Shown: one piece after another, positions 1 through 64,000 of the stretch
Layout: the number at the start of each line of letters is the position of its first letter
Position numbering within the stretch: the first letter of the stretch is position 1
Assembly: GCA_002423155.1 (NCBI GenBank)
Contig: DIUV01000045.1
Span: 3,276 to 67,275, forward strand
Reading direction: 5' to 3'
DNA length: 64,000 nucleotides
Origin: Alphaproteobacteria bacterium UBA6149
Lineage (GTDB): Bacteria; Pseudomonadota; Alphaproteobacteria; Rickettsiales; UBA998
Program-made: the position numbers and the translations under genes
Notes under the pieces: model-generated
Databases searched by the model: none
What the model was told of the DNA's origin: nothing
Seen by the model: only the letters and a program-made list of their open reading frames with translations

Positions 1-2
1 TT

Positions 3-1073
3 GTTACGCAAGACGATGTTTTTGCAGCAATTGAACCCGTTTTATACGAAATATTCACCGAATTTGGCAATGGCAAAACCGTAACTAACTTCCCCTTCCC
101 CCGCATTACTTACGCAGATGCGATGTTAAAATACGGCGTAGATAAACCTGATTTACGCAATCCCATCCAAATTGCCGATGTTGGTTCTGTATGGCAAGGT
201 TCAGGCTTTGGAATTTTTAATCAGATTTTAGAAAATGGCGGAGTAATCCGTGCCATCCCAGCTCCAAACACTGCCAGCCAGCCCCGTAGCTTTTTTGACA
301 AAACCATTGCTTTTGCACAGGAAAAAGGAGCAAAAGGCTTGGCATATATTATATTTGAAGAAGACGGCACCCCCAAAAGCCCGATTGCCAAATTTTTAAG
401 CCCCGAGAAATTAGACGAGTTAAAAGCAGTTGCAGGCTTAAAAAATGGTGATGCGGTATTTTTTGCCTCAGGAAATGAAGAAGAAGCCGCTTATATAGCT
501 GGACAGGTGCGGATTGAACTAGGTATCCAACTAGAATTGCTAGAAAAAGACATATTCAAATTCTGTTGGGTAGTAGATTTCCCTTATTTTGAATATAATA
601 AAGACGATAAAAAAATTGATTTCTCTCACAACCCCTTCTCCATGCCCCAAGGCGGAATGCAAGCTTTGGAAGAGCAAGACCCATTAAAAATCATTGCTTA
701 CCAATATGATATTATCTGTAACGGCATAGAATTATCCTCAGGAGCAATTCGTAACCACAAACCAGAAATAATGTACAAAGCTTTTGAAATAGCAGGATAT
801 TCTCGCGATACGGTGGATGAAAGATTCGGCGGCATGATTCGCGCATTCAAATTCGGCGCCCCTCCCCATGGCGGATTAGCTCCCGGAGTGGACCGTATGG
901 TGATGTTATTGGCAGATGAGCCCAATATCCGTGAAATTATCGCCTTCCCAATGAACCAACAAGCACAGGATATTCTGATGGGCGCACCAGCAACTGCGGA
1001 TGAGAAACAATTGCGCGAGTTAAATATCTTGTTATCGCCTAAGGCGTTAAAAATTCTTAGTGAAGGAAAATAA
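3..1073 (+). CDS. aspS: Aspartyl-tRNA synthetase, C-terminal part (5' end cut by window edge)
   Basis: Frame 3 is open from the window edge. The translation reads ...[24 protein letters not shown]... followed by class II core motifs ([27 protein letters not shown]). Confidence 0.9.
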
Positions 1074-1075
1074 TA

Positions 1076-1657
1076 ATGCTAGATCAAGATGCACTAAATA
1101 CGCTTTTCTTAAACGCACGTACACATAATGCTTGGCAAACAAAAGATGTTTCTGACGATTTATTACAAGAAATTTATGATTTAGCCAAAATGGGTCCAAC
1201 CAGCGTAAATTGCCTGCCGATGCGAATTGTATTTGTAAAATCTAGCGAGTCCAAAGCAAAGCTAAAACCATGCCTAATGGAAGGCAACGTAGAAAAAACC
1301 ATGCAAGCCCCCGTCACGGCAATTATTGGCATGGATTTAGAGTTTTACAATAATTTACCCCAGCTGTTCCCTGCGATGGACGTAAAAGGTTGGTTTGATA
1401 GCAACCCAGATTTTGCCAAAGAAACGGCATTCCGTAACGGCAGTTTACAAGGAGCATACTTCATCATCGCCGCACGCGCACTAGGCTTAGATTGTGGACC
1501 AATGTCAGGATTTGACCCTGCTGCCGTAGATGCCGCATTTTTTATGGGCACCAGTTACAAAACTAACTTCTTGATTAACTTGGGTTATGGCGACGAAAAA
1601 GCTTTATATCCCCGTGGTGAACGTTTAAGCTTTGAAGAAAGTTGCCAGGTGGTTTAG
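1076..1657 (+). CDS. Nitroreductase-family protein, RutE-like (malonic semialdehyde reductase family)
   Basis: 193 aa. It is collinear with E. coli RutE as recalled ([71 protein letters not shown]). It starts 2 nt after the aspS stop. No other rut genes are present. Confidence 0.75.
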
Positions 1658-1674
1658 CAATGATATCTCACCAA

Positions 1675-2382
1675 TCAAACCCCACCAAAACGCCGCTCAC
1701 GACCTGCAAATTCATCACATGCAATTTGCAGGTGCGCTGGCGTAAAATCTGGCCAAAGCACTTCGGTGAAATATAGTTCGCTATAAGCGGATTGCCACAA
1801 AAGAAAGTTACTTAGCCGTTGCTCACCCCCTGTACGAATCAATAAATCTGGATCTGGCAAATCATGAGTAAACAGATTTTTGCTTATAATTTCTTCAGTT
1901 ATATCCTGCTCATTTAATTCTTCGCTCGCCAATTGCATAGCTATTTTCTGCATAGCATGGACAATTTCCTGCCGTGCTCCATAACTTAATGCGATTGTTA
2001 AATATAACTTTTGTCCATGCACAGTCTTTAGTTCCGCTTCTTGCACCAATTTACATATGTCCTTGGGCAAACGCTCACGCTCACCAATTACTCGCAAACA
2101 AATATCATTCTTTATCAGCAGATTGATTTCTTTTTTCAGATATAACGCCAACAACTGCATCAAATCACTGACTTCCTCATTGGGACGCCGCCAGTTTTCC
2201 GCCGAAAAGGCATACAAAGTAAGATGAGTAATCCCCATATTCGGACATTCGGTTATTATAGAGCGCAGACTCTCCGCACCTTTACGATGCCCAGCCGCAC
2301 GAGGTAATCCGCGTTGTTTAGCCCAACGCCCATTACCATCCATAATAATAGCTACATGATAAGAATTTTCTAATGCAGGCAT
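1675..2382 (-). CDS. uppS: Undecaprenyl-diphosphate synthase (isoprenyl transferase)
   Basis: HVAIIMDGNGRWAKQRGLPRAAGHRKG and LLIRTGGEQRLSNFLLWQSAYSELYF are hallmark cis-prenyltransferase motifs. It sits in the pyrH-frr-uppS order. Confidence 0.93.
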   Translation of the reverse strand: MPALENSYHVAIIMDGNGRWAKQRGLPRAAGHRKGAESLRSIITECPNMGITHLTLYAFSAENWRRPNEEVSDLMQLLALYLKKEINLLIKNDICLRVIGERERLPKDICKLVQEAELKTVHGQKLYLTIALSYGARQEIVHAMQKIAMQLASEELNEQDITEEIISKNLFTHDLPDPDLLIRTGGEQRLSNFLLWQSAYSELYFTEVLWPDFTPAHLQIACDEFAGRERRFGGV

Positions 2383-2387
2383 ATAAC

Positions 2388-2942
2388 CTACACTTTTAAA
2401 ATATCTTTTTCTTTATCCACCAACATTTCGTCCACTTTCGCAATATGCTTGTCGGTCAATTGCTGAACTTTTTCAGAAATGCTGTGATGCTCATCCTTAG
2501 ATATTTTATTGTCTTTTTCTTGTTTTTTCAAATCTTCCATTCCATCACGGCGCACATTACGCACGGCAACTCGCGTAGCCTCAGAATATTTTGCGGCAAC
2601 TTTTACCAATTCTTTACGGCGTTCTTCGGATAATTCAGGAATAGGCACGCGAACATTCTGCCCATCTGCCGAAGGGTTCAAACCCAAGCCAGCGCTAGCA
2701 ATACCTTTTTCTACTGCTTTTACCATAGTTTTATCCCACACTTGCACCAATAGCAGGCGAGATTCGGGCACAACAACGTTTGCCACCTGATTCAATGGCA
2801 TGGATGAACCATAAGCCTCCACCGTCACATGCTCCAACAACCCAGCCGAAGCCCGACCAGTACGCAACCCAGCAAATTCGGTTGCCAAAGATTTTAACGC
2901 GCCATCCATACGGCGGCTTAGCTCATCTAAGAAAGCACTCAT
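2388..2942 (-). CDS. frr: Ribosome recycling factor
   Basis: 184 aa with the typical RRF sequence ([21 protein letters not shown]..., [26 protein letters not shown]). It lies between pyrH and uppS. Confidence 0.93.
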
Positions 2943-2969
2943 GATTATTTATTCTCCTATTAGAAATCT

Positions 2970-3692
2970 TTATTCTTCATCACTTACTATAGTACATCTT
3001 CCGCGTCCGCAAATAACTTTGGCGAATTCACCCGGCTCATGGATAGAAAACACCAAAACAGGTATGTTATTCTCGCGCGCCAAGGCAAAAGCAGCAGTGT
3101 CCATAACTTTCAAATCTTGCCGTAAAACTTCATTATAAGTCAGATGCTCATAACGCTCCGCATCAGAATATTTATTAGGATCCGCCGTATAAACCCCATC
3201 CACTTGCGTGCCCTTAAGCATCGCATCACAACCCAACTCACTAGCACGCAATGCGGCAGCAGTGTCAGTAGTAAAAAACGGATTACCCGTACCAGCAGCA
3301 CAAATCACCACCCGACCCCGTTCTAAATGGCGAATAGCGCGGCGGCGCACATACGGCTCACACACTTCCATCATGTGAATAGCCGAAAGCACGCGCGTAT
3401 CCACCCCCATAACATCCAAAGTATTCTGAATTGCCAAGGCATTCAGCACGGTTGCCAACATCCCCATATAATCCGCACTCGAACGCTCCATCCCCCGTGC
3501 CGCCGCGGAAATGCCGCGATATATATTACCACCGCCCACCACCACGCAAACTTCCACCCCCATCTGCACCACTGCCTTAATATCCTGACAAATACGGGAA
3601 ATAACCTCCCCATCCTGCCCGTAAGGTTTATCCCCCATCAAGGCTTCACCAGATACTTTTAAAAGCACACGTTTATATAGGGGCACGGTCAT
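2970..3692 (-). CDS. pyrH: UMP kinase
   Basis: [44 protein letters not shown]. 240 aa. Confidence 0.93.
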
Positions 3693-3820
3693 GGCACAAT
3701 TTCTTCTATTTTGGTTGAATAGCGTTTTTCTAAAGCAAAACCGCCTTTATCGCAAATAGATTATTGCGCCAAATTGCACCATCCGCAAATAAAAAATATA
3801 TTCTACCCAACCGACACTGC

Positions 3821-3980
3821 TTCCCCCTCTCCCTCTGGGAGAGGGACGGGGTGAGGGAAGCCTAACTAAAATACAAAGCTTTCTGTCGCTATAATATGTT
3901 GATATTAAAACAACAAAATAGCAAAAAAATTTTATGGATAGTTCCCTCACCCCATCCCTCTCCCAGAGGGAGAGGGAGTT
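3821..3980. repeat. Family-A double-hairpin palindromic element (intergenic copy)
   Basis: The left arm (3821-3860, ttccccctctccctctgggagagggacggggtgagggaag) and the right arm (3942-3978) are near-perfect reverse complements. The same arms recur at 17014-17123, with a half copy at 32833-32857. Confidence 0.85.
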
Positions 3981-4184
3981 AGCCCTCATTTTTTGATATT
4001 TATTGGATAAATAAAAATCTGCCTGGTGGTAAGAAGTATATTTACAAAAATTTATTTACTGTTAAAAAGGGCAGGTTATTTTTTATCTCGTCTTTGGACA
4101 GGTATATATAGCACAAACGTCGCAATTATTATTGCGATACTTTTTTTAAGTTGCGAAGAGCAACTATTTTATCCAGGTGATCTT

Positions 4185-4571
4185 ATGAAAACATTTTTTT
4201 TACCATTATTGTTGGTGGTTTTTTTGACTGGTTGCAAAAAAGAAATTGATGGCCCCAATGTGTGCCCCGTATTAAATAAAGTGTACGATTCAACAATCGC
4301 CGCTTTTTTATTACCAGACATCCTGAAAACTGATATTTTGCGACCTGAGCAGCCTTTTCCTCTACTAAAAGAAGTTGCCGCTTCTTTAAAGAACGACAAA
4401 AAAGCAATCTCGAAAAAATGCGCAGAAAATGATGGCGAGTTCGGAGCCAACACTCTGTATTCACTTCTCAATTTGGAAGTGGAAAACTCCGTGAGCGATA
4501 CGATTCGCCACGATACCGCTACTTTGTTGGGAAATGAAGCAGCAAATTACGCCAAAAACAGGGCTAAATAA
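4185..4571 (+). CDS. Hypothetical lipoprotein
   Basis: The internal ATG at 4185 gives MKTFFLPLLLVVFLTGCKKE, which is a signal peptide plus a lipobox (LTGC). The GTG-extended ORF from 4026 is less plausible. Function unknown. Confidence 0.55.
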   Translation: MKTFFLPLLLVVFLTGCKKEIDGPNVCPVLNKVYDSTIAAFLLPDILKTDILRPEQPFPLLKEVAASLKNDKKAISKKCAENDGEFGANTLYSLLNLEVENSVSDTIRHDTATLLGNEAANYAKNRAK

Positions 4572-4585
4572 ATCGTAAAAAAACT

Positions 4586-4622
4586 ATCTAGCGCTCACTC
4601 CTTCTTGGATTGAGCGCTAGAT
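4586..4622. terminator. Hairpin between convergent genes (possible bidirectional terminator)
   Basis: A 12-bp perfect stem (atctagcgctca / tgagcgctagat) with a 13-nt loop, lying exactly between the two convergent stop codons. The U-tract is weak. Confidence 0.45.
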
Positions 4623-5747
4623 TTACATTACCCTCCCCCAGCGCAAATATTTCCCCAAACTAAACGCATCATACAACTCATCCACAGGCTCCCCCACAAT
4701 CTGCCGCGCAATCCACTCTCCTCCCAAGGGGCAAGAGAGCATCCCACGAGAAGCATGAGCGACGCTGATATATAATCCTTTTTGATAATAACCCTGCCCA
4801 GCTGGTTCAGGCACTTGCCCCAGCAAAGGAATATTTCCCGGTCGCGTACAACGCCAACCCAGCCGCCCAGTAACTCCTTCTAATGCCGAATCTAAAAGCG
4901 TGGGTATAAATTTCTGCAAATGCTTTAAATTAAGCCGATGCGCCTGCCCTGCACTCAAAAAACCAGTATCCTCACGCTCATAAGTTGCGCCAATGCAATT
5001 AATATTATCATGAGTGGGAATGGCATAACCATTATGACAAAGCACTAATTTTAACGGCGCAAGCTGGGGAGAATGCTCGGCGCGGAGCAAGCTCACCTGC
5101 CCTGCCACGGAATATAATTTTAATTGAGGAATAAAGCGCGTTGCCGCCGCCGCATTAGCAATTATAACAACTGGCGCAGATAAAACCTCTCCATTTTTCA
5201 GGTGCACCTGCCAAATATCAGCTATTTTTTGTAGATTATCTACCTCAGCATTCAGCAAAATATTGCTCCCACTGGCTAAAGCAGCACAAAAATCTGGGGG
5301 ACACAGCCAACCGCCCTTGGCAATATGCACGCCTGCTTGCTGTATTTCTAAACCTGATAATTCGCTAGCTTGGGCGACATTCACCTGCCGCACTATATTT
5401 GCATCTAGTCCCAACGAAGTAGGCGTTGCCAATAGTCGCGCAGCATCCTTTGCCTCACGCGGCAATTGCAACATTCCACACCACTCACCTTTTATTTTAT
5501 GCCCCTGCCCACGCAAATCATCCACCAGCTGCATAGTATAATCCAACCCTTGGAAATATAAGTAAGTTGAATCAATCCAATTAGTAGTTAAATGAGGATA
5601 AACAATCCCAGCAATATTTCCCGAGGCTTCACTGGCTAATTGCGAGTTTTTTTCCAACAAATCAACTGACCAGCCACGTTTGCTCAATGCATAAGCCGCC
5701 CCACAACCAGCCAGCCCTCCACCAATTACTATCGCTCTTTGTGTCAT
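4623..5747 (-). CDS. FAD-dependent oxidoreductase (DAO family, similar to the MnmC oxidoreductase domain)
   Basis: The N-terminal Rossmann motif is MTQRAIVIGGGLAGCGAAYALSKRGWSVDLLEK. The overall length and pattern match the stand-alone MnmC C-terminal-type oxidoreductase. Start chosen at the ATG at 5747. Confidence 0.65.
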   Translation of the reverse strand: MTQRAIVIGGGLAGCGAAYALSKRGWSVDLLEKNSQLASEASGNIAGIVYPHLTTNWIDSTYLYFQGLDYTMQLVDDLRGQGHKIKGEWCGMLQLPREAKDAARLLATPTSLGLDANIVRQVNVAQASELSGLEIQQAGVHIAKGGWLCPPDFCAALASGSNILLNAEVDNLQKIADIWQVHLKNGEVLSAPVVIIANAAAATRFIPQLKLYSVAGQVSLLRAEHSPQLAPLKLVLCHNGYAIPTHDNINCIGATYEREDTGFLSAGQAHRLNLKHLQKFIPTLLDSALEGVTGRLGWRCTRPGNIPLLGQVPEPAGQGYYQKGLYISVAHASRGMLSCPLGGEWIARQIVGEPVDELYDAFSLGKYLRWGRVM

Positions 5748-5896
5748 TTGTTTTAGATATAAAGAAATAAGAATCAATTATAGCGGTAAAAAATAAAAAA
5801 AACTTGCATAATTAATCAATCGCTAACCTTATATAGATATGTTTCGCTAGAATTTAAAATTATTTGTTTGTAGTCCCCAACTGAGAATAAAAAAAG

Positions 5897-7705
5897 ATGG
5901 AAACTGAAAATGGTCTAATTTCTTCGCTTAAAATGGCACCTACAGATAGTATGCTGCCACAAGATGCAGGAAAAACCACCCAAGCAGCCCCCTCTACCAT
6001 ATTAGCAACTTTGGCTAAAAACAAGGTGCGCATTGGTGAGCATCTCATCAATATGGGGCTTATCTCGAATGACCAACTAGAAATCGCACTATTAGAACAA
6101 CGGCATAATAAAAAAATGCTCGGGGTTATCATGGTGGAAATGGGCTTTATCACCGAGAGCGCTTTGGCAGAAGCCTTAGCAGAATCTACAGGTAGAGAAC
6201 GCTTTGATGCCAAAAAAACTATTTTAGACCCCCAAGTCCTAAGCCTGCTTCCCAAAGAAGTAGCAATTCGCCAAAAAGTTGTTCCGATTAGTATGGAAGA
6301 TAATGTCATCCAACTAGCAATGGCGGACGTATATAACGTATTGGCGATTGACTATGTAAGACGTTATTTCCCCAAACAAGCTACTGTTTATCCGCTTTAT
6401 TGTACGGAGTCGGAAATACAAGCGCTGATTGCCAAATATTATGAGTACGAGCTATCTATTGACGGTATTTTACGCGAGATTGAAACAGGTATCCGCGAAA
6501 ACAACAATTATAACATGCTCGATGGTAGCCAGGAAGGCTATGTTAGCCCTACTGTCCGCCTAGTAAATGCCCTGTTGGTAGATGCCATCAAACAAGGCGC
6601 GTCCGATATTCACTTCGAGCCTGAGAATGCTTTCTTGCGCTTACGTTACCGTATTGACGGACAGATGATGCAAATTCGCAGCTTCCACCGAGATTATTGG
6701 CCGGCGATAGCAGTACGCATAAAAATCGTTTCAGGTATGAATATTGCCGAAAGTCGTTTGCCGCAAGATGGACGGATAACTTTTACCTTCATGGGGCGCG
6801 AAGTAGATTTTCGTGTAGCATCCCAACCAACTGTACACGGCGAAAATATCGTGATGCGTATTTTGGATAAAGCCCAAGCGCTTCTACCCGTAGAACAATT
6901 AGGTTTTTCCGAACATAACAGCAATATTCTCCGCCGCTTATTAAAAAGACCTGAAGGAATTATTGTAGTAACGGGTCCAACAGGTAGTGGTAAAACCACC
7001 AGTCTTTATTCCATTTTGAGTTATATCAACTCCATGAGCGTAAATATTATGACGCTGGAAGACCCCGTAGAATATCGCCTACCACTAATTCGCCAAAGTA
7101 ACGTGCGCGAAGGTAGTATTGACTTTTTAACAGGCATCAAATCCATGATGCGCCAAGATCCCGACATTATTTTCGTCGGTGAGGTGCGAGATGAAGAAAC
7201 TGCACTCATGGCAGTGCGTGCTTCCATGACGGGACACCAAGTATTCACCACGTTACACACCAATGATGCACTAGGGGTAATCCCGCGTTTAAATGATATT
7301 GGCGTCCCCTCACATTTGTTAGCGGGCGCATTAATTGGTTGCTTAGCACAACGTCTGGTGCGTAAATTATGCAATGAATGCAAAGAACCACACGAAGCAA
7401 CTCCCGAAGAATGCCATATTATGGGACTTCCCTTTGAAAATCCCCCTTCAATCTATAAAGAAGTAGGCTGTCCAGCTTGCCGCCATCAAGGATTCAAAGG
7501 ACGTATGGCAATCGTAGAAATTCTCCGTGTAGATAAAGAAATTGACGAGCTAATAGCAGAAAGAGCAACAAGAAGACAATTACTTAGATACGCACTCGAT
7601 AATGGCTTCATCCCCATGGCAGAAGATGGCATTCAAAAAGTGTTGGAAGGGCTAACCTCACTAAATGAACTAATACGTCATGTGGATATGACCGACAGAT
7701 TATAG
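5897..7705 (+). CDS. GspE/PilB-family secretion/pilus assembly ATPase with N-terminal MshEN-type domain
   Basis: Walker A GPTGSGKTT, Walker B/Asp box DPDIIFVGEVRD, His box GHQVFTTLHTN, and tetra-Cys CNEC...CPAC. The N-terminus carries the tandem motif RIGEHLINMGLISNDQLEIALLEQ-RHNKK-MLGVIMVEMGFITESALAEALAES. Confidence 0.9.
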   Translation: METENGLISSLKMAPTDSMLPQDAGKTTQAAPSTILATLAKNKVRIGEHLINMGLISNDQLEIALLEQRHNKKMLGVIMVEMGFITESALAEALAESTGRERFDAKKTILDPQVLSLLPKEVAIRQKVVPISMEDNVIQLAMADVYNVLAIDYVRRYFPKQATVYPLYCTESEIQALIAKYYEYELSIDGILREIETGIRENNNYNMLDGSQEGYVSPTVRLVNALLVDAIKQGASDIHFEPENAFLRLRYRIDGQMMQIRSFHRDYWPAIAVRIKIVSGMNIAESRLPQDGRITFTFMGREVDFRVASQPTVHGENIVMRILDKAQALLPVEQLGFSEHNSNILRRLLKRPEGIIVVTGPTGSGKTTSLYSILSYINSMSVNIMTLEDPVEYRLPLIRQSNVREGSIDFLTGIKSMMRQDPDIIFVGEVRDEETALMAVRASMTGHQVFTTLHTNDALGVIPRLNDIGVPSHLLAGALIGCLAQRLVRKLCNECKEPHEATPEECHIMGLPFENPPSIYKEVGCPACRHQGFKGRMAIVEILRVDKEIDELIAERATRRQLLRYALDNGFIPMAEDGIQKVLEGLTSLNELIRHVDMTDRL

Positions 7706-7713
7706 GTATAAAA

Positions 7714-8925
7714 ATGTCTAAACTATATCATTATCGTTATTCAGCAATGAATATCAAGGGTCGAAAAATCAGCGGAGAGATTACCGCCGAGAATGAAGTT
7801 GACTTAGAATGCCGCCTAAAAGAAATTGGGCTGGATATGGTTAATTACCGTGAAGTTAAGCAAGCAAAAGCAGGCTTTTTCTCACGCATAAAAATCCGCG
7901 ATATGATTGTGTTTTGTTTGCACATGGAGCAACTATATCGCGCAGGGGTTCCATTGTTAGACGCATTGGCAGATACACGTGATGCAACCGAGTCACCTAA
8001 ATTGCGTGACGTTCTCACCAATGTTTACGAAAGCGTTAAGTCAGGTAATTTATTATCGCAAGCTATGGCATTATACCCAGATGTGTTCAGCGATGTATTT
8101 GTAGGATTAATCGCCGCAGGAGAAAAAACCGGAAGCTTAAACGAATCTTTCCATAATATTTCCGAGCACATGAAATGGAACGCGGATTTACGCCGCAAAA
8201 TCAAAAAAGCGATGACTTATCCAATTGTACTGGTTGTAGTATTAATTGGGGTAATTTCGGTAATGATGCTCTTTGTAGTACCTAAATTAATGGAATTTAT
8301 TATCTCACAAGGCTTCCATATTCCCTTCCACACACGCGCACTAATGGCATTTTCTAAGTTCTTCGGGGATTATTGGTATCTAATTATCGGGCTACCCGTA
8401 ATTACTTTTATATTTGCAGGAATATTATACCGCACCTCCGAAGCTTTCGCCTATCAGATTGACCGTTTCGTTCTAAAAATCCCAGTAATTGGTGGAACTG
8501 TGCGCAAGATTAATCTTTCACGCTTCACCCATTTCTTTTCAGTTATGTTCAACAGCGGCATCGACATATTAGACTCGCTGGAAGCTGGCAAAAAAGTAGT
8601 AGGAAACCGAGTAATAAAAGATGCAATTGAGTTAGTACATCGCAGCGTAAGCGAGGGTAATCGCATTGCGGATTCCATCAGTCGCTCCAGCCAATTTCCT
8701 AATTTAGTTATCCGCATGTTTAAAGTAGGAGAAGATAGCGGAAACATGTCCGAAGCGTTAGAAAACATAAATTTCTTCTATAACCGCGAAGTATCCGACT
8801 CAATTGACTCCATGATTAGTTTTATCCAACCCGTAATGACGGTAATCCTCGGCAGTATGATTTTCTGGGTGATTGCCGGGGTGTTCGGTCCGTTGTATGA
8901 ATCATTCAGCAAAATGAATATATAA
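7714..8925 (+). CDS. GspF/PilC-family inner-membrane platform protein
   Basis: 403 aa with two GspF-type repeats and three TM segments. It starts 8 nt after the ATPase gene. Confidence 0.85.
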   Translation: MSKLYHYRYSAMNIKGRKISGEITAENEVDLECRLKEIGLDMVNYREVKQAKAGFFSRIKIRDMIVFCLHMEQLYRAGVPLLDALADTRDATESPKLRDVLTNVYESVKSGNLLSQAMALYPDVFSDVFVGLIAAGEKTGSLNESFHNISEHMKWNADLRRKIKKAMTYPIVLVVVLIGVISVMMLFVVPKLMEFIISQGFHIPFHTRALMAFSKFFGDYWYLIIGLPVITFIFAGILYRTSEAFAYQIDRFVLKIPVIGGTVRKINLSRFTHFFSVMFNSGIDILDSLEAGKKVVGNRVIKDAIELVHRSVSEGNRIADSISRSSQFPNLVIRMFKVGEDSGNMSEALENINFFYNREVSDSIDSMISFIQPVMTVILGSMIFWVIAGVFGPLYESFSKMNI

Positions 8926-8946
8926 TCATCAAAAAAGGGCACATAA

Positions 8947-9462
8947 ATGCAACCACTAATCCTCCCCTACCAAGGAAAGCTTCCACGCATCGCACCAGAC
9001 GTGTTCATCGCCCCCAACGCCACCATCATCGGCGATGTAGAAATTGGCAGTGGCAGCAATATCTGGTTTGGTTGCGTAATTCGTGGCGATGTCTGCCCCA
9101 TCCGCATTGGCGAACGCACCAATATACAAGATGGCAGCATCATCCACGTCACCCGCAAAGTCGGTCCCACCAATATCGGCTCCAATGTTACTATCGGACA
9201 TGGCGCAATAATCCACGCCTGCACCATCGAAGATAATAGCTTTGTCGGCATGCACAGCACTATTTTAGACCATGCAATCATAGAAAGCGGCGGCATGTTA
9301 GCGGCTGGCGCCCTGCTAGCACCCAAAAAACGCGTCCCCCAGCACCAATTATGGGCAGGCAACCCCGCAAAATATTTCCGCGACATGAGCCAAGCAGAAA
9401 TTGATTTCATTGCTGTTTCTGCAGAAAATTATGTACAATTAGCGAAAGAATATATGAGCTAG
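8947..9462 (+). CDS. Gamma-carbonic-anhydrase-like hexapeptide-repeat protein (YrdA/PaaY family)
   Basis: 171 aa with left-handed beta-helix repeats (IGDVEIGSGSNIWFGCVIRGD, IGERTNIQDGSIIH). Confidence 0.8.
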   Translation: MQPLILPYQGKLPRIAPDVFIAPNATIIGDVEIGSGSNIWFGCVIRGDVCPIRIGERTNIQDGSIIHVTRKVGPTNIGSNVTIGHGAIIHACTIEDNSFVGMHSTILDHAIIESGGMLAAGALLAPKKRVPQHQLWAGNPAKYFRDMSQAEIDFIAVSAENYVQLAKEYMS

Positions 9463-9519
9463 ATATAATCTTATTTTTTTGTTACAATTAAAGAAGATAA
9501 TGTAAAACAGAGAAATATA

Positions 9520-9882
9520 ATGGGTTTAACTTACGTAACCACTACCGTACAAAATCTAGCAGAAACTGGCATACCTTTTGAGGAAGAATTTTTGGTAGAT
9601 ACTGGTGCAATTGATTGTATGGCTCCAGCTGCACAGCTCCATGCTGCAGGAATAAAAATCCAAGGGAAGGATGCTTATGAATTGGCAAATAATTCGTTAG
9701 TGGAATACCCTTACGGATTCGCACGTGTAACTTTCATGGGTTCAGAAACCGTAACACGTATAATATTTGGCGAAGATGATTGCGAACCAATCTTGGGAGT
9801 AGTCGCACTAGAAAGCACAGGAATAGGGGTTGACCCTGTCAGTAGAACTCTACACAGAATGGCAGCCAAACCATTGAAATAG
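9520..9882 (+). CDS. Retropepsin-like (clan AA) aspartic protease
   Basis: 120 aa with an FLVDTGAIDCMAP active-site-like D-T-G motif and an LGVVALESTGIGVDP C-terminal pattern. Confidence 0.6.
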   Translation: MGLTYVTTTVQNLAETGIPFEEEFLVDTGAIDCMAPAAQLHAAGIKIQGKDAYELANNSLVEYPYGFARVTFMGSETVTRIIFGEDDCEPILGVVALESTGIGVDPVSRTLHRMAAKPLK

Positions 9883-9887
9883 ATGTA

Positions 9888-10376
9888 TCAATGCGCGTGC
9901 GGATAATCACAATGTTTACCATGCCCATCGGCTAATTCACCCGCGGTTTTCGCGCCAAAATGGCTAGAAGCATGCTCTTCTAATTCATGATGAAAAATAT
10001 CCTGCATGTGATGATGGAAACTCGGTAAATTAATCACCCCCCCATTTTTATATAAACCAGCGACAAAACTTTGAATTTCACTGCGCACATTATGTAATAT
10101 TTTGTTCCATCTACTGGGGTCAACACGCATCTGGCGATTATTTTTATCTAAATTACCCAGCACTTGCCGCATTAACTCTTCAACTAAATGATGGTTGTTA
10201 TCTTGCCTATCATCAGCAATCAGGTTCGCCTCAGCCGCCTCCCCAAGCAAGCCAATCAATATATCACGCTCAGAACGAACATCACCAATAGCTGCACAAT
10301 GCGCTTCCATAACATTTCCCATTCTATGTTCTTGTGTATTCATCATATTGTAACTATACGCCAAAAAATCCACCAA
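9888..10376 (-). CDS. Hypothetical His-rich protein
   Basis: A long ORF with His clusters (SFHHHMQDIFHHELEEH, DGHGKHCDYPHAH). I recognise no family. The start is uncertain. Confidence 0.4.
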   Translation of the reverse strand: MVDFLAYSYNMMNTQEHRMGNVMEAHCAAIGDVRSERDILIGLLGEAAEANLIADDRQDNNHHLVEELMRQVLGNLDKNNRQMRVDPSRWNKILHNVRSEIQSFVAGLYKNGGVINLPSFHHHMQDIFHHELEEHASSHFGAKTAGELADGHGKHCDYPHAH

Positions 10377-10400
10377 TAGTGTGACAATTTAATGAAATCA

Positions 10401-13400
10401 TTACTTAGCCACTTTCTCCTTTTCATCAAAAACATCAAACAAGCCCCGCAAAAACCCCGGAGTCAGCAAAGAGAGGGGATTAATCATCACGCTCGGATCG
10501 GCGGATTTTCCTTTCATCGAATAATTCGCCGCAAAGACACCGCCGCCTTTACCAACCAATAAATTACCCAACACCGGAATATTTCCTAATATAGAATTCG
10601 CGGTGTAAGCAGGAACTAAAGTACCGCGTATATCCATATTTTCTGCTACGCCAAAGGGAATAATTTTACCCTCAGCAGTAATACCAATTTCACTACCATA
10701 AGCCTTGCTTTCTTTTAGCAGCAGTAAATTATTACCAAACTCAATATTGGCAGAAAGTTTCTTAAACCACACACCCTGCCCCGTCAAAATATCCAATAAA
10801 CCGCTCAAAGATGCAAGAGTAAAAAGTCGAGCAAATACAGGGCTTTTCAGCACACGGAAATCTTCAATCAGCATTTTTCCTTGCAACAGATTATCTACAA
10901 ATTTCCCGTTAAAATTCAGTTTTCCACCTTCTAAATGGTCATTTACATTAAACGCCTTCATCACCCCACCAGCATCTTCAGAACGCATAGTAACTTCGCG
11001 TTTGCCATCGCTAGAACTCAGATTAAATATAAAAGGTTTGCCGCTAACTGTCTGAGCACTTATACGACTTTGCGTGCAATGTTCTTTACCACAATTGATG
11101 CTGGCAGTTAAATTCTTCAACTCCCGACCTTCAGCAAAGCGAATTTTTTCTAAATTAACATCCAGCTTTAAGTTACTGAATTTGTCTAAAGGATTCTCAT
11201 TTGCGCTATCTTTATTCGCAACCGACAAATCCAGAGTTTTACCGCGCAAACTAATATCTGACACCCCATTACTCGCCAAACTATAAGTCAACGCAATATC
11301 ATTATCACCTTGTTTTAAATGGTCTAGCTGCAAATAAGTCATCACCCCATCAACCTGGCGATTACGCGCCGAACCACTAGCTTGCAAACCAGCAATATCA
11401 AATTTAAAACTCTCAATATTATCCTCAGCTAAACCACCAGAATTCATCAAAACATCCAATGTTCCTGCGCTACCCACTGGTTTTTTCCAACCCAACACTG
11501 CAAAATTAACCTCAGCTGCCTGCAAATCCAATTTTGCTTTAGTTTTACTCAACTTACGCCCATCTTTTGCCGCAGATTCTTCCACATGCGCTTCTACCCC
11601 GGCAGTTCCACTTAACCATTCAGGTCTATTCAAGCCAAAATCCGCAAAACGGCTAGCAGGAATATCTATCTGCAAATCATAAGTAGTTTTACCAGCCTTA
11701 CCCATTTGCAAATTAACCTCCAAATTAGCTGGCAAGCCATTCAGCACCAAATCGGAGGCAAAATTCAGTTCTTTATCATCCGCATCCAATTCTCCATCCA
11801 ACCCACTAATCCGCCATTTACCCAAAATATTTTCCTGCGCAAGATTTGTAAGCTGTGCAGTTATTTTATATTTCAAATATTTTTCAGTATCTTCCAGTTT
11901 AATGCCCAAATCTTCTGGATATAAGGGAAAATCAAAAAATAATTTTCCTTGCACCGCGCCACTGATTTTTTGCTCATTTAGTTGCAAATCTTTACCAATT
12001 CCCAATCTTTTATTATTAGCAATTGCCGCCACTTCATTTGCAGGAGCGGCCACCTCAAAATCCACCTGCATGGGCACCCCGGTTTTTAAGGCATTGAAAT
12101 CAGGTATATTAATCTTCGCCTTACTAACCTTAGTAGCTTGCAACAACGAGCCAGATTGAATATCCACCGCCATAGCAGTTCCCGTAAAATGCACCTTCCC
12201 ATTAACCGCATTCAGTTCAGGCAACCCCTCTAAATAACGCACCACCCCATCTTGCAAAGTTAAATCCGCACTAATAAAACTACTGGGCAAGAAGGGTGCA
12301 GCCAAATCCTCGGCACGCAAATTAATATCCGCTTTTGCTTCGGTAATTTTGCCCTTCGTAATATTACTCACCACCCAACTTCTGGTTAAGGGCGATAATG
12401 TCAACGGCCAAAAATCATTTATTTTATCCATACTCATGCCAGCAATATTAGCTTTGCCAACAAAATTCCCCTGATTATAATCTCCCAACAAGTTAATCTG
12501 CACTTCTTGGGTGGAAGATATTTTAGAATTTAATTGCAAATTCTCTATTTTATTTTCCGAGAAATTACGCAACGAGCTAAGCTGTAAAGTAAATTTATCC
12601 ACCGAAATTGGCTGGGGAAGAATCATCCGATTTTCATATTTTCCAGCCTCCCCACTAGATTTAAGCAAAAATTTATCCACCCCACTGCTACTCAAAACAA
12701 AATCCGCATCCGCATTTAACAATAAATTCAATCCATCCAGGCTAGAAAAACGATTATCCAATTGAGCCAGATAACTAATATCCAAGTTACTAATCCGCGC
12801 ATTACCCTGCGCCGCCCCCATAGGCAGAATTTTTATTTTACTATGCAACGAAGTTTCCGCCGATTGCAAAGCGCCCCCCACATTGCCCATTGAAAAACGT
12901 AAACTTAACTCAGCATCCAACTGTTTTTTATGTTTTTTCAAATCAATCCGCAACTCAGGAACCGATAATTTAAATAAAACAGCAGGATTCTTATCAACAA
13001 AATTAATCAGCGTCTTACCATCACGCAAAACCACCTCACGTAAGCCCGAACCAGCTAAAGCGCCAGCAATTTGCGCCAAATTAAAGGCCGATTTATCATC
13101 CGCCACCTTCACCTGCACAGAATTATCCGCATTAATAGCAATTTTTAATTCGGGTTTATCCACTTCCAAAGATTCAACTGCGATTTTGCCCACCAGCAAT
13201 TTAAGCAACCCCAAACCAATTTTAGTCTGCGGCAAAACCAGATTTTTTTGACCATCAGCATCCAATAAATTAACACTCCCCAAATCAACATCCAAAGTTT
13301 CATTGGAAATATTAACCCGAGCAATCAAATTTCCCACCTCCAAATGATAAGGAGCAATTTTCTTTTCTACCGCGCTCAGCAAATAAGGTTTTAACCAATC

Positions 13401-13541
13401 CACCTGCCGCGGCGCACTAGAAAACCACAATAAAGCGCCCATTAATGCGCCCAAAGGAATACAAAATACAAATAAGAACCACTTCTTATAGATATGCGAA
13501 CTCTTTCCCACCTCCAGACTATCATTAGATTTAAAGAGCAT
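10401..13541 (-). CDS. AsmA/YhdP-like large envelope protein (N-terminal TM anchor, AsmA-like C-terminal region)
   Basis: 1046 aa with a single N-terminal TM helix, a long beta-rich body, and a conserved C-terminal block (GTLVPAYTANSILGNIPVLGNLLVG...INPLSLLTPGFLRGLF) typical of the AsmA-like family. Confidence 0.7.
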   Translation of the reverse strand: MLFKSNDSLEVGKSSHIYKKWFLFVFCIPLGALMGALLWFSSAPRQVDWLKPYLLSAVEKKIAPYHLEVGNLIARVNISNETLDVDLGSVNLLDADGQKNLVLPQTKIGLGLLKLLVGKIAVESLEVDKPELKIAINADNSVQVKVADDKSAFNLAQIAGALAGSGLREVVLRDGKTLINFVDKNPAVLFKLSVPELRIDLKKHKKQLDAELSLRFSMGNVGGALQSAETSLHSKIKILPMGAAQGNARISNLDISYLAQLDNRFSSLDGLNLLLNADADFVLSSSGVDKFLLKSSGEAGKYENRMILPQPISVDKFTLQLSSLRNFSENKIENLQLNSKISSTQEVQINLLGDYNQGNFVGKANIAGMSMDKINDFWPLTLSPLTRSWVVSNITKGKITEAKADINLRAEDLAAPFLPSSFISADLTLQDGVVRYLEGLPELNAVNGKVHFTGTAMAVDIQSGSLLQATKVSKAKINIPDFNALKTGVPMQVDFEVAAPANEVAAIANNKRLGIGKDLQLNEQKISGAVQGKLFFDFPLYPEDLGIKLEDTEKYLKYKITAQLTNLAQENILGKWRISGLDGELDADDKELNFASDLVLNGLPANLEVNLQMGKAGKTTYDLQIDIPASRFADFGLNRPEWLSGTAGVEAHVEESAAKDGRKLSKTKAKLDLQAAEVNFAVLGWKKPVGSAGTLDVLMNSGGLAEDNIESFKFDIAGLQASGSARNRQVDGVMTYLQLDHLKQGDNDIALTYSLASNGVSDISLRGKTLDLSVANKDSANENPLDKFSNLKLDVNLEKIRFAEGRELKNLTASINCGKEHCTQSRISAQTVSGKPFIFNLSSSDGKREVTMRSEDAGGVMKAFNVNDHLEGGKLNFNGKFVDNLLQGKMLIEDFRVLKSPVFARLFTLASLSGLLDILTGQGVWFKKLSANIEFGNNLLLLKESKAYGSEIGITAEGKIIPFGVAENMDIRGTLVPAYTANSILGNIPVLGNLLVGKGGGVFAANYSMKGKSADPSVMINPLSLLTPGFLRGLFDVFDEKEKVAK

Positions 13542-13557
13542 ATATATTGCCTACTAA

Positions 13558-16440
13558 GTGTATTTAAAAAACCCTGCCATCATAAAAGCCATGCAAATTA
13601 TTATCAAACCTTATCTTCCCAATGAAGCTGCAACACAATATGAAAATTTGTTGAAAAAACTATCTCCACCACAGCAAGAGCCATTTCAAACCGCAAATTT
13701 ACATGATTTAAGCATCGCCATTTTCGGCAATTCACCATATCTAAGCGGACTAATTGAGCGCCACCCACAATTAGTCATTGATTTTTATGAACTTGGCATA
13801 GAAGAATGCGTAAAACAAGTATTTAACGAATTAGAAACCCCCAGCACTAGCCGCGATATGCTGATGCAAAAACTGCGCCTAGCAAAGCAAAAAATTGCCC
13901 TACTAGTAGCAATGGCGGATATTTCTTTGCAATGGAATGTCGCACAAGTCACCTTAGCTTTAAGCAATTTCGCCGCACTTTGCCTGCAACAAACCCTACA
14001 ATATCTAACTAAAATAGCCATCGAAACCCACGCGCTAGCGCCCGAAACCAGTGGGATCTTCATCCTTGGTTTAGGAAAACTCGGCGCCCAAACACTGAAT
14101 TACTCTAGTGATATTGATATTATCATCTTTTACGATGCCGACAAATTAGCCTATCAAGGCAAGCAATCTGCGCAAAATTTCATGAGCAAATTAGCGCAAG
14201 ACCTCACCAGTATCATGCAAGAACGCACAAGAGATGGCTATGTTTTCCGCACCGATTTACGCCTACGCCCCGATCCTGCCTCCACCCCCCCAGCGGTAAC
14301 CACCCGTGCAGCGATTATGTATTACGAAACCGTAGGACAAAACTGGGAACGTGCAGCTTTAATAAAAGCCAATCTAGTGGCAGGAGACGGCGCCACCGCG
14401 CAAGAATTTATGCAAGCAATTGCCCCCTTTATCTGGCGCAAACATTTAGATTTCGCCGCCATCAGCGATATTTTATCCATCAAGCGGCAAATGCGCGGAC
14501 ATTCAGAGGATGAAACCCTGAATATCTTCGGACATAACATAAAAACAGGGCGCGGCGGCATTCGCGAAATTGAGTTCTTTGCACAAATTCACCAGCTAAT
14601 CTGGGGCGGCAGACACCCCGAACTACGCCTACGCAACACGGTGGACACACTAGAAATGCTCGCCCAAACCAAAATGACTGCCGCAGAAGACATTGAAGCA
14701 CTGATAGATTCCTATTATTTCCTCCGCCATATAGAACACCGCCTGCAAATGATTGCCGACGCACAAACCCATACAATCCCCCAAACCGAAGCCGAATTAG
14801 AACATTTGAGCATATTTGCAGGCTTTCCTGACGCAGAGAGTTTCCGCAAGAAACTACTTTACCACTTAAAACGGGTGAATAAATTATACGCTGCCGCTTT
14901 CTGGCAATCCGCTCCCTTAGGTGGTAGTGGCAGCCTAGTTTTTACAGGAGTTGACCACGACCCCGAAACGCTGAATACTTTACGCACCATGGGTTTTATT
15001 GAAGTAGAACGCATCAGTTCCGCGGTGCAAGACTGGCACAAAGGACATCGCCGCTGCACACGCACCCCACGCTCACGTGCTCTACTCACCGAATTAGTGC
15101 CCGATTTATTACAAGCCTTAAGCCAAACCATCCACCCAGACACTGCCTTCGCGCAGTTTGACCAATTCATGCAACATTTACCAGCAGGCATCCAAATATT
15201 TTCGCTATTTACCTCACGCCCCGAACTTTTAAAATTAATTGCCGAAATCATGGGTAGTGCACCCGCCATGGGAGCCTTGCTAAGCAGTAATCCCCATTTG
15301 TTAGATGCAGTAATAACTGGCGGTTTTTACGAACCACTCGCCAATGAAAGCGCCTTACAAAAAGAATTAAACGAATTATTAGAACACGCACACGATGAAG
15401 AAGACGCACTGAATATCTTACACAGTTTCCGCAACGAAAAACAATTTCAAGCAGGAATACAATTGCTTAAAAAAATGGCAACTCCAGCCGAAATTGGCTT
15501 TTTCCTCTCACAACTCGCACAAATAATCTTACAGCAAGTGCGCGATATTATGACTCGCAGTTTTGAAAATATTTACGGCAAAATCAATGGTGATTTAGCC
15601 ATCATCATGATTGGGCGCTTAGGCAGCCAAGAAATGACTTTTCATTCGGATATGGATTTAATCTTTGTCTATCATTTAGAAGACGAAAACCAGATGTCTG
15701 GCGGAGAAAAACCCTTAAGCCCCAGCGCTTGGTTTAACCGCCTAGCCCAACGCATAGTCGGCGCCCTCACCGCAAAAACCAAACATGGCAGCCTGTATCC
15801 CGTAGATACACGCCTACGCCCCTTTGGCAAAGATGGCGCGCTGGCAGTTAGCTTTGCCGCTTATCAAAAATATTTGAGTGATTCAGCATGGACCTTTGAG
15901 TTCCTCGCTCTCACGCGTGCGCGCATCACCTGCCAAAACTCAAATTTCACCGAAAACCTCCAGCAACTTTTAAGAAAACAACTAAACCGCCCCCGTTCCC
16001 CAGCTCGCATCGCCGCCGCCATCCACGACATGCGCGAACGCCTAGCAAAAAGCCAACCACCAAAAAATGATTGGGATCTAAAACATATTACCGGCGGATT
16101 GATGGATATGGATTTTATCTGGCAATATTGGGTGATGATAAATTACGGCAAATGCCCAGAAATCATGGGACAAGGCTCGGAAGCTAGTTTTGCTATATTG
16201 GCGAATAAACAACTGATAGACCCAGAAATTTTATTTCAACTGCGCCAAGCACGCAGATTATTCTATGATTTATTAAGTTTTTTAAGATTATGTAATAATG
16301 GCTATTTGGAGGAGACCAACGCATCCGAAGGGCTGAAGCACACATTAGCAGATGCGATGGGGAAAGTGGATTTTATGCAGTTAAAAACAGAGATGCAAGC
16401 AGCGCGGGAGAAGGTGGTTAAGTTGGTAGAGGGGCTGTAG
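13558..16440 (+). CDS. glnE: Glutamine synthetase adenylyltransferase/adenylyl-removing enzyme
   Basis: 960 aa with duplicated nucleotidyltransferase domains (GKLGAQTLNYSSDIDIIIFY and GRLGSQEMTFHSDMDLIFVY; FRTDLRLRP and YPVDTRLRP). The start may instead be the ATG at 13591. Confidence 0.92.
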   Translation: MYLKNPAIIKAMQIIIKPYLPNEAATQYENLLKKLSPPQQEPFQTANLHDLSIAIFGNSPYLSGLIERHPQLVIDFYELGIEECVKQVFNELETPSTSRDMLMQKLRLAKQKIALLVAMADISLQWNVAQVTLALSNFAALCLQQTLQYLTKIAIETHALAPETSGIFILGLGKLGAQTLNYSSDIDIIIFYDADKLAYQGKQSAQNFMSKLAQDLTSIMQERTRDGYVFRTDLRLRPDPASTPPAVTTRAAIMYYETVGQNWERAALIKANLVAGDGATAQEFMQAIAPFIWRKHLDFAAISDILSIKRQMRGHSEDETLNIFGHNIKTGRGGIREIEFFAQIHQLIWGGRHPELRLRNTVDTLEMLAQTKMTAAEDIEALIDSYYFLRHIEHRLQMIADAQTHTIPQTEAELEHLSIFAGFPDAESFRKKLLYHLKRVNKLYAAAFWQSAPLGGSGSLVFTGVDHDPETLNTLRTMGFIEVERISSAVQDWHKGHRRCTRTPRSRALLTELVPDLLQALSQTIHPDTAFAQFDQFMQHLPAGIQIFSLFTSRPELLKLIAEIMGSAPAMGALLSSNPHLLDAVITGGFYEPLANESALQKELNELLEHAHDEEDALNILHSFRNEKQFQAGIQLLKKMATPAEIGFFLSQLAQIILQQVRDIMTRSFENIYGKINGDLAIIMIGRLGSQEMTFHSDMDLIFVYHLEDENQMSGGEKPLSPSAWFNRLAQRIVGALTAKTKHGSLYPVDTRLRPFGKDGALAVSFAAYQKYLSDSAWTFEFLALTRARITCQNSNFTENLQQLLRKQLNRPRSPARIAAAIHDMRERLAKSQPPKNDWDLKHITGGLMDMDFIWQYWVMINYGKCPEIMGQGSEASFAILANKQLIDPEILFQLRQARRLFYDLLSFLRLCNNGYLEETNASEGLKHTLADAMGKVDFMQLKTEMQAAREKVVKLVEGL

Positions 16441-16442
16441 AT

Positions 16443-16862
16443 TTAGCCCATTGCAAATCCTTGGCTTTGTCTTGGAGCTTGAGAAACAACATGAGCAGGA
16501 GCAGAAAAATCTCCATAATCATGAACAGACACATCATTACATTTAAAACCTGATAAATTTACGCCTGACAATGCTGTGTTCAAAGAACTATTTTCGGACA
16601 ATGAAGGAGAGCGCTCAACCTGCGGTGTCGCAGCAGCCTCAATTTTTGGACTAGCTGAAGGAGACAAACTATTATCTCCACCAAAAGATGGAAGACTGTC
16701 TTTTAGTACCGCAACTCCATCCTTAATAGAAGAGGTAACACTGCTCATAGCACCAGAAAGAGCCTCACCCCATTCAGCCAAAGACTCCCCTATGGGCTTA
16801 TCCCACCAACCCGGTTTTAATGCGCTAAGTATCATCATATCAACAACCTTTCTTTTCCACAC
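16443..16862 (-). CDS. Hypothetical Ser-rich protein
   Basis: An ORF only. It is low-complexity and Ser-rich, with no recognisable motif. It is convergent with glnE. Confidence 0.3.
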   Translation of the reverse strand: MWKRKVVDMMILSALKPGWWDKPIGESLAEWGEALSGAMSSVTSSIKDGVAVLKDSLPSFGGDNSLSPSASPKIEAAATPQVERSPSLSENSSLNTALSGVNLSGFKCNDVSVHDYGDFSAPAHVVSQAPRQSQGFAMG

Positions 16863-16902
16863 TTCTCTACTTAACTTTAATATAGCAAATTTTAACTAAT
16901 CT

Positions 16903-17733
16903 TTGTATGACAATTTGATGACAATTAACCAAAACCACATAAGCAAAAATTTCTCCCAAGCTGCCCACCAATATGATGCGCATGCCCATTTACAAAAACA
17001 GGTGGCAGAAAACTCCCTCTCCCTCTGGGAGAGGGTCGGGGTGAGGGAAGTATCTGCAAATTCGAATTCTTTCTTTGTGTTGAAGCTTCCCTCACCCCAG
17101 CCCTCTCCCAGAGGGAGAGGGAGTTTAGCCCTTGACCTGGGCTGTGGCACTGGTTATCTATCGCAGCTCCTACCAAAACAAAAAATCTACCAACTAGATA
17201 TATCCGAGAACATGTGCCGCCTTGCCCAGCGCAAAAACCCGAGCATCTGCGCGGATGCCCATACTTTGCCCTTTGCAAACGCCAGCTTTTCGCTAATATT
17301 TTCCTCCCTCTGCCTGCAATGGGCAATCAACAAACCGAAAACATTGGAAGAAATCTACCGCGTCCTCCAACCCAATGCCCACGCCATCATCAGCGTACTC
17401 GGCACCCAAACCTTGCAAGAACTCCGCCAAGCTTATACCTGCGCGCACATTCCCTCCCCCCTATTAAATTTTTTAACCTTAGAAGAATGGAGCAACCTAG
17501 CGCAGACGGCTGGTTTAAAAATCCTCACCCAACATAGCGAAATAATCACCCAAACCCATGAATCTCCGCTGGCACTGATGCGCTCATTAAAAAACATCGG
17601 CGCCAATACCCCAAGCATTACCATTAAAGGACTAAACGGACGCCAAACCTTGCGAAAAGTTGAAAATGCCTATATTGGTAAGCAAGCCAGCTTTGAAGTA
17701 ATTTATTTAGTCTTACAAAAATGCCCCCTCTAA
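16903..17733 (+). CDS. bioC: Malonyl-ACP O-methyltransferase (BioC-type SAM methyltransferase) carrying an in-frame repeat insertion
   Basis: ISKNFSQAAHQYDAHAHLQKQVAE, then the SAM motif LDLGCGTGYLSQLL. It overlaps bioD by 13 nt. Codons at about 17014-17123 derive from the family-A repeat (LSLWERVGVRE...PSPQPSPRGRGS). Confidence 0.8.
   Translation: MYDNLMTINQNHISKNFSQAAHQYDAHAHLQKQVAENSLSLWERVGVREVSANSNSFFVLKLPSPQPSPRGRGSLALDLGCGTGYLSQLLPKQKIYQLDISENMCRLAQRKNPSICADAHTLPFANASFSLIFSSLCLQWAINKPKTLEEIYRVLQPNAHAIISVLGTQTLQELRQAYTCAHIPSPLLNFLTLEEWSNLAQTAGLKILTQHSEIITQTHESPLALMRSLKNIGANTPSITIKGLNGRQTLRKVENAYIGKQASFEVIYLVLQKCPL
17014..17123. repeat. Family-A palindromic element inside bioC
   Basis: Arms at 17014-17050 and 17087-17123 are reverse complements of each other and near-identical to the arms at 3821-3980. 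Confidence 0.85.
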
Positions 17734-18551
17734 ACAGAAAATTTTTCATCAGCGCAACCGGCACGAATATGGGCAAAACCTTCGTCACCTGCCTATTAAC
17801 TCGCCAATTAATCGCTAGTGGCGAAAAAGTCCGCGCTATTAAACCAGTAATCAGCGGATTTTCCGAGCCAAGCACGAGCGATAGCGGACTTTTGCTTGCT
17901 GCCCAGAATCTATCTTCGCATGACTTAGAAAAAATCTCCCCTTGGCGTTTTGCTGCGCCCATCAGCCCCCACGCAGCAGACAGCGAAAAAACCATTTCCC
18001 TTGATAAACTAACCGCTTTTTGCCAACCCAAAACGCAAGAGATATTACTAATCGAAGGCGCAGGCGGAATCATGACCCCCCTCACCGACCATGCCACCAA
18101 TCTTGATTGGGCAAACGAACTAAACGCGCAAATAATATTAGTAATCGGCGATTATCTGGGAACTTTAAGCCACACGCTTACCGCTATAGAAGCCATAAAA
18201 ACCCGTAACTTACCCATAGCGGCAGTTATAATAAATCAATTTACCGCAAGTAGCCAACCAAAGCAAAGTAACCAATCGCTAATTTCATTATTTTTTTCAC
18301 AACACTTTCCGTTGTCATCCCGCCGCAGGGCGGGATCCATGCCTAACCACGAACTGTTCAGCCAATTGATTGACATGGATCCCGCCCTGCGGCGGGATGA
18401 CAACAAAGAATTTGGAGAAAAAAACATACCTGATAAATTTACCAATACCCGACAAACCTTACAAACTTTCCACCCCCAGATAAAATTTATGCTATTACCA
18501 AAAGCCACAAAAAATGTTAAGCTACCTGACTTAACAGGAATATGCACATGA
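17721..18551 (+). CDS. bioD: Dethiobiotin synthetase carrying an in-frame long-form repeat insertion
   Basis: The N-terminal P-loop is FFISATGTNMGKTFV, followed by LLIEGAGGIMTPL. At 276 aa it is about 60 aa longer than a typical BioD, and the excess maps to the family-B element at about 18260-18450. Confidence 0.8.
   Translation: MPPLNRKFFISATGTNMGKTFVTCLLTRQLIASGEKVRAIKPVISGFSEPSTSDSGLLLAAQNLSSHDLEKISPWRFAAPISPHAADSEKTISLDKLTAFCQPKTQEILLIEGAGGIMTPLTDHATNLDWANELNAQIILVIGDYLGTLSHTLTAIEAIKTRNLPIAAVIINQFTASSQPKQSNQSLISLFFSQHFPLSSRRRAGSMPNHELFSQLIDMDPALRRDDNKEFGEKNIPDKFTNTRQTLQTFHPQIKFMLLPKATKNVKLPDLTGICT
18260..18450. repeat. Family-B nested palindromic element (copy B1) inside bioD
   Basis: The core at 18311-18404 (gttgtcatcccgccgcagggcgggatccatgcc ... 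catggatcccgccctgcggcgggatgacaac) is a perfect-looking inverted repeat. The left flank (accaatcgctaatttcattattttttt) matches the outer arm of copies B3/B8/B9. The right outer arm is degenerate, so the boundaries are approximate. Confidence 0.75.
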
Positions 18552-19156
18552 AAGAACAGCTCGAAAAATTACTAAAATGGCAGCCTAAACCTCTGTTCAG
18601 CTCCCGCCCAATAGAAGATTCACAAACAGGCATGTATTATGCCAGCACCAATGACCGAGTTTTTGCTTCGGTAATTGATACTGCATGGACATCTTTTTTA
18701 TTATTACCTTTATTCAGCTGGTTAGACCAATTATTCTTCACAGGAATGGACGCATCACAATTTCTACTTAGCCTGAGCACCGCCCCCAGCGTGCAAGAAA
18801 AACTAGAAATAATCCAAAATAGCGGCGCTATTAACCGCATATTAGGCAATAATTTAATACAAACCACCATCTTATCCGCCATCATTTTAAGCCTATGGTT
18901 TTACGGCGGAACCACCCCGGGTAAGTGGCTATTAAAAATGCGCATAGTCGATGCAAAAACAGGTGCGGCTCCCTCACGCAAACAATTTATAAAAAGGCTC
19001 CTCGGCTACATCCCCTCCGCCTTATTTTTCATGCTGGGATTTTTCTGGATTAGCTGGGACAAAAAACGCCAAGGCTGGCATGACAAAATCGCCAACACGG
19101 TGGTAATTAAAGAAAAAAAATGGTCGCATCCAAGGAAAAAGTATCAGCAATTCTAA
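18542..19156 (+). CDS. RDD-family membrane protein
   Basis: The C-terminal half (GKWLLKMRIVDAKTGAAPSRKQFIKRLLGY...GWHDKIANTVVI) has the RDD-domain pattern with TM helices. It overlaps the bioD end. Confidence 0.7.
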   Translation: MHMKEQLEKLLKWQPKPLFSSRPIEDSQTGMYYASTNDRVFASVIDTAWTSFLLLPLFSWLDQLFFTGMDASQFLLSLSTAPSVQEKLEIIQNSGAINRILGNNLIQTTILSAIILSLWFYGGTTPGKWLLKMRIVDAKTGAAPSRKQFIKRLLGYIPSALFFMLGFFWISWDKKRQGWHDKIANTVVIKEKKWSHPRKKYQQF

Positions 19157-19332
19157 AACCATTTTTTATCCGCCAAAATATCCTTGTCATACCAGCGTAG
19201 GCTGGTATCCATGCCTATCCGCAAGAGAAATTTCTCAATAAATTATAGAATTCACCGTTATAGATAGGCATGGATACCGCCCTGCGGCGGTATGACAACG
19301 GATATTTTGGCGGATAAAAAATAGTTTTAGAA
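19151..19332. repeat. Family-B nested palindromic element (copy B2)
   Basis: The outer inverted repeat is ttctaaaaccattttttatccgccaaaatatcc (19151-19183) against ggatattttggcggataaaaaatagttttagaa (19300-19332). The inner core is gtcataccagcgtaggctggtatccatgcc / ggcatggataccgccctgcggcggtatgac. Confidence 0.85.
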
Positions 19333-19364
19333 TTGCTGAAAAAGTAGGGTTTAAAAAAGTAAGA

Positions 19365-20528
19365 TTATTTCTTTCTCAAAAAGGGCAACTCCACATATCT
19401 ATAAGATAATATAGAAGCAAAAAGCACCAACCCAATGGCGAATAACAATACCAAAAGCAAATTCTCATTAGGATTAGCTTGAATATATTTTTTAATCTGC
19501 GGATTTTGAAAAACAAACAACAAAAGCGGCATGTGCCAAAGATATGTACTATAACTTATCTCGCCCAAATACACCACCAAACGATTAGCAAACAATATCT
19601 TAGTTAGCTTACCCTGAATAGTTATTCCCAAAACTATCAATAAAATAGCCACTCCTAACAGACTATCATAAAAAAACAAACTCGGATGCCCCAACCAAAA
19701 TTTCCCCTCCATACTCATCAAAAATTTAATCAGCAACCACACCGCAAAAACACCTCCGGCTAACAGCCCAAATTCTAAATAATTTTTATATTTAAATTGC
19801 TGTATCTGCTGATTATATTTCTCATAAATAAAAGCTCCCAACATCCCAAAGGCAAATAAATCAATTCTTCCGGGAAGTTGCCCAAATAGCCAAACCTTAT
19901 AAATAACTTCTTTATCAATAGCATAAGAAAAAACCATCATTTTATAGATTATAGCACCCCCCAAAGCAGCTAACACAAAATTATAAATTCCACTTTTGCG
20001 AATAAATAAAAACAACAACGGCAATAATAAATAAAAATCAAACTCCACAGGAACAGTCCAACTCACGCCATTAAGTTCCCAATTATAAACCGACGAAAAA
20101 TTATGAATCATCAATCCATGCATAATCCAATTAGTCCAGGTGGTGGATTGATAAAGCCCAAAGAAAGACAAAACTGCCAATATTACTAATTGAAAATAAT
20201 AAGCAGGCAAAATACGCTTAAAACGACGCTTAAAATATTCCAATAAATTTATTTTTTCACGCTGCCCCAACAAAACTCGTGCAAACGGCAAAAACAACAA
20301 AAACCCCGAAAGCACAAAAAACACCTGCACCCCCATCCAGCCATAAAAAAGCGGACGAATATTAACATGCAAAATCCGTTGCCAAGATTGCACCAGAGCA
20401 GAAACCATATCTGCATTTAAAAACAGCGGAATAATCACTGTCCGCACATGAAACAACACTACCCACCAAGCAGCCACCCCTCGCAACCCCGTTAATCCGT
20501 CAATCGTCGATGATAATTTTTGCGTCAT
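19365..20528 (-). CDS. Acyltransferase family 3 membrane protein (probable glycan O-acyltransferase)
   Basis: 387 aa with about 10 TM helices. The N-terminus (LTGLRGVAAWWVVLFHV) is typical of the acyltransferase_3 family. Confidence 0.75.
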   Translation of the reverse strand: MTQKLSSTIDGLTGLRGVAAWWVVLFHVRTVIIPLFLNADMVSALVQSWQRILHVNIRPLFYGWMGVQVFFVLSGFLLFLPFARVLLGQREKINLLEYFKRRFKRILPAYYFQLVILAVLSFFGLYQSTTWTNWIMHGLMIHNFSSVYNWELNGVSWTVPVEFDFYLLLPLLFLFIRKSGIYNFVLAALGGAIIYKMMVFSYAIDKEVIYKVWLFGQLPGRIDLFAFGMLGAFIYEKYNQQIQQFKYKNYLEFGLLAGGVFAVWLLIKFLMSMEGKFWLGHPSLFFYDSLLGVAILLIVLGITIQGKLTKILFANRLVVYLGEISYSTYLWHMPLLLFVFQNPQIKKYIQANPNENLLLVLLFAIGLVLFASILSYRYVELPFLRKK

Positions 20529-20675
20529 AAAAAAATTGAAATAAAAAGATAGGCATATATATTGCTTAATTAAGAGTATAAATTAAGATATGTCAAAAAG
20601 GTAATAATTTGAAACCGCTATTACTCGCCGCTAGCCTCATCAGTTTAACCAGCTGGGTGTTATTATCCGCCAATA

Positions 20676-20684
20676 CCCCCCCCC
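20676..20684 (+). repeat. Homopolymeric poly-C tract (9 C by manual count)
   Basis: caata-ccccccccc-gatt. It separates a TTG-initiated signal-peptide ORF (20609-20740) from the long ORF frame, which is open from 20649. Confidence 0.8.
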
Positions 20685-20732
20685 GATTATCTGCCAATTT
20701 CACGCAATACGCCTTTATATATCACACCACAA

Positions 20733-22310
20733 ATGCGTGAATTAAACTTGCTAGACGCAGCCAGCCGCAAGAATTTAAATAATCTCTTTCAAGAATTAGA
20801 GCCAGAAGGTGCCAAAGGGATGGTACAAATGGGCTACACGCTTAGCCTACCTATTTATAATTTTTATAAAAAAAAGCACGGAAATTGGCAATTCAACCAA
20901 AAAGCCATCGAAGATATTCTCGCGCAAGCCGCAATTATCAACCGCCCCTTTGTTGTATATATCGCTGCTGACCATTTCTTTGGTGAATCTGATTATGGAA
21001 AATATCTTGCGAGCCTGCCTGAAAGCCTAATGCAATTTCAAGATGGTAGCGTGCCGAAGGAAAAATATTTCCAAACTGCCATCATACCCTTTCGCATCAG
21101 CAACAATCCTAATTTACCGCATATTAGAGCAAAAATTACCGCATTAAAAATTATTGCCCAACAATTAGCGGATTTTCGCAAAAAACATCCTAATTTATTA
21201 ATTGCTATAACCCTCAATGGTGAAACCCATTATTTATTTGAAAATTTTTTCTCAGGAACGGGAAATTTTAAGAACCCCCGCTTCACCGATTTCAGCCCAG
21301 ATGCAGTAAATGAATTTCGAACCTATCTAAACAAACAATCCGAATATAGTTTACGCGCAAAGGAAATAAAAAAAATAAATTTTGAGCATTACCCATGGGG
21401 TACTTATCCTTTTTTTGGCTGGTATTGCGGCAATCATGAGCAAGAAAAAATCATTATTTATCATAATGGAGCTCGCCTAGCCCCCGCAGAAATGCAACTA
21501 AACCGCATGGATGTTTATGAAGCGCTACCACAATTACAAAACCCCAATTGCGGATTTCGTTACGATATTGATTTTAGCAAATGGTCGCGAGGGACGCACC
21601 GCATTGAAGCGATATTAGAATATAACGACAAGCAATACTCGCTAGATAACAACCAATTAATCTTGCAATTAGGCGACAAAATCACCCCAACCAGCGAGCC
21701 CAAAATTCTACCTAATATCCGCAAAATAAATCGGTTTAATCCCCTTAAAAATAAAGGATATGTAGACCGTGGAAGTAACCAACCCGTATTAGTAAATTAT
21801 ATTCCCCTCGCTCGCCACTGGATGAATTTTCGTGCCGATTCCATAGTTTTGCACCAAAACATGCTAGGAAAAATATTTTCTGATGCAAGTATTCCAACCG
21901 ATATTATTTATAATTATCAACTGCCCCCATTTATGAATGGGGACTGGAATAATGAATTATTTGGCATAGGAAAAGATTTTTTTCAGCAATCAAATTTACT
22001 ATCAGGGGTCACCTTATATGGGGGAAACACCCTTAACCAAGAATTATTTAAACATATACCTCACAACAAAAAATATGGCATACCTGAATTTCACCCTCAA
22101 ATAGAACAAAACCCCTATATTGCTGAGCAGTCCTTACGCTTCCACGCCGCCCAAGGAGCTAGCTTCATCTCCCCTTATTTTATGGATACAGGTGACAAAC
22201 GCCTAAATGATGGCAGCGGCACCCATAAACAAATGCTGATTGAAGCAAACAACCCTCATAAAGGCTCAAATTATCTTTATAAAGCAATCAAAAAAATTCT
22301 CGCCTACTAA
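20733..22310 (+). CDS. Hypothetical protein, possibly a glycoside-hydrolase-like TIM-barrel protein; 5' end apparently frameshifted
   Basis: A 525-codon ORF, but the reading frame is already open from 20649. An upstream out-of-frame leader encodes (M)KPLLLAASLISLTSWVLLSA. The functional guess rests only on a weak resemblance (FTDFSPDAVNEFRTYL) and on its glycan-gene neighbours. Confidence 0.5.
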   Translation: MRELNLLDAASRKNLNNLFQELEPEGAKGMVQMGYTLSLPIYNFYKKKHGNWQFNQKAIEDILAQAAIINRPFVVYIAADHFFGESDYGKYLASLPESLMQFQDGSVPKEKYFQTAIIPFRISNNPNLPHIRAKITALKIIAQQLADFRKKHPNLLIAITLNGETHYLFENFFSGTGNFKNPRFTDFSPDAVNEFRTYLNKQSEYSLRAKEIKKINFEHYPWGTYPFFGWYCGNHEQEKIIIYHNGARLAPAEMQLNRMDVYEALPQLQNPNCGFRYDIDFSKWSRGTHRIEAILEYNDKQYSLDNNQLILQLGDKITPTSEPKILPNIRKINRFNPLKNKGYVDRGSNQPVLVNYIPLARHWMNFRADSIVLHQNMLGKIFSDASIPTDIIYNYQLPPFMNGDWNNELFGIGKDFFQQSNLLSGVTLYGGNTLNQELFKHIPHNKKYGIPEFHPQIEQNPYIAEQSLRFHAAQGASFISPYFMDTGDKRLNDGSGTHKQMLIEANNPHKGSNYLYKAIKKILAY

Positions 22311-22313
22311 TAA

Positions 22314-24704
22314 TTAATCTCCCAGCTTAACAAAAACCCCCACCTCATTAACCGCCAAACCATAATAATCATTCAATAAATTAGCATAGGCAACATCATC
22401 AGGCTTATACATTTTCCGAGAAGTATCAATCGCCAACAAAGTGTCATTCAGCGCAGCAGGATTTTTTGCCAATTCCAGTGGCAAGACCACGCCTCCAGCT
22501 TCTTTAACCCGACGACCATGCGCCCCCAAATCAAACGCCACAGCAGGAATACCAAAGCGGAAGGCATGCGACAAAGCATAACAATAAGTCTCAGGCCAAA
22601 CAGAGGCGACGAAAATCAAATGTGGTTGATTCTTTTCTAATAAATCGCGCATATCTTCGTCTTTATATGCGCCTGTAATAGTCAATTTTTCATTTTCTTC
22701 ATACAAATTCGGATGGTTAGCATAACCAATAATAGTAAAATGAATATGCAGATTACGCACAAATGCGTCTCCTAACAAATCATTCAGCACATTTGCCCCT
22801 TTAAATCCACTCAGCGCACCAATAATAGCCACTTGCAGAGTCTCTTCCGGATCACGTGGGGCGAAGTTTAAATCATTATCATTAGAAAAACTTTCCGCAT
22901 GAATCTTTAGTTCAACAGGCGCTTGTGGAAAATAAGTTAAAATACGTTTTTCCACATCCATATCGGGCACAAATACCTTACGCGCATTTTCTAATAAACG
23001 CTGATATTGTAAACGCCATTGCCAAACAGGCCACGCCCCTGCGTGGGAAGGATTGCTGGTGATGCAGCGCTCACAATCCGACATTTCCGGCTCACCACAA
23101 TAAAAATCATTTCCATCCACCATATTAATACGTGGACAAACATAATAATAATCATGCACCGTCACATCATAAGCTACATCTAAAGCCTTAGATAATTCTG
23201 TAATAAAATCAACAATCCGCTGCTCAAAACTAATCGTGTGATGAATATGCACATGACCAATTGCCAATTCTAACAAAGCCGAAAAAAACGAGTGCTGATC
23301 CAGCTCCATCGAATAATCTAAATTGGGAGTATGTAAAATATTAGTGTGTGAAAGATTGATTATACCCTTAATTTCCAAATCATTAACTGGCTGCAACAAA
23401 AACGCGCCAATATTTTCCCGCTGTAATTCCTGCGCCATCTCCAACAGATGCTTATGTGTGCCGCCACCAAGATTATGGCTAACCAACAACATATTACCTT
23501 GCCCACAAGCCCGACGCAGCCGTGCCACATCTAAATTTCTTCGAAGCGGCAAAGCGGGATCATCAGCAATAAAACGCTGCACGCTTTGCGCATAATCAGG
23601 ATATAAATTATTGATTATTTTCAGGGCTTTTTCCACCCGTTTTTGCTTTTCTCCAGCAAAAGAGGTGCCGCCTAAATGGCGTACAAAAATTTCCCCAGCT
23701 AATTTATGCTTCCAGCCTTTACGGAGCGCACGCAGGCAAAAATCATTTTCCTCACCATAACCACGCCCAAAAGTTTCCTCATCAAAATAGCCAACTTGTT
23801 TCAAACAGCTGCGTTTAATAAACATACAAAAACCCACCGCCGTAGGCACATCACAACTCAAGCCCTCATTTACATTGGCGGCTAACGCATCTAATTCACC
23901 ATAAGGCAATTCCAATGCCATCCAATTATCACGCACAAAATAGGGATAACTGCAAATCTCGGCATTGTTAGATAAAGGCGTAACTGTCCCCGTTGCTTCC
24001 TCGGCATAGGCAACGGCGCATAATCTATCGAGCCAATTATTATAAACTTCGGTATCGGCATTCAAAAGCACCACATCACGCACCTCATGCAGACGCATAC
24101 CGCGATTAACCGTTGCCACAAATCCCTGATTTTTATCATGCTCTAACAGGGTAAATAATCCTTCCGCCGACAAACGCCGCAAACTCGCCGCCAAAACATC
24201 ATCCGGACTGCGGTCATTAATTACCACCAACTCAAAAGGTGTTTTATTAGGTGATGCCAAAACCGAATAAATTGCATTTAAAGTCTCTGCCAGACCTGAA
24301 TAAACAGGCATAATCACATCAATAATCTTGCGCGTATCCACATCACGCACTCTATCTCCACGATGATGCGCCCAAGTGGGCAAAGCATTCCACATCAGTT
24401 CAGTGGGTGTACTGGGCACAGGTGCAAGATTTTCCTTTGCTGCCGCTTCATCATTAAAAATCGCATTAATCCGCCGTGCACCGGAACGCTGCTTCAACCA
24501 GGATTGATAAGTAGAACTACGCAGAACAAACATGTCCAAAGAAAGAAAAATCATATCTTTCAGTACAATGCGCGTCTTATGGGGAATGGGTAAAAAACGA
24601 TATAATGCCAGCCCAAGCGAAGAAGAACTCCGCACCAATTGCACAATTTTGTGCTTTCTACGCCAGATTTTTTCTAGTAATGAGGCTTTAGAATCATTGC
24701 GCAC
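22314..24704 (-). CDS. Two-domain glycosyltransferase (GT2 domain plus C-terminal GT1/GT4-like domain)
   Basis: The GT2 core is VIMPVYSGLAETLNAI...VVINDRSPDD...NQGFVATVNRG...LLNADTEV...GEENDFCLRALRKGW. The C-terminal part has a GT-B-like ending (FVASVWPETYCYALSHAFRFGIPAVAFDLGAHGRRV). Confidence 0.75.
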   Translation of the reverse strand: MRNDSKASLLEKIWRRKHKIVQLVRSSSSLGLALYRFLPIPHKTRIVLKDMIFLSLDMFVLRSSTYQSWLKQRSGARRINAIFNDEAAAKENLAPVPSTPTELMWNALPTWAHHRGDRVRDVDTRKIIDVIMPVYSGLAETLNAIYSVLASPNKTPFELVVINDRSPDDVLAASLRRLSAEGLFTLLEHDKNQGFVATVNRGMRLHEVRDVVLLNADTEVYNNWLDRLCAVAYAEEATGTVTPLSNNAEICSYPYFVRDNWMALELPYGELDALAANVNEGLSCDVPTAVGFCMFIKRSCLKQVGYFDEETFGRGYGEENDFCLRALRKGWKHKLAGEIFVRHLGGTSFAGEKQKRVEKALKIINNLYPDYAQSVQRFIADDPALPLRRNLDVARLRRACGQGNMLLVSHNLGGGTHKHLLEMAQELQRENIGAFLLQPVNDLEIKGIINLSHTNILHTPNLDYSMELDQHSFFSALLELAIGHVHIHHTISFEQRIVDFITELSKALDVAYDVTVHDYYYVCPRINMVDGNDFYCGEPEMSDCERCITSNPSHAGAWPVWQWRLQYQRLLENARKVFVPDMDVEKRILTYFPQAPVELKIHAESFSNDNDLNFAPRDPEETLQVAIIGALSGFKGANVLNDLLGDAFVRNLHIHFTIIGYANHPNLYEENEKLTITGAYKDEDMRDLLEKNQPHLIFVASVWPETYCYALSHAFRFGIPAVAFDLGAHGRRVKEAGGVVLPLELAKNPAALNDTLLAIDTSRKMYKPDDVAYANLLNDYYGLAVNEVGVFVKLGD

Positions 24705-24995
24705 GTTTTTATCCCATAAGTTTTAAGAGCATTTTTATAATTGCCAACTAAATAGCCTGTTCCTCCCCTCTCATGCAACCCCGAATTTTATGTTGCATAA
24801 ATACAACAATCATATAAATCAACCCCTTAAAACGGAGGGTAAGCTTTATTTATCATGCACCGCAACAATAAATGATTATAGTAGATCTATCATCGTTACA
24901 ATTGTGCTTAGATTTAATTAACTGCACAAATATAAGTGGCGAGCGTAAATTTATAAAATATTCAAATTACAAAGATTAATATAAGGATTTTCAAA

Positions 24996-25538
24996 ATGGC
25001 TTCTCTTAAAACTATCTTGCTTACCAGCGCAATCGTGCTTGCTCCGTTGGCAGTTTCTGCTCAAACTTTCGATGTAGTTAAAAACACACATGGTCACATA
25101 GTTAAAAACTCTTTCAACAATTGCGTAATTACTAAATGGGAAAATAGTGCAGCTGCATGTTCTGACGACACTATCAACCAAGACATGCTAACTGTTTATT
25201 TCGGTTTCAACTCTTCTGCTTTAACTCCTGCTACTACGCAAAAACTAGACATTATTGCAAAACTTATCCTAGATAAAAAGACTGTACAAAATGTTGACAT
25301 CGTAGGCTATGCCGATGTTATCGGAAGAGATGGTTACAACGAAAAACTTTCTCAAAAACGCGCGAAAAAAGTAGCAAAATACTTAAAATCTCGTGGTATT
25401 GACACAGCAAATATCTCTATCCAGGCTCGCGGTTCAGATGCTCCTGTTTCTGATTGCTCAGGCACTAAAGGTTCAGAGCGCAAAGCTTGCCTATGGCGCG
25501 ACCGTCGCGTTGAAATCAAATTAAACGAAGTGAAATAA
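24996..25538 (+). CDS. OmpA-family peptidoglycan-associated protein
   Basis: The signal peptide is MASLKTILLTSAIVLAPLAVSAQT. The OmpA-like domain reads VYFGFNSSALTP...IVGYADVIGRDGYNEKLSQKRAKKVAKYL...RDRRVEI. Confidence 0.85.
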   Translation: MASLKTILLTSAIVLAPLAVSAQTFDVVKNTHGHIVKNSFNNCVITKWENSAAACSDDTINQDMLTVYFGFNSSALTPATTQKLDIIAKLILDKKTVQNVDIVGYADVIGRDGYNEKLSQKRAKKVAKYLKSRGIDTANISIQARGSDAPVSDCSGTKGSERKACLWRDRRVEIKLNEVK

Positions 25539-25560
25539 TTTTGTTTAGTCTATAAAAAGA

Positions 25561-25590
25561 GGGAAGCAGGGTAACCTGCTTCCCTTTTTT
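25561..25590 (+). terminator. Rho-independent terminator after the OmpA-family gene
   Basis: A perfect 10-bp GC-rich stem (gggaagcagg / cctgcttccc) with a gtaa tetraloop, followed by tttttt. Confidence 0.85.
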
Positions 25591-25624
25591 GTATAAAATA
25601 ACCACACCAACGAAAAAAAACAAA

Positions 25625-26401
25625 ATGCAAAAAATCGGCTGTGTAGCAGACATTACAAAAAAAGCGCAAGATACCATGCGTGAGTTAATCTCGCGTTATA
25701 ATGTCATTGATTTAATGGCGAATAAACGCAGCAATGTCGATGTAATCGTCGTACTCGGCGGTGATGGCTTCATGCTGCAAATGTTACATAAATTCATCGA
25801 ACGCAAAACTCCAATTTACGGCATAAATTGTGGAACCGTGGGCTTTTTGATGAATAATTACAATATCAATGAACTGCCCGACCGCATCAACGGCGCAAGC
25901 GAAACTCGCCTACACCCACTTTCCATGTACACTCGCTGCGTAAATGGCAAAGAAAGTGAAACCCTCGCCATAAATGAAGTTTCTCTCTTCCGCGAAGGTC
26001 GCCAAGCTGCCAAAATCCGCGTAACTATCGACCATGTAGTGCGCTTACAAGAATTAATTGGTGATGGCATATTAGTTGCCACCCCCGCAGGCAGTACTGC
26101 TTATAATTTCTCCGCTGGCGGACCCATCATCCCTCTGGGCGGCAACGTAATCGCCCTCACCCCACTTGCCCCCTTCCGCCCCAGACGCTGGAAAGGCGCA
26201 TTATTAAACCATAATGCCTGCGTAAATTTTGAAATATTAGAATCCGATAAACGCCCAGTAAGTGCAGTAGCTGATTTCACCGAAATCCGCGACGTAATCT
26301 CGGTTGCCATTAGCGAACAACGCAAAATCAGCATTCCCTTATTATTCGATTTAGAACATAATTTGGAAGAGCGGATTACCAAGGAACAATTTATTTATTA
26401 G
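25625..26401 (+). CDS. nadK: NAD kinase
   Basis: VVLGGDGFML, ATPAGSTAYNFSAGGPI. Start chosen at the ATG at 25625, because the TTG at 25589 lies inside the upstream terminator. Confidence 0.88.
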   Translation: MQKIGCVADITKKAQDTMRELISRYNVIDLMANKRSNVDVIVVLGGDGFMLQMLHKFIERKTPIYGINCGTVGFLMNNYNINELPDRINGASETRLHPLSMYTRCVNGKESETLAINEVSLFREGRQAAKIRVTIDHVVRLQELIGDGILVATPAGSTAYNFSAGGPIIPLGGNVIALTPLAPFRPRRWKGALLNHNACVNFEILESDKRPVSAVADFTEIRDVISVAISEQRKISIPLLFDLEHNLEERITKEQFIY

Positions 26402-26414
26402 TTGAGAACTATAT

Positions 26415-26526
26415 ATGTATTATTTTAAATTACGCCCGTAATTTAAAATAATACATTCAGTCGCCACTAAGGCTAACGCGGCACTCGCCGCGGTCTTGCT
26501 ACGCTAAGACTATAGCAATTTCAAGT
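26415..26526 (-). repeat. Family-C composite repeat (copy C1, inverted orientation)
   Basis: The reverse complement reads acttgaaattgctatag-[hairpin]-ccgcggcgagtgccgcgttagccttagtggcgactgaa, followed by a 19-bp AT-rich palindrome (26415-26456). It matches the copies at 33828-33944 and 57342-57414. Confidence 0.75.
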
Positions 26527-26545
26527 ATCTTTTATGTAAATAAAA

Positions 26546-26953
26546 TTAGAAATTGCTATACTTACTCAATTCCTGCAACAAATCCTGCCGAGTTTCTTCC
26601 GAGATAATCATATTGGCTTTATTTTGCACCAACTTATTTTGCACCAACTTATTTTCCAATGGCTTATTTTCCAATGGCTTATTTTCCACAAGCGGAGTCA
26701 CAATTTTTGCCTCAAGGGGAACAACAGGAGCAGGCTTCGCATTGCCAAAACTGCTAAGTAACAAAGCCAAACACACATTAACCATCACCACCAATACAAT
26801 CACCGCCCAGGTAAAATTCTTTACCACCAGCAAATCCTCGTCCGCGGGTTCCAACAAGGGTGATTTACTCTCAATATATTTATTTTCACTATATTTGCTT
26901 TTAATATCATCAAGCGGCTTCAGTGCTTCTGCTTTGAACAATATATTGTCCAT
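26546..26953 (-). CDS. Hypothetical single-pass membrane protein with pentapeptide tandem repeats
   Basis: 135 aa with a central TM helix (FTWAVIVLVVMVNVCLALLLSSF), then ENKPLENKPLENKLVQNKLVQNK encoded by 15-bp tandem repeats. Confidence 0.5.
   Translation of the reverse strand: MDNILFKAEALKPLDDIKSKYSENKYIESKSPLLEPADEDLLVVKNFTWAVIVLVVMVNVCLALLLSSFGNAKPAPVVPLEAKIVTPLVENKPLENKPLENKLVQNKLVQNKANMIISEETRQDLLQELSKYSNF
26621..26688. repeat. 15-bp tandem repeat, about 4.5 units in two variants
   Basis: attttgcaccaactt x2, then attttccaatggctt x2, then a partial unit. It is in frame within the ORF at 26546..26953. Confidence 0.85.
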
Positions 26954-27001
26954 TAGCCAACCTCTTTGTTGTAATTGTATAATAAACTGCTAAAAGCATG
27001 T

Positions 27002-27192
27002 TAGACTAAATAATAAACTAATTGTAGCAACACATCTGCGCCGTTTTTTCCTCTTCAAAATCCTCACGTAGCACAGCTACGCTGCCCCTTCTCTAAAAAC
27101 ATGACATTAAGTCATGTTTTTTAAACGTTCAGGGTTTCATCAGAAAGAAACGACACATCTGCGTTACTACAATTAGTTTATGGTGCAGTCTA
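27002..27192. repeat. Family-E palindromic element
   Basis: The terminal inverted repeats are tagact..ataaactaattgtagcaac (27002-27030) and gttactacaattagtttat..agtcta (27163-27192). The internal hairpin is aaaaacatgac-attaa-gtcatgttttt. Confidence 0.7.
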
Positions 27193-27244
27193 TTTAATAT
27201 TAAATATAAAATATATTACAATATAAAACTAAAAGGCTTATGCA

Positions 27245-28291
27245 ATGAAATCTGCTCCGAGTGAAGCTTTACCCGACTTTTTTGAAATATCATCTAATTC
27301 AAAAAAAGCTTTAAAAATAATGGAAGATAATCAAATTGCGCCTAACCCACGTAATTATTCTATCTGGTATCATTACGCACAAGCGGATGACAGCACGCTC
27401 ACCCAAGAAATAGACCGTGCCATTGAAGGAGGGGTAACCTTTGATGATAATGTAAGCTCATATATTTATGACAAATATCTGCTGAATGATGAAAATAACC
27501 TGAACAAGGTAGCCAATGAAAGCACACAAACAAAACAAATATTGAATGATATCTTCAATAGTGTCAGCAAATTATCTGGCAATGCAGATGAATACCAACA
27601 ACAAATGGAACAACATATCAGCAGCTTACGCAATGTGGGCGACAGTAAAAACATTGCTGAATTGCTCTCCAAAATCATAAAAAGCTCAGTTGCCCTCCGT
27701 GAGAACAGCTTGCAAATGCAAAAAAAATTAGATGAATCACAACAAGAAGTATCTAACTTACGCCAAACTCTAGCAAAAACCACAGCAGAAGCCGAACGGG
27801 ATTTTCTCACCGGAGTTTATAACCGCAAAGTATTAGACAAACGCTTTGACGAATTATCCACCATCGCCAACGAACAGAAAACTCCGTTAAGCCTCCTAAT
27901 GGTAGATATAGATTTCTTCAAGAAACTCAACGACAAACACGGACATTTAATTGGTGACGAGGCTTTAAAAATCGTCGCCCGCATCCTCAATGACGGCGTG
28001 CGCGGAAAAGACGTAATCGCCCGTTACGGCGGCGAGGAATTCGCCATATTACTCCCCAACACCCCTTTACAAGGCGCCATGGTAGTGGCAGACTCACTCC
28101 GCCAAGCAATTGCCAGAAAAGAAATAAAACGCACTGACACGGATGAAATGATTGGCAGAATAACCGTATCCATCGGCACCACCGAATGGAAGCCAGAAAT
28201 AGACTCGGTTCCTTTGTTCATCAAACGCGCCGATTCAGCATTATACCGCGCTAAGCATGAAGGCAGAAACCGCGTGATTGGCGAAATTTAG
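27245..28291 (+). CDS. Diguanylate cyclase (GGDEF domain, GGEEF active site plus RxxD I-site) with a coiled-coil N-terminal region
   Basis: The A-site is RYGGEEFAILL (GGEEF at 28028-28042). The I-site RGKD lies 5 residues upstream (28001-12). Also DFLTGVYNRK and the DIDFFKKLNDKHGHLIGDEALK pattern. Confidence 0.88.
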   Translation: MKSAPSEALPDFFEISSNSKKALKIMEDNQIAPNPRNYSIWYHYAQADDSTLTQEIDRAIEGGVTFDDNVSSYIYDKYLLNDENNLNKVANESTQTKQILNDIFNSVSKLSGNADEYQQQMEQHISSLRNVGDSKNIAELLSKIIKSSVALRENSLQMQKKLDESQQEVSNLRQTLAKTTAEAERDFLTGVYNRKVLDKRFDELSTIANEQKTPLSLLMVDIDFFKKLNDKHGHLIGDEALKIVARILNDGVRGKDVIARYGGEEFAILLPNTPLQGAMVVADSLRQAIARKEIKRTDTDEMIGRITVSIGTTEWKPEIDSVPLFIKRADSALYRAKHEGRNRVIGEI

Positions 28292-28332
28292 ATAACTATA
28301 AAACAATGAGAAGAAAGGCCAAAAATAATTAG

Positions 28333-28526
28333 CAGGGCAAAAGCACCAATCGTTAATTTTGTCTTTTTGCGATAAAATTCACCATTGTCATACCGCTGTA
28401 GAGCGGTATCCATGCCAAACCATTGGCTTTTCAGCTTGTTGATAGGCATGGATACCGTCCTGCGACGGTATGACGATGGATAATTTAGTAAAAACAACGA
28501 AATTAACGATTTATGATTTTGCCCTG
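28333..28526. repeat. Family-B long-form nested palindromic element (copy B3)
   Basis: A palindrome of about 194 bp, from cagggcaaaagcaccaatcgttaattttgtcttttt... to ...aacgaaattaacgatttatgattttgccctg. The core is gtcataccgctgtagagcggtatccatgcc / ggcatggataccgtcctgcgacggtatgac. Confidence 0.85.
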
Positions 28527-28649
28527 AAAATAATTATAAGAAAAGATTGACTTTTATATTCCCGACCATTAGAAGAAACCCTCTTTTAAAAGCTTAGAGC
28601 TTGTTAAAAAGTTCTTATTTTAAGAAATATTATTATTTTAAGAAATAAG

Positions 28650-28726
<77 letters not shown>

Positions 28727-28794
28727 TCCTTCGCTATGCGAGCTTCTGGTGGCGCAGCCATGCGAAACAACGAAGACGGGATTATAAAAAGCGT

Positions 28795-31170
28795 ATGAAA
28801 TATGCAAATATCCGCGAAGAAGAGCTGAAAAACAAAGTAGCTTACGACTACTTTAAGGGTTACGATTGCACAAAAATAGTTGGCAATGTGGATTTTTGCG
28901 TTTGCCCGTTACACCCTCATGGCGATTTTTTTGAACATGACGAATCCCTGCTCTGGGCAGAGGCTAAAAAAGGTGCTTCTGATATTTATAACTCCATCGT
29001 GCAATTGATACTTACCATTGGTAAAGCGCGCACCTTTGATAAATTTCTGCCACCGCCAATGCTAGGGGCGTTTGACGGTGAAAAAATCGCTTTTATACCC
29101 TACAGCGAAATTCACGAAATTTTTTACCAGAATGATTTTAACTGGAATGTGACGCCTTCTGACCACTCCACCAAAGAATTCAAGCTGGTGCATACCAAAG
29201 TAAAAGGTGCGATTGATAGCGGGGCTCTGCTTTTTCATTTTGATAAAGACGAAAAAGAACTAAAAAAATTCATTAAAACTAATTTTATCGCAGGGAAACA
29301 AGAACTCACCAAAACCAGAATTGATAAAAACAATTTCATGGTGATTTACAATAAATGGTTGCAGGCGGTGAAGCCAACCATCGCCGTGAATTGGGATTTC
29401 GCCAAGAAAACAGGCATTATTGATGGCGATTTTTACCTTGCGGATTTGCTCTCACAAGAAAACAAAACCATCAAAGAAAAACTTTTTGTATTGCTCAAAA
29501 ACGACCATTATGAGCTAGACCGAGAAGTGGATGCTGCGGGAATGTTTAGCCGTAAAAGTGCGGAATTCACCGACAAACAAACTGCCCATAAGCAATTTTG
29601 GAACAGGTACGACCGCCCACCCAAAGAGCAATATTGGGAATATATTATCGGGCGTAGGGATTTGCTGGTGCCGCAAGATGTGCGCGAGCGCAAGGGCAGC
29701 TTTTTCACGCCGCAAATTTGGGTGGAACTTTCGCAGAAATATCTCACCGACACACTGGGCGAAGATTGGCAGGATGAATATACCATCTGGGATTGTGCGG
29801 CGGGCACGGGCAATTTGCTGAGTGGGCTGACCAATAAATATACTATCTGGGCATCGACGCTCGATCAGCAGGATGTGGATGTGATGCACGACCGCATCAA
29901 AAACGGTGCCAACCTACTCGACAGCCATGTGTTTCAGTTTGATTTCCTCAATGATGATTTTTCCAAGCTGCCAGCCCCATTGCAGGAAATCATCAACGAC
30001 ACCGAAAAACGCAAGAAACTGGTGATTTATATCAATCCGCCTTATAAAAGGGGGCTTGGAGTAGCAAATACAAGATGGCATAAAGATGAGTTAGGTGAAG
30101 CAAAAGACGAGTTATACATTCAATTTATTTATCGTATTTACAAAGAAGTTCATGGAAGTAAAATCGGTGTTTTTTCTAAGCTAAAATTGTTAAATGCTCC
30201 TGATTTTTCAACCATGAGAAGTATTTTTAATGCAAAACTTGAACGGCTTTTCGTTGTACCTGCAAATACATTTGATAATGTAAAAGGTAAGTTTCCTATA
30301 GGGTTTCAAATTTATGATACGAGCAAATATGAAACTTTCCAATCTATTGATGCAGATGTTTTTGATGCCTATCAAACTTTTTTAGGCACAAAAAAGTTTT
30401 CAACTTATGATAATTCTGTTTTCCTGAATAAGTGGCTTGCTACATTCAAAGATAAAGAACTGCCTATTGCCAAGTTGATTTACAATAGTAACGATTTTCA
30501 ACATCAGAATCGTATTAGAATTACTCATCAAGATGAGAAAGTTTTGGGAGGCGATGGAAAATTCTCAGTTTCTAAATCAAATCTTATAATTGCAAGTATC
30601 TATTTATCCGTTCGCCATGCAATAGATGCTACTTGGTTGAATGACCGCGATCAGTTTTTATATCCGAATGACGGCTGGAAAAGCGACACCGAATTTCAAA
30701 ATAACTGCCTCACCTTCACTTTGTTTAGCAACAATATTCAATCGCAATTTGGCGTAAATCACTGGATTCCCTTTACGGAAGATGAGGTGAAGGCGCGGGA
30801 GAAATTTGAGAGCAACTTTATGAGCAAGTTCATCAGCGGAAAACTAAAAACCGAAGCTCCAGCTCAAATCGATGCTTTTGCCACTACAAAAGAGCGCACC
30901 ACGCCACTGACATTTTCCGCCGAGGCACAAGCCGTTTTTAAGGCAGGGCACGAGCTTTATACCTATTACCACCAGCAACCGAAATGCAATGTCAACGCCA
31001 GCCTTTATGACATAAGGGAAAATTTCCAAGGCAGAAATGCAGCTGGCAGAATGAATAATATAAGTGATGATGAGGCGTATAGCTTCTTAATCAAAAACTT
31101 GCGCGACAAACTAAAAATATTACAAAAAACCATAGAACCAAAAATATATGAATATGAATTCTTGAAATAA
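28795..31170 (+). CDS. Single-polypeptide restriction-modification-like enzyme (N-terminal PD-ExK-like motif, gamma-class N6-adenine methyltransferase, C-terminal putative target-recognition region)
   Basis: D44-X11-E56-A-K58 (GDFFEHDESLLWAEAKK), the FFTPQ motif, SAM motif I WDCAAGTGNLL (29791-), and catalytic motif IV NPPY (30034-30045). 791 aa. No separate R or S gene is adjacent. Confidence 0.6.
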   Translation: MKYANIREEELKNKVAYDYFKGYDCTKIVGNVDFCVCPLHPHGDFFEHDESLLWAEAKKGASDIYNSIVQLILTIGKARTFDKFLPPPMLGAFDGEKIAFIPYSEIHEIFYQNDFNWNVTPSDHSTKEFKLVHTKVKGAIDSGALLFHFDKDEKELKKFIKTNFIAGKQELTKTRIDKNNFMVIYNKWLQAVKPTIAVNWDFAKKTGIIDGDFYLADLLSQENKTIKEKLFVLLKNDHYELDREVDAAGMFSRKSAEFTDKQTAHKQFWNRYDRPPKEQYWEYIIGRRDLLVPQDVRERKGSFFTPQIWVELSQKYLTDTLGEDWQDEYTIWDCAAGTGNLLSGLTNKYTIWASTLDQQDVDVMHDRIKNGANLLDSHVFQFDFLNDDFSKLPAPLQEIINDTEKRKKLVIYINPPYKRGLGVANTRWHKDELGEAKDELYIQFIYRIYKEVHGSKIGVFSKLKLLNAPDFSTMRSIFNAKLERLFVVPANTFDNVKGKFPIGFQIYDTSKYETFQSIDADVFDAYQTFLGTKKFSTYDNSVFLNKWLATFKDKELPIAKLIYNSNDFQHQNRIRITHQDEKVLGGDGKFSVSKSNLIIASIYLSVRHAIDATWLNDRDQFLYPNDGWKSDTEFQNNCLTFTLFSNNIQSQFGVNHWIPFTEDEVKAREKFESNFMSKFISGKLKTEAPAQIDAFATTKERTTPLTFSAEAQAVFKAGHELYTYYHQQPKCNVNASLYDIRENFQGRNAAGRMNNISDDEAYSFLIKNLRDKLKILQKTIEPKIYEYEFLK

Positions 31171-31264
31171 ATTTTTTACCTAGAACTATAAAACCTCTAA
31201 AGACAAGCTCACCATATTTAAAAATTAAGTTGCCACTCATAAAAACGGCACCTACAATCCTCCG

Positions 31265-32764
31265 ATGAGCACTAACTTCCACTCCCTGCGCGATTTTCTC
31301 ACCCATCTTGAAAAAGAAGGCGAGCTAGTACGTGTAAAAACTCCCGTTTCCACCTATTTAGAACTAACCGAAATTCAAACCAGGCTGCTTGCCGAGCAAG
31401 GACCAGCAGTATTATTTGAAAATATTATTGGCAACCCCACTCCCGTATTAGTAAATCTCTTCGGCACCGTAAAACGCGTCGCCATGGCAATTGGCAAGCG
31501 CCCCGAAGAATTACGTGAAGTGGGCGAGGCACTGGCATTTTTGCGCCAGCCTTCCCCACCCAAGGGCTTAAAAGAAATGTGGGAGATGCTGCCATTAGTA
31601 AAACAAGCACTGGCAATGCGCCCCAAGACCATAAAATCCGCTCCCTGTCAGGAAATCATCTGGCAAGGTGAAGAAATTGATTTAGGCAAATTACCCATTC
31701 AAACTTGCTGGCCGGGAGAACCTGCGCCCTTAATTAGCTGGCCATTAGTGGTCACCAAAGGTCCTACTAGTTCAGAGGAAGATAATTTTAATCTTGGCAT
31801 TTACCGCATGCAGGTTACCGGCAAAAACACCACGCTTATGCGCTGGTTAAAACATCGCGGCGGCGCCTTGCAGCATCAGCGCTGGGCAGAAACCAAACCC
31901 GAGCCTTTTCCTGCCGCAGTAGTCATCGGCGCGGATCCTGCCACTATATTAGCCGCAGTAACTCCCGTGCCCGAAACGCTTTCCGAATATCAATTCGCAG
32001 GGCTACTTAGCGGAAAATCCGTCGAGCTAGTAAATTGCAAAACCATCCCCCTAAAAGTCCCCGCCAGTGCTGAAATCGTGCTAGAAGGTTATGTAAGTCT
32101 GGATGAATATGCTGATGAGGGCCCTTATGGTGACCATACGGGTTATTATAACTCGGTAGAGCAATTCCCCATATTCACCATCACCGCCATCACCATGCGC
32201 AAAAACCCTATTTATATGTCCACCTTCACCGGCAGACCGCCCGATGAACCATCCATATTGGGAGAGGCATTGAACGAAGTTTTTATTCCGCTCATCCAAC
32301 AACAATTCCCCGAAATAGTTGATTTCTGGCTACCCCCCGAAGGCTGCTCTTACCGCGTGGCAGTAGTTAGCATAAAAAAAGCATATCCAGGGCACGCACG
32401 TCGGGTGATGATGGGCGTGTGGTCTTATCTGCGCCAATTTATGTACACCAAATTCGTAATCATCGTCGATGAGGACATCAACGCAAGGGATTGGAAAGAA
32501 GTTATCTGGGCAATCTCCACTCGCATGGACCCAGTGCGCGATATTATGTTAGTCGAAAACACCCCCATAGACTATCTCGACTTCGCCTCCCCCATATCTG
32601 GCTTAGGCGGAAAAATGGGCATGGATGCTACGAATAAGTTTACAGGTGAAAGCAACCGCGAATGGGGAAAACAAATCCGCATGGATGATGAGGTGATTGC
32701 GGAAGTTACCAAAAAATGGGCAGAATATGGGCTGCCGTGTAGTGGCAAGCCTATTTGGAAGTGA
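31265..32764 (+). CDS. ubiD: 4-hydroxy-3-polyprenylbenzoate decarboxylase (UbiD family)
   Basis: 499 aa with a characteristic N-terminus ([30 protein letters not shown]) and [10 protein letters not shown]. Confidence 0.9.
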
Positions 32765-32832
32765 TTTTTACTATTATCTGACCACCCAACAGATTATTAT
32801 TTACCCAATAAATAGCCAAAAACAAGGACTAA

Positions 32833-32857
32833 CCCCCTCTCCCTCTGGAAGAGGGGG
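32833..32857. repeat. Half copy of the family-A element forming a GC hairpin between convergent ubiD and lipA
   Basis: ccccctc-tccctctggaa-gaggggg. The sequence matches one arm of family A. It could serve as a terminator, but there is no U-tract. Confidence 0.6.
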
Positions 32858-32862
32858 AACTG

Positions 32863-33786
32863 CTAAATATTCGCCAATCTTGCTGCGCGCATTTTCTCAA
32901 AATCATCACCTGCATGATAAGACGAACGCGTCAATGGTGAGGCGGATACCATTAAAAATCCCTTCGCATAAGCCATGCGTGTATAATATTCAAACTCTTC
33001 GGGGTCCACATAGCGATCTATCGGCGCGTGTTTGGGAGTGGGTTGTAGATATTGCCCAATGGTGATGAAATCTACATCGGCGGAGCGTAAATCATCCATC
33101 ACTTGCAAGACCTCGTCCTTATCTTCGCCCAAACCAACCATTATGCCCGACTTGGTAAATATCGTGGCATCTGCTTCTTTGACTTGTTTAAGCAAGTGTA
33201 AGGATTGGAAATAACGTGCTCCCGGGCGGATGGATTTATATAATCTCGGTACCGTTTCGATATTATGATTAAATACGTCAGGTTTCGCTTCTACAACTTT
33301 TTTGAATACGCCGTCTTTGCGTAAGAAATCAGGGGTTAGTACTTCGATAGTAGTATTAGGGGAAGAGGAGCGAATAGCAGTGATGGTTGCGGCGAAGTGC
33401 CCTGCTCCACCATCTTCCAAATCATCGCGGTCAACCGAAGTGATAACTACATGCGCCAGCCCCATGCCACCCACGGCACGGGCAACATTTTCAGGCTCAT
33501 GCGGGTCTAATTTGTCAGGCACGCCTGTTTCTACGTTACAAAAAGCGCAAGCTCTTGTGCAAATACTGCCGAGAATCATCACGGTTGCGTGTTTTTTCTT
33601 CCAGCACTCACCAATATTGGGACATGCGGCTTCTTCGCAAACCGTATTGAGCTTCAAATCACGCATAAGCTGGCGAGTTTCATTATATTCTTTAGAAACA
33701 GGCGCTTTTACACGTATCCACTCTGGTCTTTGCAGGTTTTTGCTTTCCAGATTTTTGATATATTGAGTGTTGGGCATAATAGGCAT
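32863..33786 (-). CDS. lipA: Lipoyl synthase
   Basis: The radical-SAM clusters are [12 protein letters not shown] and [10 protein letters not shown]. 307 aa. Confidence 0.93.
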
Positions 33787-33827
33787 ATATAGTGCTTCTA
33801 CTTAAAAATTACTTAAAAATCAGAAGC

Positions 33828-33944
33828 ACTATAGGCTTGCCCTCTATAATTTGAGTTTAAGCTGGCAAGCCCGCGCCTCGTGGCCGTTAAGCCTTAGTTG
33901 CGTCTGAACGTTAACTTTTATTTTGGCACAAAATAAAAGTTAAT
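33828..33944 (+). repeat. Family-C composite repeat (copy C2)
   Basis: actatagg-[ggcttgcc...ggcaagcc hairpin]-cgcgcctcgtggccgttaagccttagttgcgtctgaacg, followed by a 14-bp AT palindrome (ttaacttttatttt / aaaataaaagttaa). Confidence 0.75.
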
Positions 33945-34028
33945 ATACACTATATGATATTTTTAGTTGCACTTTTCAAGCAAATAGATTAAAAATTCGC
34001 TCTTTTATAATTCCAAGGGGTACTCCGC

Positions 34029-34412
34029 ATGGCTCGCGTCACAGTCGAAGATTGTATTGAAAATGTTACTAACCGTTTTGAATTGGTAATTCTTGCCGCT
34101 ATGCGTGCTAAGCAGATTTCCGCTGGCGCACCACTTACCGTAGAACGTGACAATGATAAAGACGGCGTAGTTGCCTTGCGTGAAATCGCCGAGAAAACTG
34201 TCAGCCAAGATGAACTACGTGAATCAGCCGTACAGGGCTATTGCCGCCGCAATAATGTGGAAGATTTTGAAGCCGCTCCATTTGGTGAAGAAATGAACGA
34301 ACAATTTGCCGAACAAGTGCGCTTAGATATGGAAGCGAATATGAGCAAAAATATCCGCAGCGAAGATGATGATGATGGCTTCGCGTTTGAAGATGAAGAA
34401 ACTGAAGATTAG
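34029..34412 (+). CDS. rpoZ: RNA polymerase omega subunit
   Basis: [30 protein letters not shown], with an acidic C-terminal tail. Confidence 0.92.
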
Positions 34413-34430
34413 TTTTTACCAGCTACTAAA

Positions 34431-34466
34431 AAGGTTCGCTCCGCATTGGAAGCGAACCTTTTTTTA
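34431..34466. terminator. Bidirectional Rho-independent terminator between rpoZ and ftsA
   Basis: A 10-bp perfect stem (aaggttcgct / agcgaacctt), followed by ttttttt on the plus strand and by a T-run on the minus strand. Confidence 0.75.
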
Positions 34467-34476
34467 TGCCTAAAAA

Positions 34477-35751
34477 TCAAAAATTCTCGCGCATCCAATT
34501 CATCAATTTATGCGTGCGGCTAGACAAAGCCGAAGGCTGACGAATGGCTTGAAATAAAGTATCTTCCAATGGGCGATTAGTAGCGTAAGTTAACATTCCT
34601 ACCGTAGCCGAAAAAGCGGGTCCGCTTACAGAATCTGCCAAACCATTGACTAAATGTGGTTTAGCAATGCGCACTTGCTTGTTTAAAATCCGCGTTACCA
34701 ACTCACGCAGACCGATTAATTGGCAAGCACCACCTGTTAGTACCACATTACGCCCAGCCTTAGAAAGCATTCCGCTCATCTCTAAACGTTCGCGGAGAAT
34801 TTCAAATATTTCCTCCAAACGGGGGCGGATTATACCGATGAGCATCGCTCTGGGTACTAAATTAGCCTCTTCACTATGCTCATCTTCGCCCAATAATGGT
34901 ACTTCTACCATTGCTTGATTATCTTGTGAGAGGGCAATTGCACTACCATGTAGTACTTTTAGGCGTTCCGCATGTGCCATGGAGGTGGAAAGTCCCCGCG
35001 CAATATCGCTGGTTACATGTTGACCGCCAATGGGAATAACGTCTGAATAAATATTCATTCCGCCCAAAAACACCGAGAAACTGGTTTCCCCTGCTCCCAT
35101 ATTGACTAACACTACCCCTAAATCCATTTCGTCAGCATCCAAAACGCCCAAAGCAGCAGCGTGGGATCCGACTATAAATTCTGAAACATTCAGGTGACAA
35201 CGCCCAATACAACCAGCCAAATTACGAATTTTTACATTATCAGCAGTAATTAAATGTAAATTAGCGGCTAATCTCTGCCCGAACATGTGCCGAGGATCAC
35301 GAATTCCGCGTGCGCCGTCAATTTCATAACCCGCGGCAAAACAATGAATAATACTTCGTTCTTTACTCTGAACGGAATTACAACCTTCACGCAATATATC
35401 GGCAATGTCGCGCTCGCTCACGCCCTCACCCGCTACGCGTAACTCTACTGATACATTATGAGAGCGCAAATGAGAGCCTGAAATGCTCACCACTACATTT
35501 TCGACCGTATTTCCTTCACCTGCCATTTGTTCTGCCGCATGCACCGCAGAAATAATCGAACTTTCTGCTTCGTGCGAGTCGGTAATCATCCCTCCACGAA
35601 TGCCTTTTGCCAAATGATGACCAATGCCCTTAATCTGGATATTTCCCTCTGCATTTGGCTGAGCAATAAAGCATGCAACTTTATTGGTGCCAATATCCAA
35701 CACCGCCAAACTATTTTTTTTACCCTTAATTGCGTAGTTGGGAAATCCCAC
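34477..35751 (-). CDS. ftsA: Cell division protein FtsA
   Basis: 424 aa with the actin-like fold pattern (LAVLDIGTNKVACFIA, VLVNMGAGETSFSVF, VVLTGGACQLIGL). It follows ftsQ. Confidence 0.92.
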   Translation of the reverse strand: MGFPNYAIKGKKNSLAVLDIGTNKVACFIAQPNAEGNIQIKGIGHHLAKGIRGGMITDSHEAESSIISAVHAAEQMAGEGNTVENVVVSISGSHLRSHNVSVELRVAGEGVSERDIADILREGCNSVQSKERSIIHCFAAGYEIDGARGIRDPRHMFGQRLAANLHLITADNVKIRNLAGCIGRCHLNVSEFIVGSHAAALGVLDADEMDLGVVLVNMGAGETSFSVFLGGMNIYSDVIPIGGQHVTSDIARGLSTSMAHAERLKVLHGSAIALSQDNQAMVEVPLLGEDEHSEEANLVPRAMLIGIIRPRLEEIFEILRERLEMSGMLSKAGRNVVLTGGACQLIGLRELVTRILNKQVRIAKPHLVNGLADSVSGPAFSATVGMLTYATNRPLEDTLFQAIRQPSALSSRTHKLMNWMRENF

Positions 35752-35753
35752 GT

Positions 35754-36656
35754 TTAAGTTTCCTTTACTGAGTTTTTAGATGGCTTCTTTGGTGGCTGCG
35801 GAACTATTTCAGGAAGCAGCCGCAAGAATACCTTACCTTCTAAACGCAAATCAATCGCTAATATAGGTTTTTCTAATACATCTCGCTCTTGTTGCAATTG
35901 TGCCAGATGTTTCCACGCATTTTGAGGATTATCCTCGGGTAACATAATATTTACATTGTTCTTTAGGCGAATATTCCACCTACGATTACCCACCCAGGTT
36001 GCGGTTGTCACTTGCATAGCAATATTGTTATCTTGGCTGGCTTGACCATTGGTGGATTTACCAACTTGCTCCAACAAAGCAAGTAGCTCCTTAGTATGCG
36101 CCAATGCGCCCTCTCCGCTCATAATCAATAAATTCGGATAATCTTTGGCATTAGCATCTTCCATTACGGCACCTTCGGCATCGACCACATAACGCTTGCC
36201 TTCAGATTGCCAGACTATGGCAGGAAAACGCTCTTCTAAGCGAATATGCAAAGTATTGGGCAATATTCTATCCACCGAGGCAGTGCGCACCGTGCTTATT
36301 TCCTCTAATTTACTCTGCACCTCACGAGGAGATATAGACAAAATTGGAGTTCCCATAGATAAATTAAGAGTTTGCAAGACCATTTCTTTAGAAGTACGCA
36401 CTCTCCCCTCAACATATAGATGCTCAAAGCGCAAACCAGTACGCGCGGATAATTTTAAGCTATTATCCGCAACCACCTGACCAGCACTTTCCAAAAGCCC
36501 CGAACGATAAAGCTGCCAACCGCCGCCACCCACAGCAAAAGAAGCGGCAATCAACATTCCTATGCTGGCACGACGCACCAAGACCTCTCGACGCTTTTGA
36601 CGTGCGCGATCTTTGGATATTTTTTGAGAATTTTCCTGACGCTGCGTTGGTTTCAT
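35754..36656 (-). CDS. ftsQ: Cell division protein FtsQ
   Basis: An N-terminal basic tail and a TM helix, then POTRA-like and FtsQ-type regions. It lies between ddl and ftsA. Confidence 0.85.
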   Translation of the reverse strand: MKPTQRQENSQKISKDRARQKRREVLVRRASIGMLIAASFAVGGGGWQLYRSGLLESAGQVVADNSLKLSARTGLRFEHLYVEGRVRTSKEMVLQTLNLSMGTPILSISPREVQSKLEEISTVRTASVDRILPNTLHIRLEERFPAIVWQSEGKRYVVDAEGAVMEDANAKDYPNLLIMSGEGALAHTKELLALLEQVGKSTNGQASQDNNIAMQVTTATWVGNRRWNIRLKNNVNIMLPEDNPQNAWKHLAQLQQERDVLEKPILAIDLRLEGKVFLRLLPEIVPQPPKKPSKNSVKET

Positions 36657-36722
36657 TATTGATTACCAAGTTTTAGGCTCATTGCCAGTTCGTTATTACC
36701 AAGTACAGTTAAAATATAATAA

Positions 36723-37610
36723 CTAGCAATTAGCAACTAACTTTTCTATTAAACTTACAAAATCTATACCTACATAAGCAGCAATTTCTGGAGCGAGTGA
36801 CAAAGGTGTCATCCCCGGTTGAGTATTTACTTCTAAAATATAAAATAACCCTTCCCCCAGACTAGTATCGTCATAACGAAAATCTGCACGCGTTAATCCT
36901 GAACAACCCAATGCTTTATGCGCACGCTCGGCTAATTCCATAACTTCCGCATATTCATGAGCTGGTAAGGGTGCGGGCATAATATGCGTGGCTTTTCCTA
37001 CGGTGTATTTCGCTTCATAATCATAAAAACCTGCTTCGGGGCACATTTCTACTACCCCCAGAGCCTTACCATTTAGCACGGCTACTGATACTTCACGTCC
37101 AGGGATATATTCTTCCACCAGCAAGCGTGGACAATCTGCTTTCCAACCAACAAAATCAGCAGTAGAAAAAGCAATTTTTACTCCCACGCTGGAGCCTTCA
37201 TTGGCTGGTTTTACAACCAATGGAAAATTTATTACCGATTGACTTAATATGTCTTTTTCATCTAACTCAATTCCTTTAGCGCAACGAATTCCAGCAGATT
37301 CAAATAATTTCTTCGCCATGGGCTTATCCATCGCCAAAGCAGATGCCAAAACTCCCGAATGAGTATAAGGAATACCCAACATTTCCAACACCCCCTGCAC
37401 GCAACCATCCTCCCCATAGCGTCCATGCAGGGCATTAAATACTAAATCTGGCTTTAAATTAGCCAATATCTGCGCAATATCCCGCCCAACATCTACTTGC
37501 GTAACTTTATGCCCCAGCGTTTCTAACGCCTTCACCACTGCCGCACCAGAAGAAAGCGAAACTTCACGCTCGGCGGATAATCCCCCCATTAATACAGCTA
37601 TATGCTTCAT
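36723..37610 (-). CDS. ddl: D-alanine--D-alanine ligase
   Basis: IAVLMGGLSAEREVSLSSG, LHGRYGEDGCVQGVLE, EVNTQPGMTPLSL. Confidence 0.93.
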   Translation of the reverse strand: MKHIAVLMGGLSAEREVSLSSGAAVVKALETLGHKVTQVDVGRDIAQILANLKPDLVFNALHGRYGEDGCVQGVLEMLGIPYTHSGVLASALAMDKPMAKKLFESAGIRCAKGIELDEKDILSQSVINFPLVVKPANEGSSVGVKIAFSTADFVGWKADCPRLLVEEYIPGREVSVAVLNGKALGVVEMCPEAGFYDYEAKYTVGKATHIMPAPLPAHEYAEVMELAERAHKALGCSGLTRADFRYDDTSLGEGLFYILEVNTQPGMTPLSLAPEIAAYVGIDFVSLIEKLVANC

Positions 37611-37728
37611 TTTTACTCAACCCTTTGACTTGTATTTATCCACCAAGTTTAGGAATATCCGCTTAATATTGCAAATACAATTAGCTTATGTTACAATTAA
37701 GAAGTCAGTTAATGTATGGGATACAAAA

Positions 37729-38052
37729 ATGAGCGCAATTACTTTTGATTCTTTAGAATTTGTAAAAACCATAGAAAGCTCTGGCGTTGAACGCAAACAG
37801 GCAGAAGCTTTTGCGAAAGCCGTTTCAACTATTAGGCTGGACGCTGATGCTTTTGCTAGTAAGGAAGAATTTCAAAAACATGAGCGAGAAATCACCAATA
37901 TTCACCATGAAATCACAATAATACAAAAAGATATAGCGGATATAAAAAACAACATGGCAACTAAAGCAGACCTAAAAGACATGCAGATAAAAACTGGCGC
38001 GATGATTATGGCGCTGGGCGGTTTTCTCGTGGCGATTAAATATTTAGGATAA
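37729..38052 (+). CDS. DUF1640-like coiled-coil protein with C-terminal TM helix
   Basis: MSAITFDSLEFVKTIESSGVERKQAEAFAKAV...ATKADLKDMQIKTGAMIMALGGFLVAIKYLG matches my recollection of the DUF1640 pattern. Start chosen at the ATG at 37729. Confidence 0.6.
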   Translation: MSAITFDSLEFVKTIESSGVERKQAEAFAKAVSTIRLDADAFASKEEFQKHEREITNIHHEITIIQKDIADIKNNMATKADLKDMQIKTGAMIMALGGFLVAIKYLG

Positions 38053-38182
38053 AGCAACCTACCCTCCGACCACCCAAATAACCACCCCCTGAATTTTTCC
38101 TGAAAAAACTAAATATAGTAGTGGAAAACTGCGTTATAAGCATATATTATCTCTTCAAATATCTGCATAGAGGAGACATCGT

Positions 38183-39892
38183 ATGAGCATCAACCTGCAT
38201 CTTCCCACCCAAGGTGAATCACTACGCCCGACCATCACTGTTATTGGTGTGGGTGGAGCTGGCGGTAACGCAGTGAACAATATGATTAGCTCTGGCTTAT
38301 CTGGTGTAGAATTTGTGGTTGCAAATACTGATGCGCAAGCGTTGGACAATGCCTTAACTGATCGCACTATTCAGCTAGGCGCTAGCCTGACACGTGGTTT
38401 GGGTGCGGGTGCAGATCCCGATATTGGCTCACGCGCAGCCGAGGAAGCTTTGGACGAAATCGCTGGCTTTATCCAAGGTAGTAATATGGTGTTTATTACT
38501 GCGGGTATGGGCGGTGGAACTGGCACCGGCGCAGCTCCCGTAGTGGCGCGAATGGCGCGTGAACAGGGAATTCTCACTGTGGGAGTGGTAACTAAGCCAT
38601 TCCAGTTTGAAGGCACCATGCGTATGCGCTTAGCTGAGCAAGGTTTGCGTGAGTTACAACAATATGTTGATACGCTTATTGTTATCCCCAATCAAAACTT
38701 ATTCCGCCTTGCTAATGAAAAAACCACTTTTGCCGAAGCGTTCCGCATGGCGGATGAAGTTTTGCATTCAGGCGTACGTGGTGTGACTGATTTGATGGTT
38801 AAACCGGGCTTGGTAAACTTGGATTTTGCTGATATTCGCACCGTAATGCGCGAAATGGGCAAAGCAATGATGGGCACTGGTGAAGCAACCGGACAAAAAC
38901 GCGCAATTGAAGCAGCGGAATCAGCTATATCTAATCCTTTGTTGGATGATGTATCTTTGAAGGGTGCGCGTGCGGTGTTAATTAACATCACTGGTGGACC
39001 AGATATGACCTTGTTTGAGGTGGATGAAGCCGCGAATCGTATTCGTGAGGAAGTTGATGCGGATGCTAATATTATCTTTGGTTCAACCTTTAACCCAGAG
39101 TTAGAGGGTTTAATGCGCGTTTCCGTAGTGGCAACGGGGATTGATGCTGCTAATATGGCGAATTTAAGCAACGCAAACACCAATAAAAACACAGAAACCC
39201 AAGCAGATAAGAAAAACGATGCTTCAAAGCGCCCCTTTAGCTATATGCCCATTCGTGGGCTAGACGCTAACCGTCGGGAAATGAAACCAAATGAGAGCAA
39301 TCAAGCAACTGAAAATACTCAAAAATCAAATGCTAACTTGCCGCGCGAAGAATATACTGCCCCAGAGGCGCAAAATAATTATGAGACGCAAATACAAGCA
39401 GCGGCACAAAATGCTGCATCTACTTCCGCAGCACAGAATTTTCATAATAATATACCTACGAATTTTCCAACCGAGCAGTTTTTTGCTGCTGAAGAAGCAC
39501 CAGAAAATAATTATGCCGATAATTCCCAAAATTCTGCGCAACAAAATACCCCGCAAACCCCAGGTCCGCTTTTTGTAAATCCTACCCCTGCACCAGCTCC
39601 GCATAACCCAGCTCCACGCGGTTATGAAACTTCTTACTCGCGCAACCGTGAGGAAAAATCCGCACCGGTATCTTCTTCTGCCAATAATGGGTTTGGATTA
39701 TTTAATAAATTAGCTGGCGTGGGTCGTGCCATTTCCGCAGCACGTGCACAAGATGAAGAAAAAGGACGTGGCAGTGCTCACGCAGTGGAAGTTTTTGATC
39801 GCCAACGAGTTGAAGCCACTGAGAATGTAAGCAATAAAGCAATGGAAGAAGATTATGACATCCCAGCTTTTTTGCGCCGACAAGCTAATTAG
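38183..39892 (+). CDS. ftsZ: Cell division GTPase FtsZ (long Q/N/P-rich linker)
   Basis: [37 protein letters not shown]. It has a low-complexity linker of about 220 aa and a conserved C-terminal peptide ([13 protein letters not shown]). Confidence 0.95.
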
Positions 39893-39920
39893 TTAATTAC
39901 AGGCTGCTTAAACATTTTTT

Positions 39921-40166
39921 GAACTATAGAAAGCTCTGCGAAAGCGGAGCTCAGGGCAAAATGCTAGATTGTTAATTTGGTTGTTTTTGCTAAAATCATC
40001 TCCTTTGTCATGCCGCTGTAGAGCGGCATCCATGCCAAGCCATTGGCTTGATAGCTAGTTGATAGGCATGGATACCGTCCTTCGACGGTATGACAATGGA
40101 TAATTTAATAAAAAAAGAAAAATTAACGATTTAGCATTTCACCGTGAAGCAGAGATTTCTATAGTT
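39921..40166. repeat. Family-B long-form nested palindromic element (copy B4) with an extra outer inverted repeat
   Basis: The outermost inverted repeat is gaactatagaaagctctgc (39921-39939) against gcagagatttctatagtt (40149-40166). The inner arms and core are as in B3/B8/B9. Confidence 0.85.
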
Positions 40167-40226
40167 TTTTTGTTTTATGGGATCATTCTACTTTAAAATT
40201 CTCCACAAAATATTGGAATTGCTATA

Positions 40227-40429
40227 GGCTCGCTCGCACTACCCGACACTTTTTATTTTTTTTCGTGCTCTCCGTCGTCATCCCCGCCTTATGCGGGGAT
40301 CTAGGGCTACAAATTCGGTCTTTTTTGTGTCCCGAGATCCCCGCACAAGGCGGGGATGACAACCGAGTGTGTTGGTATTTAATAAACATTTTATAGCACA
40401 AAAAAAGTGTCGGGTAGTGTGAGGCTCGC
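40227..40429. repeat. Family-B variant nested palindrome (copy B5)
   Basis: The outer inverted repeat is gcactacccgacacttttt / aaaaagtgtcgggtagtg. The inner one is gtcgtcatccccgcc..ggggatct / agatccccgc..ggcggggatgacaac. It is preceded by a family-C fragment (ttggaattgctatagg, 40213-40229). Confidence 0.8.
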
Positions 40430-40522
40430 TAAGCGGTATTGTCTGATTACAATGATTTTATTTGCATTTATATACAACCTATGAAAGAATGAATAATCAA
40501 AATAACAATCAAGGATGGTAAT

Positions 40523-41017
40523 ATGTGCCCACAATATAATAGTGCAGCAAATATAGAATCCGTAAATTCACCATCAATATCTTTCAAATTTCGCACATTA
40601 GAAGATGTGCAAATAATATCTGAGCAAGTATCTAATCTATGCCCACACCCCTCTCAAGCAATTTTGGGGATTATAGAAATGATGTTAAATGCGGTTGAAC
40701 ATGGCAATCTTGGTATAGAATATTTTGAAAAAACTAAGCTCATGTTTGAAAATAATTGGCATAAAGAAATTGAAAAACGCTTAAAAATGCCACAAAACCT
40801 AGATAAATTTGCCACCATAAGTTTAGATAAAACTAAAACCCAAACCATAATCACCATAAAAGACCAAGGAAATGGCTTTGATTGGAAAAATTATCTGGAT
40901 ATATCCCCCGAAAGAATGGCAGACCCAAATGGTAAAGGCATTGCCATTAGCCGCATGTCTTTCAATGAAATAAAATATAATGACTGCGGAAATGAAGTTG
41001 TGTGCTTTATCGGTTAG
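40523..41017 (+). CDS. Stand-alone GHKL ATPase-domain protein, RsbW/SpoIIAB-like (anti-sigma-factor-type Ser kinase fold)
   Basis: N-box EMMLNAVEHGN, G1 KDQGNGFDW, G2 GKGIAISRM. 164 aa. There is no STAS or PP2C partner gene nearby. Confidence 0.6.
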   Translation: MCPQYNSAANIESVNSPSISFKFRTLEDVQIISEQVSNLCPHPSQAILGIIEMMLNAVEHGNLGIEYFEKTKLMFENNWHKEIEKRLKMPQNLDKFATISLDKTKTQTIITIKDQGNGFDWKNYLDISPERMADPNGKGIAISRMSFNEIKYNDCGNEVVCFIG

Positions 41018-41046
41018 TTTTTTTCATCGCCGCACAAAAAATCAGA

Positions 41047-41305
41047 GCAATTTCCACCCTACACGACAGTACCGTTAATATTACGAAGCTATTGAATGGT
41101 AAGTATTTATTTCTTAAAATCGCTCTCTCCGTCGTCATTCCTGCTGCGGCTAAGAATCTCTTTTTCCGCTTGTGAGTGCCTCGTTTAGGGCGAAAGAGAT
41201 TCTTAGCCGCAGCAGGAATGACGACGGAGAGAGCGAACTTTTTTATTGTATTTCAATATATAAATGCCTTGTTAATACTACTGTCGTGTAGGGTGAGCAA
41301 TTTCA
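41047..41305. repeat. Family-B variant nested palindrome (copy B6)
   Basis: The outer inverted repeat is caccctacacgacagta / tactgtcgtgtagggtg. The inner one is cgctctctccgtcgtcattcctgctgcggctaagaatctcttt / aaagagattcttagccgcagcaggaatgacgacggagagagcg. Confidence 0.8.
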
Positions 41306-41562
41306 CCAATTATTAAGATCTTAACTATTGTTTTTCTATACACAACAATGCCATCAATAACAGATCCATAATATTGATATATAATATTTTTTATGAAGAA
41401 TACATCCATCGTAATCCCGCCGCAGGGCGGGATCCAGGTTTAGCCACATACTGCGTATTCGTGGTTAGGCATGGATCCCGCCCTGCGGCGGGATGACAAC
41501 GTCTTGTTCTATAACAATACTAAAAAACAATAGTTAAAATTTTAATAATTGGTGAAATTTCC
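41297..41562. repeat. Family-B nested palindrome (copy B7), abutting B6
   Basis: The outer inverted repeat is gcaatttcaccaattattaagatcttaactattgttttt / aaaaacaatagttaaaattttaataattggtgaaattt. The core is cgtaatcccgccgcagggcgggatcc / ggatcccgccctgcggcgggatgacaacg. Confidence 0.8.
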
Positions 41563-41749
41563 CTGCACAAAAAATATCTTGACATTTCTTAAGCAAGTAT
41601 TAAGAAGAGGTTGTTACTTTCCTTTTTTGTCAGGTTCATTAGAATTTTACGGATTAGGCTAAGCTGACTTAAGGCACACATAGATGTGGGCTGGATGTTT
41701 GCAAGGATAGCTTCAAAATTTAATTTTTTAAAATTTCGGAGTTCCAATC

Positions 41750-42163
41750 ATGAAAAAAAATATAGTAGCTATACTGTTATTGTTATCTGCATCTTTTGTA
41801 GCGTCCGCCGATGCAACTTGGGCGACTAAAGCCCCTGACATTGACGTGGATCTTCCTACGACGAGAGCAGAACAACTGGTAGCATCGACCCCTTACGTTT
41901 CGGCGGCGGGAAAAACGATTACTATCACCGATGCTGCTGGAAAAAAACGCCTTGCGCGTGTATTGTTTCGCTGTTCTTGGTCAGTTCGCAACGGCAGGGT
42001 TTTACATGACGGTGTCACTTGCGTAACCGATCAAGTACAACCTGATTTTGCCTTCGTTCCAAAAGTGAGCGGCAAAACGGTTGCACTGCGCTTCACTCCG
42101 CATCTTGCTGCGGTTTTATCAGCAATTACGGCAACAGCTGAAGGTGTTTTCTCTAAGCTCTAA
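41750..42163 (+). CDS. Hypothetical secreted protein
   Basis: The signal peptide is MKKNIVAILLLLSASFVASADA. I recognise no family. By eye it is richer in G+C than its neighbours. Confidence 0.5.
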   Translation: MKKNIVAILLLLSASFVASADATWATKAPDIDVDLPTTRAEQLVASTPYVSAAGKTITITDAAGKKRLARVLFRCSWSVRNGRVLHDGVTCVTDQVQPDFAFVPKVSGKTVALRFTPHLAAVLSAITATAEGVFSKL

Positions 42164-42178
42164 GCTTTAGGGTGGGTC

Positions 42179-42212
42179 TGGGCGCTCCCTCGTTTTTACG
42201 AGTGGGCGCCCA
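42179..42212 (+). terminator. Imperfect hairpin after the secreted-protein gene
   Basis: tgggcgc-tcc-ctcgt-tttt-acgag-tgg-gcgccca, followed by ttctttt. Confidence 0.4.
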
Positions 42213-42340
42213 TTCTTTTAACCAGCAACAAAAAATAAAAAATTCCCCTTGTCCAACATTCCTGTCATAATTCTGTCACTCATAAATGCTACCTGCTTGC
42301 CTACAAATAAAAAAAAACATAAAAATAAAAAACGGTACAC

Positions 42341-43330
42341 ATGAAAAAATACCATTATTTAGTAACGGGGGGTGCAGGGTTTATTGGGTCGCATCTGGTG
42401 CGTATTTTGCTGAAATCTGGCTGTCAGGTTACGGTTTTGGATGATCTTTCTACAGGAAAATCCGAGAATGTGCCAGCGCAAGCGCGTTTGATCGTGGGGG
42501 ATACGGCGCAGGCGAATATTTTTGATAATTTATTGAAAAATATTGATGGGATCTTTCACCTCGCGGCGATTGCCTCGGTTGAGCGCTCGCAGTTAGAGGG
42601 ATTTCGTGCACATCAGGTGAATTTGGGGAGCATGGTTAATTTGCTAGACTCCATCCAGCGCAGCCGCCGCACTATCCCGGTGGTTTATGCTTCCTCCGCT
42701 GCTGTTTATGGTAATAATACTGAAAAACCTATTTCAGAAAACACGCCCACTGCACCGCTTTCGGCCTATGGGGCGGATAAATTAGGTTGTGAATTTCATG
42801 CGCGGATTGCCTCGCATCTGCATCTTACTCCCACAATTGGGCTACGCTTATTCAATGTTTATGGACCGGGGCAAGACCCTTCCTCGCCTTACTCGGGGGT
42901 TATATCCTTGGTGGGCAAACGCATAACTAATGGTGAGGCAGTTAATATTTATGGCGATGGCAAACAATCGCGCGATTTTGTGTTTGTGGGAGAAGTGGCG
43001 GATAGTTTTTATCGGGCGATGAATTTATTACATGGTGAGCAGACCCGTTTTGGCATTTTGAATGTTTGTACAGGCAAATCTACCTCTATATTAGAACTTA
43101 CCGCTTTGATTGCGGATATTGCTGGGGTTCAGGCGCAGATTTGCCATCTGGCACCACGCGCAGGGGATATTCGCTTTTCTCAAGGGGATGCTAGTTTGCT
43201 TAAAAAAATGCTCGGACGTGCTCCCTCTATGCCCTTGGCAAATGGTTTGAACTTTACTTTATCTAGTTTTTCGGAATTTTTATTGCCCAATTTTAATAAA
43301 AAGCTTGGAAATCAATTAAACTTCGGTTAA
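42341..43330 (+). CDS. NAD-dependent extended-SDR sugar-nucleotide 4-epimerase (PelX-like position at the head of the pel locus)
   Basis: VTGGAGFIGSHLV Rossmann motif, a catalytic YxxxK (SAYGADKL), and the SSAAVYG pattern. It ends 9 nt before the pelB-like gene. Confidence 0.8.
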   Translation: MKKYHYLVTGGAGFIGSHLVRILLKSGCQVTVLDDLSTGKSENVPAQARLIVGDTAQANIFDNLLKNIDGIFHLAAIASVERSQLEGFRAHQVNLGSMVNLLDSIQRSRRTIPVVYASSAAVYGNNTEKPISENTPTAPLSAYGADKLGCEFHARIASHLHLTPTIGLRLFNVYGPGQDPSSPYSGVISLVGKRITNGEAVNIYGDGKQSRDFVFVGEVADSFYRAMNLLHGEQTRFGILNVCTGKSTSILELTALIADIAGVQAQICHLAPRAGDIRFSQGDASLLKKMLGRAPSMPLANGLNFTLSSFSEFLLPNFNKKLGNQLNFG

Positions 43331-43339
43331 CAACCCCTT

Positions 43340-45781
43340 ATGAAAACTTCGCATTGGATAATATTTGGCACAACTGCCGTAGCAGCTGTTGCGGTTAGTG
43401 CACTATTAATACCCAGTGCGCAGGACTCCGCGCGTATAAATTTACGTGGGGGCAATACAGAAAAAGCGCGCACTCAATTAGAAGCGGAGCTTGCTCAATC
43501 AGGTGAATTAACCACCGCATTAGCGCGTGATTTATCCGAAGTTTACCTACAAGAAAATAATATAGAAAAAGCCGTTTATGTGATGGATAGTTTTGTAAAA
43601 AAACATCCCCAAGATAAGCAAGCCACAGAAAGATTGGCGAGTCTTCAGACTATGCTGCCAAAGCCAGCAGCAGAACCAACGCCATTATTACCTGCCGCAG
43701 AGCCAGCTAAATTAGCAGAAATTGCTCCCCTGCCCTCGCTCCCTCCCATTGAGGTTAAAAATAATATTCCTGCGGTAACTAATATAGTACCAACGGCGCA
43801 GCCAGTTAAACTTACCCCTCTAAAAAACAAAACAAAGCCCAACAACAACTTACCAAAAAAACCTGATTATAATTCACTAGCCTATCAGATGTTAGAGCAT
43901 GGTGATAAAAATAAAGCGGTTGCCATGTTTGAAGTAATGGCAAAAGGTTCACAACCTGGTAGTGCAAAAATCAAACAACTATTATTTGCCGTAGCCCAAC
44001 TACCTTCCGCGCAGGCAATCAGCTGGATTGAAGCACGCCCATTATTGCTAAAAGATAAAGGCGTTCGCGATTGGTATGCAGAGCAACTAGGCAAAAGCCC
44101 AGATTTCCCTGAACATTTCTCCAAGCTTTTACCCAAAGCAAAAGCCGATAAAAATTATGCGGCAATTCTTGCTAGGGCCGCAAATTCAGGCGGATATGAC
44201 AAACAATCCGCGCAAATATTGGACATACAAGCTAAGTTAGAGCCAGAAAATCCACTTCCTTTGCGCCAATTAGCGATGAATGCCTGGCAGATTGGCGATT
44301 ACACAGCAGCGAAAATATATTTAGAAGAAGCAGTGCACTCAAAAGGAAGCGACCCTGAGAAATGGCGGAGTTTTTTCTATCTTGCTGAAATTTATCGAAG
44401 AGAAGGTGCAGGTAAAGATACGGATTACTATCAAAAATCTTTACAGGAAATTAAGCCTATTAGCACAATAACTGCTGATGTGGTTTCTGCCAAAGCGCGT
44501 TCTTTATTATGGATAGGTGAAGCTAGTGCAGGCATAAAAATCTTTGATGAAGGATTAAAACAATTCCCCAAAGACGAAAATCTCCGCGCAGATTATATTG
44601 CGACGCTGATAGAATTGAAACAATATAAACCTGCCATCGCATTATTTCCGCAGGAAATATCGGCGGATGTAAATATGCAAATACGTTACAAATTATTAGG
44701 CGCACGCATTGCTTTAGAAACAGGGCATGCACAAGATGCTACGGATAGACTCACCGAATTAGAGGCAGAAACTAATTATAGAAATTCCGAAGTAATGGGT
44801 TATGCCGCCAGCGCTGCCTGGTATGTGGGCAATAGTGAAAACGCATTACGCAAAATTGCCCAAGCAAAAGCCTTGGCTTTGCATAATGAAGACATCAGCA
44901 AATTAGCGCGAGATATAGAGCGCAATACTGCACCACATGTTTTGGCAGATGAAGAATGGATAAATCGTTCGGGTGGCGTGCAAGAGCGTGTGGATACAAT
45001 AGGATTTAGTGCCGCCATTAATGACAAAATAGATGTGGGCGTCACTGGACAAAACCGCTTGATTGACACCAGAGAGCGCAAAAAACAGAACCAACAATCA
45101 GCTGAAATTTATGGACAAATCATGCTGAATGATGAAAGATGGTTACGCGCTGCGCTTTATGCGAATGAGCGTACTTTAGGCGCAGGACTAGATTATAATT
45201 TCTTAAATAGTCTGGGTACGACTAAAATTACGGCTGAATTGCGCCGCCCGTATTTTGAGCTGCCACAGGCAAGTTTGCAAAATATCACCCGGGATAGAAT
45301 TGCCCTCACCCAGCGATGGCAGCCTTCTAATGATTGGGATATAAAAGGCAGTGTGGGGCTGAATAATTATGGCATAGATGACGAAGATAATGCTTATAGC
45401 GCTACTTCAGTGGATGCTTCAATCGTGCGGCGCATATTTGATTCTCCTTATGTGGGAATTGGTTATGGCTTAAACGCTGAATATAAAGCCCATAAAGCAA
45501 AAAAAGCCGATGGCACGCCGCAAGTTAATTTACAAACCAGAGAAATCCATGCAGTGGCACTTAGCAGTAGCTACGAGATAAACCAAAATCTACTGGCAGA
45601 AGGTTTAGCAGGTTATGCAGTAGATAGATTTGGCGGTAATGGACCATTGGTGGAAGGAAAACTCACCCACACAATAGCAGAAAATTGGGACATCAGCACC
45701 CATGCAGGTTACGGGTTTGATAATAATAATGGCGGTGGAGATGTTGCCCGTTTTGGCATTTCTTTACGGCGTAGATTTTAG
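43340..45781 (+). CDS. pelB: PelB-like outer-membrane export protein (N-terminal anchor, Pro-rich linker, TPR-like repeats, C-terminal beta-barrel)
   Basis: 813 aa with an N-terminal TM/signal segment and helical repeat regions. The C-terminal third is rich in alternating beta-strand patterns and ends FGISLRRRF (an OMP-type terminal Phe). It occupies the position directly upstream of pelD. Confidence 0.65.
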   Translation: MKTSHWIIFGTTAVAAVAVSALLIPSAQDSARINLRGGNTEKARTQLEAELAQSGELTTALARDLSEVYLQENNIEKAVYVMDSFVKKHPQDKQATERLASLQTMLPKPAAEPTPLLPAAEPAKLAEIAPLPSLPPIEVKNNIPAVTNIVPTAQPVKLTPLKNKTKPNNNLPKKPDYNSLAYQMLEHGDKNKAVAMFEVMAKGSQPGSAKIKQLLFAVAQLPSAQAISWIEARPLLLKDKGVRDWYAEQLGKSPDFPEHFSKLLPKAKADKNYAAILARAANSGGYDKQSAQILDIQAKLEPENPLPLRQLAMNAWQIGDYTAAKIYLEEAVHSKGSDPEKWRSFFYLAEIYRREGAGKDTDYYQKSLQEIKPISTITADVVSAKARSLLWIGEASAGIKIFDEGLKQFPKDENLRADYIATLIELKQYKPAIALFPQEISADVNMQIRYKLLGARIALETGHAQDATDRLTELEAETNYRNSEVMGYAASAAWYVGNSENALRKIAQAKALALHNEDISKLARDIERNTAPHVLADEEWINRSGGVQERVDTIGFSAAINDKIDVGVTGQNRLIDTRERKKQNQQSAEIYGQIMLNDERWLRAALYANERTLGAGLDYNFLNSLGTTKITAELRRPYFELPQASLQNITRDRIALTQRWQPSNDWDIKGSVGLNNYGIDDEDNAYSATSVDASIVRRIFDSPYVGIGYGLNAEYKAHKAKKADGTPQVNLQTREIHAVALSSSYEINQNLLAEGLAGYAVDRFGGNGPLVEGKLTHTIAENWDISTHAGYGFDNNNGGGDVARFGISLRRRF

Positions 45782-45793
45782 GGATAAATAAAT

Positions 45794-47137
45794 ATGCAGC
45801 CTGATAAAAAAACTTGGGATAGAAAAACTTGGTTAGGCATACGCGTAGTTGCTTTTGCAGAAATCGCTATCTTACTGGCATTTATACTTATAATCGCTAT
45901 GTTTGCTGGCGATACAGAGCGGTTTCGCAATGTTAATCCGCATCCATTTTGGCTAGTTATATTACTACCTGCTTGTCAATATGGTACGCGTGAAGGGGTT
46001 TTGGCAACTATTGCCGCATCTTTTGCCTTATTATTAGGCAACTTACCCCCCGAAAATATTACCCAAGATCATTATAGCTGGTGGTTAGGTGTATGGAAAT
46101 TGCCGATATTATGGTTAGGCACGGCGGTTATTTTAGGTGAGTTGCGCCAGCGTCATCGTCGGGAAAATGACCGTTTAGTTACTCAATGCCATGAAGCAAA
46201 TATGCGCGAGAATAACATTGCCGAGGCTTATGCCAAAGTACGCAGCAGCAAGGAAGAATTAGAATTACGCATCAGCGGAAAATTACGCTCCGGCTTAGCC
46301 GCGTGGCAAGCTTCTAAAAGGTTGGAATCACTAGACAAATCCGAGATAATTGCCGGGGCAGCAGATTTAATCAGCGCAGTATTATCTGCGGAGAGTTTTT
46401 CTATTTATACGATTGAAAATGGCAAACCATTTTTAGCTTATGCGCATGGTGAATTATCAAACGGCAATTTAGACAAACCAGATTTTCATTTTGGCAGTCA
46501 GCTCTATAATGCCTTATTGGCAGAAACTCAGCCATTATGTGTTATCAATCCTGACCATGAATTATTATTGTCTGGCAAAGCGGTATTGGCAGGAGTATTG
46601 CGCGATAAAGTTACTAATACTGCGATGGGTTTTTTATTGATTGATAAACTGCCCTTTAGCGAACTACATTTTTCGGGTATTGCTAGTTTTTCTGCGCTTT
46701 GTGAATGGGTGGGTACTTCTTTGTCCGCTACGCAAAAATATAAAGATGTGCGGGAAACCAGTATATTAAATCCTGACCATCAATGTTATAGCAATGGTTA
46801 TTATACTCGTTATGTTGATTATATTGAGTCACTGGCTAAACGCCTGAATTTTGATGTAACCCGCATCAACGCCGCTTTGAAAAACCCCGAAAATTTATCC
46901 TCGCATGAGCAAGCAAATGCTGCCCGTTCACTTGGTGCAAGTGTGGATGAAGTGTTGCGGCAAGTAGATTTAGCATTTGATTATCGCAAAGATGGTAGTG
47001 ACATCGCGGTTATTTTGCCTGCTACCAGCCTTAATCAGGCGCAATTGGTAATTAGCAAGCTCGAAGCCGCTTTGACTAATCGTGGGGTGGACAAAAAATT
47101 ATTTAATTTTACGGTGCAGGCAATCCATGCAGCGTAA
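45794..47137 (+). CDS. pelD: PelD-like c-di-GMP receptor (4 TM, GAF-like, degenerate GGDEF-like domain)
   Basis: 447 aa with four N-terminal TM helices, a central GAF-like region, and a C-terminal region that has RQVD (RxxD, 46958-46969) but no GG(D/E)EF. Its position and size match PelD. Confidence 0.72.
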   Translation: MQPDKKTWDRKTWLGIRVVAFAEIAILLAFILIIAMFAGDTERFRNVNPHPFWLVILLPACQYGTREGVLATIAASFALLLGNLPPENITQDHYSWWLGVWKLPILWLGTAVILGELRQRHRRENDRLVTQCHEANMRENNIAEAYAKVRSSKEELELRISGKLRSGLAAWQASKRLESLDKSEIIAGAADLISAVLSAESFSIYTIENGKPFLAYAHGELSNGNLDKPDFHFGSQLYNALLAETQPLCVINPDHELLLSGKAVLAGVLRDKVTNTAMGFLLIDKLPFSELHFSGIASFSALCEWVGTSLSATQKYKDVRETSILNPDHQCYSNGYYTRYVDYIESLAKRLNFDVTRINAALKNPENLSSHEQANAARSLGASVDEVLRQVDLAFDYRKDGSDIAVILPATSLNQAQLVISKLEAALTNRGVDKKLFNFTVQAIHAA

Positions 47138-48236
47138 TTATAATAATTATAATAATTATAGTAATGATGATAATGTAATCAGCCTGCATGTTGCTGCGCA
47201 AGAAACCAGGCCACAAATTGCTGTCTGGGCAATTGCTTTGTTTATGAGCGTTATGCATGGTTTAAACCTGATAGTATTATTAGCTAATGCACATTTTTAT
47301 GGCTGGCTAATTTGCCATTTTGCTTTGGCGATAATTACTTTTTTTATCACTGCCATCATTAATAAAAATGCTAATGAAGATAGCCGCTTTTTGCAGTTGC
47401 TTTCCTTGGTCTCGCTGCCGTTAGGTATTTTCGGTACGCTGGGGGTTTTGCTTAGTTTAATTCGCATAAAATCTTACCTGAAACGCGCCTTATCTTTTGA
47501 ACAATGGCGTGATTTTATTTTCCCCCCCTTGGTAAAAAGCTTAGCACAAAATATTGATGAATCCTTGTTATCGGGGCGCGATGAGGCGGCATCTACTTAC
47601 CAAGTAACTTCTTTTTATGATGTTATTTTATACGGAAATGAAGCACAAAAACGCCAAGCCTTAACGCGGATGACCATGAATTTCAGCCCGGTTTTTGCTC
47701 CTTGTTTTTTACGTGCCCTACAAGATTCCTCGCCAACTATTCGTGTGCAAGCAGCTACTTCTATTGTGCGGATTGAACATGAATTTACCCAAAAAACTTT
47801 TGAGCTGGAAGCTGCCTATAAAAAGAATCAAAAAGTTAGTTTGGCATTGGCAAACCATTATGATGAATATGCATTCACAGGCTTGTTAGATGGACAACGA
47901 GCACAAGAATATCGTGAAAAAGCGCTTAAATTATACAGCGAAGCTTTTGCACAAGGTGCAGGACGCAACGAAAGAACTCGCCTGATTTATGGTAGATTAT
48001 TAATGCGTAGTGATATGCTCGAAGATGCTATCCAATGGTTTAATCAATGTATAAAAACTGGGGATGAACCAAGCATGATAGTGCCATGGCTGGCAGAAAG
48101 TCTATATGCGGCACAAAAATGGGAAGAATTACGCGAAATATCCCGCCGTTTCCATACTCAGCTTACAGGCGGAGTTGGTGAAGCATTACAATATTGCTCT
48201 GCTCCCGCTTGGGCAAGAAAGGCGGTGGCTTTATGA
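47127..48236 (+). CDS. pelE: PelE-like inner-membrane TPR protein
   Basis: The start MQRNYNN overlaps pelD by 11 nt. It has N-terminal TM helices and then helical-repeat (TPR-like) sequence. The stop overlaps the pelF start (ATGA). Confidence 0.62.
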   Translation: MQRNYNNYNNYSNDDNVISLHVAAQETRPQIAVWAIALFMSVMHGLNLIVLLANAHFYGWLICHFALAIITFFITAIINKNANEDSRFLQLLSLVSLPLGIFGTLGVLLSLIRIKSYLKRALSFEQWRDFIFPPLVKSLAQNIDESLLSGRDEAASTYQVTSFYDVILYGNEAQKRQALTRMTMNFSPVFAPCFLRALQDSSPTIRVQAATSIVRIEHEFTQKTFELEAAYKKNQKVSLALANHYDEYAFTGLLDGQRAQEYREKALKLYSEAFAQGAGRNERTRLIYGRLLMRSDMLEDAIQWFNQCIKTGDEPSMIVPWLAESLYAAQKWEELREISRRFHTQLTGGVGEALQYCSAPAWARKAVAL

Positions 48237-49723
48237 TTAATCATTTTAATAATAAAACTGCGGATGTTTGCTTAATCTTAGAAGGAAGCTATCCGTATGT
48301 GCGCGGTGGAGTTTCTTATTGGACGCATGATTTAATCTTGCAACATCCGAATTTAAGCTTTCATATTGTAAGTATTTTACCGCGCGATGCTCGGTTAGAA
48401 TCTTATTATGAAATGCCTGCTAATGTGGTGGGTTGCACTAATATTCATCTGCAATTATTGCCTAAACATAAAATTAGCAATAATACCAACTCGCTCTTGC
48501 ATAAAAAAATAATTCATAATCTGCACAAGCCTCTGAAAGCGCTAACCACAGGCACGGCTAATTTAGAAGATTTTAGAACTATTCTAAATGCAGTTTCCCA
48601 AATACAAGATCCACAAACATTGCTGGATAGCCCAGAAGCTTGGGCATTGCTTTGCACGCTTTATGAAGCATCTTACGAAGAAAGTTCCATGCTGGATTAT
48701 TTCTGGTCTTGGCGTGCGGTAATGGGGGCATTATTTTCTTTGAACAATGCCAAAATACCCAAAGCACGGATTTATCATGCGATTAGCACCGGTTATGCAG
48801 GCTTGTTTGCCACTCGTGCCCATTTGGAAACCAAGCGTAACATGCTGATTACCGAACACGGAATTTATACTAATGAGCGGCGCATCGAAATTGCTACCGC
48901 CGATTGGCTGGAAGAAACCGCCTCTAATAGCCTGACTATTGACTATACTCGCCGCGATTTACGCGATTTTTGGATAACTAGTTTCACTAATTATTCACGC
49001 ATTGCCTATGAAGCAGCGGCGCAAATCATCACCTTGTTTGAAGGTAATCGCCAAGCACAATTAGCCGATGGTGCTCCGGCTGAGAAATCTATTGTTATTT
49101 CTAACTCGGTAGATTTTGATAAATTCTCACGCATAAACCCGCAGGCAAAATCACGTCCAACTATTGGCATGATTGCGCGGATTACCAACATCAAAGATGT
49201 TAAATGCTTCATTCGCGGTATGGCAATTTTGCGGCAAGCGCACCCAGAAGCACAAGCAATGATAATTGGTCCGACCGAAGAAACCCCTGATTATGCACAA
49301 GAATGTATCGAATTAGTTGCCCATCTCGGACAAGCTGAACATATTATATTCACAGGAATGATGGATATTGTAAAAGCGCTGGAAGAAATAGATGTAATCG
49401 TGCTCACCAGTATCAGCGAAGCACAGCCGTTAATCGTGCTAGAAGCAGGTGCGGCAGGTATTCCTATTATTGCTACTGACGTGGGTGCTTGTGCAGAAAT
49501 GCTGCGCGGCAAAGCGGATGAGAAACCTAATTTGGGCGATGGCGGCATTATTATTCCTACTGCCAACCCCGTAGCCTTAGCTAATGCCGCGCAATATCTC
49601 TTATTAAACCCACAAATGCGTAAGCAATATGGGGAAAATATGCGTAAACGCGTAGCCACATATTATACGGTGGCGGTGCAACAAGAGGCATATAAAGAAA
49701 TATATAAAAAATGGATGGATTAG
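48233..49723 (+). CDS. pelF: PelF glycosyltransferase (GT4)
   Basis: The N-terminus (ADVCLILEGSYPYVRGGVSYWTHDLI) closely resembles P. aeruginosa PelF as I recall it. It has a GT-B C-terminal motif (LTSISEAQPLIVLEAGAAGIPIIATDVG). 496 aa. Confidence 0.88.
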   Translation: MINHFNNKTADVCLILEGSYPYVRGGVSYWTHDLILQHPNLSFHIVSILPRDARLESYYEMPANVVGCTNIHLQLLPKHKISNNTNSLLHKKIIHNLHKPLKALTTGTANLEDFRTILNAVSQIQDPQTLLDSPEAWALLCTLYEASYEESSMLDYFWSWRAVMGALFSLNNAKIPKARIYHAISTGYAGLFATRAHLETKRNMLITEHGIYTNERRIEIATADWLEETASNSLTIDYTRRDLRDFWITSFTNYSRIAYEAAAQIITLFEGNRQAQLADGAPAEKSIVISNSVDFDKFSRINPQAKSRPTIGMIARITNIKDVKCFIRGMAILRQAHPEAQAMIIGPTEETPDYAQECIELVAHLGQAEHIIFTGMMDIVKALEEIDVIVLTSISEAQPLIVLEAGAAGIPIIATDVGACAEMLRGKADEKPNLGDGGIIIPTANPVALANAAQYLLLNPQMRKQYGENMRKRVATYYTVAVQQEAYKEIYKKWMD

Positions 49724-49741
49724 TATGGATGGATTAGTTAA

Positions 49742-51157
49742 ATGGCAGGCATAGGTTTCGCATTAAAGAGCTTAACTCGGCAAGATAATTTGCTCGGAGT
49801 ATGGGGAGCTTTTATCCATGCGGCATTAGTAGTGGCAGGTCCATGGATTTTTACCGTTTTAGGAATTGCACTAATTGCCCTGGTAACTGGTGGAAATAAT
49901 GACCTGACTACCTTAAATTTTCGCGGCATTATAACTTATAATTTTTCTTTTTCTTTAGTATTAACCGCGCCTATTACCATTGTAGTTACACGCTTTTTAG
50001 CCGATCAAATCCATCTACGGGATGTAACTCAAGCACCTGCAGTGTTGTTTTACGCACTAAAGATTATCATGATGGGCCTGTTTCTAGTCGGAGGTTTATT
50101 TTATTTTTTAGCGACCAGCTATCAATTTAGCATTCAAATCTCTGCCATAGTTAATCTCTGTCTAATCGGAGGAATTTGGCTGCTGGGGATTTATTTATTG
50201 GCATTAAAAGATTATTTAAGTGTGAGTTTTTCTTTTGCTACTGGCATGTTAGTCGGAGTAATCGCGGCTTTTTTATTGAGTAATTATGGAGTGCTGGGTG
50301 TTTTAAACGGTTTTTCTATTGGTTTAACCTGGATTTTCTTTTGCCTGTTGGCAAAAATATTGGCGGAATATCCTTCACGCCTAGATGAGCAAACAAATTG
50401 GAATACACCCACCCAAATTCAGCCCACCCAATTTAAAGGATATTTCAAACACCATCGCTGCTTGATGATTTTCAGCTTTTGCTATAGCGCAGCAATCTGG
50501 GTGGATAAATGGATATTTTGGTATTTTGCCCCCGAAGCGGAATCTTTGAGCGCAGGACTACATTATTTTGGGATATATGATAATGCATTATTTCTTGCAT
50601 ATCTCACCTTATTACCTGCCCTTGCGCTATTTGTGATTAATGTGGAAACTGATTTTTTCAAGAATTATCAAAGATTCTATGAGGATATTTTATCTCATCA
50701 ATCTTTGCGAATTATCCGTAGTAATCAGAAAAAAATTCTCAGCTCTTTATTGCGAGGATTGCGGCATTTTCTAATCTTACAAGGAGTCTTTTCCTTGCTC
50801 ATTATTACTACTGCCCCTGCTTTATTAGATTTTTTACATCTTTCTTTTCTGCAAGTCGGCATGTTTAAATTAGGAACTTTGGGTGCATTTTTTCATGGAT
50901 TAATTTTATTTGGATTAGTGCTGTTATCTTACTTTGATTGTCGGCGTGAATTAGTAATTTTATCGGCTAGTTTTCTCATCAGTAATATTATTTTCACGTT
51001 CACGAGCATTTTTCTAGGTTTCAATTGGTATGGCTATGGATATTTCTTCTCCTGCTTACTAACCAGCTTATTAACAATGATAACTTTATTAAACCACGTG
51101 CGCCATTTGCCTTATCACGCTTTTGTAACACATAATCAGGCGGTTGAAGCGGTTTGA
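49742..51157 (+). CDS. pelG: PelG polysaccharide exporter-like membrane protein
   Basis: It starts MAGIGFALKSLTRQD..., like PelG MAGIGFELRK. 471 aa and polytopic, with about 12 TM helices. Confidence 0.88.
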   Translation: MAGIGFALKSLTRQDNLLGVWGAFIHAALVVAGPWIFTVLGIALIALVTGGNNDLTTLNFRGIITYNFSFSLVLTAPITIVVTRFLADQIHLRDVTQAPAVLFYALKIIMMGLFLVGGLFYFLATSYQFSIQISAIVNLCLIGGIWLLGIYLLALKDYLSVSFSFATGMLVGVIAAFLLSNYGVLGVLNGFSIGLTWIFFCLLAKILAEYPSRLDEQTNWNTPTQIQPTQFKGYFKHHRCLMIFSFCYSAAIWVDKWIFWYFAPEAESLSAGLHYFGIYDNALFLAYLTLLPALALFVINVETDFFKNYQRFYEDILSHQSLRIIRSNQKKILSSLLRGLRHFLILQGVFSLLIITTAPALLDFLHLSFLQVGMFKLGTLGAFFHGLILFGLVLLSYFDCRRELVILSASFLISNIIFTFTSIFLGFNWYGYGYFFSCLLTSLLTMITLLNHVRHLPYHAFVTHNQAVEAV

Positions 51158-51170
51158 TAACAAATATGTC

Positions 51171-51209
51171 TGGGAGAGTATCTGGCTGGGAGAGTATCTG
51201 GCTGGGAGA
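51171..51209. repeat. 16-bp tandem duplication that includes the 3' end of tRNA-Gln
   Basis: tgggagagtatctggc (51171-86), tgggagagtatctggc (51187-202), tgggaga (51203-09). The last unit is the tRNA acceptor strand. Confidence 0.85.
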
Positions 51210-51272
51210 CTAGGATTCGAACCTAGATTGACGGAGTCAGAGTCCGCTGTCCTACCATTAGACGATCTCCCA
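51199..51272 (-). tRNA. tRNA-Gln (anticodon CUG), CCA encoded
   Basis: A manual cloverleaf on the minus strand fits: TGGGAGA acceptor, D arm GTCT/GGAC, anticodon arm GCGGA-CTCTGAC-TCCGT, T arm CTAGG-TTCGAAT-CCTAG, then TCTCCCA-G-CCA. 74 nt. Confidence 0.9.
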
Positions 51273-51333
51273 AATAATAAACCCAGCAATCCCTAGCGCA
51301 AATGTTCTATATATAGCAAGCAGTTTTTGTTAT

Positions 51334-51522
51334 GGCAATTTCACCAATCGTTAATTTTGTCTTTTTGCAATAAAACTCTCTATTGTCATGCAGCACGTAG
51401 AGCGGCATCCATGCAAAACCATTGGCTTATCCGCTAGTTGATAGGCATGGATACCGCCCTGCGGCGGCATGACAATAGATATTTTAGTGAAAAAAGACAA
51501 AATTAACGATTGGTGAAATCGC
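51334..51522. repeat. Family-B long-form nested palindromic element (copy B8)
   Basis: ggcaatttcaccaatcgttaattttgtctttttg ... caaaattaacgattggtgaaatcgc. The core is gtcatgcagcacgtagagcggcatccatgc / ggcatggataccgccctgcggcggcatgac. Confidence 0.85.
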
Positions 51523-51631
51523 ACTGTAGTTTTTGCGAGATATAAAATTCATAATAAAATACCTAATTGCATCAAGCTACATCTCCTGTTACTTATCCAA
51601 CAAGTTTGCAAAAAAATTGAAAGGAACTATT

Positions 51632-52195
51632 ATGAAAATTGACGGCGTATCTATTCGTCCCGGCTATGTACTTGAATATAACAACAATCTTTGGGCAGTG
51701 ACCAAAACACAGCATACGCAACCAGGAAAAGGTGGCGCCTATATGCAGGTGGAAATGAAAGATGTTAAGCATGGCACCAAAACCAATGTACGCTTTCGTT
51801 CGGACGAAAAAGTAGAAAAAGTTCGCCTGGATCAAGTTGATTTCCAGTTTTTATATGTAGAAGGTAATGATATTCATTTCATGCACCAAGAAACTTTTGA
51901 ACAAATAACTCTACCTGTTAGCCTGCTAGATGAGCGCGTTGCCTATTTGCAAGAAGGTATGATTGTGCAAATAGAAATGTATGACGAAGACGCAATCAGC
52001 GCACAATTACCTGAACATGTAGTTTTAGAAGTAGTGGAAACTGAGCCCGTGGTTAAGGGTCAGACTGCGGCTTCTTCTTATAAACCTTCTATTTTAAATA
52101 ATGGGGTTAGGGTTATGGTGCCACCTTTTATTGAAACCGGCACTAAAATCATTGTAAATACTACTGATTCTTCGTACGTTGAACGTGCGAAATAG
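51632..52195 (+). CDS. efp: Elongation factor P
   Basis: [44 protein letters not shown]. An RBS (aaagga) lies 7 nt upstream of the ATG at 51632. The longer ORF from 51533 runs into repeat B8. Confidence 0.92.
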
Positions 52196-52244
52196 TTTAT
52201 TTAAGAAGCGGAGATAATATATAGTGGAAGCAGCCAGTAATAAT

Positions 52245-53036
52245 ATGCCCATCCAATCACCATTAATTAATGTGATGGTGTCGGCGGTACGTAAAGCCTC
52301 TCGCGGATTGATGCGCGATTTTGGCGAAGTGGATCATTTGCAAATTTCGCGCAAAGGTCCTTCTGATTTTGTTACTGAAACGGATTTGCGTACCGAAAAA
52401 TTATTAAAAGCGGAGCTGCATAAATCGCGCCCTAAATTTGGTTTTTTGCTGGAAGAAAGTGGCGAATTTCCTAGCGAAGAATCCGAATTTCGCTGGGTGG
52501 TCGATCCTTTAGACGGCACGACTAATTTTATCCATGCTATACCTTATTTCTGTATTTCTATTGGGGTAGAAAAAATCACCGATAAAGGGAGTGAAATCAT
52601 TGCAGGGGTGATTTATGATCCTATCCATGATGAATTATTCATGGCGGAAAAAGACAAAGGCGCTTATCTGAATCAAAGACGTTTACGGGTTTCCCCTCGT
52701 CGTTCTGATTTTTATTTCGTTACGGGTACGTCGCGTAGTTCTAGCCCTTATGCTGGGGCATCTGCTAAGTTAAATCAACATGTTACTACGTTAGACGGCG
52801 TTTTTCGTCGCAGTGGTTCCGCCGCTTTAGATTTGGCTTATGTGGCAGCTGCGCGTTATGATGCTTGCTGGTTTCCTAATTTAAAAAAATGGGATATGGC
52901 AGCAGGAATAATTCTGGTAAAAGAAGCAGGCGGCATTATCTCGCCACTTGGTCACGCGCAAGACGCCTACCAAGATGGCGCAATCTTGGCGGCCAGCCCT
53001 GAATCTCATCCGTTATTAATTGTCGGACAATCTTAG
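52245..53036 (+). CDS. suhB: Inositol monophosphatase family protein (SuhB-like)
   Basis: WVVDPLDGTTNF, WDMAAG, and the EESG pattern. Start chosen at the ATG at 52245. Confidence 0.82.
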   Translation: MPIQSPLINVMVSAVRKASRGLMRDFGEVDHLQISRKGPSDFVTETDLRTEKLLKAELHKSRPKFGFLLEESGEFPSEESEFRWVVDPLDGTTNFIHAIPYFCISIGVEKITDKGSEIIAGVIYDPIHDELFMAEKDKGAYLNQRRLRVSPRRSDFYFVTGTSRSSSPYAGASAKLNQHVTTLDGVFRRSGSAALDLAYVAAARYDACWFPNLKKWDMAAGIILVKEAGGIISPLGHAQDAYQDGAILAASPESHPLLIVGQS

Positions 53037-53198
53037 AACCTGTCGCCAATCTTTTTATTTTGGCAATTTTTTCTAGTTTTGAGCGAAAATAGCAAGACAA
53101 TTCGAGAGTATAGCTATTCTATTTCAAGAATTGTCTTGCTATTTGCAGCCAAAATTGGGAGAAATGGACAAATAAAAAGATTGGCGACAGGTTCTTAA
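53033..53198. repeat. Family-D palindromic element
   Basis: The terminal inverted repeat is agaacctgtcgccaatctttttatt / aataaaaagattggcgacaggttct. The inner one is aaaatagcaagacaattc / gaattgtcttgctatttg. The left end overlaps the suhB-like stop codon. Confidence 0.8.
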
Positions 53199-53213
53199 TT
53201 TTAAGCAGGTTAT

Positions 53214-55013
53214 ATGCACTACAATCGTACTAAAAACTTATTAATTGCCACCTCATTATGCATTGGGGGAGCAATCATGCTTTCTAATTCCGCACAAGCA
53301 CGCATTCGTTTGCTGCCTAAACAACCAAGCATAGAAGTGCATTTAGAAGTTTTGGATAATTTAAGTGCAGAATTTTATCCACCAGCTTTTGAAAAAACTC
53401 CGTTGGTAAAACCATTGGCAAAACCATCATCGGCAAACGCAAATAAAGCAACCGAGCCAGCAAAAGCTGCGCCGATTGCTACTCCTGTAACCGCAACACC
53501 TCCTGCAGATAAAACTAACGCAAGCATAGAAAAAGGTCTGCCTGCTATTATTAGCGCACCTCCTGCGTTTAAAAGTACTAAACCATCGACAACTAAAACC
53601 GAAAAAGCCGAAGAATTTAAACCCATAAAGCCAAAAATAGAAAAGCCGAAGGAAAAAAGCCGAAAACCAGCCAAAAAAACAGAGCCGAAAACTCCCCCTA
53701 AAAAGCTGGAAAAACTGCCCGAGCCTGAGCTAAAACCTTCTGATTTAGATGATTTTTCCAAACTTCCAGCGATGAAACCACGCGAGGAAGCTCCAGAGGA
53801 AGTTAAAGTAGAAGACAAAAAAGCGCCTGTGCTTATTCCATTGCCAGAAAAAGCTAAAAAAGCCCCAGTAATAAAACCAGAAGTAATGGAACCAACATTA
53901 CCAGCAATGCCCGAAGCAAAAAAGGAATCATTGCCTGCGCTGCCGCCTGTTCCTGCTTTAAGAGTAAAACCAGCTGAACTACCAGCAAAATTACCAGCAG
54001 CACCAATAGCGCCCACCGAACAAGCCGCGCCTTTGCCGCCAATTTCAGCCGATGAATTGCCAGCCCCTCCACCAGCTGATGCAGCAAAACCAGAAGCCCC
54101 CAAAGCAATAGAAGATAAAAAATCAGAAGGTTGGTTTGGAAAAATCAAATCCAAAATGTTTAGTGGAGATAAACCAGAAACAATAGAGCCAAAAACTGAA
54201 GATAAAGCATTACCAAAGCCGCCTAGCGCTGATGATATGCCGCCAATTCCTGCTGTTCCTGCTAACTTGCCAACGGCGGCGGATAAATCTGGCTTGCCAG
54301 AATTACCCACAGGAAATGCTCCCAATATGGAACTTCCCGAAATGCCCGCATTACCCGTTATGCCTGCGGATAAAGCTCCGTCTGGTAATGCAAGCAATAA
54401 CGCGGCTTTACCTGATCTGCCAGGATTACCATCCAAAACCCCTCCCGCTCCATTGCCTGATGCAGCGAAGAAGGCGGTTGATACGGCAGTAACCCCAGTT
54501 GCCGAAACGCAATTACCAATGTTGGACGCAAAAACTCCCCCCAGCAAATTACCAACCCCAGACTTGCCAACACCAGCATTACCAAGTTTGAGCCCAGAAC
54601 CTACACTACCGCCGATAAAAGAAGCGGTGAAAAAACCTGAGCCACAAAAAACAGAGTCCCCAAAGCCAGAGCAAGTAGAACCCGCTCCAGCTAAATCAAC
54701 CAGTGATAATGTATCATTAAGTATAGCTTATGGTGCAAATGAAACCGACGTACCTGCCAGCGTACAAGGTAAACTAAAAGAACTAGCACAAAAACTAATT
54801 AGCGATAAAAAATTGACAGTTAGCGTTATTTCTTACGCCGCAGGAACCGAAGATCAAGCAAGCATTGCTCGCCGCGTATCACTTTCTCGAGCATTAGCAG
54901 TGCGTGCATTTATTATTGATCTGGGCGTAGATAATTTACGCATTAATGTTCAAGCACAGGGCAATAAAAATCCCAGCGGCAACCCAGAACGTACCGATAT
55001 TGTTATAAATTAG
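53214..55013 (+). CDS. Pro/Ala/Lys-rich envelope protein with C-terminal OmpA/MotB-like domain
   Basis: An N-terminal signal/anchor (LLIATSLCIGGAIMLSNSAQA), about 450 aa of P/A/K/E-rich low complexity, and a C-terminal peptidoglycan-binding-like domain (SIAYGANETDVPA...ISYAAGTEDQASIARRVSLSRALAVRAFIIDLGV). Confidence 0.7.
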   Translation: MHYNRTKNLLIATSLCIGGAIMLSNSAQARIRLLPKQPSIEVHLEVLDNLSAEFYPPAFEKTPLVKPLAKPSSANANKATEPAKAAPIATPVTATPPADKTNASIEKGLPAIISAPPAFKSTKPSTTKTEKAEEFKPIKPKIEKPKEKSRKPAKKTEPKTPPKKLEKLPEPELKPSDLDDFSKLPAMKPREEAPEEVKVEDKKAPVLIPLPEKAKKAPVIKPEVMEPTLPAMPEAKKESLPALPPVPALRVKPAELPAKLPAAPIAPTEQAAPLPPISADELPAPPPADAAKPEAPKAIEDKKSEGWFGKIKSKMFSGDKPETIEPKTEDKALPKPPSADDMPPIPAVPANLPTAADKSGLPELPTGNAPNMELPEMPALPVMPADKAPSGNASNNAALPDLPGLPSKTPPAPLPDAAKKAVDTAVTPVAETQLPMLDAKTPPSKLPTPDLPTPALPSLSPEPTLPPIKEAVKKPEPQKTESPKPEQVEPAPAKSTSDNVSLSIAYGANETDVPASVQGKLKELAQKLISDKKLTVSVISYAAGTEDQASIARRVSLSRALAVRAFIIDLGVDNLRINVQAQGNKNPSGNPERTDIVIN

Positions 55014-55083
55014 ATTGATTGCGCACAACTACCCTACACGTTTTTGTCGCCATAAAATGCTTATAATACATTACACTACTATT

Positions 55084-56094
55084 TTAGCTAGCAATTCTGT
55101 GCACATGTTGTGCTTGCATCGCGTAAAAATCGTTGAGCGATTGCTTAACTTCTTCAGGATTTTCTAACTGATTTACTTTATGTCGAAACTCAGCTGCGCC
55201 GTATAAGCCACTGACATACCAGCCTAAATGTTTGCGTGCAACGCGGATGCCATTTTCTATTCCATAGAGTTCAAGCATTTCTTCGTAATGTTCTAACACC
55301 ACTTGTTGTTGAGTTTCTAAGCTGGGTGCTGCTGGGGATGCTTCGCCGCGTAAATGCGCACATATTTGCGCTAAAAACCATGGGCGACCATAGCTGCCCC
55401 GTCCAATCATCACTCCATCTGCGCCCGATAGCTGTAATGCATTATCCACATCCGCTAAACTAGTTATATCACCATTTACGATAATCGGCAGATTTACCGC
55501 CTCTTTCACCTGCCTAACAAACCGCCAATCTGCCTCGCCTTTATACATCTGGCAACGGGTGCGCCCGTGAATAACAATCATTTTTATGCCTACTTCTTCG
55601 GCAATTTTAGCGATTTTGGGGGCATTTAAGCTGTTACTATCCCAACCCATACGCATTTTTAAAGTTACGGGGATTTTTACTGCTTTAGCAACTGCTTCTA
55701 AAATCTGCCCAGCTAGTGGCTCATCACGCATCAGCGCGGAACCAGCGTAGGAATTTACCACTTTTTTTACTGGGCAGCCAAAATTTATGTCGATAATATC
55801 TGCGCCCTGCGCCTCGTTAATGCGTGCCGCTTCTGCCATAACATCGGGTTCGCAACCAGCTAGTTGCACCGCCATAGGAGATTCCACTTTTTCCATGCGT
55901 GACATGCGCATGGTATTTTTAGTTTGTAAAATCATTGCTTTACTCGCAATCATTTCGGAAACTACCATACCCACGCCAAATTTTTTCACTAATTTACGAA
56001 AAGGTAAATCCGACACTCCCGTCATGGGAGCGAGCAAAACGGGGTCGCTTAAGGTGATATTGCCTATGGTAATTGGTGTGCGGTTTGCTATCAT
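55084..56094 (-). CDS. dusB: tRNA-dihydrouridine synthase (DusB / NifR3 family)
   Basis: [42 protein letters not shown]. Confidence 0.9.
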
Positions 56095-56135
56095 GACACT
56101 TAACTATTAAATTCAAAGCGAGTATCTTAATTTAT

Positions 56136-57308
56136 ATGTTAGAAAAAAGCAAGGTTTCTGCGCTAATCGTTGCGGCAGGTAGTGGTAGTCGTTATGTTTC
56201 GACTACCCCAAAACAATATGAAAAATTGCGCGGAAAAACCGTATTATCTATGGTTATACAAACATTTATGAATCACCCCCAAATAGATGAGGTTTGGGTA
56301 GTTATTGGACAGGGGCATGCTGAATTATTTGCGCAAAATTTTAATGATTTGTCTGTAAAAACTGTGCAAGGTGGGGCAACGCGGCAAGATTCTGTGCGCT
56401 TAGGTCTATCGGCAATGCAACATTCAAGCACAGATTTTGTACTGGTGCATGATGCTGCGCGTGCTTTGGTAGATGCAGAGTTAATTAGTCGGGTGATTAA
56501 TCAACTGCAATTAGGTGCTGCGGCGGTAATTCCCGCTTTGCCAGTGGTGGATAGCTTAAAAAATACAAAAGACAATATATTAACTAATAATTTGCCTCGC
56601 GAGGGGGTAGTGGCAGCACAAACTCCTCAAGGATTTATCTTTGCGGAGTTATTATCGGCGCATCAACAAGCAAGTGCAGGGCATAATGATGATGCTTCTT
56701 TGATGGAAGAATTAGGAATAAAAGTACATTGGGTCATGGGTAGCCGCGCAAATATGAAATTAACTACACCAGAAGATAAGAAATTTATGGAAAATATATT
56801 GAATAGCTGGGAAACTCGCGTAGGGAATGGTTTTGATGTGCACCGCCTAGTTGCCTTTGCTGATGATGTTTTGCCCGTTGATAAATTTATTATGTTAGGG
56901 GGGGTGAAAATTCCTCATACGCATTATTTAGAAGGTCATTCTGATGCAGATGTAGTTTTACATGCGGTGGTGGATGCTATTCTAGGAACCATTGCTGCTG
57001 GAGATATAGGACAACATTTTCCTCCGAGCGATGCTAGCTTAAAGGGCATGGATTCCGCGCTATTTGTAGCTAAAGCATTGGAAATGCTAAAGAACAACGG
57101 AGGAGAAATTGTTAATTTAGATGTGACTATCATTGGTGAGAAACCAAAAATTTCTCCTTATGCAGCGCAAATAAAAAATCGTTTGGCAGAAATATTAGAA
57201 TGTAGTGCTGGACGAATTAATATTAAGGCTACCACCACTGAGCGATTAGGTTTTACAGGACGTGGTGAAGGATTAGCCGCGCAAGCGATTATTGCTTGCA
57301 AGTTTTAA
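56136..57308 (+). CDS. ispDF: Bifunctional MEP cytidylyltransferase / MEcPP synthase
   Basis: The N-terminal IspD part is ALIVAAGSGSRY. The C-terminal IspF part is GNGFDVHRL, GHSDADVVLHA, and the TTTERLGFTGRGEG pattern. This fusion is typical of Alphaproteobacteria. Confidence 0.92.
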   Translation: MLEKSKVSALIVAAGSGSRYVSTTPKQYEKLRGKTVLSMVIQTFMNHPQIDEVWVVIGQGHAELFAQNFNDLSVKTVQGGATRQDSVRLGLSAMQHSSTDFVLVHDAARALVDAELISRVINQLQLGAAAVIPALPVVDSLKNTKDNILTNNLPREGVVAAQTPQGFIFAELLSAHQQASAGHNDDASLMEELGIKVHWVMGSRANMKLTTPEDKKFMENILNSWETRVGNGFDVHRLVAFADDVLPVDKFIMLGGVKIPHTHYLEGHSDADVVLHAVVDAILGTIAAGDIGQHFPPSDASLKGMDSALFVAKALEMLKNNGGEIVNLDVTIIGEKPKISPYAAQIKNRLAEILECSAGRINIKATTTERLGFTGRGEGLAAQAIIACKF

Positions 57309-57341
57309 TATAGTAATTTCTAATTTTACTTACGTAAAAAT

Positions 57342-57414
57342 ACTTGAAATTGCTATAGGTTTGCGACCGCAAACCCGCGGCGCGTGCCCGTTAAGCCTTA
57401 GTAGCGACTGAACG
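57342..57414 (+). repeat. Family-C repeat (copy C3), upstream of pgpA
   Basis: acttgaaattgctatagg-[gtttgcg-acc-gcaaac hairpin]-ccgcggcgcgtgcccgttaagccttagtagcgactgaacg. Confidence 0.75.
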
Positions 57415-57433
57415 TCATAAATAGAGAAAATAG

Positions 57434-57904
57434 ATGCAAAAACATAAATTAAATAATTGGGATATTTGGTTAGTAACTTGGTTTGGTGCTGGCCTATCCC
57501 CTAAGGCTCCGGGAACTATGGGTAGTTTGGCAGGCTTGCCTTTTGCCGTGGGGATTTTTTATTTTGCTGGTTGGCAGGGGCTTTTATTGGCGGCTATATT
57601 GGTTACTATTTTAGGGGTTATGTGCTCGCATCATTATATGCAAAGAATTGGCAAAACTGAAGACCCACAAGAAATTGTTATAGACGAAGTGGCAGGTCTA
57701 TGGATTGCTTTACTGCCCATGCCTTTAGATGTTCCTCATTATATGCTGGCATTTTTGCTTTTTCGGCTGTTTGACATCACCAAACCCTCCTTTATTGGCT
57801 GGATTGACCGCGAGGTAAAAGGAGCAAATGGAGTAATGTTCGACGATGTCGCCGCAGGTATAGTTGCAGCAATCATTGGCTATGTGGTTACTATCTATTA
57901 TTAG
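57434..57904 (+). CDS. pgpA: Phosphatidylglycerophosphatase A
   Basis: APGTMGSLAGLPFA, IDEVAGLWIAL, FRLFDITKP, MFDDVAAG. Confidence 0.88.
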   Translation: MQKHKLNNWDIWLVTWFGAGLSPKAPGTMGSLAGLPFAVGIFYFAGWQGLLLAAILVTILGVMCSHHYMQRIGKTEDPQEIVIDEVAGLWIALLPMPLDVPHYMLAFLLFRLFDITKPSFIGWIDREVKGANGVMFDDVAAGIVAAIIGYVVTIYY

Positions 57905-57918
57905 ATTTTATAGTCTGG

Positions 57919-58074
57919 CTAAACAGCAGTCGCCATTTTGCTGATTTCTTGCTCCACCAAGCGTTCTACTGTTTGCGCAAGATTGGCTTCCATCCAGTCT
58001 TTTAGCATGGGTCGTAATAACTCCAGCATTATATCTTCTGCGGTAGCGCCAGAGCGTAAGATTGGAGTTTCCAT
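57919..58074 (-). CDS. Unannotated 51-codon ORF encoding a stand-alone PopZ C-terminal-domain paralogue
   Basis: My translation of the minus strand is METPILRSGATAEDIMLELLRPMLKDWMEANLAQTVERLVEQEISKMATAV*. The ATG starts 1 nt after the popZ stop (TAA-T-ATG). About half of roughly 42 aligned residues are identical to the popZ C-terminus (TTVEDLIIEFMRPMLQEWVNENLPQTVERIVKQEIRKLSESA). Confidence 0.6.
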   Translation of the reverse strand: METPILRSGATAEDIMLELLRPMLKDWMEANLAQTVERLVEQEISKMATAV

Positions 58075-58075
58075 A

Positions 58076-58897
58076 TTATGCACTTTCAGATAATTTACGA
58101 ATTTCTTGTTTAACTATACGTTCTACGGTTTGGGGGAGATTTTCATTTACCCATTCTTGCAGCATTGGGCGCATGAATTCGATGATTAAATCTTCCACCG
58201 TGGTGCTCGATACATTCGCATTTTTTTCCACTGGTTTAGGATGGCGATTCGCCGCTTTTTGTGCCAATGCCCGGAAGGCAGAAGTAGCACCACTGGCAGC
58301 ATTAGCCGAAAGTAGGCGATCAATATCACCCAATAATTCTGATTTTGAGGGTTGTTCAGCAGGTGTAGATGCTTCAATGCTGATTACATTATCTTCTATA
58401 ACTGAGCTGGACTTTTTATTATTCATATAATTATCAATTTGTTGCATGGAAGAAACTTCTAAAGTTTCCATTTCTAAAACCGCTTCATTAGAAGAATCAT
58501 CCGATATAGTGGAATCTTCATCAACATTATCATCATTGCTATTATTATTATTGCTCTGTGCAATTTCTACTTCTTCATTAGTATCAGCTACGATAGGATT
58601 ATTATCGTTAAAAGAAAAATCATTATCCGCAGCCGTTAGAATAGCAGTAGATAATACATCACTATTTTGAGATTGGTTATCTTGAGGTGGGGTGAAATCT
58701 TCAATTATATCTGATAGTTCCAATATATCTGCACTATCAGATTTAGTTGAAGCTTCAGCCACATCATCTTTTGAATCAGCTGCTTTTATTGGGGATGCAA
58801 TATTTGGGGTAGTTTCCTCATCGGCAATTATGCGTTTGATTGATTGGAGTATTTCCTCCATCGACTGATCTTGCGCCGCGCCATTACTGCTTGCCAT
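58076..58897 (-). CDS. popZ: Pole-organizing protein PopZ (DUF2497)
   Basis: The N-terminus (QDQSMEEILQSIKRIIADEE), the long acidic low-complexity middle, and the conserved C-terminus (VEDLIIEFMRPMLQEWVNENLPQTVERIVKQEIRKL) together mirror Caulobacter PopZ architecture. Confidence 0.85.
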   Translation of the reverse strand: MASSNGAAQDQSMEEILQSIKRIIADEETTPNIASPIKAADSKDDVAEASTKSDSADILELSDIIEDFTPPQDNQSQNSDVLSTAILTAADNDFSFNDNNPIVADTNEEVEIAQSNNNNSNDDNVDEDSTISDDSSNEAVLEMETLEVSSMQQIDNYMNNKKSSSVIEDNVISIEASTPAEQPSKSELLGDIDRLLSANAASGATSAFRALAQKAANRHPKPVEKNANVSSTTVEDLIIEFMRPMLQEWVNENLPQTVERIVKQEIRKLSESA

Positions 58898-58985
58898 AAT
58901 ACCTAACCCCTATAGTAGTTTTTGTGCAATGCATATAAAACCGCAAGTAACCGCAGAAGTAAAGCAAAAATATGCTTTTTATCAA

Positions 58986-59174
58986 GGCGATTTCCCCAAT
59001 CGTTAATTTTGTCTTTTTGTAATAAAACTCTCCATTGTCATGCAGCACGAAGAGCGGCATCCATGCCAAACCATGGGCTTATCCGCTAGTTGATAGGCAT
59101 GGATACCGTCCTACGACGGTATGACAAGAGATATTTTAGTGAAAAAATGTCAAATTAACGATTGGTGAAATCGC
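58986..59174. repeat. Family-B long-form nested palindromic element (copy B9)
   Basis: ggcgatttccccaatcgttaattttgtctttttg ... gtcaaattaacgattggtgaaatcgcc. It is nearly identical to B8. Confidence 0.85.
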
Positions 59175-59218
59175 CCTGTGCTTTTTATGCATTAGTTCCG
59201 CACTGGATATTATCTAAA

Positions 59219-60574
59219 TTAAAACCCAATAAATTGATATTTAACGCTATCATAATTTTCTTTAGGGTCATAAATTTCGGCTTTAATGCCTAAATTAGGT
59301 AAATTCATTCTGCCCATAGTTCCTAGCAGATTGAATATTGCCACGGCGCGGTCATGTTCAGCGCGGACTAATGAAACTTTGCTGGCAAATAATTCTTGTT
59401 CAGCATCCAAAACATCTAATACAGTTCTGGAACCATAAAGTTGTTCTTGTTTAACACCTTCAACCGCAATTTCGGCTGCCTTAATCGCATCTTTAGTTGA
59501 TTTTATGGATGCTATAGCGGTTTGCAGCCCTTCCCAAGCGCGGGACACGTTTTCTTTAGTAACATCACGTTGGGTGCTTAGCTCAAATTTTCTTTGGCTG
59601 GCGATTTGTTTGGCGGCACGCACGCGTGAATATTCAGCACCAGATTGATATAAGGGGATACGAAAATCTACTAATAAAGAATCAGTATCAAACTCATCCA
59701 CGCCTCTTACTCCAGCACCATCTTGTCTGCGCATACTGCCCACCAGAGATGCATTGGGTAAAATTTTTGCTATGGTTGCATCAGTTTGATCTTCGCTGGA
59801 TTTTTGACGAAAATCGGCTGATTTTAGATTAGGATTTTCTTTTAAAGCAATATTTTGTACTTCTTCTAAAGTTGCAGGAACCGCAGGAAAATCTTTGGGC
59901 ATAACTAGTTTTTCGGGCTTGTAACCAACCACTCGTTCAAAATGAGCGCGCGACGCTTCCAGATTACCCTTTGCTTGAATAGTGCTGGTTGCCGCATTAG
60001 AAGAGCGAGCTTCCGATTGTGCCACGTCTGTGCGAGTTACTTCTCCCACTGCAAAACGCTCGTTTGATGCATCTAGCTGTTTTTTAAGAACTATTTCGTT
60101 GTTTTTGCTCAATTCAAGTACTGCTTCATCTCTTACTACATCCAGATAAGCGGTTGCCGCTTCTTGTAATAAAGCTTGCTCAACATTTCTTAAATCTTCT
60201 CTGCCTGACAAAACCTGATTTTTGGCACTGGAAGTATTGGCAATAGTTTCGCCGCCATTAAAAAGCGGTTGTTGTAAGCTTAAACTTCTTATTTCCTCGT
60301 CACTTCTAGTACTGCTTGGTGCATTTCTATGGTCGTCATAGGTATTTTTTTGCCGACCTTTTTGGTAGCCAGCAGAAACATTGGGGAGCCAGCCAGATAA
60401 AGCTTGCGGCACACTCTCATCGGTTGCTTTTAGGGCTTCGCGCTGCGATTTAATGCGGGGATTGTTTTTATAAGTATTGGCTAATGCGTCAGAAAAGCTA
60501 TCCGCCAATGCGCTATTAACCAATGCAACGGAACAAATTCCTGAAAGAGTAATTATTTTAAGCTGTTTAAGCAT
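59219..60574 (-). CDS. tolC: TolC-family outer-membrane channel
   Basis: 451 aa with a signal peptide and duplicated TolC repeat patterns (LADSFSDALANTYKNNPRIKSQREAL, VTRTDVAQSEAR, RTVLDVLDAEQELF). Confidence 0.85.
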   Translation of the reverse strand: MLKQLKIITLSGICSVALVNSALADSFSDALANTYKNNPRIKSQREALKATDESVPQALSGWLPNVSAGYQKGRQKNTYDDHRNAPSSTRSDEEIRSLSLQQPLFNGGETIANTSSAKNQVLSGREDLRNVEQALLQEAATAYLDVVRDEAVLELSKNNEIVLKKQLDASNERFAVGEVTRTDVAQSEARSSNAATSTIQAKGNLEASRAHFERVVGYKPEKLVMPKDFPAVPATLEEVQNIALKENPNLKSADFRQKSSEDQTDATIAKILPNASLVGSMRRQDGAGVRGVDEFDTDSLLVDFRIPLYQSGAEYSRVRAAKQIASQRKFELSTQRDVTKENVSRAWEGLQTAIASIKSTKDAIKAAEIAVEGVKQEQLYGSRTVLDVLDAEQELFASKVSLVRAEHDRAVAIFNLLGTMGRMNLPNLGIKAEIYDPKENYDSVKYQFIGF

Positions 60575-60589
60575 TTTTGTTCTCTTTTT

Positions 60590-61273
60590 TTAAAAAGTAA
60601 ATTGGTTGTTATCGTAAAATCCCGGCAGCAAATGCGCAAAAGCATCAATTCCCATATTAATATTAGAGGCATCCCCATTTTGGGAAATAGAAAAATATCT
60701 GCCTAATCCTGCTTTTTCATCAATGCGGGAATTTTGGCTTTTGATGGTAACTAATCTGCCGTTTGGTTTTAGTTGTTTCATTAATTGTTCAGGAATTTCT
60801 TGTACTGCACCCTCTATTATTATCACATCATAATTTTGTGATGAATTGGGAAGATTATCCAGAATCTCTACATTTTTTAAATTAGCTTTTTGGAGATTCT
60901 TTCGAGCTATTTCAGCTAATTGAGGGGCAGGTTCAACCATAGCAACCGATTTGGCAATATGTGAACAAACCGCAGACGAATAACCAAGGCAACCACCAAT
61001 AATCAGCAGTTTTTCATCCATATTGATAGCGGCAAATTCTAAAAGACGCGCAAAAGTAAGCGGTTTTAACAAAAATCTTTGGAAGCCCAGCGGTATTTCT
61101 GCATCGCTATAGGCAGTGGTAGTGAATGCTGGGGGAACAAAATGCTCACGCTCGGTAAGTTCTATCGCTTTCAACACGGATTGACTCAACACATTGCAAG
61201 TTAGCAATTGTGATTTTTCCATCAAACAACGTGCAATTTCGTTGCTAGCGCAATCTGCCGCAGATATTTTCAT
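60590..61273 (-). CDS. pcm: Protein-L-isoaspartate O-methyltransferase family protein
   Basis: REHFVP, a SAM-binding region (LLIIGGCLGYSSAV), and IIIEGAV. The pcm-tolC adjacency is common in Alphaproteobacteria. Confidence 0.75.
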   Translation of the reverse strand: MKISAADCASNEIARCLMEKSQLLTCNVLSQSVLKAIELTEREHFVPPAFTTTAYSDAEIPLGFQRFLLKPLTFARLLEFAAINMDEKLLIIGGCLGYSSAVCSHIAKSVAMVEPAPQLAEIARKNLQKANLKNVEILDNLPNSSQNYDVIIIEGAVQEIPEQLMKQLKPNGRLVTIKSQNSRIDEKAGLGRYFSISQNGDASNINMGIDAFAHLLPGFYDNNQFTF

Positions 61274-61414
61274 ATAATATTCCAGAAAGTTTACTTTAAT
61301 CGCGACACATTAACCCTCATCAGCTTGTTTTGCAATTAAATGCAAGGAAAACTTGATGTTTTTCGCCAATATTTTTTTTAGTGCTTAATTATTGTCACGT
61401 AAATATAGTTAAAT

Positions 61415-61624
61415 TTAGGCGATTATGTCGGGATACAGAGATTTCTCCAATGAAAGTATCTGGTCACGCAGGACTAATTTTTCTTTTTTTAGTCTATGTA
61501 GGGCAAATTGATCATGCGCTAGGTTCTTTTTTTCTACTGCTTCAATTTCAGAATCTAATTTGCGGTGGCGAACTCTTAATGAATCTAAGCGTTTTAAGAT
61601 GGATATTTCGTCTTCATCAGTCAT
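61415..61624 (-). CDS. DUF465 (YdcH-like) small coiled-coil protein
   Basis: 69 aa. LDSLRVRHRKLDSEIEAVEK...LHRLKKEKLVLRDQILSLE fits the DUF465 pattern. Confidence 0.65.
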   Translation of the reverse strand: MTDEDEISILKRLDSLRVRHRKLDSEIEAVEKKNLAHDQFALHRLKKEKLVLRDQILSLEKSLYPDIIA

Positions 61625-61882
61625 GGTAAGTTGCTATAATGGTTGGTTTATTGTTACACGAAGCACCATTATAGCAAAAAAACAGCCTTATTGCATCTGC
61701 TAATTGTAGTTGATTAGTAAATAATCATCTATAATTAGCCGCAACAAACATACTGCCCAAAACTTTTTGTGCTTCTTCGTGATCTCTTATTGTCATCCTC
61801 GTCTTTCGCTCACTACTATCCAATTAAAAGCGCTTCCCCTTTAAAATCATACTAAATAAGAAGCATTATAAAATGCAACAAT

Positions 61883-63757
61883 CTATTTCTGAGCAATCCG
61901 ACTGGCAGGGAAACGCAGATAAATCCGTGCTACTTGGTTGCTAGAAACGCGAATTTCCATATTTCCTTGATGCAATGACACTAACATACGGGTTAAAGCT
62001 AGGCTTATACCCTCGGAACGTAATAGTAATTGGCTGTTTTCGGGCGTGAAGAACTGTTTAGTAAAGTCGCTTTTTTCTAATTCTGGATGGTAAGAATCCA
62101 CATCTTGCAATTGATATTTAAGCATTATTGCATATTCTGGCGCATTACTATCACCCGCTTCTATCTGACATTCCAACAATAGGGGCGTACCACTAGCTAA
62201 TTGCTGGGCGGCTCCTGATAATAAATTAAGCAATATCTGGTTAAAACGCTCTTGGTCAACAATCAGCGCGGGTAGATTCTCATCTACACGTAATTTTACC
62301 TCAATATGCTGGTTGCTAGGATTATCATGGAATATTCTTAAAGCACGATGTACCGCATAAGATAAATTAATCGGGCGGTCATCCAGGATAATTACCCCCT
62401 GCTCTAACTCGGATACTGCCATTATATCCAAAATCATATATTGTAATTGGGTGCTATTGCGGAAAATATCAAAAGCATATTTCAAATAAGTATCATTTCC
62501 CTGCCCCCCAAAATGCTGCTCTTTAATAACTTCCGCCGCATCTTGAATAGCACAAACGGGTTTATTTAATTCTTCCGCCAGCGATTGCAAAAACTTTGCC
62601 CGCGCACGCGAAACTAGCTGCATATTTTCTTTTAATTTTCCTAAACGCTTGTTCTTTTGCCGCATTTCATCTTCAACACAGGTGCGCTCATGCATATAAT
62701 CGCTCAATTTACTGATTTGCTCAGCTAATTGCTCTAGCTCTAAAGGTGCACCAGAAGGCAATTTGCTATAGGGCTCGCCGCGTACTACTTTGGCAGTGAT
62801 TTCGTTTAATTTTTCTACCGGGCTAATAACATGTTTGCGTACCATCCACAGCAAAATAAGCAAGAAAATTCCAATGGCTAAAACTTGCAAAAGTCGCGGA
62901 ATAATAAGGCTAGTTATTTCAGATACCACCCGCGCACCATCATAACCAATTAAAATTACATAGGGATAATGTTCAGATAATTTATAATTATAATAATCTT
63001 TATGCTTACCAAGTAATTCTGGAAGCGAAATTGTACCTGAAGGCTTCACATCAAAATCTACGCCAGTTAAAGCATCTATCGGCATGGTATTATTTTTGCG
63101 TGCATCCTCTGGGTCTTCAGTAAGTGGCGCTAATGTTTTACTTAATATTTTAAATTCAATATTTTGTTTGGAAAGATCTTTTTTTAATTCCTTGCTAAAA
63201 AGGTTCACGTCCATACTGAACATAATAATGCCCACATGCTTGCCCGTATAGTCGGTCATCCCCATGGCGATTGGCAAAACCCATTTTTCTGACACTCTCC
63301 CTAAAATTGGGCGACCTATTTGAATTTTCCACGGCTCGGATAAAGCTTTTTTTACATAATCTCTGTCGGATACATCAATAGATTTTTCTAAAAGCCCATT
63401 ACGGCTGGTGATAATGATTTTTTGATTATTATCAATCCATAACAACATATCCGCTTTACGAGATGAATCATCAAAAGAGCGCAATAAACGCGCAGTAGAA
63501 ACTACATCCTGCACACCAACTTGGCTGATTTGCCGCCCTAAAGATTCTAAAACAAAAGAAGCATTTTGAATTTCGATGATTAAGCTACGATCAATGCGAG
63601 TTGATTCATTGCTTAGCTGCGTAGTAATTTTTTGGGCATGCTCCTCATAAGCACGAAAAGACACCCACAGGGAAACCATCAGCAGGATTAAAACAATAAC
63701 CGCAGATAATAAAAAGAAATCCCGTGATAAGGATGGTTGAGTTCTAATACCCTTCAT
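61883..63757 (-). CDS. Sensor histidine-kinase-like protein with degenerate H-box and ATP-binding boxes (pseudo-kinase candidate)
   Basis: It has two TM helices flanking a periplasmic region of about 250 aa, a HAMP-like linker, and a DHp-like helix (AKFLQSLAEELNKPVCAI) with Glu (62573-62575) where the His is expected. The N-box reads LLNLLSGAAQ, lacking the Asn, and there is no clear DxGxG. Confidence 0.7.
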   Translation of the reverse strand: MKGIRTQPSLSRDFFLLSAVIVLILLMVSLWVSFRAYEEHAQKITTQLSNESTRIDRSLIIEIQNASFVLESLGRQISQVGVQDVVSTARLLRSFDDSSRKADMLLWIDNNQKIIITSRNGLLEKSIDVSDRDYVKKALSEPWKIQIGRPILGRVSEKWVLPIAMGMTDYTGKHVGIIMFSMDVNLFSKELKKDLSKQNIEFKILSKTLAPLTEDPEDARKNNTMPIDALTGVDFDVKPSGTISLPELLGKHKDYYNYKLSEHYPYVILIGYDGARVVSEITSLIIPRLLQVLAIGIFLLILLWMVRKHVISPVEKLNEITAKVVRGEPYSKLPSGAPLELEQLAEQISKLSDYMHERTCVEDEMRQKNKRLGKLKENMQLVSRARAKFLQSLAEELNKPVCAIQDAAEVIKEQHFGGQGNDTYLKYAFDIFRNSTQLQYMILDIMAVSELEQGVIILDDRPINLSYAVHRALRIFHDNPSNQHIEVKLRVDENLPALIVDQERFNQILLNLLSGAAQQLASGTPLLLECQIEAGDSNAPEYAIMLKYQLQDVDSYHPELEKSDFTKQFFTPENSQLLLRSEGISLALTRMLVSLHQGNMEIRVSSNQVARIYLRFPASRIAQK

Positions 63758-63854
63758 GCGTGCGTGCCAATAAATTCTATTTCTTACGTTACTATAATAT
63801 AGATATAGTAATATAGCTATATAGTTAAAGAATTATTAGAATTTATATAAAATT

Positions 63855-64000
63855 TTAAATTTCTCGGCTTTTACGCTTTTTACTAGCACGAATATTAAGT
63901 ATTTCTACCCCAATTGAGAATGCAAAGGCGAAATAAATATATCCACGCGGTATTTCATAATGTCCACCCTCGGCAAGTAACATTACGCCAATCAATAGAA
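63855..64000 (-). CDS. TerC-family membrane protein, C-terminal fragment (cut by window edge)
   Basis: The minus-strand translation is ...LLIGVMLLAEGGHYEIPRGYIYFAFAFSIGVEILNIRASKKRKSREI*. This pattern is typical of TerC/YegH-type C-termini. Confidence 0.55.
   Translation of the reverse strand, partial: LLIGVMLLAEGGHYEIPRGYIYFAFAFSIGVEILNIRASKKRKSREI

What the first reader, a model, noticed from the sequence alone, without database searches (positions are those of the whole stretch)
39921..41562. Hotspot of four consecutive nested-palindrome (family-B) elements; the family has nine copies in this window
There are nine family-B copies:
- B1: about 18260-18450
- B2: 19151-19332
- B3: 28333-28526
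- B4: 39921-40166
- B5: 40227-40429
- B6: 41047-41305
- B7: 41297-41562
- B8: 51334-51522
- B9: 58986-59174

They share an architecture of concentric inverted repeats. There is an outer AT-rich arm (ggcRatttcaccaatcgttaattttgtctttttg...) and an inner G+C-rich core (gtcatNccgc..gcgg.atccatgcc // ggcatggat.ccg.cctgcg.cgg.atgac). Each half of the core is itself a hairpin. B3, B4, B8 and B9 are near-identical at about 190 bp, while B5 and B6 have different cores within the same design. No transposase is visible. The 1.6-kb stretch between ftsZ and the pel region consists almost entirely of these elements plus one small gene. The design (hairpin within hairpin, about 190 bp) resembles MITEs or RPEs, but I do not recognise the sequence.
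Basis: seen in the sequence. Interest (0 to 1): 0.55.

Follow-up and report, generated by a model that had tools for sequence, protein, structure and literature searches.

The report
Miniature transposons carrying known hairpin repeats
The nine "family-B" repeats are real, roughly 190-bp non-coding mobile elements (MITEs) whose centre is a pair of a widespread, already described bacterial hairpin repeat (CGTC-type REP); this makes them a new example of a known kind of element rather than a new kind.

Summary
Nine nested-palindrome elements exist at about the stated places, and four independent public assemblies reproduce the hotspot base for base. Eight of the nine are flanked by exact 8-11-bp direct repeats (the ninth matches 8/10), so they are true insertions. 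B6 sits inside the left end of B7. B4 split the ftsZ terminator hairpin. B1 is a 66-codon in-frame insertion in bioD. Each element is an outer terminal inverted repeat (TIR), then a conserved ~88-bp core, then the inverted TIR. The core is an inverted pair of CGTC-tagged REP hairpins: TGTC/CGTC tag, 8-bp stem, 4-5-nt loop, CCA tail. This superfamily was described in 2013; it includes Neisseria dRS3/NTS and Rickettsia RPE-6, and in other bacteria it is bound by the GIY-YIG ssDNA nuclease Ssn. The main TIR class begins CAGGGC and makes 9-10-bp duplications, which is the signature of ISAs1-family insertion sequences. No transposase or ssn gene lies in the ~76 kb available. In a Kapaibacterium MAG the same core sits in a different MITE with 5-bp duplications. 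The closest precedent is Coxiella QMITE2. Verdict: a new member of a known kind, of moderate interest, because it shows how "transposase-less" CGTC repeats can travel.

The parts
18246..18435 (+). B1: degraded type-I element (right arm internally deleted) inserted in frame in bioD (ORF 17721-18551). It is flanked by the direct repeat AATTTACC at 18238-18245 and 18436-18443.
   Evidence: The repeat offset is 198 bp = 66 codons, and the ORF reads through. Excising the element gives a 210-aa BioD that 214-226-aa homologues cover to 95-99%. The core hairpins are listed.
19144..19338 (+). B2: element with variant type-I ends ((T)CAGCAATTC...), different arms and a longer 51-nt core spacer. It overlaps the stop region of the RDD-family ORF 18542-19156. 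TSD GAAAAAGTA at 19135-19143 and 19338-19346.
   Evidence: I14: 40-nt arms, 98% complementary; z = -16 to -22.
28332..28526 (+). B3: type-Ia element between a GGDEF gene and a tRNA gene. TSD AAAATAATTA at 28322-28331 and 28527-28536.
39921..39951 (+). Left part of the ftsZ intrinsic terminator split by B4: ascending stem, GAAA loop and the first copy of the duplicated target AAGCGGAGCT (39942-39951).
   Evidence: The reconstructed empty site is a perfect 19-bp stem with a GAAA loop and a T7 run, directly after the ftsZ stop (the 100-nt reconstructed site folds at -33.5 kcal/mol).
39952..40146 (+). B4: type-Ia element with ends CAGGGC.../...CACCGTG and a core made of two different hairpins (CCGCT/AGCGG and CCGTC/GACGG).
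   Evidence: The MFE structure shows the two small hairpins folded separately inside the long stem.
40147..40173 (+). Second, diverged copy of the B4 target duplication (AAGCAGAGAT, 8/10 identical), followed by the descending terminator stem and the T-run.
40235..40421 (+). B5: type-II element with ends C(G/A)CACTACCCGACAC. Its core hairpins have 5-nt loops (CGTC-2-like: GTC-ATCCCCGC-CTTAT-GCGGGGAT-CTA). TSD AGGCTCGCT at 40226-40234 and 40422-40430.
   Evidence: (I20).
40523..41017 (+). Small gene lying between the elements. It encodes a 164-aa protein with a weak histidine-kinase-like ATPase (HATPase_c_2) match and is a bystander, not part of any element.
   Evidence: E = 6e-6, just under Pfam's cut-off.
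41043..41565 (-). B7: type-Ib element with ends CAGAGCAATTTCACCAATTATTAA... It is 273 bp without B6, and its left terminal repeat is interrupted by B6. TSD CACAAAAAAT at 41033-41042 and 41566-41575, immediately after the small gene's stop. Its core shares a 44-nt identical stretch with B1, in the opposite orientation.
   Evidence: (I6).
41055..41295 (.). B6: type-II element with ends CACCCTACACGACAGTA and a degenerate core (a perfect 44-nt palindrome arm containing GTCATTCC...). It is nested inside B7. TSD AGCAATTTC at 41046-41054 and 41296-41304.
   Evidence: (I8, D19). Removing B6 plus one duplicate restores B7's terminal CAGAGCAATTTCACC.
51330..51527 (+). B8: type-Ia element between a tRNA gene and efp. 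TSD AGTTTTTG at 51322-51329 and 51528-51535.
58983..59178 (+). B9: type-Ia element, 91% identical to B8, lying between two genes on the minus strand. TSD TGCTTTTTAT at 58973-58982 and 59179-59188.
   Evidence: (D4).

Best explanation
Family B is a set of non-autonomous DNA transposons (MITEs) of about 190 bp. Each is built as terminal inverted repeat arm (~42-68 bp), then a conserved ~88-bp core, then the inverted arm.

The core is an inverted pair of CGTC-tagged REP hairpins: tag (C/T)GTC, an 8-bp stem beginning AT, a 4- or 5-nt loop, and a tail CCA.

Shown here:
- The whole unit inserts as double-stranded DNA with 8-11-bp staggered target cuts.
- It inserted into a terminator, into another copy, and in frame into a gene.
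- It is copied as an asymmetric whole, because left/right-specific differences are inherited between copies.

Inferred:
- The elements are moved in trans by a DDE transposase encoded elsewhere in the genome or now lost.
- For the main class (ends CAGGGCRATTTCACC, 9-10-bp duplications) this is most likely an ISAs1-family enzyme.
- The core hairpins fold as cruciform or ssDNA hairpins and are the kind of site that GIY-YIG Ssn nucleases bind in other bacteria.
- The core is a passenger/structural module that spreads by riding in MITEs. This would explain how CGTC REPs, which have no dedicated transposase, multiply.
- The ftsZ-pel 'hotspot' is an AT-rich, gene-poor gap that tolerated four insertion events.
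For: **Flanking duplications.** Seven of eight tested elements have exact 8-11-bp flanking direct repeats, where the chance of >=8 bp is 0.0027 per random pair. B1 adds an eighth exact 8-bp repeat. B4's duplication matches 8/10.

**Nested insertion.** B6 lies inside B7's terminal repeat with its own 9-bp duplication.

**Terminator insertion.** The empty site of B4 reconstructs a canonical terminator after ftsZ.

**In-frame gene insertion.** B1 is a 198-bp in-frame insertion in bioD, and homologues span the excised junction at 95-99% coverage.

**Copied as a whole.** Left-left and right-right arm identity between B8 and B9 (0.90, 0.92) exceeds left-right identity within one element (0.86, 0.80).

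**Core anatomy.** The core matches the published CGTC-1/-2 definition. Across 100 sites in other genomes the three free stem positions are Watson-Crick paired in 94-98%, with 27 stem types.

**ISAs1 signature.** ISAs1 inverted repeats start CAGGG and make 10-bp direct repeats. The type-I ends are CAGGGC / CAGAGC / CAAGGC.

**Independent case.** Eight Kapaibacterium copies carry the same core in a 125-bp MITE with TAGGACTTTCGCAAAC ends and 5-bp duplications, 7 of 8 exact.

**Only inside full units here.** Within the window, the core hairpins occur only inside TIR-bounded units.

**Not an artefact.** Four independent assemblies are identical across the hotspot.
Against: - No transposase gene was found in the window or in about 12 kb of adjoining sequence from the same organism. 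No full-length IS with these ends was found either.
- The ISAs1 assignment rests only on the end sequence and the duplication length.
- No empty site in a sister strain could be examined, because the nearest FtsZ is only ~58-60% identical.
- Different arm families all carry the core exactly at their centre, and cores and arms assort independently: B1 and B7 have cores 0.84 identical but arms 0.45-0.49. A simple 'IS with its middle deleted' origin does not explain this.
- The type-II ends (CACNCTACNCGACA) do not start CAGGG.
Confidence: 0.8

Rival explanations
1. Two-tier parasitism. The outer palindromes are ordinary MITEs. The CGTC hairpin dimer is a separate mobile module, moved as ssDNA by an Ssn-like GIY-YIG nuclease or another enzyme, that inserts into or is exchanged at the centre of palindromes.
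For: - Cores are more conserved than arms and assort independently of them. B1 and B7 share a 44-nt identical core stretch but have unrelated arms.
- Relatives carry bare dimers without these arms.
- GIY-YIG genes flanked by the same hairpins exist in L074 and L039.
- Di Nocera et al. describe CGTC dimers 'inserted within' palindromes.
Against: - No core-less copy of any arm type occurs in the window. Di Nocera et al. likewise found no empty target palindromes.
- B3, B4, B8 and B9 share the same asymmetric core and spacer, so the core was already present before that subfamily amplified.
- There is no duplication or other junction signature around the inner dimer.
- No ssn gene lies in the ~76 kb held.
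Confidence: 0.12
2. REPIN/RAYT-type elements: hairpin doublets moved as single-stranded DNA by a domesticated IS200-like tyrosine transposase.
For: The doublet-forming-a-long-hairpin design is the same as in REPINs (literature).
Against: - The tag is (C/T)GTC, not GTAG.
- 8-11-bp target duplications are present. From general knowledge of IS200/IS605-type single-strand transposition, that mechanism does not make such duplications.
- Published surveys found no tyrosine transposase associated with CGTC repeats.
- There is no Y1 transposase in the window (top families only).
Confidence: 0.03
3. Host-selected structural or regulatory elements (terminators, mRNA stabilisers, sRNA genes or nucleoid-protein sites) whose repetition reflects function rather than mobility.
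For: - Most copies lie at 3' ends of genes or between genes.
- Compensatory changes preserve each small hairpin.
- Promoter-like hexamers are enriched in the hotspot: 17 found against 7.4 +/- 2.8 expected.
Against: - Duplications, nesting and insertion inside a coding gene show insertion events, not in-situ evolution.
- No Rfam family matches beyond generic long-hairpin noise.
- No T-run follows the hairpins, and no terminator-like sites were found.
- A secondary function after insertion is not excluded.
Confidence: 0.04
4. Assembly artefact: collapsed or chimeric repeats.
For: Metagenome contigs break inside B4 (40028) and B6 (41140, 41194).
Against: Four independent assemblies agree at 100% identity across B4 and B5 and into B6. 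Each copy has unique flanks and its own duplication. Copies differ by 9-50%.
Confidence: 0.01

Closest known systems
CGTC-tagged REPs, families CGTC-1 and CGTC-2 (Di Nocera, De Gregorio & Rocco 2013, PMC3733652)
   Same: The unpaired CGTC/TGTC tag, the 8-bp stem starting AT, the 4-nt loop (5-nt in B5), the CCA tail, the inverted dimers, the predominance in alphaproteobacteria, the intragenic copies and the lack of an adjacent transposase. The authors also noted H. neapolitanus dimers enclosed in 41-bp palindromes.
   Different: Here every dimer in the window lies inside a ~190-bp unit with long terminal inverted repeats and 8-11-bp target duplications. The 2013 paper did not report that feature for CGTC repeats.
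Neisseria NTS/dRS3 and Ssn-related motifs bound by the GIY-YIG ssDNA nuclease SsnA (Nat Commun 2025, PMC11893778)
   Same: The same hairpin class: NTS = CGTCATTCCCGCGMAVGCGGGAATCYRG; here TGTCATCCCGCCGCAGGGCGGGATCCAT. The C after the palindrome (critical for binding) and the three bases before it (critical for cleavage) are conserved. Ssn-like genes flanked by these hairpins were seen in L074 and L039.
   Different: No ssn gene was found in the sequence available for this organism. Nothing here shows nuclease action. NTS repeats are not described as parts of TIR/TSD-bounded elements.
Coxiella burnetii QMITE2 (Wachter et al. 2018, PMC5896051)
   Same: A 150-190-bp MITE with 21-31-bp TIRs, unique 7-11-bp direct repeats, a REP core, 'small' versions that are bare REPs, a location at gene 3' ends, an in-frame extension of a gene, and an unknown parent transposase.
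   Different: Its core is a GTAG-type REP in a gammaproteobacterium. Sequence relatedness was not tested. QMITE2 is an IS1111 target, and no such IS is seen here.
ISAs1-family insertion sequences
   Same: Terminal repeats beginning CAGGG(C) and 8-10-bp (typically 10-bp) target duplications (PMC11946415; ISArsp11 in PMC6305408).
   Different: No ISAs1 transposase or full-length element with matching ends was found. Similarity beyond the first six bases is not evident.
REPINs and RAYT transposases
   Same: Two inverted REP hairpins that together form a larger hairpin, present in many copies per genome.
   Different: REPINs have a GTAG tag and a dedicated tyrosine transposase and make no target duplication. 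All three features differ here.
Rickettsia palindromic elements (RPE)
   Same: Palindromic repeats of about 100-200 bp that can sit in frame inside protein genes, as B1 does in bioD. RPE-6 and RPE-4 are listed as CGTC-1 and CGTC-4 repeats.
   Different: Direct sequence comparison with RPEs was not possible with these tools. As far as I recall, RPEs are not known for 9-10-bp duplications or CAGGG ends.

Membership tests
CGTC-tagged REP superfamily (CGTC-1/-2) | Unpaired terminal tag CGTC (often TGTC) | tested here: met
   All 13 clean hairpins start TGTC or CGTC.
CGTC-tagged REP superfamily (CGTC-1/-2) | Stem of 8-9 bp beginning with complementary A-T residues; loop of 4 nt (family 1) or 5 nt (family 2) | tested here: met
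   The stem is 8 bp (AT(N)CCGNN). The loop is 4 nt in 11 hairpins and 5 nt in the two B5 hairpins. Compensatory stem variants occur: CCGCC, CCAGC, CCGCT, CCGTC.
CGTC-tagged REP superfamily (CGTC-1/-2) | Three-base tail, mostly CCA | tested here: met
   The tail is CCA in 11 hairpins and CTA/CTC in B5.
CGTC-tagged REP superfamily (CGTC-1/-2) | Units mostly arranged as inverted dimers with 20-100-bp spacers | tested here: met
   Each element holds two inverted units with tags outward, separated by about 30 nt (51 nt in B2). I did not verify whether the authors would label this arrangement HH or TT.
Ssn-related motif (NTS-like) / Ssn system | Hairpin fitting the NTS/SRM consensus, with conserved bases before and after the palindrome | tested here: met
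   TGTC-ATCCCGCC-GCAG-GGCGGGAT-CCAT compared with CGTC-ATTCCCGC-GMAV-GCGGGAAT-CYRG. The exact SRM search string from the paper was not available.
Ssn-related motif (NTS-like) / Ssn system | An ssnA (small GIY-YIG) gene in the genome, often flanked by the motif | tested here: inconclusive
   There is none in the window or in L225/L229 (tblastn; ORF scan). Only about 76 kb of the genome was available.
Ssn-related motif (NTS-like) / Ssn system | Strand-specific ssDNA binding and cleavage by Ssn | not testable with these tools
   This needs a biochemical assay.
MITE (non-autonomous DDE transposon) | Terminal inverted repeats | tested here: met
   Type I ends are CAGGGCRATTTCACCAAT...; type II ends are CACNCTACNCGACA.
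MITE (non-autonomous DDE transposon) | Target-site duplication of fixed length but variable sequence | tested here: met
   Exact duplications of 8-11 bp flank 8 of 9 copies, and B4 matches 8/10. The null probability of >=8 bp is 0.0027.
MITE (non-autonomous DDE transposon) | Small size, no coding capacity, multiple dispersed copies | tested here: met
   The elements are 187-273 bp and contain only spurious ORFs. There are nine copies in 64 kb.
MITE (non-autonomous DDE transposon) | A cognate autonomous IS with the same ends | tested here: inconclusive
   None was found in the window. The metagenome scan with the TIR returned only chance matches, and there was no plasmid match.
ISAs1-family derivative | Inverted repeats of 14-22 bp starting CAGGG | tested here: met
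   Five of the 12 termini of B2-B4 and B7-B9 read exactly CAGGG and six more differ at one or two positions; the consensus is CAGGGC. The definition comes, with an example. Type II ends do not fit.
ISAs1-family derivative | Direct repeats of 8-10 bp | tested here: met
ISAs1-family derivative | Mobilisation by an ISAs1 transposase present in the host | not testable with these tools
REPIN/RAYT | GTAG tag, an associated tyrosine transposase, and no target duplication | tested here: not met
   The tag is (C/T)GTC, duplications are present, and no Y1 transposase was seen.
Rickettsia palindromic elements | In-frame insertion into protein-coding genes | tested here: met
   B1 lies in bioD as 66 codons with the frame kept, and homologues lack the insert.
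Rickettsia palindromic elements | Sequence membership in RPE-1 to RPE-8 | not tested
   No RPE sequences were available. The only link is the literature statement that RPE-6 = CGTC-1.

The most novel reading that the evidence does not exclude
The CGTC hairpin dimer may not be a mere passenger but the seed of these MITEs. In one version, a palindromic dimer next to a single IS end triggers fold-back (palindrome-templated) copying of that end, creating a new two-ended, mobilisable element centred on the dimer. In the other, the dimer is a second-tier parasite, possibly Ssn-driven, that targets the centres of palindromes.

Either version would explain three observations:
- Unrelated arm families in one genome, and in different phyla, all carry the same core exactly at their centre.
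- Cores and arms assort independently.
- 'Empty' arm pairs are never seen.

It would also give a mechanism for the spread of a repeat superfamily that has no dedicated transposase.
Probability: 0.15. Interest if true: 0.7.

Novelty: new member of a known kind. Interest (0 to 1): 0.36.

Why it matters
CGTC-type hairpin repeats (dRS3/NTS, RPE-6 and relatives) are abundant in alphaproteobacteria, Neisseria and many symbionts, yet no dedicated transposase is known for them.

This window gives clean, sequence-level evidence that pairs of such hairpins travel inside ordinary DDE-type miniature transposons:
- unique target duplications;
- one copy inserted into another;
- a split terminator;
- an in-frame gene insertion.

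It also shows that different transposon ends carry the same core: ISAs1-like ends with 9-10-bp duplications here, and a 5-bp-duplicating element in Kapaibacteria. [quoted passage not shown] Conceptually it is an incremental step, not a new class of element.

Tried and rejected
1. **Metagenome scan with the type-I end** (CAGGGCNATTTCACCAAT). The 120 loci returned all looked like chance matches, many apparently inside coding sequence, and none had an inverted partner within 4 kb.
3. **BLAST of B8 against plasmids.** No match.
4. **Viral contigs.** The core occurs in 1 of 2.9 million contigs, so phage carriage is unlikely.
5. **Rfam**, at gathering and at E-value thresholds. Only tRNAs and sub-threshold microRNA-like long-hairpin noise.
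6. **Empty-site comparison in relatives.** Impossible: every contig carrying this FtsZ is 100% identical to the window, and the next FtsZ is ~58-60% identical.
7. **Organism name.** Not on record.
8. **BioD C-terminal tail.** Pfam and PDB searches could not show homology of the tail. This was resolved instead by homologue coverage. The MAFFT picture misplaces the gap.
9. **Ideas dropped after inspection:**
   - REPIN/RAYT, because of the wrong tag and the presence of duplications.
   - Integron attC sites: GCCTAAC/GTTAGGC occurs only in B1/B7.
   - The TwoAYGGAY RNA motif: only one ATGGAT per strand.
   - Correia-like TA duplication.
10. **Target duplications of the ~330-bp REP-containing repeat in the 'Dive100' alphaproteobacterial MAG.** These could not be resolved. 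Its GTACACGAC ends share an 8-mer with B6's ends, which may be chance.
11. **Orientation bias.** All four type-Ia copies lie on the same strand, which is not significant.
Full report
**Observation**

The nine family-B copies are real.
- The conserved half-site GGCATGGATNCCG-N8-CGGNATGAC occurs 11 times (<=3 mismatches), against none in 100 shuffles.
- A structure-aware scan (tag GTCA, 8-9-bp stem, 4-5-nt loop) finds 13 hairpins against 0.16 expected. All 13 lie inside the nine elements.
- The repeat finder recovers the families and the long inverted arms.
- Every element folds far better than dinucleotide shuffles, as RNA or DNA, with z = -9 to -22.
- Contigs from four independent public data sets (ENA ERZ27315062, JGI 3300001605, JGI 3300012990, Logan SRR943327) are 100% identical to the window through B4 and B5 and into B6. 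Several of them end inside an element. The elements are therefore genuine multi-copy DNA, not assembly artefacts.

**Anatomy**

Each element consists of an arm of about 42-68 bp (longer in B7), a core of 84-89 bp (111 bp in B2), and the inverted arm.

The core is two inverted copies of (C/T)GTC-AT(N)CCGNN-loop-NNCGG(N)AT-CCA, with the tags pointing outward, separated by about 30 nt.

The small stems differ between copies by compensatory changes (CCGCC/GGCGG, CCAGC/GCTGG, CCGCT/AGCGG, CCGTC/GACGG). In B3, B4 and B9 the left and right hairpins of a single element have different stems. Each hairpin is therefore preserved in its own right, not merely as part of the long palindrome.

**They are insertions**

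- *Flanking duplications.* Using the inverted-repeat termini as boundaries, seven of eight elements are flanked by exact 8-11-bp direct repeats of unrelated sequence: GAAAAAGTA, AAAATAATTA, AGGCTCGCT, (G)AGCAATTTC, (G)CACAAAAAAT, AGTTTTTG and TGCTTTTTAT. In AT-rich random pairs from the same window, a match of >=8 bp occurs with probability 0.0027.
- *Nesting.* B6 lies inside the left terminal repeat of B7. Removing B6 and one copy of AGCAATTTC restores B7's end CAGAGCAATTTCACC, and B7's own duplication CACAAAAAAT then flanks the composite.
- *Terminator.* B4's duplication is diverged (AAGCGGAGCT / AAGCAGAGAT). Its reconstructed empty site is a perfect 19-bp stem with a GAAA loop and a T7 run, directly after the ftsZ stop codon.
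- *Gene insertion.* B1 lies within the dethiobiotin synthetase ORF. It is flanked by AATTTACC repeats exactly 198 bp (66 codons) apart, and the ORF reads through. Excising it gives a 210-aa protein that 214-226-aa BioD homologues cover to 95-99%. B1 is thus an in-frame intragenic insertion of the kind known from Rickettsia palindromic elements.

**Copied as whole units**

Among B3, B4, B8 and B9 (78-91% identical), the left arms resemble each other, and the right arms resemble each other, more than the two arms of a single element do (B8/B9: 0.90 and 0.92 against 0.86 and 0.80). The asymmetric core and spacer are shared as well. This is what copying of a double-stranded master predicts. It argues against regeneration of one arm from the other at every transposition.

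**The core is a known repeat**

Di Nocera et al. 2013 (PMC3733652) defined CGTC-tagged REPs as follows:
- a CGTC or TGTC tag;
- 8-9-bp stems beginning AT;
- 4-5-nt loops;
- a CCA tail;
- mostly inverted dimers;
- mostly in alphaproteobacteria;
- sometimes intragenic;
- 'apparently lack a dedicated transposase'.

Neisseria dRS3 and Rickettsia RPE-6/RPE-4 are members. The hairpins here meet each of these criteria. B5 is the 5-nt-loop type.

A 2025 study (PMC11893778) showed that the Neisseria version (NTS, CGTCATTCCCGCGMAVGCGGGAATCYRG) is bound and cut, as single-stranded DNA only, by the small GIY-YIG nuclease SsnA. The ssnA gene is typically flanked by such motifs. The C after the palindrome and the three bases before it, which that study found critical, are conserved in all copies here.

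In 100 distinct sites the three unconstrained stem positions are Watson-Crick paired in 94-98%, across 27 stem types. Two of those loci (L074, L039) carry ~98-aa GIY-YIG genes flanked by the hairpins, reproducing the published architecture.

No such gene, and no transposase, lies in the window or in about 12 kb of adjoining sequence from the same organism.

**The outer arms**

Two end classes exist.
- *Type I* (B1-B4, B7-B9) begins CAGGGC (variants CAGAGC, CAAGGC, CAGCAA) followed by AATTTCACCAAT. Beyond about 19 bp the arms fall into subfamilies: B3/4/8/9, B7 and B2.
- *Type II* (B5, B6) begins C(A/G)C(A/C)CTAC(C/A)CGACA, with 12 of 16 positions shared between the two elements.

Both classes make 9-10-bp duplications and end CA...TG.

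ISAs1-family insertion sequences have 14-22-bp inverted repeats starting CAGGG and 10-bp direct repeats (PMC11946415). One example is ISArsp11: CAGGGCTGATGCAAAGTCG with a 10-bp duplication (PMC6305408). Type I fits that signature. This is an inference from ends and duplication length only.

**Modularity and other lineages**

- Cores are more conserved across subfamilies (0.69-0.92) than arms (0.45-0.90).
- B1 and B7 share a 44-nt identical core stretch but have unrelated arms.
- Homology to related Rickettsiales MAG loci is confined to the ~90-bp core, which occurs there without these arms.
- In a Kapaibacterium MAG the same core sits in a 125-bp element with TAGGACTTTCGCAAAC ends and 5-bp duplications, 7 of 8 exact.
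- An alphaproteobacterial MAG carries the core in a ~330-bp repeat with GTACACGAC ends.

The same hairpin dimer is therefore carried by MITEs with different ends and different duplication lengths.

**Mechanism**

Shown: DDE-style insertion of whole ~190-bp units with 8-11-bp staggered target cuts, repeated in this locus four times.

Inferred:
- mobilisation in trans by an ISAs1-like transposase for type I;
- the CGTC dimer as a conserved structural or passenger module that gains copies by riding in MITEs;
- possible recognition of the hairpins by an Ssn-type nuclease.

The hotspot is most simply an AT-rich gap that tolerates insertions. The targets are mostly A/T runs.

**Rivals**

- *Separately mobile core that targets palindrome centres.* The modularity supports this. 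Against it are the absence of core-less arm pairs and the shared asymmetric core within the Ia subfamily.
- *REPIN/RAYT.* Rejected on the tag, on the duplications, and on the published lack of any association with tyrosine transposases.
- *Purely functional RNA or DNA elements.* This does not explain the duplications, the nesting or the gene insertion.
- *Artefact.* Excluded by the four identical assemblies.

**Comparison and novelty**

The closest precedent is Coxiella QMITE2 (PMC5896051). It is 150-190 bp with 21-31-bp TIRs, unique 7-11-bp direct repeats and a REP core. 'Small' copies are bare REPs, it produces an in-frame gene extension, and its parent is unknown. Its REP, however, is of the GTAG type.

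Di Nocera et al. also noted CGTC dimers enclosed in palindromes in H. neapolitanus.

What is new here is modest:
- a previously undescribed MITE family, in an uncultured alphaproteobacterium, that carries CGTC dimers;
- clear duplication and nesting evidence;
- ISAs1-like ends;
- an independent case in another phylum.

I found no paper describing this, but the searchable library is incomplete. I rate it a new member of a known kind with moderate interest.

**Limits**

- The parent transposase was not found.
- My single metagenome scan was wasted on a pattern that was too short.
- The genome scan was truncated.
- No sister strain exists in the collections for an empty-site test.
- The organism could not be named. 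It is most likely an alphaproteobacterium: the only named FtsZ relatives are Alphaproteobacteria, Rickettsiales and Pseudomonadota MAGs at <=60% identity, and its 16S gene stands apart from any 23S gene.

Noticed in passing
window 3817-3980, 17010-17126, 32777-32855: This is a second, unrelated G+C-rich palindromic repeat family (CCCTCTCCCTCTGGGAGAGGG-ACGGGGTGAGGG). It occurs twice as inverted doublets with 35-56-nt spacers and once as a single unit. A similar motif lies next to a CGTC dimer in Rickettsiales MAG locus L075.
   Followed up: partly
window 27002-27192 and 53035-53195: These are two further nested palindromes of about 160-190 bp in intergenic gaps, with no CGTC core and no obvious flanking duplication. 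They are not core-less copies of the type-I or type-II arms.
   Followed up: partly
window 17721-18551: The bioD ORF is 276 aa instead of about 210 aa because element B1 adds 66 in-frame codons, including the tell-tale peptide MDPALRRDD. They fall between the last conserved strand and the C-terminal helix. Whether the enzyme still works is unknown.
   Followed up: yes
L229 4233-6341 (same organism, about 3-5 kb upstream of window position 1): This is a 16S rRNA gene on the minus strand, flanked by a chemoreceptor gene and an RNase D-like gene, with no adjacent 23S gene. From general knowledge, an unlinked 16S is typical of Rickettsiales-like alphaproteobacteria.
   Followed up: no
window 1-28000 versus 28000-64000: GC skew is strongly negative (-0.07 to -0.23) over the first 28 kb and near zero afterwards. 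The cumulative skew bottoms out around 36-44 kb, near the hotspot. I did not separate the effect of gene orientation from that of replication.
   Followed up: no
window 40523-41017: This is an orphan 164-aa gene with a borderline histidine-kinase-like ATPase (anti-sigma-factor-type) match. It is boxed in by B5 upstream and B7/B6 downstream. The exact protein is on record only on contigs of this organism.
   Followed up: partly
L074 3520-4450 and L039 3590-4700: Here ~98-aa GIY-YIG (Ssn-like) genes are flanked by CGTC hairpin dimers. In L074 the gene is followed by a tandem array of at least four ~120-bp units, each containing a dimer (BIME-like).
   Followed up: partly
L225 about position 71 (about 2.9 kb beyond the window's right end): A type-II terminal repeat (TACTCTACACGACAGT, 1 mismatch) lies near the end of the JGI contig. 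This suggests a tenth element at which that assembly broke.
   Followed up: no

Follow-up and report, generated by a model that had tools for sequence, protein, structure and literature searches.

The six genes at positions 42341-51157 of the 64,000-nt stretch of DNA analysed here (the window) form an intact, tightly packed and co-directional pel locus in the order pelX-pelB*-pelD-pelE-pelF-pelG, in which pelB* encodes a shortened PelB; it is a natural minimal version of the well-known Pel system and not a new kind of system. With modest confidence, we favor the reading that this locus specifies a functional, chromosomally inherited, c-di-GMP-gated minimal Pel-type synthase-dependent exopolysaccharide system, which would have lost both pelA genes and had its PelB scaffold cut. 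The genes and the elements that bound them are as follows.

41055-41559, no strand assigned: two adjacent nested palindromic (MITE/REP-like) elements with inverted repeats I1-I4, the upstream boundary
42170-42205, + strand: terminator-like hairpin with T-run between the small secreted-protein gene and pelX (terminator scan and direct reading)
42341-43330, + strand: pelX, 329 aa, first gene of the operon, predicted SDR-family UDP-GlcNAc/UDP-GalNAc C4-epimerase
43340-45781, + strand: pelB*, 813 aa, shortened PelB
45794-47137, + strand: pelD, 447 aa, predicted inner-membrane c-di-GMP receptor
47127-48236, + strand: pelE, 369 aa from ATG, inner-membrane protein with TPR-like repeats, 11-nt overlap with pelD
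48233-49723, + strand: pelF, 496 aa from ATG, GT4 glycosyltransferase (polymerase), 4-nt overlap (ATGA) with pelE
49742-51157, + strand: pelG, 471 aa, polytopic inner-membrane Pel exporter component
51199-51272, - strand: tRNA-Gln(CTG), 3' end facing pelG (ARAGORN; Rfam 64 bits), the downstream boundary

The coordinates and the junctions of +9, +12, -11, -4 and +18 nt in the first-pass annotation of this DNA were reproduced exactly. ATG is the start codon of all six reading frames, and their junctions are tight or overlapping. The mechanical ORF list opens pelE at a GTG (47082) and pelF at a TTG (48194); we preferred the ATG starts, and the starts chosen agree with independent gene calls on metagenome contigs bearing the identical locus. 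Five independent metagenome assemblies carry that identical locus (0-1 mismatch per 4-16 kb), and one of the five samples was identified as an oil-sands tailings pond. The terminator-like hairpin marks the beginning of the operon at pelX. An Rfam scan upstream of the operon returned no riboswitch or other family, and promoter-like sites showed no enrichment over shuffled sequence.

Every gene identity proposed at first pass, the tentative ones included, held under profile-profile and fold tests. PelF and PelG, described then as unmistakable, are so: PelF scores 428 bits against NF038011 (cutoff 100) and 256 bits against PF11997 (DUF3492), also matches PF00534 (GT1), shows in translation an EX7E motif reading E-AQPLIVL-E, and keeps 122 of 136 residues that are near-invariant in its clade, while PelG matches PF16933 over its full length (358 bits, residues 1-461) and is 42% identical to Azospirillum PelG. 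PelD and PelE had been assigned by architecture and gene order. Since phmmer of PelD against the PDB found nothing, its link to the family had to come from hhalign and fold search (PF16963 likewise gave no match). Aligned with five canonical PelD sequences, it reached 99.1% probability (E=6e-19, 379 columns; controls at most 0.2%), and its AF2 model (pLDDT 85) has as its best PDB fold matches the P. aeruginosa PelD structures 4eu0, 4dmz, 4etz and 4dn0. The protein consists of transmembrane helices, a long helix, a GAF domain and a degenerate GGDEF domain; the family profile matches GGDEF domains with the I-site in register, and R389 and D392 of the RxxD motif (R389-Q-V-D392) are invariant in 40 homologues, so that a c-di-GMP-binding I-site is predicted to be retained. 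Full-length identity to the product of the Azospirillum gene in the pelD position is 35%, and the best match among the GTDB species representatives scanned is 43%. PelE aligned with canonical PelE at 99.1% probability (E=7e-19, 301 columns), shows weak TPR/HEAT and PPR-like repeat matches, and is 34% identical to Azospirillum PelE. As further c-di-GMP context, the window holds a GGDEF cyclase (27245-28291, 153 bits) and an MshEN-domain ATPase (5897-7705).

The epimerase ahead of pelB, taken at first pass as an analogue of PelX, is by its sequence relationships a PelX orthologue, an extended-family SDR adjoining pel genes. It scores 172 bits against PF01370, with GxxGxxG and YxxxK motifs readable in the sequence, and its nearest PDB relatives are 6WJB, 6WJ9 and 6WJA (220 bits, E=3e-64, residues 5-304), which we checked to be P. 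protegens PelX. An epimerase occupies the same position in 34 related loci, and the one heading the Azospirillum pel locus is 49% identical to that of the window.

P. aeruginosa PelB combines 19 TPRs with a C-terminal 16-strand porin. PelB* begins with an N-terminal hydrophobic helix (aa 1-25) and ~2.5 TPRs (aa 27-104), continues with the Pro-rich linker noticed at first pass (aa 105-175, nt 43652-43864) and TPR/alpha-rich repeats from aa 176 to ~530, and ends with a porin domain (~aa 510/540-813) whose last residue is Phe (RRRF); the protein has Pfam TPR matches. The porin assignment comes from profile-profile alignment only: over 287 columns reaching the last residue, the C-terminal 340 aa match the canonical PelB beta-barrel with a probability of 95.8% (E=7e-9), which falls to 77% (E=2e-5) without intermediate sequences. 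By this alignment PelB* passes the profile-profile test, as PelD and PelE do. PelB profiles, full-length or C-terminal, found generic TPR matches or none among PDB sequences, and word-indexed homologue searches with the 813-aa protein alone and with a 20-sequence PelB alignment returned the query itself or generic TPR proteins only. The single-sequence AF2 model (pLDDT 45) is unusable for the barrel and was consulted for helical and disordered segments only.

The protein had been called short by comparison with the ~1190-aa Pseudomonas PelB; short it is, but that yardstick understates the truncation because the proper comparators are orthologues of ~1450 aa. Against these, collinear blocks at 32-39% identity (1-105 with 1-105, 180-436 with 670-969, and 448-813 with 1072-1452) leave ~660 aa absent through two deletions, both in frame, and ~560 of these residues, belonging to the TPR scaffold, are exchanged for the ~70-aa Pro-rich segment. 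That segment, with 17-20% Pro per 30-aa block compared to 0-7% at the equivalent position in orthologues, is unique to the window and looks like a linker rather than like scrambled sequence. In a search of 1.84 billion representatives, strong PelB relatives were almost all 1434-1504 aa long, and one other complete short PelB was found (P0123, 849 aa, with a TM helix, Pro-rich linker, short TPR region and barrel); in its locus (L092) PelAh directly adjoins PelB and PelA2 is absent. Judged from these homologues, the shortened PelB is a feature rare to this lineage. Taken as a possible marker of a neutral polymer, PelB charge gave a mixed picture. The periplasmic part of the window PelB is the least anionic of 44; L048 and L025, the two other loci devoid of pelA, rank fifth and sixth, but two PelA2-bearing loci rank second and third, and the charge of the barrel is alike across locus classes.

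That pelA is lacking at the locus, as the first-pass annotation had it, is borne out: tblastn with Azospirillum and Azonexus PelA, iterated HMMs of PelAh, PelA2 and canonical PelA, and six-frame fragment searches found no pelA, intact or degraded, anywhere in the 64-kb window. It was also right that no pelC stands between pelB and pelD, where a 12-nt gap leaves no room for one; clade and canonical PelC HMMs run against the ORFs and six-frame fragments of the window gave no match better than E=0.4. What did not survive is the idea that the missing pelC is an oddity of this locus. We define here a clade of pelC-less, single-PelB loci from uncultured Alphaproteobacteria ('Rickettsiales' MAGs) and Acidobacteriota (L008-L059 and others), and PelC is absent from all 57 of its species-level loci, with PelB directly adjoining PelD (gap of at most 62 nt in 55 of them), so that the lack of pelC is the clade norm; the loci in which PelC was found all have a split PelB and a gap of 630-1335 nt. 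In this clade, pelA is usually two genes, one for a GH114 hydrolase (PelAh), nearly always present, and one for a ~780-aa, deacetylase-containing remainder (PelA2), present in about half of the loci and corresponding to canonical PelA downstream of the hydrolase domain (hhalign columns 283-904). Complete lack of pelA is rare, being seen in the window, L025 and L048 only (L040 carries an intact PelAh).

As judged by the Pel protein phylogeny, the window locus lies inside an alphaproteobacterial clade. It is closest by sequence (42-47% identity) to the single-PelB loci, with which it shares pelX in first place, a single PelB adjoining PelD, the absence of PelC, and PelD-E-F-G. It differs from them in that PelB is 1277-1589 aa long in the clade compared to 813 aa here, and in having no stand-alone GH114 PelAh upstream; its lack of pelA is shared only by L025 and L048 and its short PelB only by P0123/L092. 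The nearest relatives (L009, L010, L012 and L017, ~47% identity over PelD, PelF and PelG) all carry both PelAh and PelA2.

Canonical Pel is a GalNAc polymer with alpha-1,4 linkages and partial de-N-acetylation. Compared with the pel(X)ABCDEFG loci of P. aeruginosa and P. protegens, the window holds homologous PelX, PelB, PelD, PelE, PelF and PelG in the same relative order, with pelX first as in P. protegens, and shares the architecture of PelD (TM, GAF and degenerate GGDEF with I-site) and of PelB (N-terminal helix, TPRs and C-terminal porin), although PelB, PelD and PelE are too low in sequence identity to be tied to that set other than by profile-profile or fold comparison. Unlike the window, the Pseudomonas systems have the PelA hydrolase/deacetylase, the dodecameric PelC lipoprotein ring and a ~1190-aa PelB, to whose plan the window adds the Pro-rich linker. 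A second group, the split-PelB loci with PelC from Azospirillum, Magnetococcales and gammaproteobacteria (L006, L060, L062-L064, L068, L069, L071, L082 and L086), shares the PelD, PelE, PelF and PelG subfamily at 31-44% identity and, in Azospirillum, pelX at the 5' end, but has PelAh, PelA2, and PelB as two proteins (~1020 aa and ~530 aa), with PelB and PelD separated by one or two GNA1162/LptE-like PelC genes. The Gram-positive pelDEA(DA)FG loci of Bacillus cereus and Streptococcus are likewise reduced Pel systems with a PelD-E-F-G core and no PelC; they always keep the deacetylase (PelA_DA) and, having no outer membrane, have no PelB, whereas the window has PelB and no deacetylase. In Bacillus, c-di-GMP controls the system through PelD (PMC7112168, PMC7890745).

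A few candidates for the missing components were considered and set aside. The small secreted protein encoded at 41750-42163 was rejected as a stand-in for PelC, since it lacks a lipobox cysteine, matches no PelC HMM and has no homologue in 80 related loci, and the terminator-like hairpin separates its gene from pelX. An insert of ~100 aa that is not TPR (orthologue residues 970-1072) might have substituted for PelC in pelC-less PelBs; the same insert occurs in the split PelBs of PelC-bearing loci. Genes conserved downstream of pelG in the PelAh-only subclade, considered as a source of a replacement deacetylase, are housekeeping genes, and an apparent literature link of 'pelC' to a Paracaedibacter-like endosymbiont proved to be 'Pelco', a brand of microscope.

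In the minimal Pel system that we favor, PelX would convert UDP-GlcNAc to UDP-GalNAc and PelF would polymerise the sugar at the cytoplasmic face of an inner-membrane complex of PelD, PelE and PelG, which binding of c-di-GMP at the retained RxxD I-site of PelD would switch on; the polymer would then leave the cell through PelB*, whose C-terminal porin would sit in the outer membrane. Within the PelC-less clade, the lineage would have lost the GH114 hydrolase PelAh and the ~780-aa deacetylase-containing PelA2, and perhaps along with them the ~660 aa of PelB TPR scaffold, cut in frame, most of it (~560 aa) giving way to a 70-aa Pro-rich tether. In P. aeruginosa the corresponding region docks PelA, which binds TPRs 9-15 and 13-19 of PelB (PMC12022489). 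Unless an unlinked deacetylase acts on it, the product would be a neutral, GalNAc-rich polymer that is unmodified and fully N-acetylated. The argument for co-loss of PelA2 and the PelB TPRs draws on two cases, the window and the P0123 locus; ~18 related loci without PelA2 still have a ~1500-aa PelB, and loss of PelA2 alone thus does not bring TPR loss. In P. aeruginosa, both the deacetylase activity of PelA and PelC are reported to be needed for Pel to be made (PMC10269871, PMC12141448), which makes function without PelA and PelC an extrapolation. We consider less likely than not the stronger proposition that here a Gram-negative bacterium secretes a GalNAc polymer of Pel type without deacetylation (no PelA genome-wide) and without a PelC funnel, through a minimal PelB in which a flexible Pro-rich tether has replaced most of the TPR superhelix.

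The same requirement for deacetylation in P. aeruginosa also speaks for a functional locus that is served from other parts of the genome by a PelA-type deacetylase and/or hydrolase, and conceivably by an outer-membrane lipoprotein, the polymer then being ordinary, partially deacetylated cationic Pel. Relocation or rearrangement of pelA relative to pelB is documented in the evolution of pel operons (PMC7112194), and our search covered 64 kb of the genome. Within the clade, PelAh lies out of its usual slot in L079 and L038, where it is found either downstream of pelG or on the opposite strand, and in L092 the short PelB with PelAh is physically apart from pelDEFG, so that split pel systems do exist there. 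Against such a division stand the lack of any pelA- or pelC-like sequence over 41 kb upstream and 13 kb downstream, the deletion of the very part of PelB on which PelA would dock, and the absence of PelC from the locus of every single-PelB clade member, and we consider it somewhat unlikely.

Less probable again, in our judgment, is that the locus is a decaying remnant, which after the loss of pelA and most of the PelB scaffold would export no polymer and drift toward pseudogenes. Parts that the model organism cannot do without are missing, the GGDEF motif position of PelD reads DGSDI compared to xGEEY in many relatives, and the window proteins have a long branch and come last or nearly last in the share of clade-invariant residues kept, which is compatible with some relaxed selection. 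Their retention (83-90% in PelD, PelE, PelF, PelG and the PelB C-terminus) is low yet not outside what other members show, the lowest of them keeping 80-90%, and all catalytic and binding motifs checked are kept. Six intact ATG-started reading frames with coupled junctions, two PelB deletions that are both in frame, a Pro-rich segment that is linker-like, and the presence of an identical locus in five assemblies, that from the tailings pond among them, are likewise not what decay would lead one to expect.

The horizontal acquisition suggested at first pass, here taken as a recently acquired genomic island inserted at tRNA-Gln, is very improbable, recent transfer being largely refuted: the locus does end close to the 3' end of the tRNA (41 nt after the pelG stop, not 40), but no second copy of the 3' 16-25 nt of the tRNA was found anywhere in the window at up to two mismatches, no integrase or transposase is among the Pfam-scanned flanking genes, the flanks are housekeeping (efp, an inositol monophosphatase-family gene, dus, ispDF and ftsZ), and no pel gene departs by more than 1.5 sd from 40 background genes in GC, GC3 or codon usage. 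The impression that the 5' genes are richer in G+C is weakly supported (sec137 47.3%, z=+1.3; epimerase 45.4%, z=+0.8; background 42.6 +/- 3.6%), with GC3 unremarkable. Palindromic repeats flank the locus on both sides (~41.06-41.56 kb and 51.45 kb), as is expected of a family scattered across the window, whose core 17-mer occurs six times against 0.02 expected; the different upstream neighbourhood in the L001 assembly, whose alignment begins at window position 41050, breaks at the outer edge of the palindromic elements and may be an assembly artefact at the repeat. The position of the locus inside an alphaproteobacterial Pel clade, the PelAh-only branch of which shows conserved chromosomal synteny, also speaks against such an island.

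Pel is among the most widespread biofilm polysaccharides, and the model of its secretion derives almost wholly from P. aeruginosa, which needs all seven pel genes. Two published surveys of Gram-negative pel loci used PelC as a seed, a design that was bound to miss loci without pelC; a large and mostly uncultured clade, represented here by 57 species-level loci, has Pel with a single PelB and no PelC, and in many cases no PelA2. The window locus is the extreme of this clade, with no PelA at all and a PelB without its PelA-docking scaffold. If it is not functional, it would record the sequence of steps by which a Pel system is taken apart. If it is functional, as we favor, it would offer a compact six-gene cassette for asking which Pel components export across the outer membrane needs, and a test case for the secretion of uncharged poly-GalNAc and its use as a matrix. 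Should export free of PelA and PelC prove true, then the cationic polymer, the electronegative PelC ring and the docking of PelA on PelB would be lineage-specific elaborations, and the minimal Gram-negative Pel secretion machine would be PelB*DEFG, with its precursor supplied by PelX.

The six reading frames of the pel locus (window 42341-51157, plus strand; pelX-pelB-pelD-pelE-pelF-pelG) lie where the first-pass annotation had placed them, with junctions of +9, +12, -11, -4 and +18 nt and ATG starts that agree with independent gene calls. The tRNA-Gln that it set beside the end of pelG is also there, with the spacing amended from 40 to 41 nt past the pelG stop; this tRNA-Gln(CTG) is on the strand opposite to the pel genes. 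Because a terminator-like hairpin, between a 137-aa secreted-protein gene and pelX, closes the former at its 3' side, we place the operon start at 42341. The 137-aa protein itself (41750-42163, plus strand, directly 5' of the operon) is an orphan, with a signal peptide but without a lipobox, with zero matches in Pfam or NCBIfam and zero homologues across 80 related pel loci.

Judged by their sequences, the assignments of PelF (NF038011, 428 bits) and PelG (PF16933, 358 bits) are unambiguous, while PelB, PelD and PelE are too divergent for direct recognition. The pelX product belongs to the SDR epimerases; its best relatives of solved structure, 6WJB, 6WJ9 and 6WJA (E=3e-64), are P. protegens PelX, a UDP-GlcNAc C4-epimerase according to the PelX paper. 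The PelD candidate gave no match to Pfam PelD_GGDEF, although that model matches a canonical PelD, and zero phmmer matches in the PDB. Profile-profile comparison, using five annotated canonical pelABCDEFG loci (plasmids) and clade alignments from the 80 related genomic loci, upheld the earlier naming of PelD, PelE and PelB.

Profile-profile (hhalign) comparisons with canonical Pel proteins
PelD with canonical PelD: probability 99.1%, E 6e-19, 379 columns
PelE with canonical PelE: probability 99.1%, E 7e-19, 301 columns
PelB C-terminus with canonical PelB barrel: probability 77%, E 2e-5, 241 columns
PelB C-terminus plus intermediate sequences with canonical barrel: probability 95.8%, E 7e-9, 287 columns, reaching the last residue
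Eight cross-family controls: probability at most 0.2%, E 0.24-0.92

When the AF2 model of PelD (pLDDT 85) is compared with the PDB, crystal structures of P. aeruginosa PelD rank first. In the family profile alignment its RxxD is in register with the diguanylate-cyclase I-site, R389 and D392 being invariant in 40 homologues, and because the GGDEF position reads DGSDI, the protein is predicted to be a receptor, not a cyclase. The window also encodes a stand-alone GGDEF diguanylate cyclase (27245-28291, 153 bits) and, at 5897-8925, a T2SSF platform protein along with an ATPase of the type IV pilus/MSHA type, whose N-terminal MshEN domain is a known c-di-GMP-binding module; with cyclase and ATPase both present, the organism has c-di-GMP signalling.

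The absence of pelA and pelC claimed for the locus holds across the 64-kb window, where neither gene, intact or degraded, was found by tblastn with reference PelA and PelC queries, by iterated HMMs over all ORFs, or by maximum-sensitivity HMMs on all six-frame fragments down to 25 aa. Among GTDB species representatives, the best PelD match has 43% identity. The closest cultured relative, Azospirillum, carries pelX, a stand-alone GH114 hydrolase gene (PelAh), the ~780-aa deacetylase-containing rest of PelA (PelA2), a PelB split into two TPR proteins, a GNA1162-like PelC, and PelD-E-F-G. A single PelB is found in 57 of the 80 related loci, mostly from MAGs labelled Rickettsiales or Alphaproteobacteria and some from Acidobacteriota; in 55 of these 57 the PelB ORF ends at most 62 nt from pelD, and none carries PelC, which is restricted to 10 loci where PelB is split and 630-1335 nt separate it from pelD. 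The PelC-less state is thus the norm of the clade and not, as first supposed, a peculiarity of the window locus.

pelA-type genes in 37 single-PelB loci whose upstream sequence spans 3 kb or more
PelAh and PelA2: 15/37
PelAh only: 18/37
PelA2-like only: 3/37
Neither: 1/37 (locus L048)

In one locus with shorter upstream sequence (L025), pelX runs straight into pelB, as in the window. A neighbour-joining tree of PelD, PelF and PelG places the window as a long branch within the subclade carrying both PelAh and PelA2, so its loss of pelA is independent of those in L025 and L048. A very long branch in the same tree is L079, from a MAG labelled Chlamydiales (chromosome OY969414.1), where a biofilm polysaccharide system is unexpected; its locus has PelA2, split PelB and PelD-E-F-G, while PelAh and two epimerases lie downstream on the other strand, and PelC was not detected in it.

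The window PelB, of 813 aa, is collinear with complete orthologues of 1277-1589 aa, and its Pro-rich linker is not present in them.

Window PelB aligned with its orthologues (residues)
1-105: orthologue 1-105, aligned
105-175: Pro-rich linker in place of orthologue about 110-670
180-436: orthologue 670-969, aligned
None: orthologue about 970-1072, missing from the window
448-813: orthologue 1072-1452, aligned, 32-39% identity

Searched exhaustively with HMMER, 1.84 billion representative proteins yielded strong relatives nearly all of 1434-1504 aa, plus some fragments, and a sole other complete short PelB, P0123 (849 aa). Its identity to PelBs of the PelAh+PelA2 subclade is 45%. It comprises a TM helix, a ~140-aa Pro-rich linker standing where ~750 aa of TPRs would be, then a short stretch of TPRs and the barrel. 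In P. aeruginosa, PelB TPRs 9-15 and 13-19 are PelA docking sites, and the alpha-rich region preceding the barrel is enclosed by PelC (PMC12022489). Since neither TPR-truncated PelB has an adjacent PelA2, these two cases suggest that the scaffold became dispensable once its PelA client was gone. Losing PelA2 does not by itself bring about truncation, however, because the 18 PelAh-only loci retain long PelBs.

We lean towards reading the locus as a minimal Pel system that is functional and gated by c-di-GMP. In it, PelX would supply UDP-GalNAc for polymerisation by PelF, PelD, PelE and PelG would translocate the polymer, and the shortened PelB would export it without a PelC ring, as throughout the clade, and without in-locus modification. 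PelA and PelC are two of the features that define the pelABCDEFG paradigm; lacking both, the locus is better regarded as a reduced variant working like Pel than as a canonical member.

The main rival, which we consider rather unlikely, is a split system whose pelA-type enzymes are simply unlinked; the searches that found no pelA cover the 64-kb window. The P0123 locus is a physically split pel system: on its 4.2-kb contig (L092, 61% GC; positions 2-3175) PelAh lies immediately 5' of P0123 with no PelA2 between, and an opposite-strand aldo-keto reductase stands 3' where pelD would be. That the operon is no longer functional and drifting seems improbable. The window Pel proteins are at or near the bottom in retention of clade near-invariant residues, and some relaxed selection is possible; against decay, that retention is still 83-90% (other members: mean 93-97%, minimum 80-90%), all six frames are uninterrupted and their junctions coupled, the motifs for catalysis and ligand binding persist, and the locus is identical across five independent assemblies, one from oil-sands tailings-pond surface water. 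Proteins identical to those of the locus are also present on an 89-kb NCBI contig and in a GEM bin, and IMG 3300001605 is one of the samples with the locus.

Horizontal acquisition, also raised at first, is not supported as a recent event, and a recent island at tRNA-Gln is very improbable indeed: measured against 40 background genes, GC and GC3 deviate by less than 1.5 sd in each pel gene, pel codon usage is inside the background range, and no second copy of the tRNA-Gln 3' end was found in the window. Upstream lie ftsZ and ddl-ftsQ-ftsA, downstream efp, an inositol monophosphatase-family gene, an OmpA-family gene, dus and ispDF. Just upstream of the locus, side by side, stand two nested palindromic elements of MITE/REP-like type (41055-41295, 41299-41559), one with 24-nt terminal inverted repeats flanking a perfect 44-nt hairpin, the other with 37-nt terminal repeats flanking a hairpin of 37 nt. 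For their core 17-mer, CCGCCGCAGGGCGGGAT, 0.02 occurrences would be expected in the window and six are present; away from the two elements there is a pair at 18320-18395, with further sites at 19274-19290 and at 51451-51467. As the family is so dispersed, finding it on both flanks does not speak for mobility. The pair lies in the 3' part of ORF 17721-18551, past its AAA_26 domain, and recalls, by analogy, the Rickettsia palindromic elements inserted into genes. An ENA metagenome contig (L001), 99.99% identical to window 41050-57137, diverges exactly at 41050, the outer edge of a palindromic element, and carries a CitMHS transporter, a Na+/H+ antiporter, an MscS channel and Omp85 (L001:1-5255) upstream of that point, where the window has ftsZ and HATPase_c_2 genes; the difference reflects either a rearrangement between strains or a chimeric join made in assembly at the repeat. 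Another dispersed family is a 212-bp intergenic repeat (90% identity) at about 51325-51535, in the tRNA-Gln/efp gap, and again 7.5 kb downstream at 58976-59186.

Elsewhere in the window, ddl, ftsQ and ftsA (34477-37610, minus strand) are divergent from ftsZ (38183-39892, plus strand), so that the dcw cluster is interrupted in an unusual way; the 569-aa ftsZ product has a long C-terminal extension weakly matching an alphaproteobacterial extension model. Between ftsZ and the palindromic elements is a 164-aa, anti-sigma-factor-kinase-like HATPase_c_2 protein (40523-41017, plus strand), and just past tRNA-Ile a 791-aa ORF (28795-31170, plus strand) has no Pfam match. A second polysaccharide locus is possible at 19365-24704.

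Genes of the possible second polysaccharide locus
22314-24704, minus strand: GT2 glycosyltransferase, 796 aa
20733-22310: 525-aa protein adjoining the GT2 gene, no Pfam match
19365-20528, minus strand: Acyl_transf_3 membrane acyltransferase

The searchable literature yielded no account of Gram-negative pel loci without pelC, and we do not claim their absence from the literature at large; two published surveys used PelC as seed, which may explain the gap. As PelA2 is the counterpart of that part of canonical PelA which follows the hydrolase domain, the PelAh-only loci are already without an in-locus deacetylase. They form a subclade of ~18-20 species-level loci with PelB still ~1500 aa (L022, L023, L027, L030, L032-L036, L039, L040, L049, L051, L053-L055, L058, L065, L070 and L081), many sharing downstream housekeeping genes (PLP-dependent decarboxylase, deoxyhypusine-synthase-family protein, SDF symporter, SecF). 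Given this subclade, deacetylase-less pel loci may be common among uncultured Alphaproteobacteria.

Follow-up and report, generated by a model that had tools for sequence, protein, structure and literature searches.

The stretch of DNA analysed here (hereafter, the window) comprises 64,000 nucleotides of contig DIUV01000045.1 from Alphaproteobacteria bacterium UBA6149. On its minus strand lies a popZ gene, and immediately behind it a 51-codon open reading frame that encodes a match to the C-terminal end of PopZ itself and that we refer to as mini-popZ, or the mini. The window popZ sits in the PCMT-TolC-popZ order, as in most other alphaproteobacterial loci, with tolC upstream; TolC-popZ synteny is conserved in 71 of 80 other loci compared. 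The closest relatives of the window TolC come from Alphaproteobacteria bacterium UBA998 (55%) and from metagenome-assembled genomes (MAGs) labelled as Rickettsiales (47-48%). A convergent gene, pgpA, ends at position 57904, 14 bases past the mini stop codon. A previous reading made from the letters alone (the sequence-only reading) had placed an ORF directly after the popZ stop on the minus strand, with the junction TAA-T-ATG, and we reproduced both its coordinates and the exact peptide, METPILRSGATAEDIMLELLRPMLKDWMEANLAQTVERLVEQEISKMATAV, which is the full 51-aa translation from the ATG at 58074. The two genes occupy different reading frames. The features to which the analysis refers are listed below.

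58897..58076, minus strand: popZ, 273 aa, stop codon included
58814..58885, minus strand: PopZ H1, residues 5-28, a helix in the AlphaFold2 model, with invariant columns Q11-A25; missing in the mini
58346..58813, minus strand: PopZ disordered linker, residues 29-184, AlphaFold2 pLDDT below 50; missing in the mini
58250..58345, minus strand: PopZ H2, residues 185-216, AlphaFold2 helices 185-195 and 198-216; missing in the mini
58079..58249, minus strand: PopZ loop, residues 217-233 (FRSG lost), and H3H4, residues 234-273; paralogous counterpart of the mini
58075..58078, minus strand: junction of popZ stop and mini start, TAA-T-ATG, with TAA at 58078..58076 and a single T at 58075
58074..57919, minus strand: mini-popZ, 51 aa, 5.8 kDa, pI 4.5, a stand-alone PopZ loop plus H3H4 module
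58074 and 57921..57919, minus strand: mini start codon (ATG at 58074) and stop codon (TAG)
58042..58074, minus strand: mini residues 1-11, METPILRSGAT; low AlphaFold2 pLDDT and no helix, a predicted unstructured N-terminus
57925..58041, minus strand: mini residues 12-50, predicted single long helix equivalent to PopZ H3H4, AlphaFold2 mean pLDDT 85.7

The mini had been introduced as a hidden gene, which is accurate in that it is absent from the first-stage ORF track, but it has already been called, as a 51-aa or a 54-aa protein, in NCBI, JGI, ENA and Logan records, with the PF10691 match precomputed. The 54-aa version found in some of these gene calls starts at a GTG at 58083. This codon is GCG in L001, the diverged ortholog described below, and because the GTG is not conserved we ruled it out and took the ATG at 58074 as the start. 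Another ORF, running antisense on the plus strand (57938..58093), is open in both lineages but has no family match, and it was disfavoured since both the Pfam match and the third-position pattern belong to the sense frame. A scan for promoters and terminators gave no signal stronger than expected from shuffled sequence and showed no terminator separating popZ from the mini. No match to a Shine-Dalgarno sequence was found upstream of the mini ATG in either the window or L001; popZ, in contrast, is preceded by AGGT.

By homology, the mini belongs to the PopZ/DUF2497 family. Against Pfam DUF2497 (PF10691), it scored 57.8 bits (E 1.5e-15), above the gathering cut-off of 27 bits, with the match confined to profile positions 32-74 of 75, which is the H3H4 half only and leaves positions 1-31 uncovered; the neighbouring PopZ scored 71.7 bits over positions 1-74. 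Against the NCBIfam model PopZ_fam (NF052660), the mini scored 51.3 bits over positions 125-166 of 167, below the curated full-length cut-off of 125 bits. The neighbouring full-length PopZ also falls under this cut-off (94.5 bits), because its linker is long and atypical: 156 residues rich in Ser, Asp and Asn, 22% acidic and with only 4.5% proline. BLASTP aligned the mini to PopZ residues 230-270 with 22 of 41 positions identical (54%), 80% positives and no gaps (E 2e-15), in agreement with the earlier claim, based on a manual alignment, of a gap-free match to about the last 42 residues of PopZ with around half of the positions identical. A sequence search of the PDB with PopZ returned no solved relative.

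AlphaFold2 models were used to compare the architectures of the two proteins. In the window PopZ, the C-terminal long helix spans residues 234-272, and H2 corresponds to DUF2497 profile positions 1-31; the mini was modelled as a monomer from a 48-sequence alignment. The N-terminus of PopZ carries the family motif QSMEEILQSIKRIIA, which is missing in the mini, and H1, with its conserved motif MEEILxSI+RII, is found in the neighbouring PopZ (residues 5-28) but nowhere within the 51 residues of the mini, whose chain begins 11 residues ahead of the helix and thus has no acidic linker. The sequence-only reading was therefore right that the peptide lacks both the client-binding N-terminus and the acidic linker, as H1 and the linker are absent from it. 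What the mini does possess is H3H4, with the conserved Pro, the conserved Trp and the hydrophobic residue that follows it, together with the preceding loop: its helix contains P22, W27 and M28 (L in L001), and its residues 1-11 carry the loop motif L-R-S-G, ancestral for related PopZ proteins. From an alignment to the Caulobacter sequence, we take P22, W27 and M28 to be the equivalents of Caulobacter P146, W151 and L152. As modelled, the mini consists of the PopZ loop and H3H4 only, and it falls outside the architectural definition of PopZ because it is without H1, linker and H2. The description of the mini as the PopZ C-terminal oligomerisation domain can accordingly be kept in part: it is a C-terminal assembly module, but not the whole domain, since H2 is missing.

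The conservation of the mini was assessed against one diverged ortholog, which lies on a 1,994-bp JGI contig (L001) where a 260-aa PopZ, 66% identical to the window PopZ, is followed by a 51-aa mini. The two minis are identical at 80% of amino acid and 72% of nucleotide positions, and their start and stop codons are conserved. Their 44 nucleotide differences are distributed over the three codon positions as 11/2/31 (binomial P 5e-7), yielding a pN of 0.11 and a pS of 0.87 (pN/pS 0.13), with synonymous sites near saturation. For comparison, the tolC background in the same lineage pair has a pN of 0.054 and a pS of 0.68, and the share of codons that differ while encoding an identical amino acid is similar in the mini (20/37) and TolC (103/230), indicating vertical descent of the mini, with synonymous change at the rate of the genome and a conserved protein. 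As a control, 43 random substitutions were introduced in each of 200,000 trials, which left a mean of 24/50 and a maximum of 35/50 amino acids identical, compared with the 40/50 observed; none of the trials matched the observed conservation, and 75% of them made a stop codon. A check of conservation and dN/dS in related genomes, as the sequence-only reading had proposed, thus comes down to one diverged relative, in which the frame is kept and 31 of the 44 differences fall at third positions.

The junction between the two genes differs between the lineages: the window reads TAA-T-ATG and L001 reads TAA-AA-ATG, and this indel alters both the spacing and the relative frame. Across this indel, the PopZ C-terminus (...KLSESA and stop) and the mini N-terminus (METPILRSG) are both intact, which argues against readthrough, programmed frameshifting and assembly artefact. 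The window allele is found in three independent assemblies (the window, L002 and L004), and a further contig (L003) carries a 92% PopZ variant with the same mini start before the contig ends. The evidence for selection is good, though it rests on one diverged ortholog, and we consider mini-popZ almost certain to be a real gene under selection.

Tandem copies of this kind appear to be confined to a very small group of organisms. In a six-frame hmmsearch of 80 diverse alphaproteobacterial popZ loci, drawn from more than 571 matching loci, none had a second DUF2497 copy within 3 kb (0/80), and in comparison with these 80 loci the tandem of popZ and mini occurs in the window lineage only. A word-indexed protein search with the mini recovered two clusters, both from this lineage. 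Searched exhaustively with HMMER, 1.84 billion representative proteins yielded 5,901 DUF2497 proteins, among which the mini cluster stood alone at 129 bits; the next matches, at 77 bits or less, were the C-termini of ordinary full-length PopZ, and no wider mini family was detected in these 1.84 billion representatives by profile search. The PopZ of this lineage is itself represented by three variants among approximately 15 billion proteins. Scans of genome contigs with the two PopZ proteins, and of metagenome contigs with the two minis, gave no confirmed relatives. When metagenome contigs were searched with the degenerate DNA pattern W-x3-NL-x-QTVER, 23 loci were recovered, of which one was a true PopZ (L103), single and ordinary.

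Short DUF2497 proteins (57-120 aa) do exist elsewhere, mostly on contigs no longer than about 2 kb. Three that lie on long contigs (L005, L006 and L007) were considered as minis and rejected, as they proved to be single popZ genes split by frameshifts; all three occupy the canonical PCMT-TolC-popZ-valS position. A few others on long contigs, P0304, P0313 and P0324 among them, fall outside this check. Searches of the literature that paired PopZ with DUF2497 or with paralog returned no description of a tandem mini gene. The suggestion that a tandem of popZ and mini-popZ had not been described before is thus borne out in the literature searched as well as in the 80 other loci. The arrangement is rare, and the lineage that carries it is tiny, very narrow and uncultured.

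Over the aligned stretch, the DNA of the mini and that of popZ are 65% identical, with a pS of 0.77. They are clearly diverged by these values, and the earlier claim that the duplication is not a recent one agrees with an old duplicate. Similarity alone does not settle where the mini came from, because its domain is about as similar to the neighbouring PopZ (52-56% identity) as to PopZ proteins from the Rickettsiales-labelled MAGs (57-64%). Rare character states are more informative, and several are common to the mini and the neighbouring PopZ: Q-T before VER (of 84 other domains, 3 have QTVE), T257 in PopZ numbering (a column filled by I, L, M or V in no fewer than 45 of the 47 related PopZ proteins), Q at column 41, and, at column 16, a hydrophobic residue in place of the R or K that most others have. 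Taken together, these states support the mini being an old partial paralogue of the adjacent popZ, duplicated within the lineage. Horizontal acquisition of the mini was rejected on the strength of the rare residues common to both copies and of its synonymous divergence, which is in line with the TolC background. Most simply, the 3' end of popZ (loop, H3H4 and stop) would have been duplicated in tandem, followed by the gain of an ATG; a tandem duplication that includes the stop codon would set the copy down exactly where the mini lies.

The helices of the mini and PopZ are approximately 54% identical, and at the positions of V250 and N251 in PopZ the mini carries M/L and E, such that the two copies could have diverged toward separate homo-oligomers. 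Judged from the alignments, divergence after the duplication is asymmetric between full-length PopZ and the mini. The loop motif F-R-S-G hardly varies among related PopZ proteins (F in 41, R in 46, S in 43 and G in 46 of 47). The full-length PopZ of this lineage has lost it, with N-V-S-S in the window and I-I-S-K in L001, while the mini keeps L-R-S-G. Likewise, K247 has changed to Q and the invariant L250 to V in the lineage PopZ, while the mini retains K and M/L. The mini has changes of its own, including P32 to A/S within 'NLP', where 78 of 84 other domains have P. The last 42 residues of PopZ are 100% identical between the window and L001, as against 80% for the mini. The loss of FRSG in PopZ and its retention by the mini hints at a division of labour between the two proteins.

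What these modules might do can be approached through Caulobacter PopZ, in which H1 is the client-binding helix. The roles of the loop, H2 and H3H4 are taken here from this protein, whose loop sequence differs from that of the window lineage; presumably, the Caulobacter loop reads MPKDGR and has no residue of FRSG except the aligned Gly. According to a recent study (Scholl et al., 2026; PMC12999525), Caulobacter H3H4 (residues 135-177) is a trimeric coiled coil with W151 and L152 in its core, P146 is required for the step from trimer to hexamer, and the loop (residues 129-134) is essential for hexamers, with loop deletion trapping trimers. Residues 129-171 form the core hexamer segment and are sufficient for hexamers, whereas filaments need H2 (residues 102-128) and the last six residues as well (PMC12999525). 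PopZ lacking H2 (Delta-H2) remains a hexamer and, under standard conditions, forms no condensates, and the H1-IDR portion inhibits condensation (PMC12999525). In the same study, both the isolated Caulobacter oligomerisation domain (OD) and the 129-171 segment assemble by themselves, and PopZ without its last six residues (Delta-L6), expressed at a low level and even without H1, poisons the wild-type Caulobacter condensate in trans and is toxic (PMC12999525). An engineered repeat of H3H4 (pentavalent OD) shows that altered valency shifts material properties and fitness, and the fitness of Caulobacter hinges on material properties staying within narrow limits, which OD valency and the linker set (PMC12999525 and PMC9512792).

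By analogy with these results, we lean on balance toward a reading in which the mini is made with PopZ, joins its bundles and modifies their assembly; its expression, its hetero-assembly and the direction of its effect are what we infer. In outline, the mini would be co-transcribed with popZ and translated by termination-reinitiation coupled to it, which is proposed because 1-2 nt separate the stop and start codons and the mini has no Shine-Dalgarno sequence ahead of it. The peptide would then enter the H3H4 bundles of PopZ as a subunit, making coiled-coil and loop contacts and bringing no H2, linker or H1 with it. In the polar PopZ assembly, such co-assembly would alter valency and filament length as well as the material state and the density of client sites. 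The direction could differ by module: fewer H2 per bundle would weaken the contacts between filaments and within the condensate, while fewer repulsive H1-IDR chains would promote condensation. In effect, the mini would be a bacterial 'microProtein' that acts on its parent scaffold. Modulation in trans, be it the capping, tuning or nucleation of PopZ assembly that the sequence-only reading suggested, is plausible because assembly-defective PopZ variants expressed in trans interfere with wild-type condensates in Caulobacter. As such variants are toxic there, a simple dominant-negative role for the mini would need tight dosing.

Several alternatives were weighed against this reading. One is that the mini is a decaying duplicated fragment, a pseudogene remnant whose open frame is fortuitous, as might be expected of something short, lineage-restricted and without a Shine-Dalgarno sequence. 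The sequence-only reading had itself named a lack of conservation in close relatives and a neutral substitution pattern as the mark of such a fragment; we found instead that the ORF is intact in L001, with a pN of 0.11 against a pS of 0.87. Given the pN/pS of 0.13, the 31 of 44 differences at third positions, the absence of a match in 200,000 random trials, the conserved start and stop codons and a score above the Pfam gathering threshold, we consider decay very improbable. The chance is just as slight that there is no separate protein at all, whether because a PopZ with a duplicated H3H4 has been split by a frameshift or because programmed frameshifting joins the two ORFs. Frameshift artefacts do account for short DUF2497 calls elsewhere (L005, L006 and L007), and an engineered PopZ with repeated H3H4 exists and changes the material state (PMC12999525 and PMC9512792). 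However, an in-frame TAA after ...KLSESA, followed by the ATG, is present in 5/5 assemblies (the window, L001, L002, L003 and L004), and the shift needed to join the frames is +1 for the window but -1 (or +2) for L001, with no slippery sequence common to both.

Two further alternatives concern what a separate mini would do. It could be a required partner rather than a brake: PopZ would have lost the loop motif for trimer-trimer contacts, and the result would be a naturally split, two-gene scaffold in which a PopZ without FRSG depends on, or is tuned by, a co-translated mini. Consistent with this are the near-invariance of FRSG in 47 related PopZ proteins and its loss from the lineage PopZ with L-R-S-G kept in the mini, the K247 to Q and L250 to V changes in PopZ at positions where the mini keeps K and M/L, and the 100% identity of the 42 C-terminal PopZ residues between lineages, suggesting strong constraint on the derived sequence. 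On the other hand, the mini has no H2 and cannot restore filament or condensate contacts, and since the Caulobacter loop, as we take it to be, lacks FRSG apart from the Gly, the function assigned to the motif follows from its position only. Counting also the trapped trimers that result from loop deletion in Caulobacter PopZ (PMC12999525), we find such a split scaffold possible but rather unlikely. If it were true, the polar assembly would be built from mixed coiled-coil bundles in place of PopZ homo-oligomers, and the mini would be the first natural example of a bacterial condensate scaffold giving rise to its own trans-acting regulator or subunit. Alternatively, the mini could be an independent small coiled-coil protein that forms homo-trimers or hexamers and serves a role without mixing with PopZ, for example with another partner. 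In favour of this, the Caulobacter OD in isolation and its 129-171 segment both assemble by themselves (PMC12999525), evolution has been faster in the mini than in the C-terminus of PopZ (80% versus 100% identity), and changes particular to the mini include P32 to A/S, at a position that is P in 78 of 84 other domains. Yet the tight stop-start coupling with popZ has been kept across the junction indel, suggesting co-expression, the core interface residues of the family are retained in the mini, and the gene context points to no other partner, so that we judge full independence unlikely.

The preferred reading, in which the mini would join the bundles of PopZ and modify them, has partial precedents in both natural and engineered systems. 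In relation to the full PopZ of Caulobacter and other Alphaproteobacteria, the mini is homologous to H3H4 and keeps the invariant Pro, Trp and following hydrophobic residue, but it amounts to one of four helical or linker modules and is encoded as a separate 51-aa polypeptide after a complete popZ. In Bacillus subtilis, MciZ, a peptide of about 40-50 aa, caps FtsZ filaments and tunes the polymer sub-stoichiometrically. MciZ is not homologous to FtsZ, whereas the mini and its presumed target are paralogues that would share an operon. Engineered versions of PopZ (OD/PopTag, Delta-H2, Delta-L6, Delta-H1-Delta-L6 and pentavalent OD) can be seen as laboratory versions of the same idea (PMC12999525 and PMC9512792). 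These variants are artificial and were studied in Caulobacter, E. coli or human cells, whereas the mini is natural, separately encoded and under purifying selection; no experiment placing a free loop plus H3H4 peptide alongside wild-type PopZ was found in the consulted sections of the two sources.

A further likeness is to microProteins, described in PMC9638782 as single-domain proteins under 20 kDa that derive from larger multidomain proteins and act via heteromers. The mini agrees with this description in size and descent, being 5.8 kDa, half of a DUF2497 domain and, by its rare residues, paralogous to the adjacent popZ. Like the plant microProteins LITTLE ZIPPER and miP1a/b (PMC9638782), it is small, consists of an interaction domain only and comes from a larger relative. 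In that source, microProteins concern eukaryotic transcription factors and similar proteins, whereas the putative target of the mini is a bacterial condensate or filament scaffold.

The PopZ/DUF2497 family, laboratory-made fragments of PopZ and the gene call itself were already known; new here is a natural, stand-alone H3H4 gene that follows popZ. PopZ is the best-studied scaffold of bacterial condensates and filaments, and its OD is used as an engineering tag (PopTag). A separately encoded trimer/hexamer core under purifying selection would represent a natural experiment in tuning valency in trans, and the mini is a ready 51-aa reagent for asking what free H3H4 modules do to PopZ assemblies: cap, dilute or nucleate them. 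By analogy with the trans effects seen in Caulobacter, the mini may be a natural trans-acting modifier of the PopZ scaffold, and, if it does act on PopZ, the 'microProtein' principle would extend to bacterial scaffolds.

Short proteins annotated as PopZ in public databases were considered as possible counterparts of the mini gene, the 51-aa ORF that directly follows popZ. Three such 'DUF2497 / PopZ' proteins of 73-77 aa, encoded on long contigs (loci L005, L006 and L007), were rejected as mini genes, as each is the C-terminal piece of a frameshifted single popZ. The interrupted genes lie at the following positions:

L005, ~3350-4222: frameshift-interrupted popZ
L006, ~3600-4234: frameshift-interrupted popZ
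L007, ~3650-4222: frameshift-interrupted popZ

At all three loci, the N-terminal MDEILSSIRQII motif is found upstream of the short ORF, out of frame or beyond out-of-frame stretches, and valS is likewise fragmented in L005 and L006. Because popZ is split by frameshifts at these loci, at least some short PopZ database entries are artefacts and not mini genes.

Two parts of the full-length PopZ of the window were compared with those of other PopZ proteins:

58346-58813, minus strand: PopZ linker (residues 29-184, 156 aa)
58199-58249, minus strand: PopZ loop without the F-R-S-G motif (residues 217-233)

The linker is long and Ser/Asp/Asn-rich and, relative to the Caulobacterales linker values in PMC9512792 (~23% Pro, ~29% acidic), is lower in both Pro (4.5%) and acidic residues (22%). 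It is also the most diverged part of PopZ between the window and L001, a JGI contig carrying a diverged relative of the locus. Comparison with 47 related PopZ proteins showed that the loop motif F-R-S-G, near-invariant among them, is absent from the full-length PopZ of this lineage, in which Q replaces a conserved K/R at residue 247 and V replaces an invariant L at residue 250. Even with these altered positions, the two diverged lineages, represented by the window and L001, share 100% identity over the last 42 residues of PopZ.

In the window, popZ and the mini gene are followed by a convergent pgpA-ispDF pair (57434-57904 and 56136-57308). Neither pgpA nor ispDF was found within 3 kb of popZ at any of 80 other alphaproteobacterial popZ loci. 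In two examined loci, L006 and L007, valS lies directly 3' of popZ, and valS fragments are found ~1.8 kb downstream of popZ in L005. The region 3' of popZ has therefore been rearranged in this lineage. Inside the mini ORF, near its 3' end and 20 nt past the stop of pgpA, lies a terminator-like hairpin with a T-rich tail (57924-57943, plus strand) that could serve as the pgpA terminator. The hairpin lacks conservation in L001, and overall the scan that yielded it was not above shuffle expectation.

Elsewhere in the window, a 599-aa protein (53214-55013, plus strand) combines a signal-like N-terminus, a very long low-complexity region rich in Pro, Lys, Ala and Glu, and a C-terminal OmpA-family domain, and is an unusual extended peptidoglycan-anchoring protein.

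Upstream of popZ, the tolC-popZ spacer contains a MITE-like element, one of two copies:

58983-59178: MITE-like element, ~196 bp, ~86 nt 5' of the popZ start codon (ATG)
51334-51523: second MITE-like copy, ~190 bp, adjoining tRNA-Gln (51199-51272)

The element ends in 45-nt inverted repeats that are 80% complementary, and four matches to its terminal repeats were found in the window, with none expected by chance. Since the tolC-popZ spacer of L001 is only 118 bp and lacks the element, the insertion in this spacer is recent, and it could influence transcription of popZ and the mini gene.
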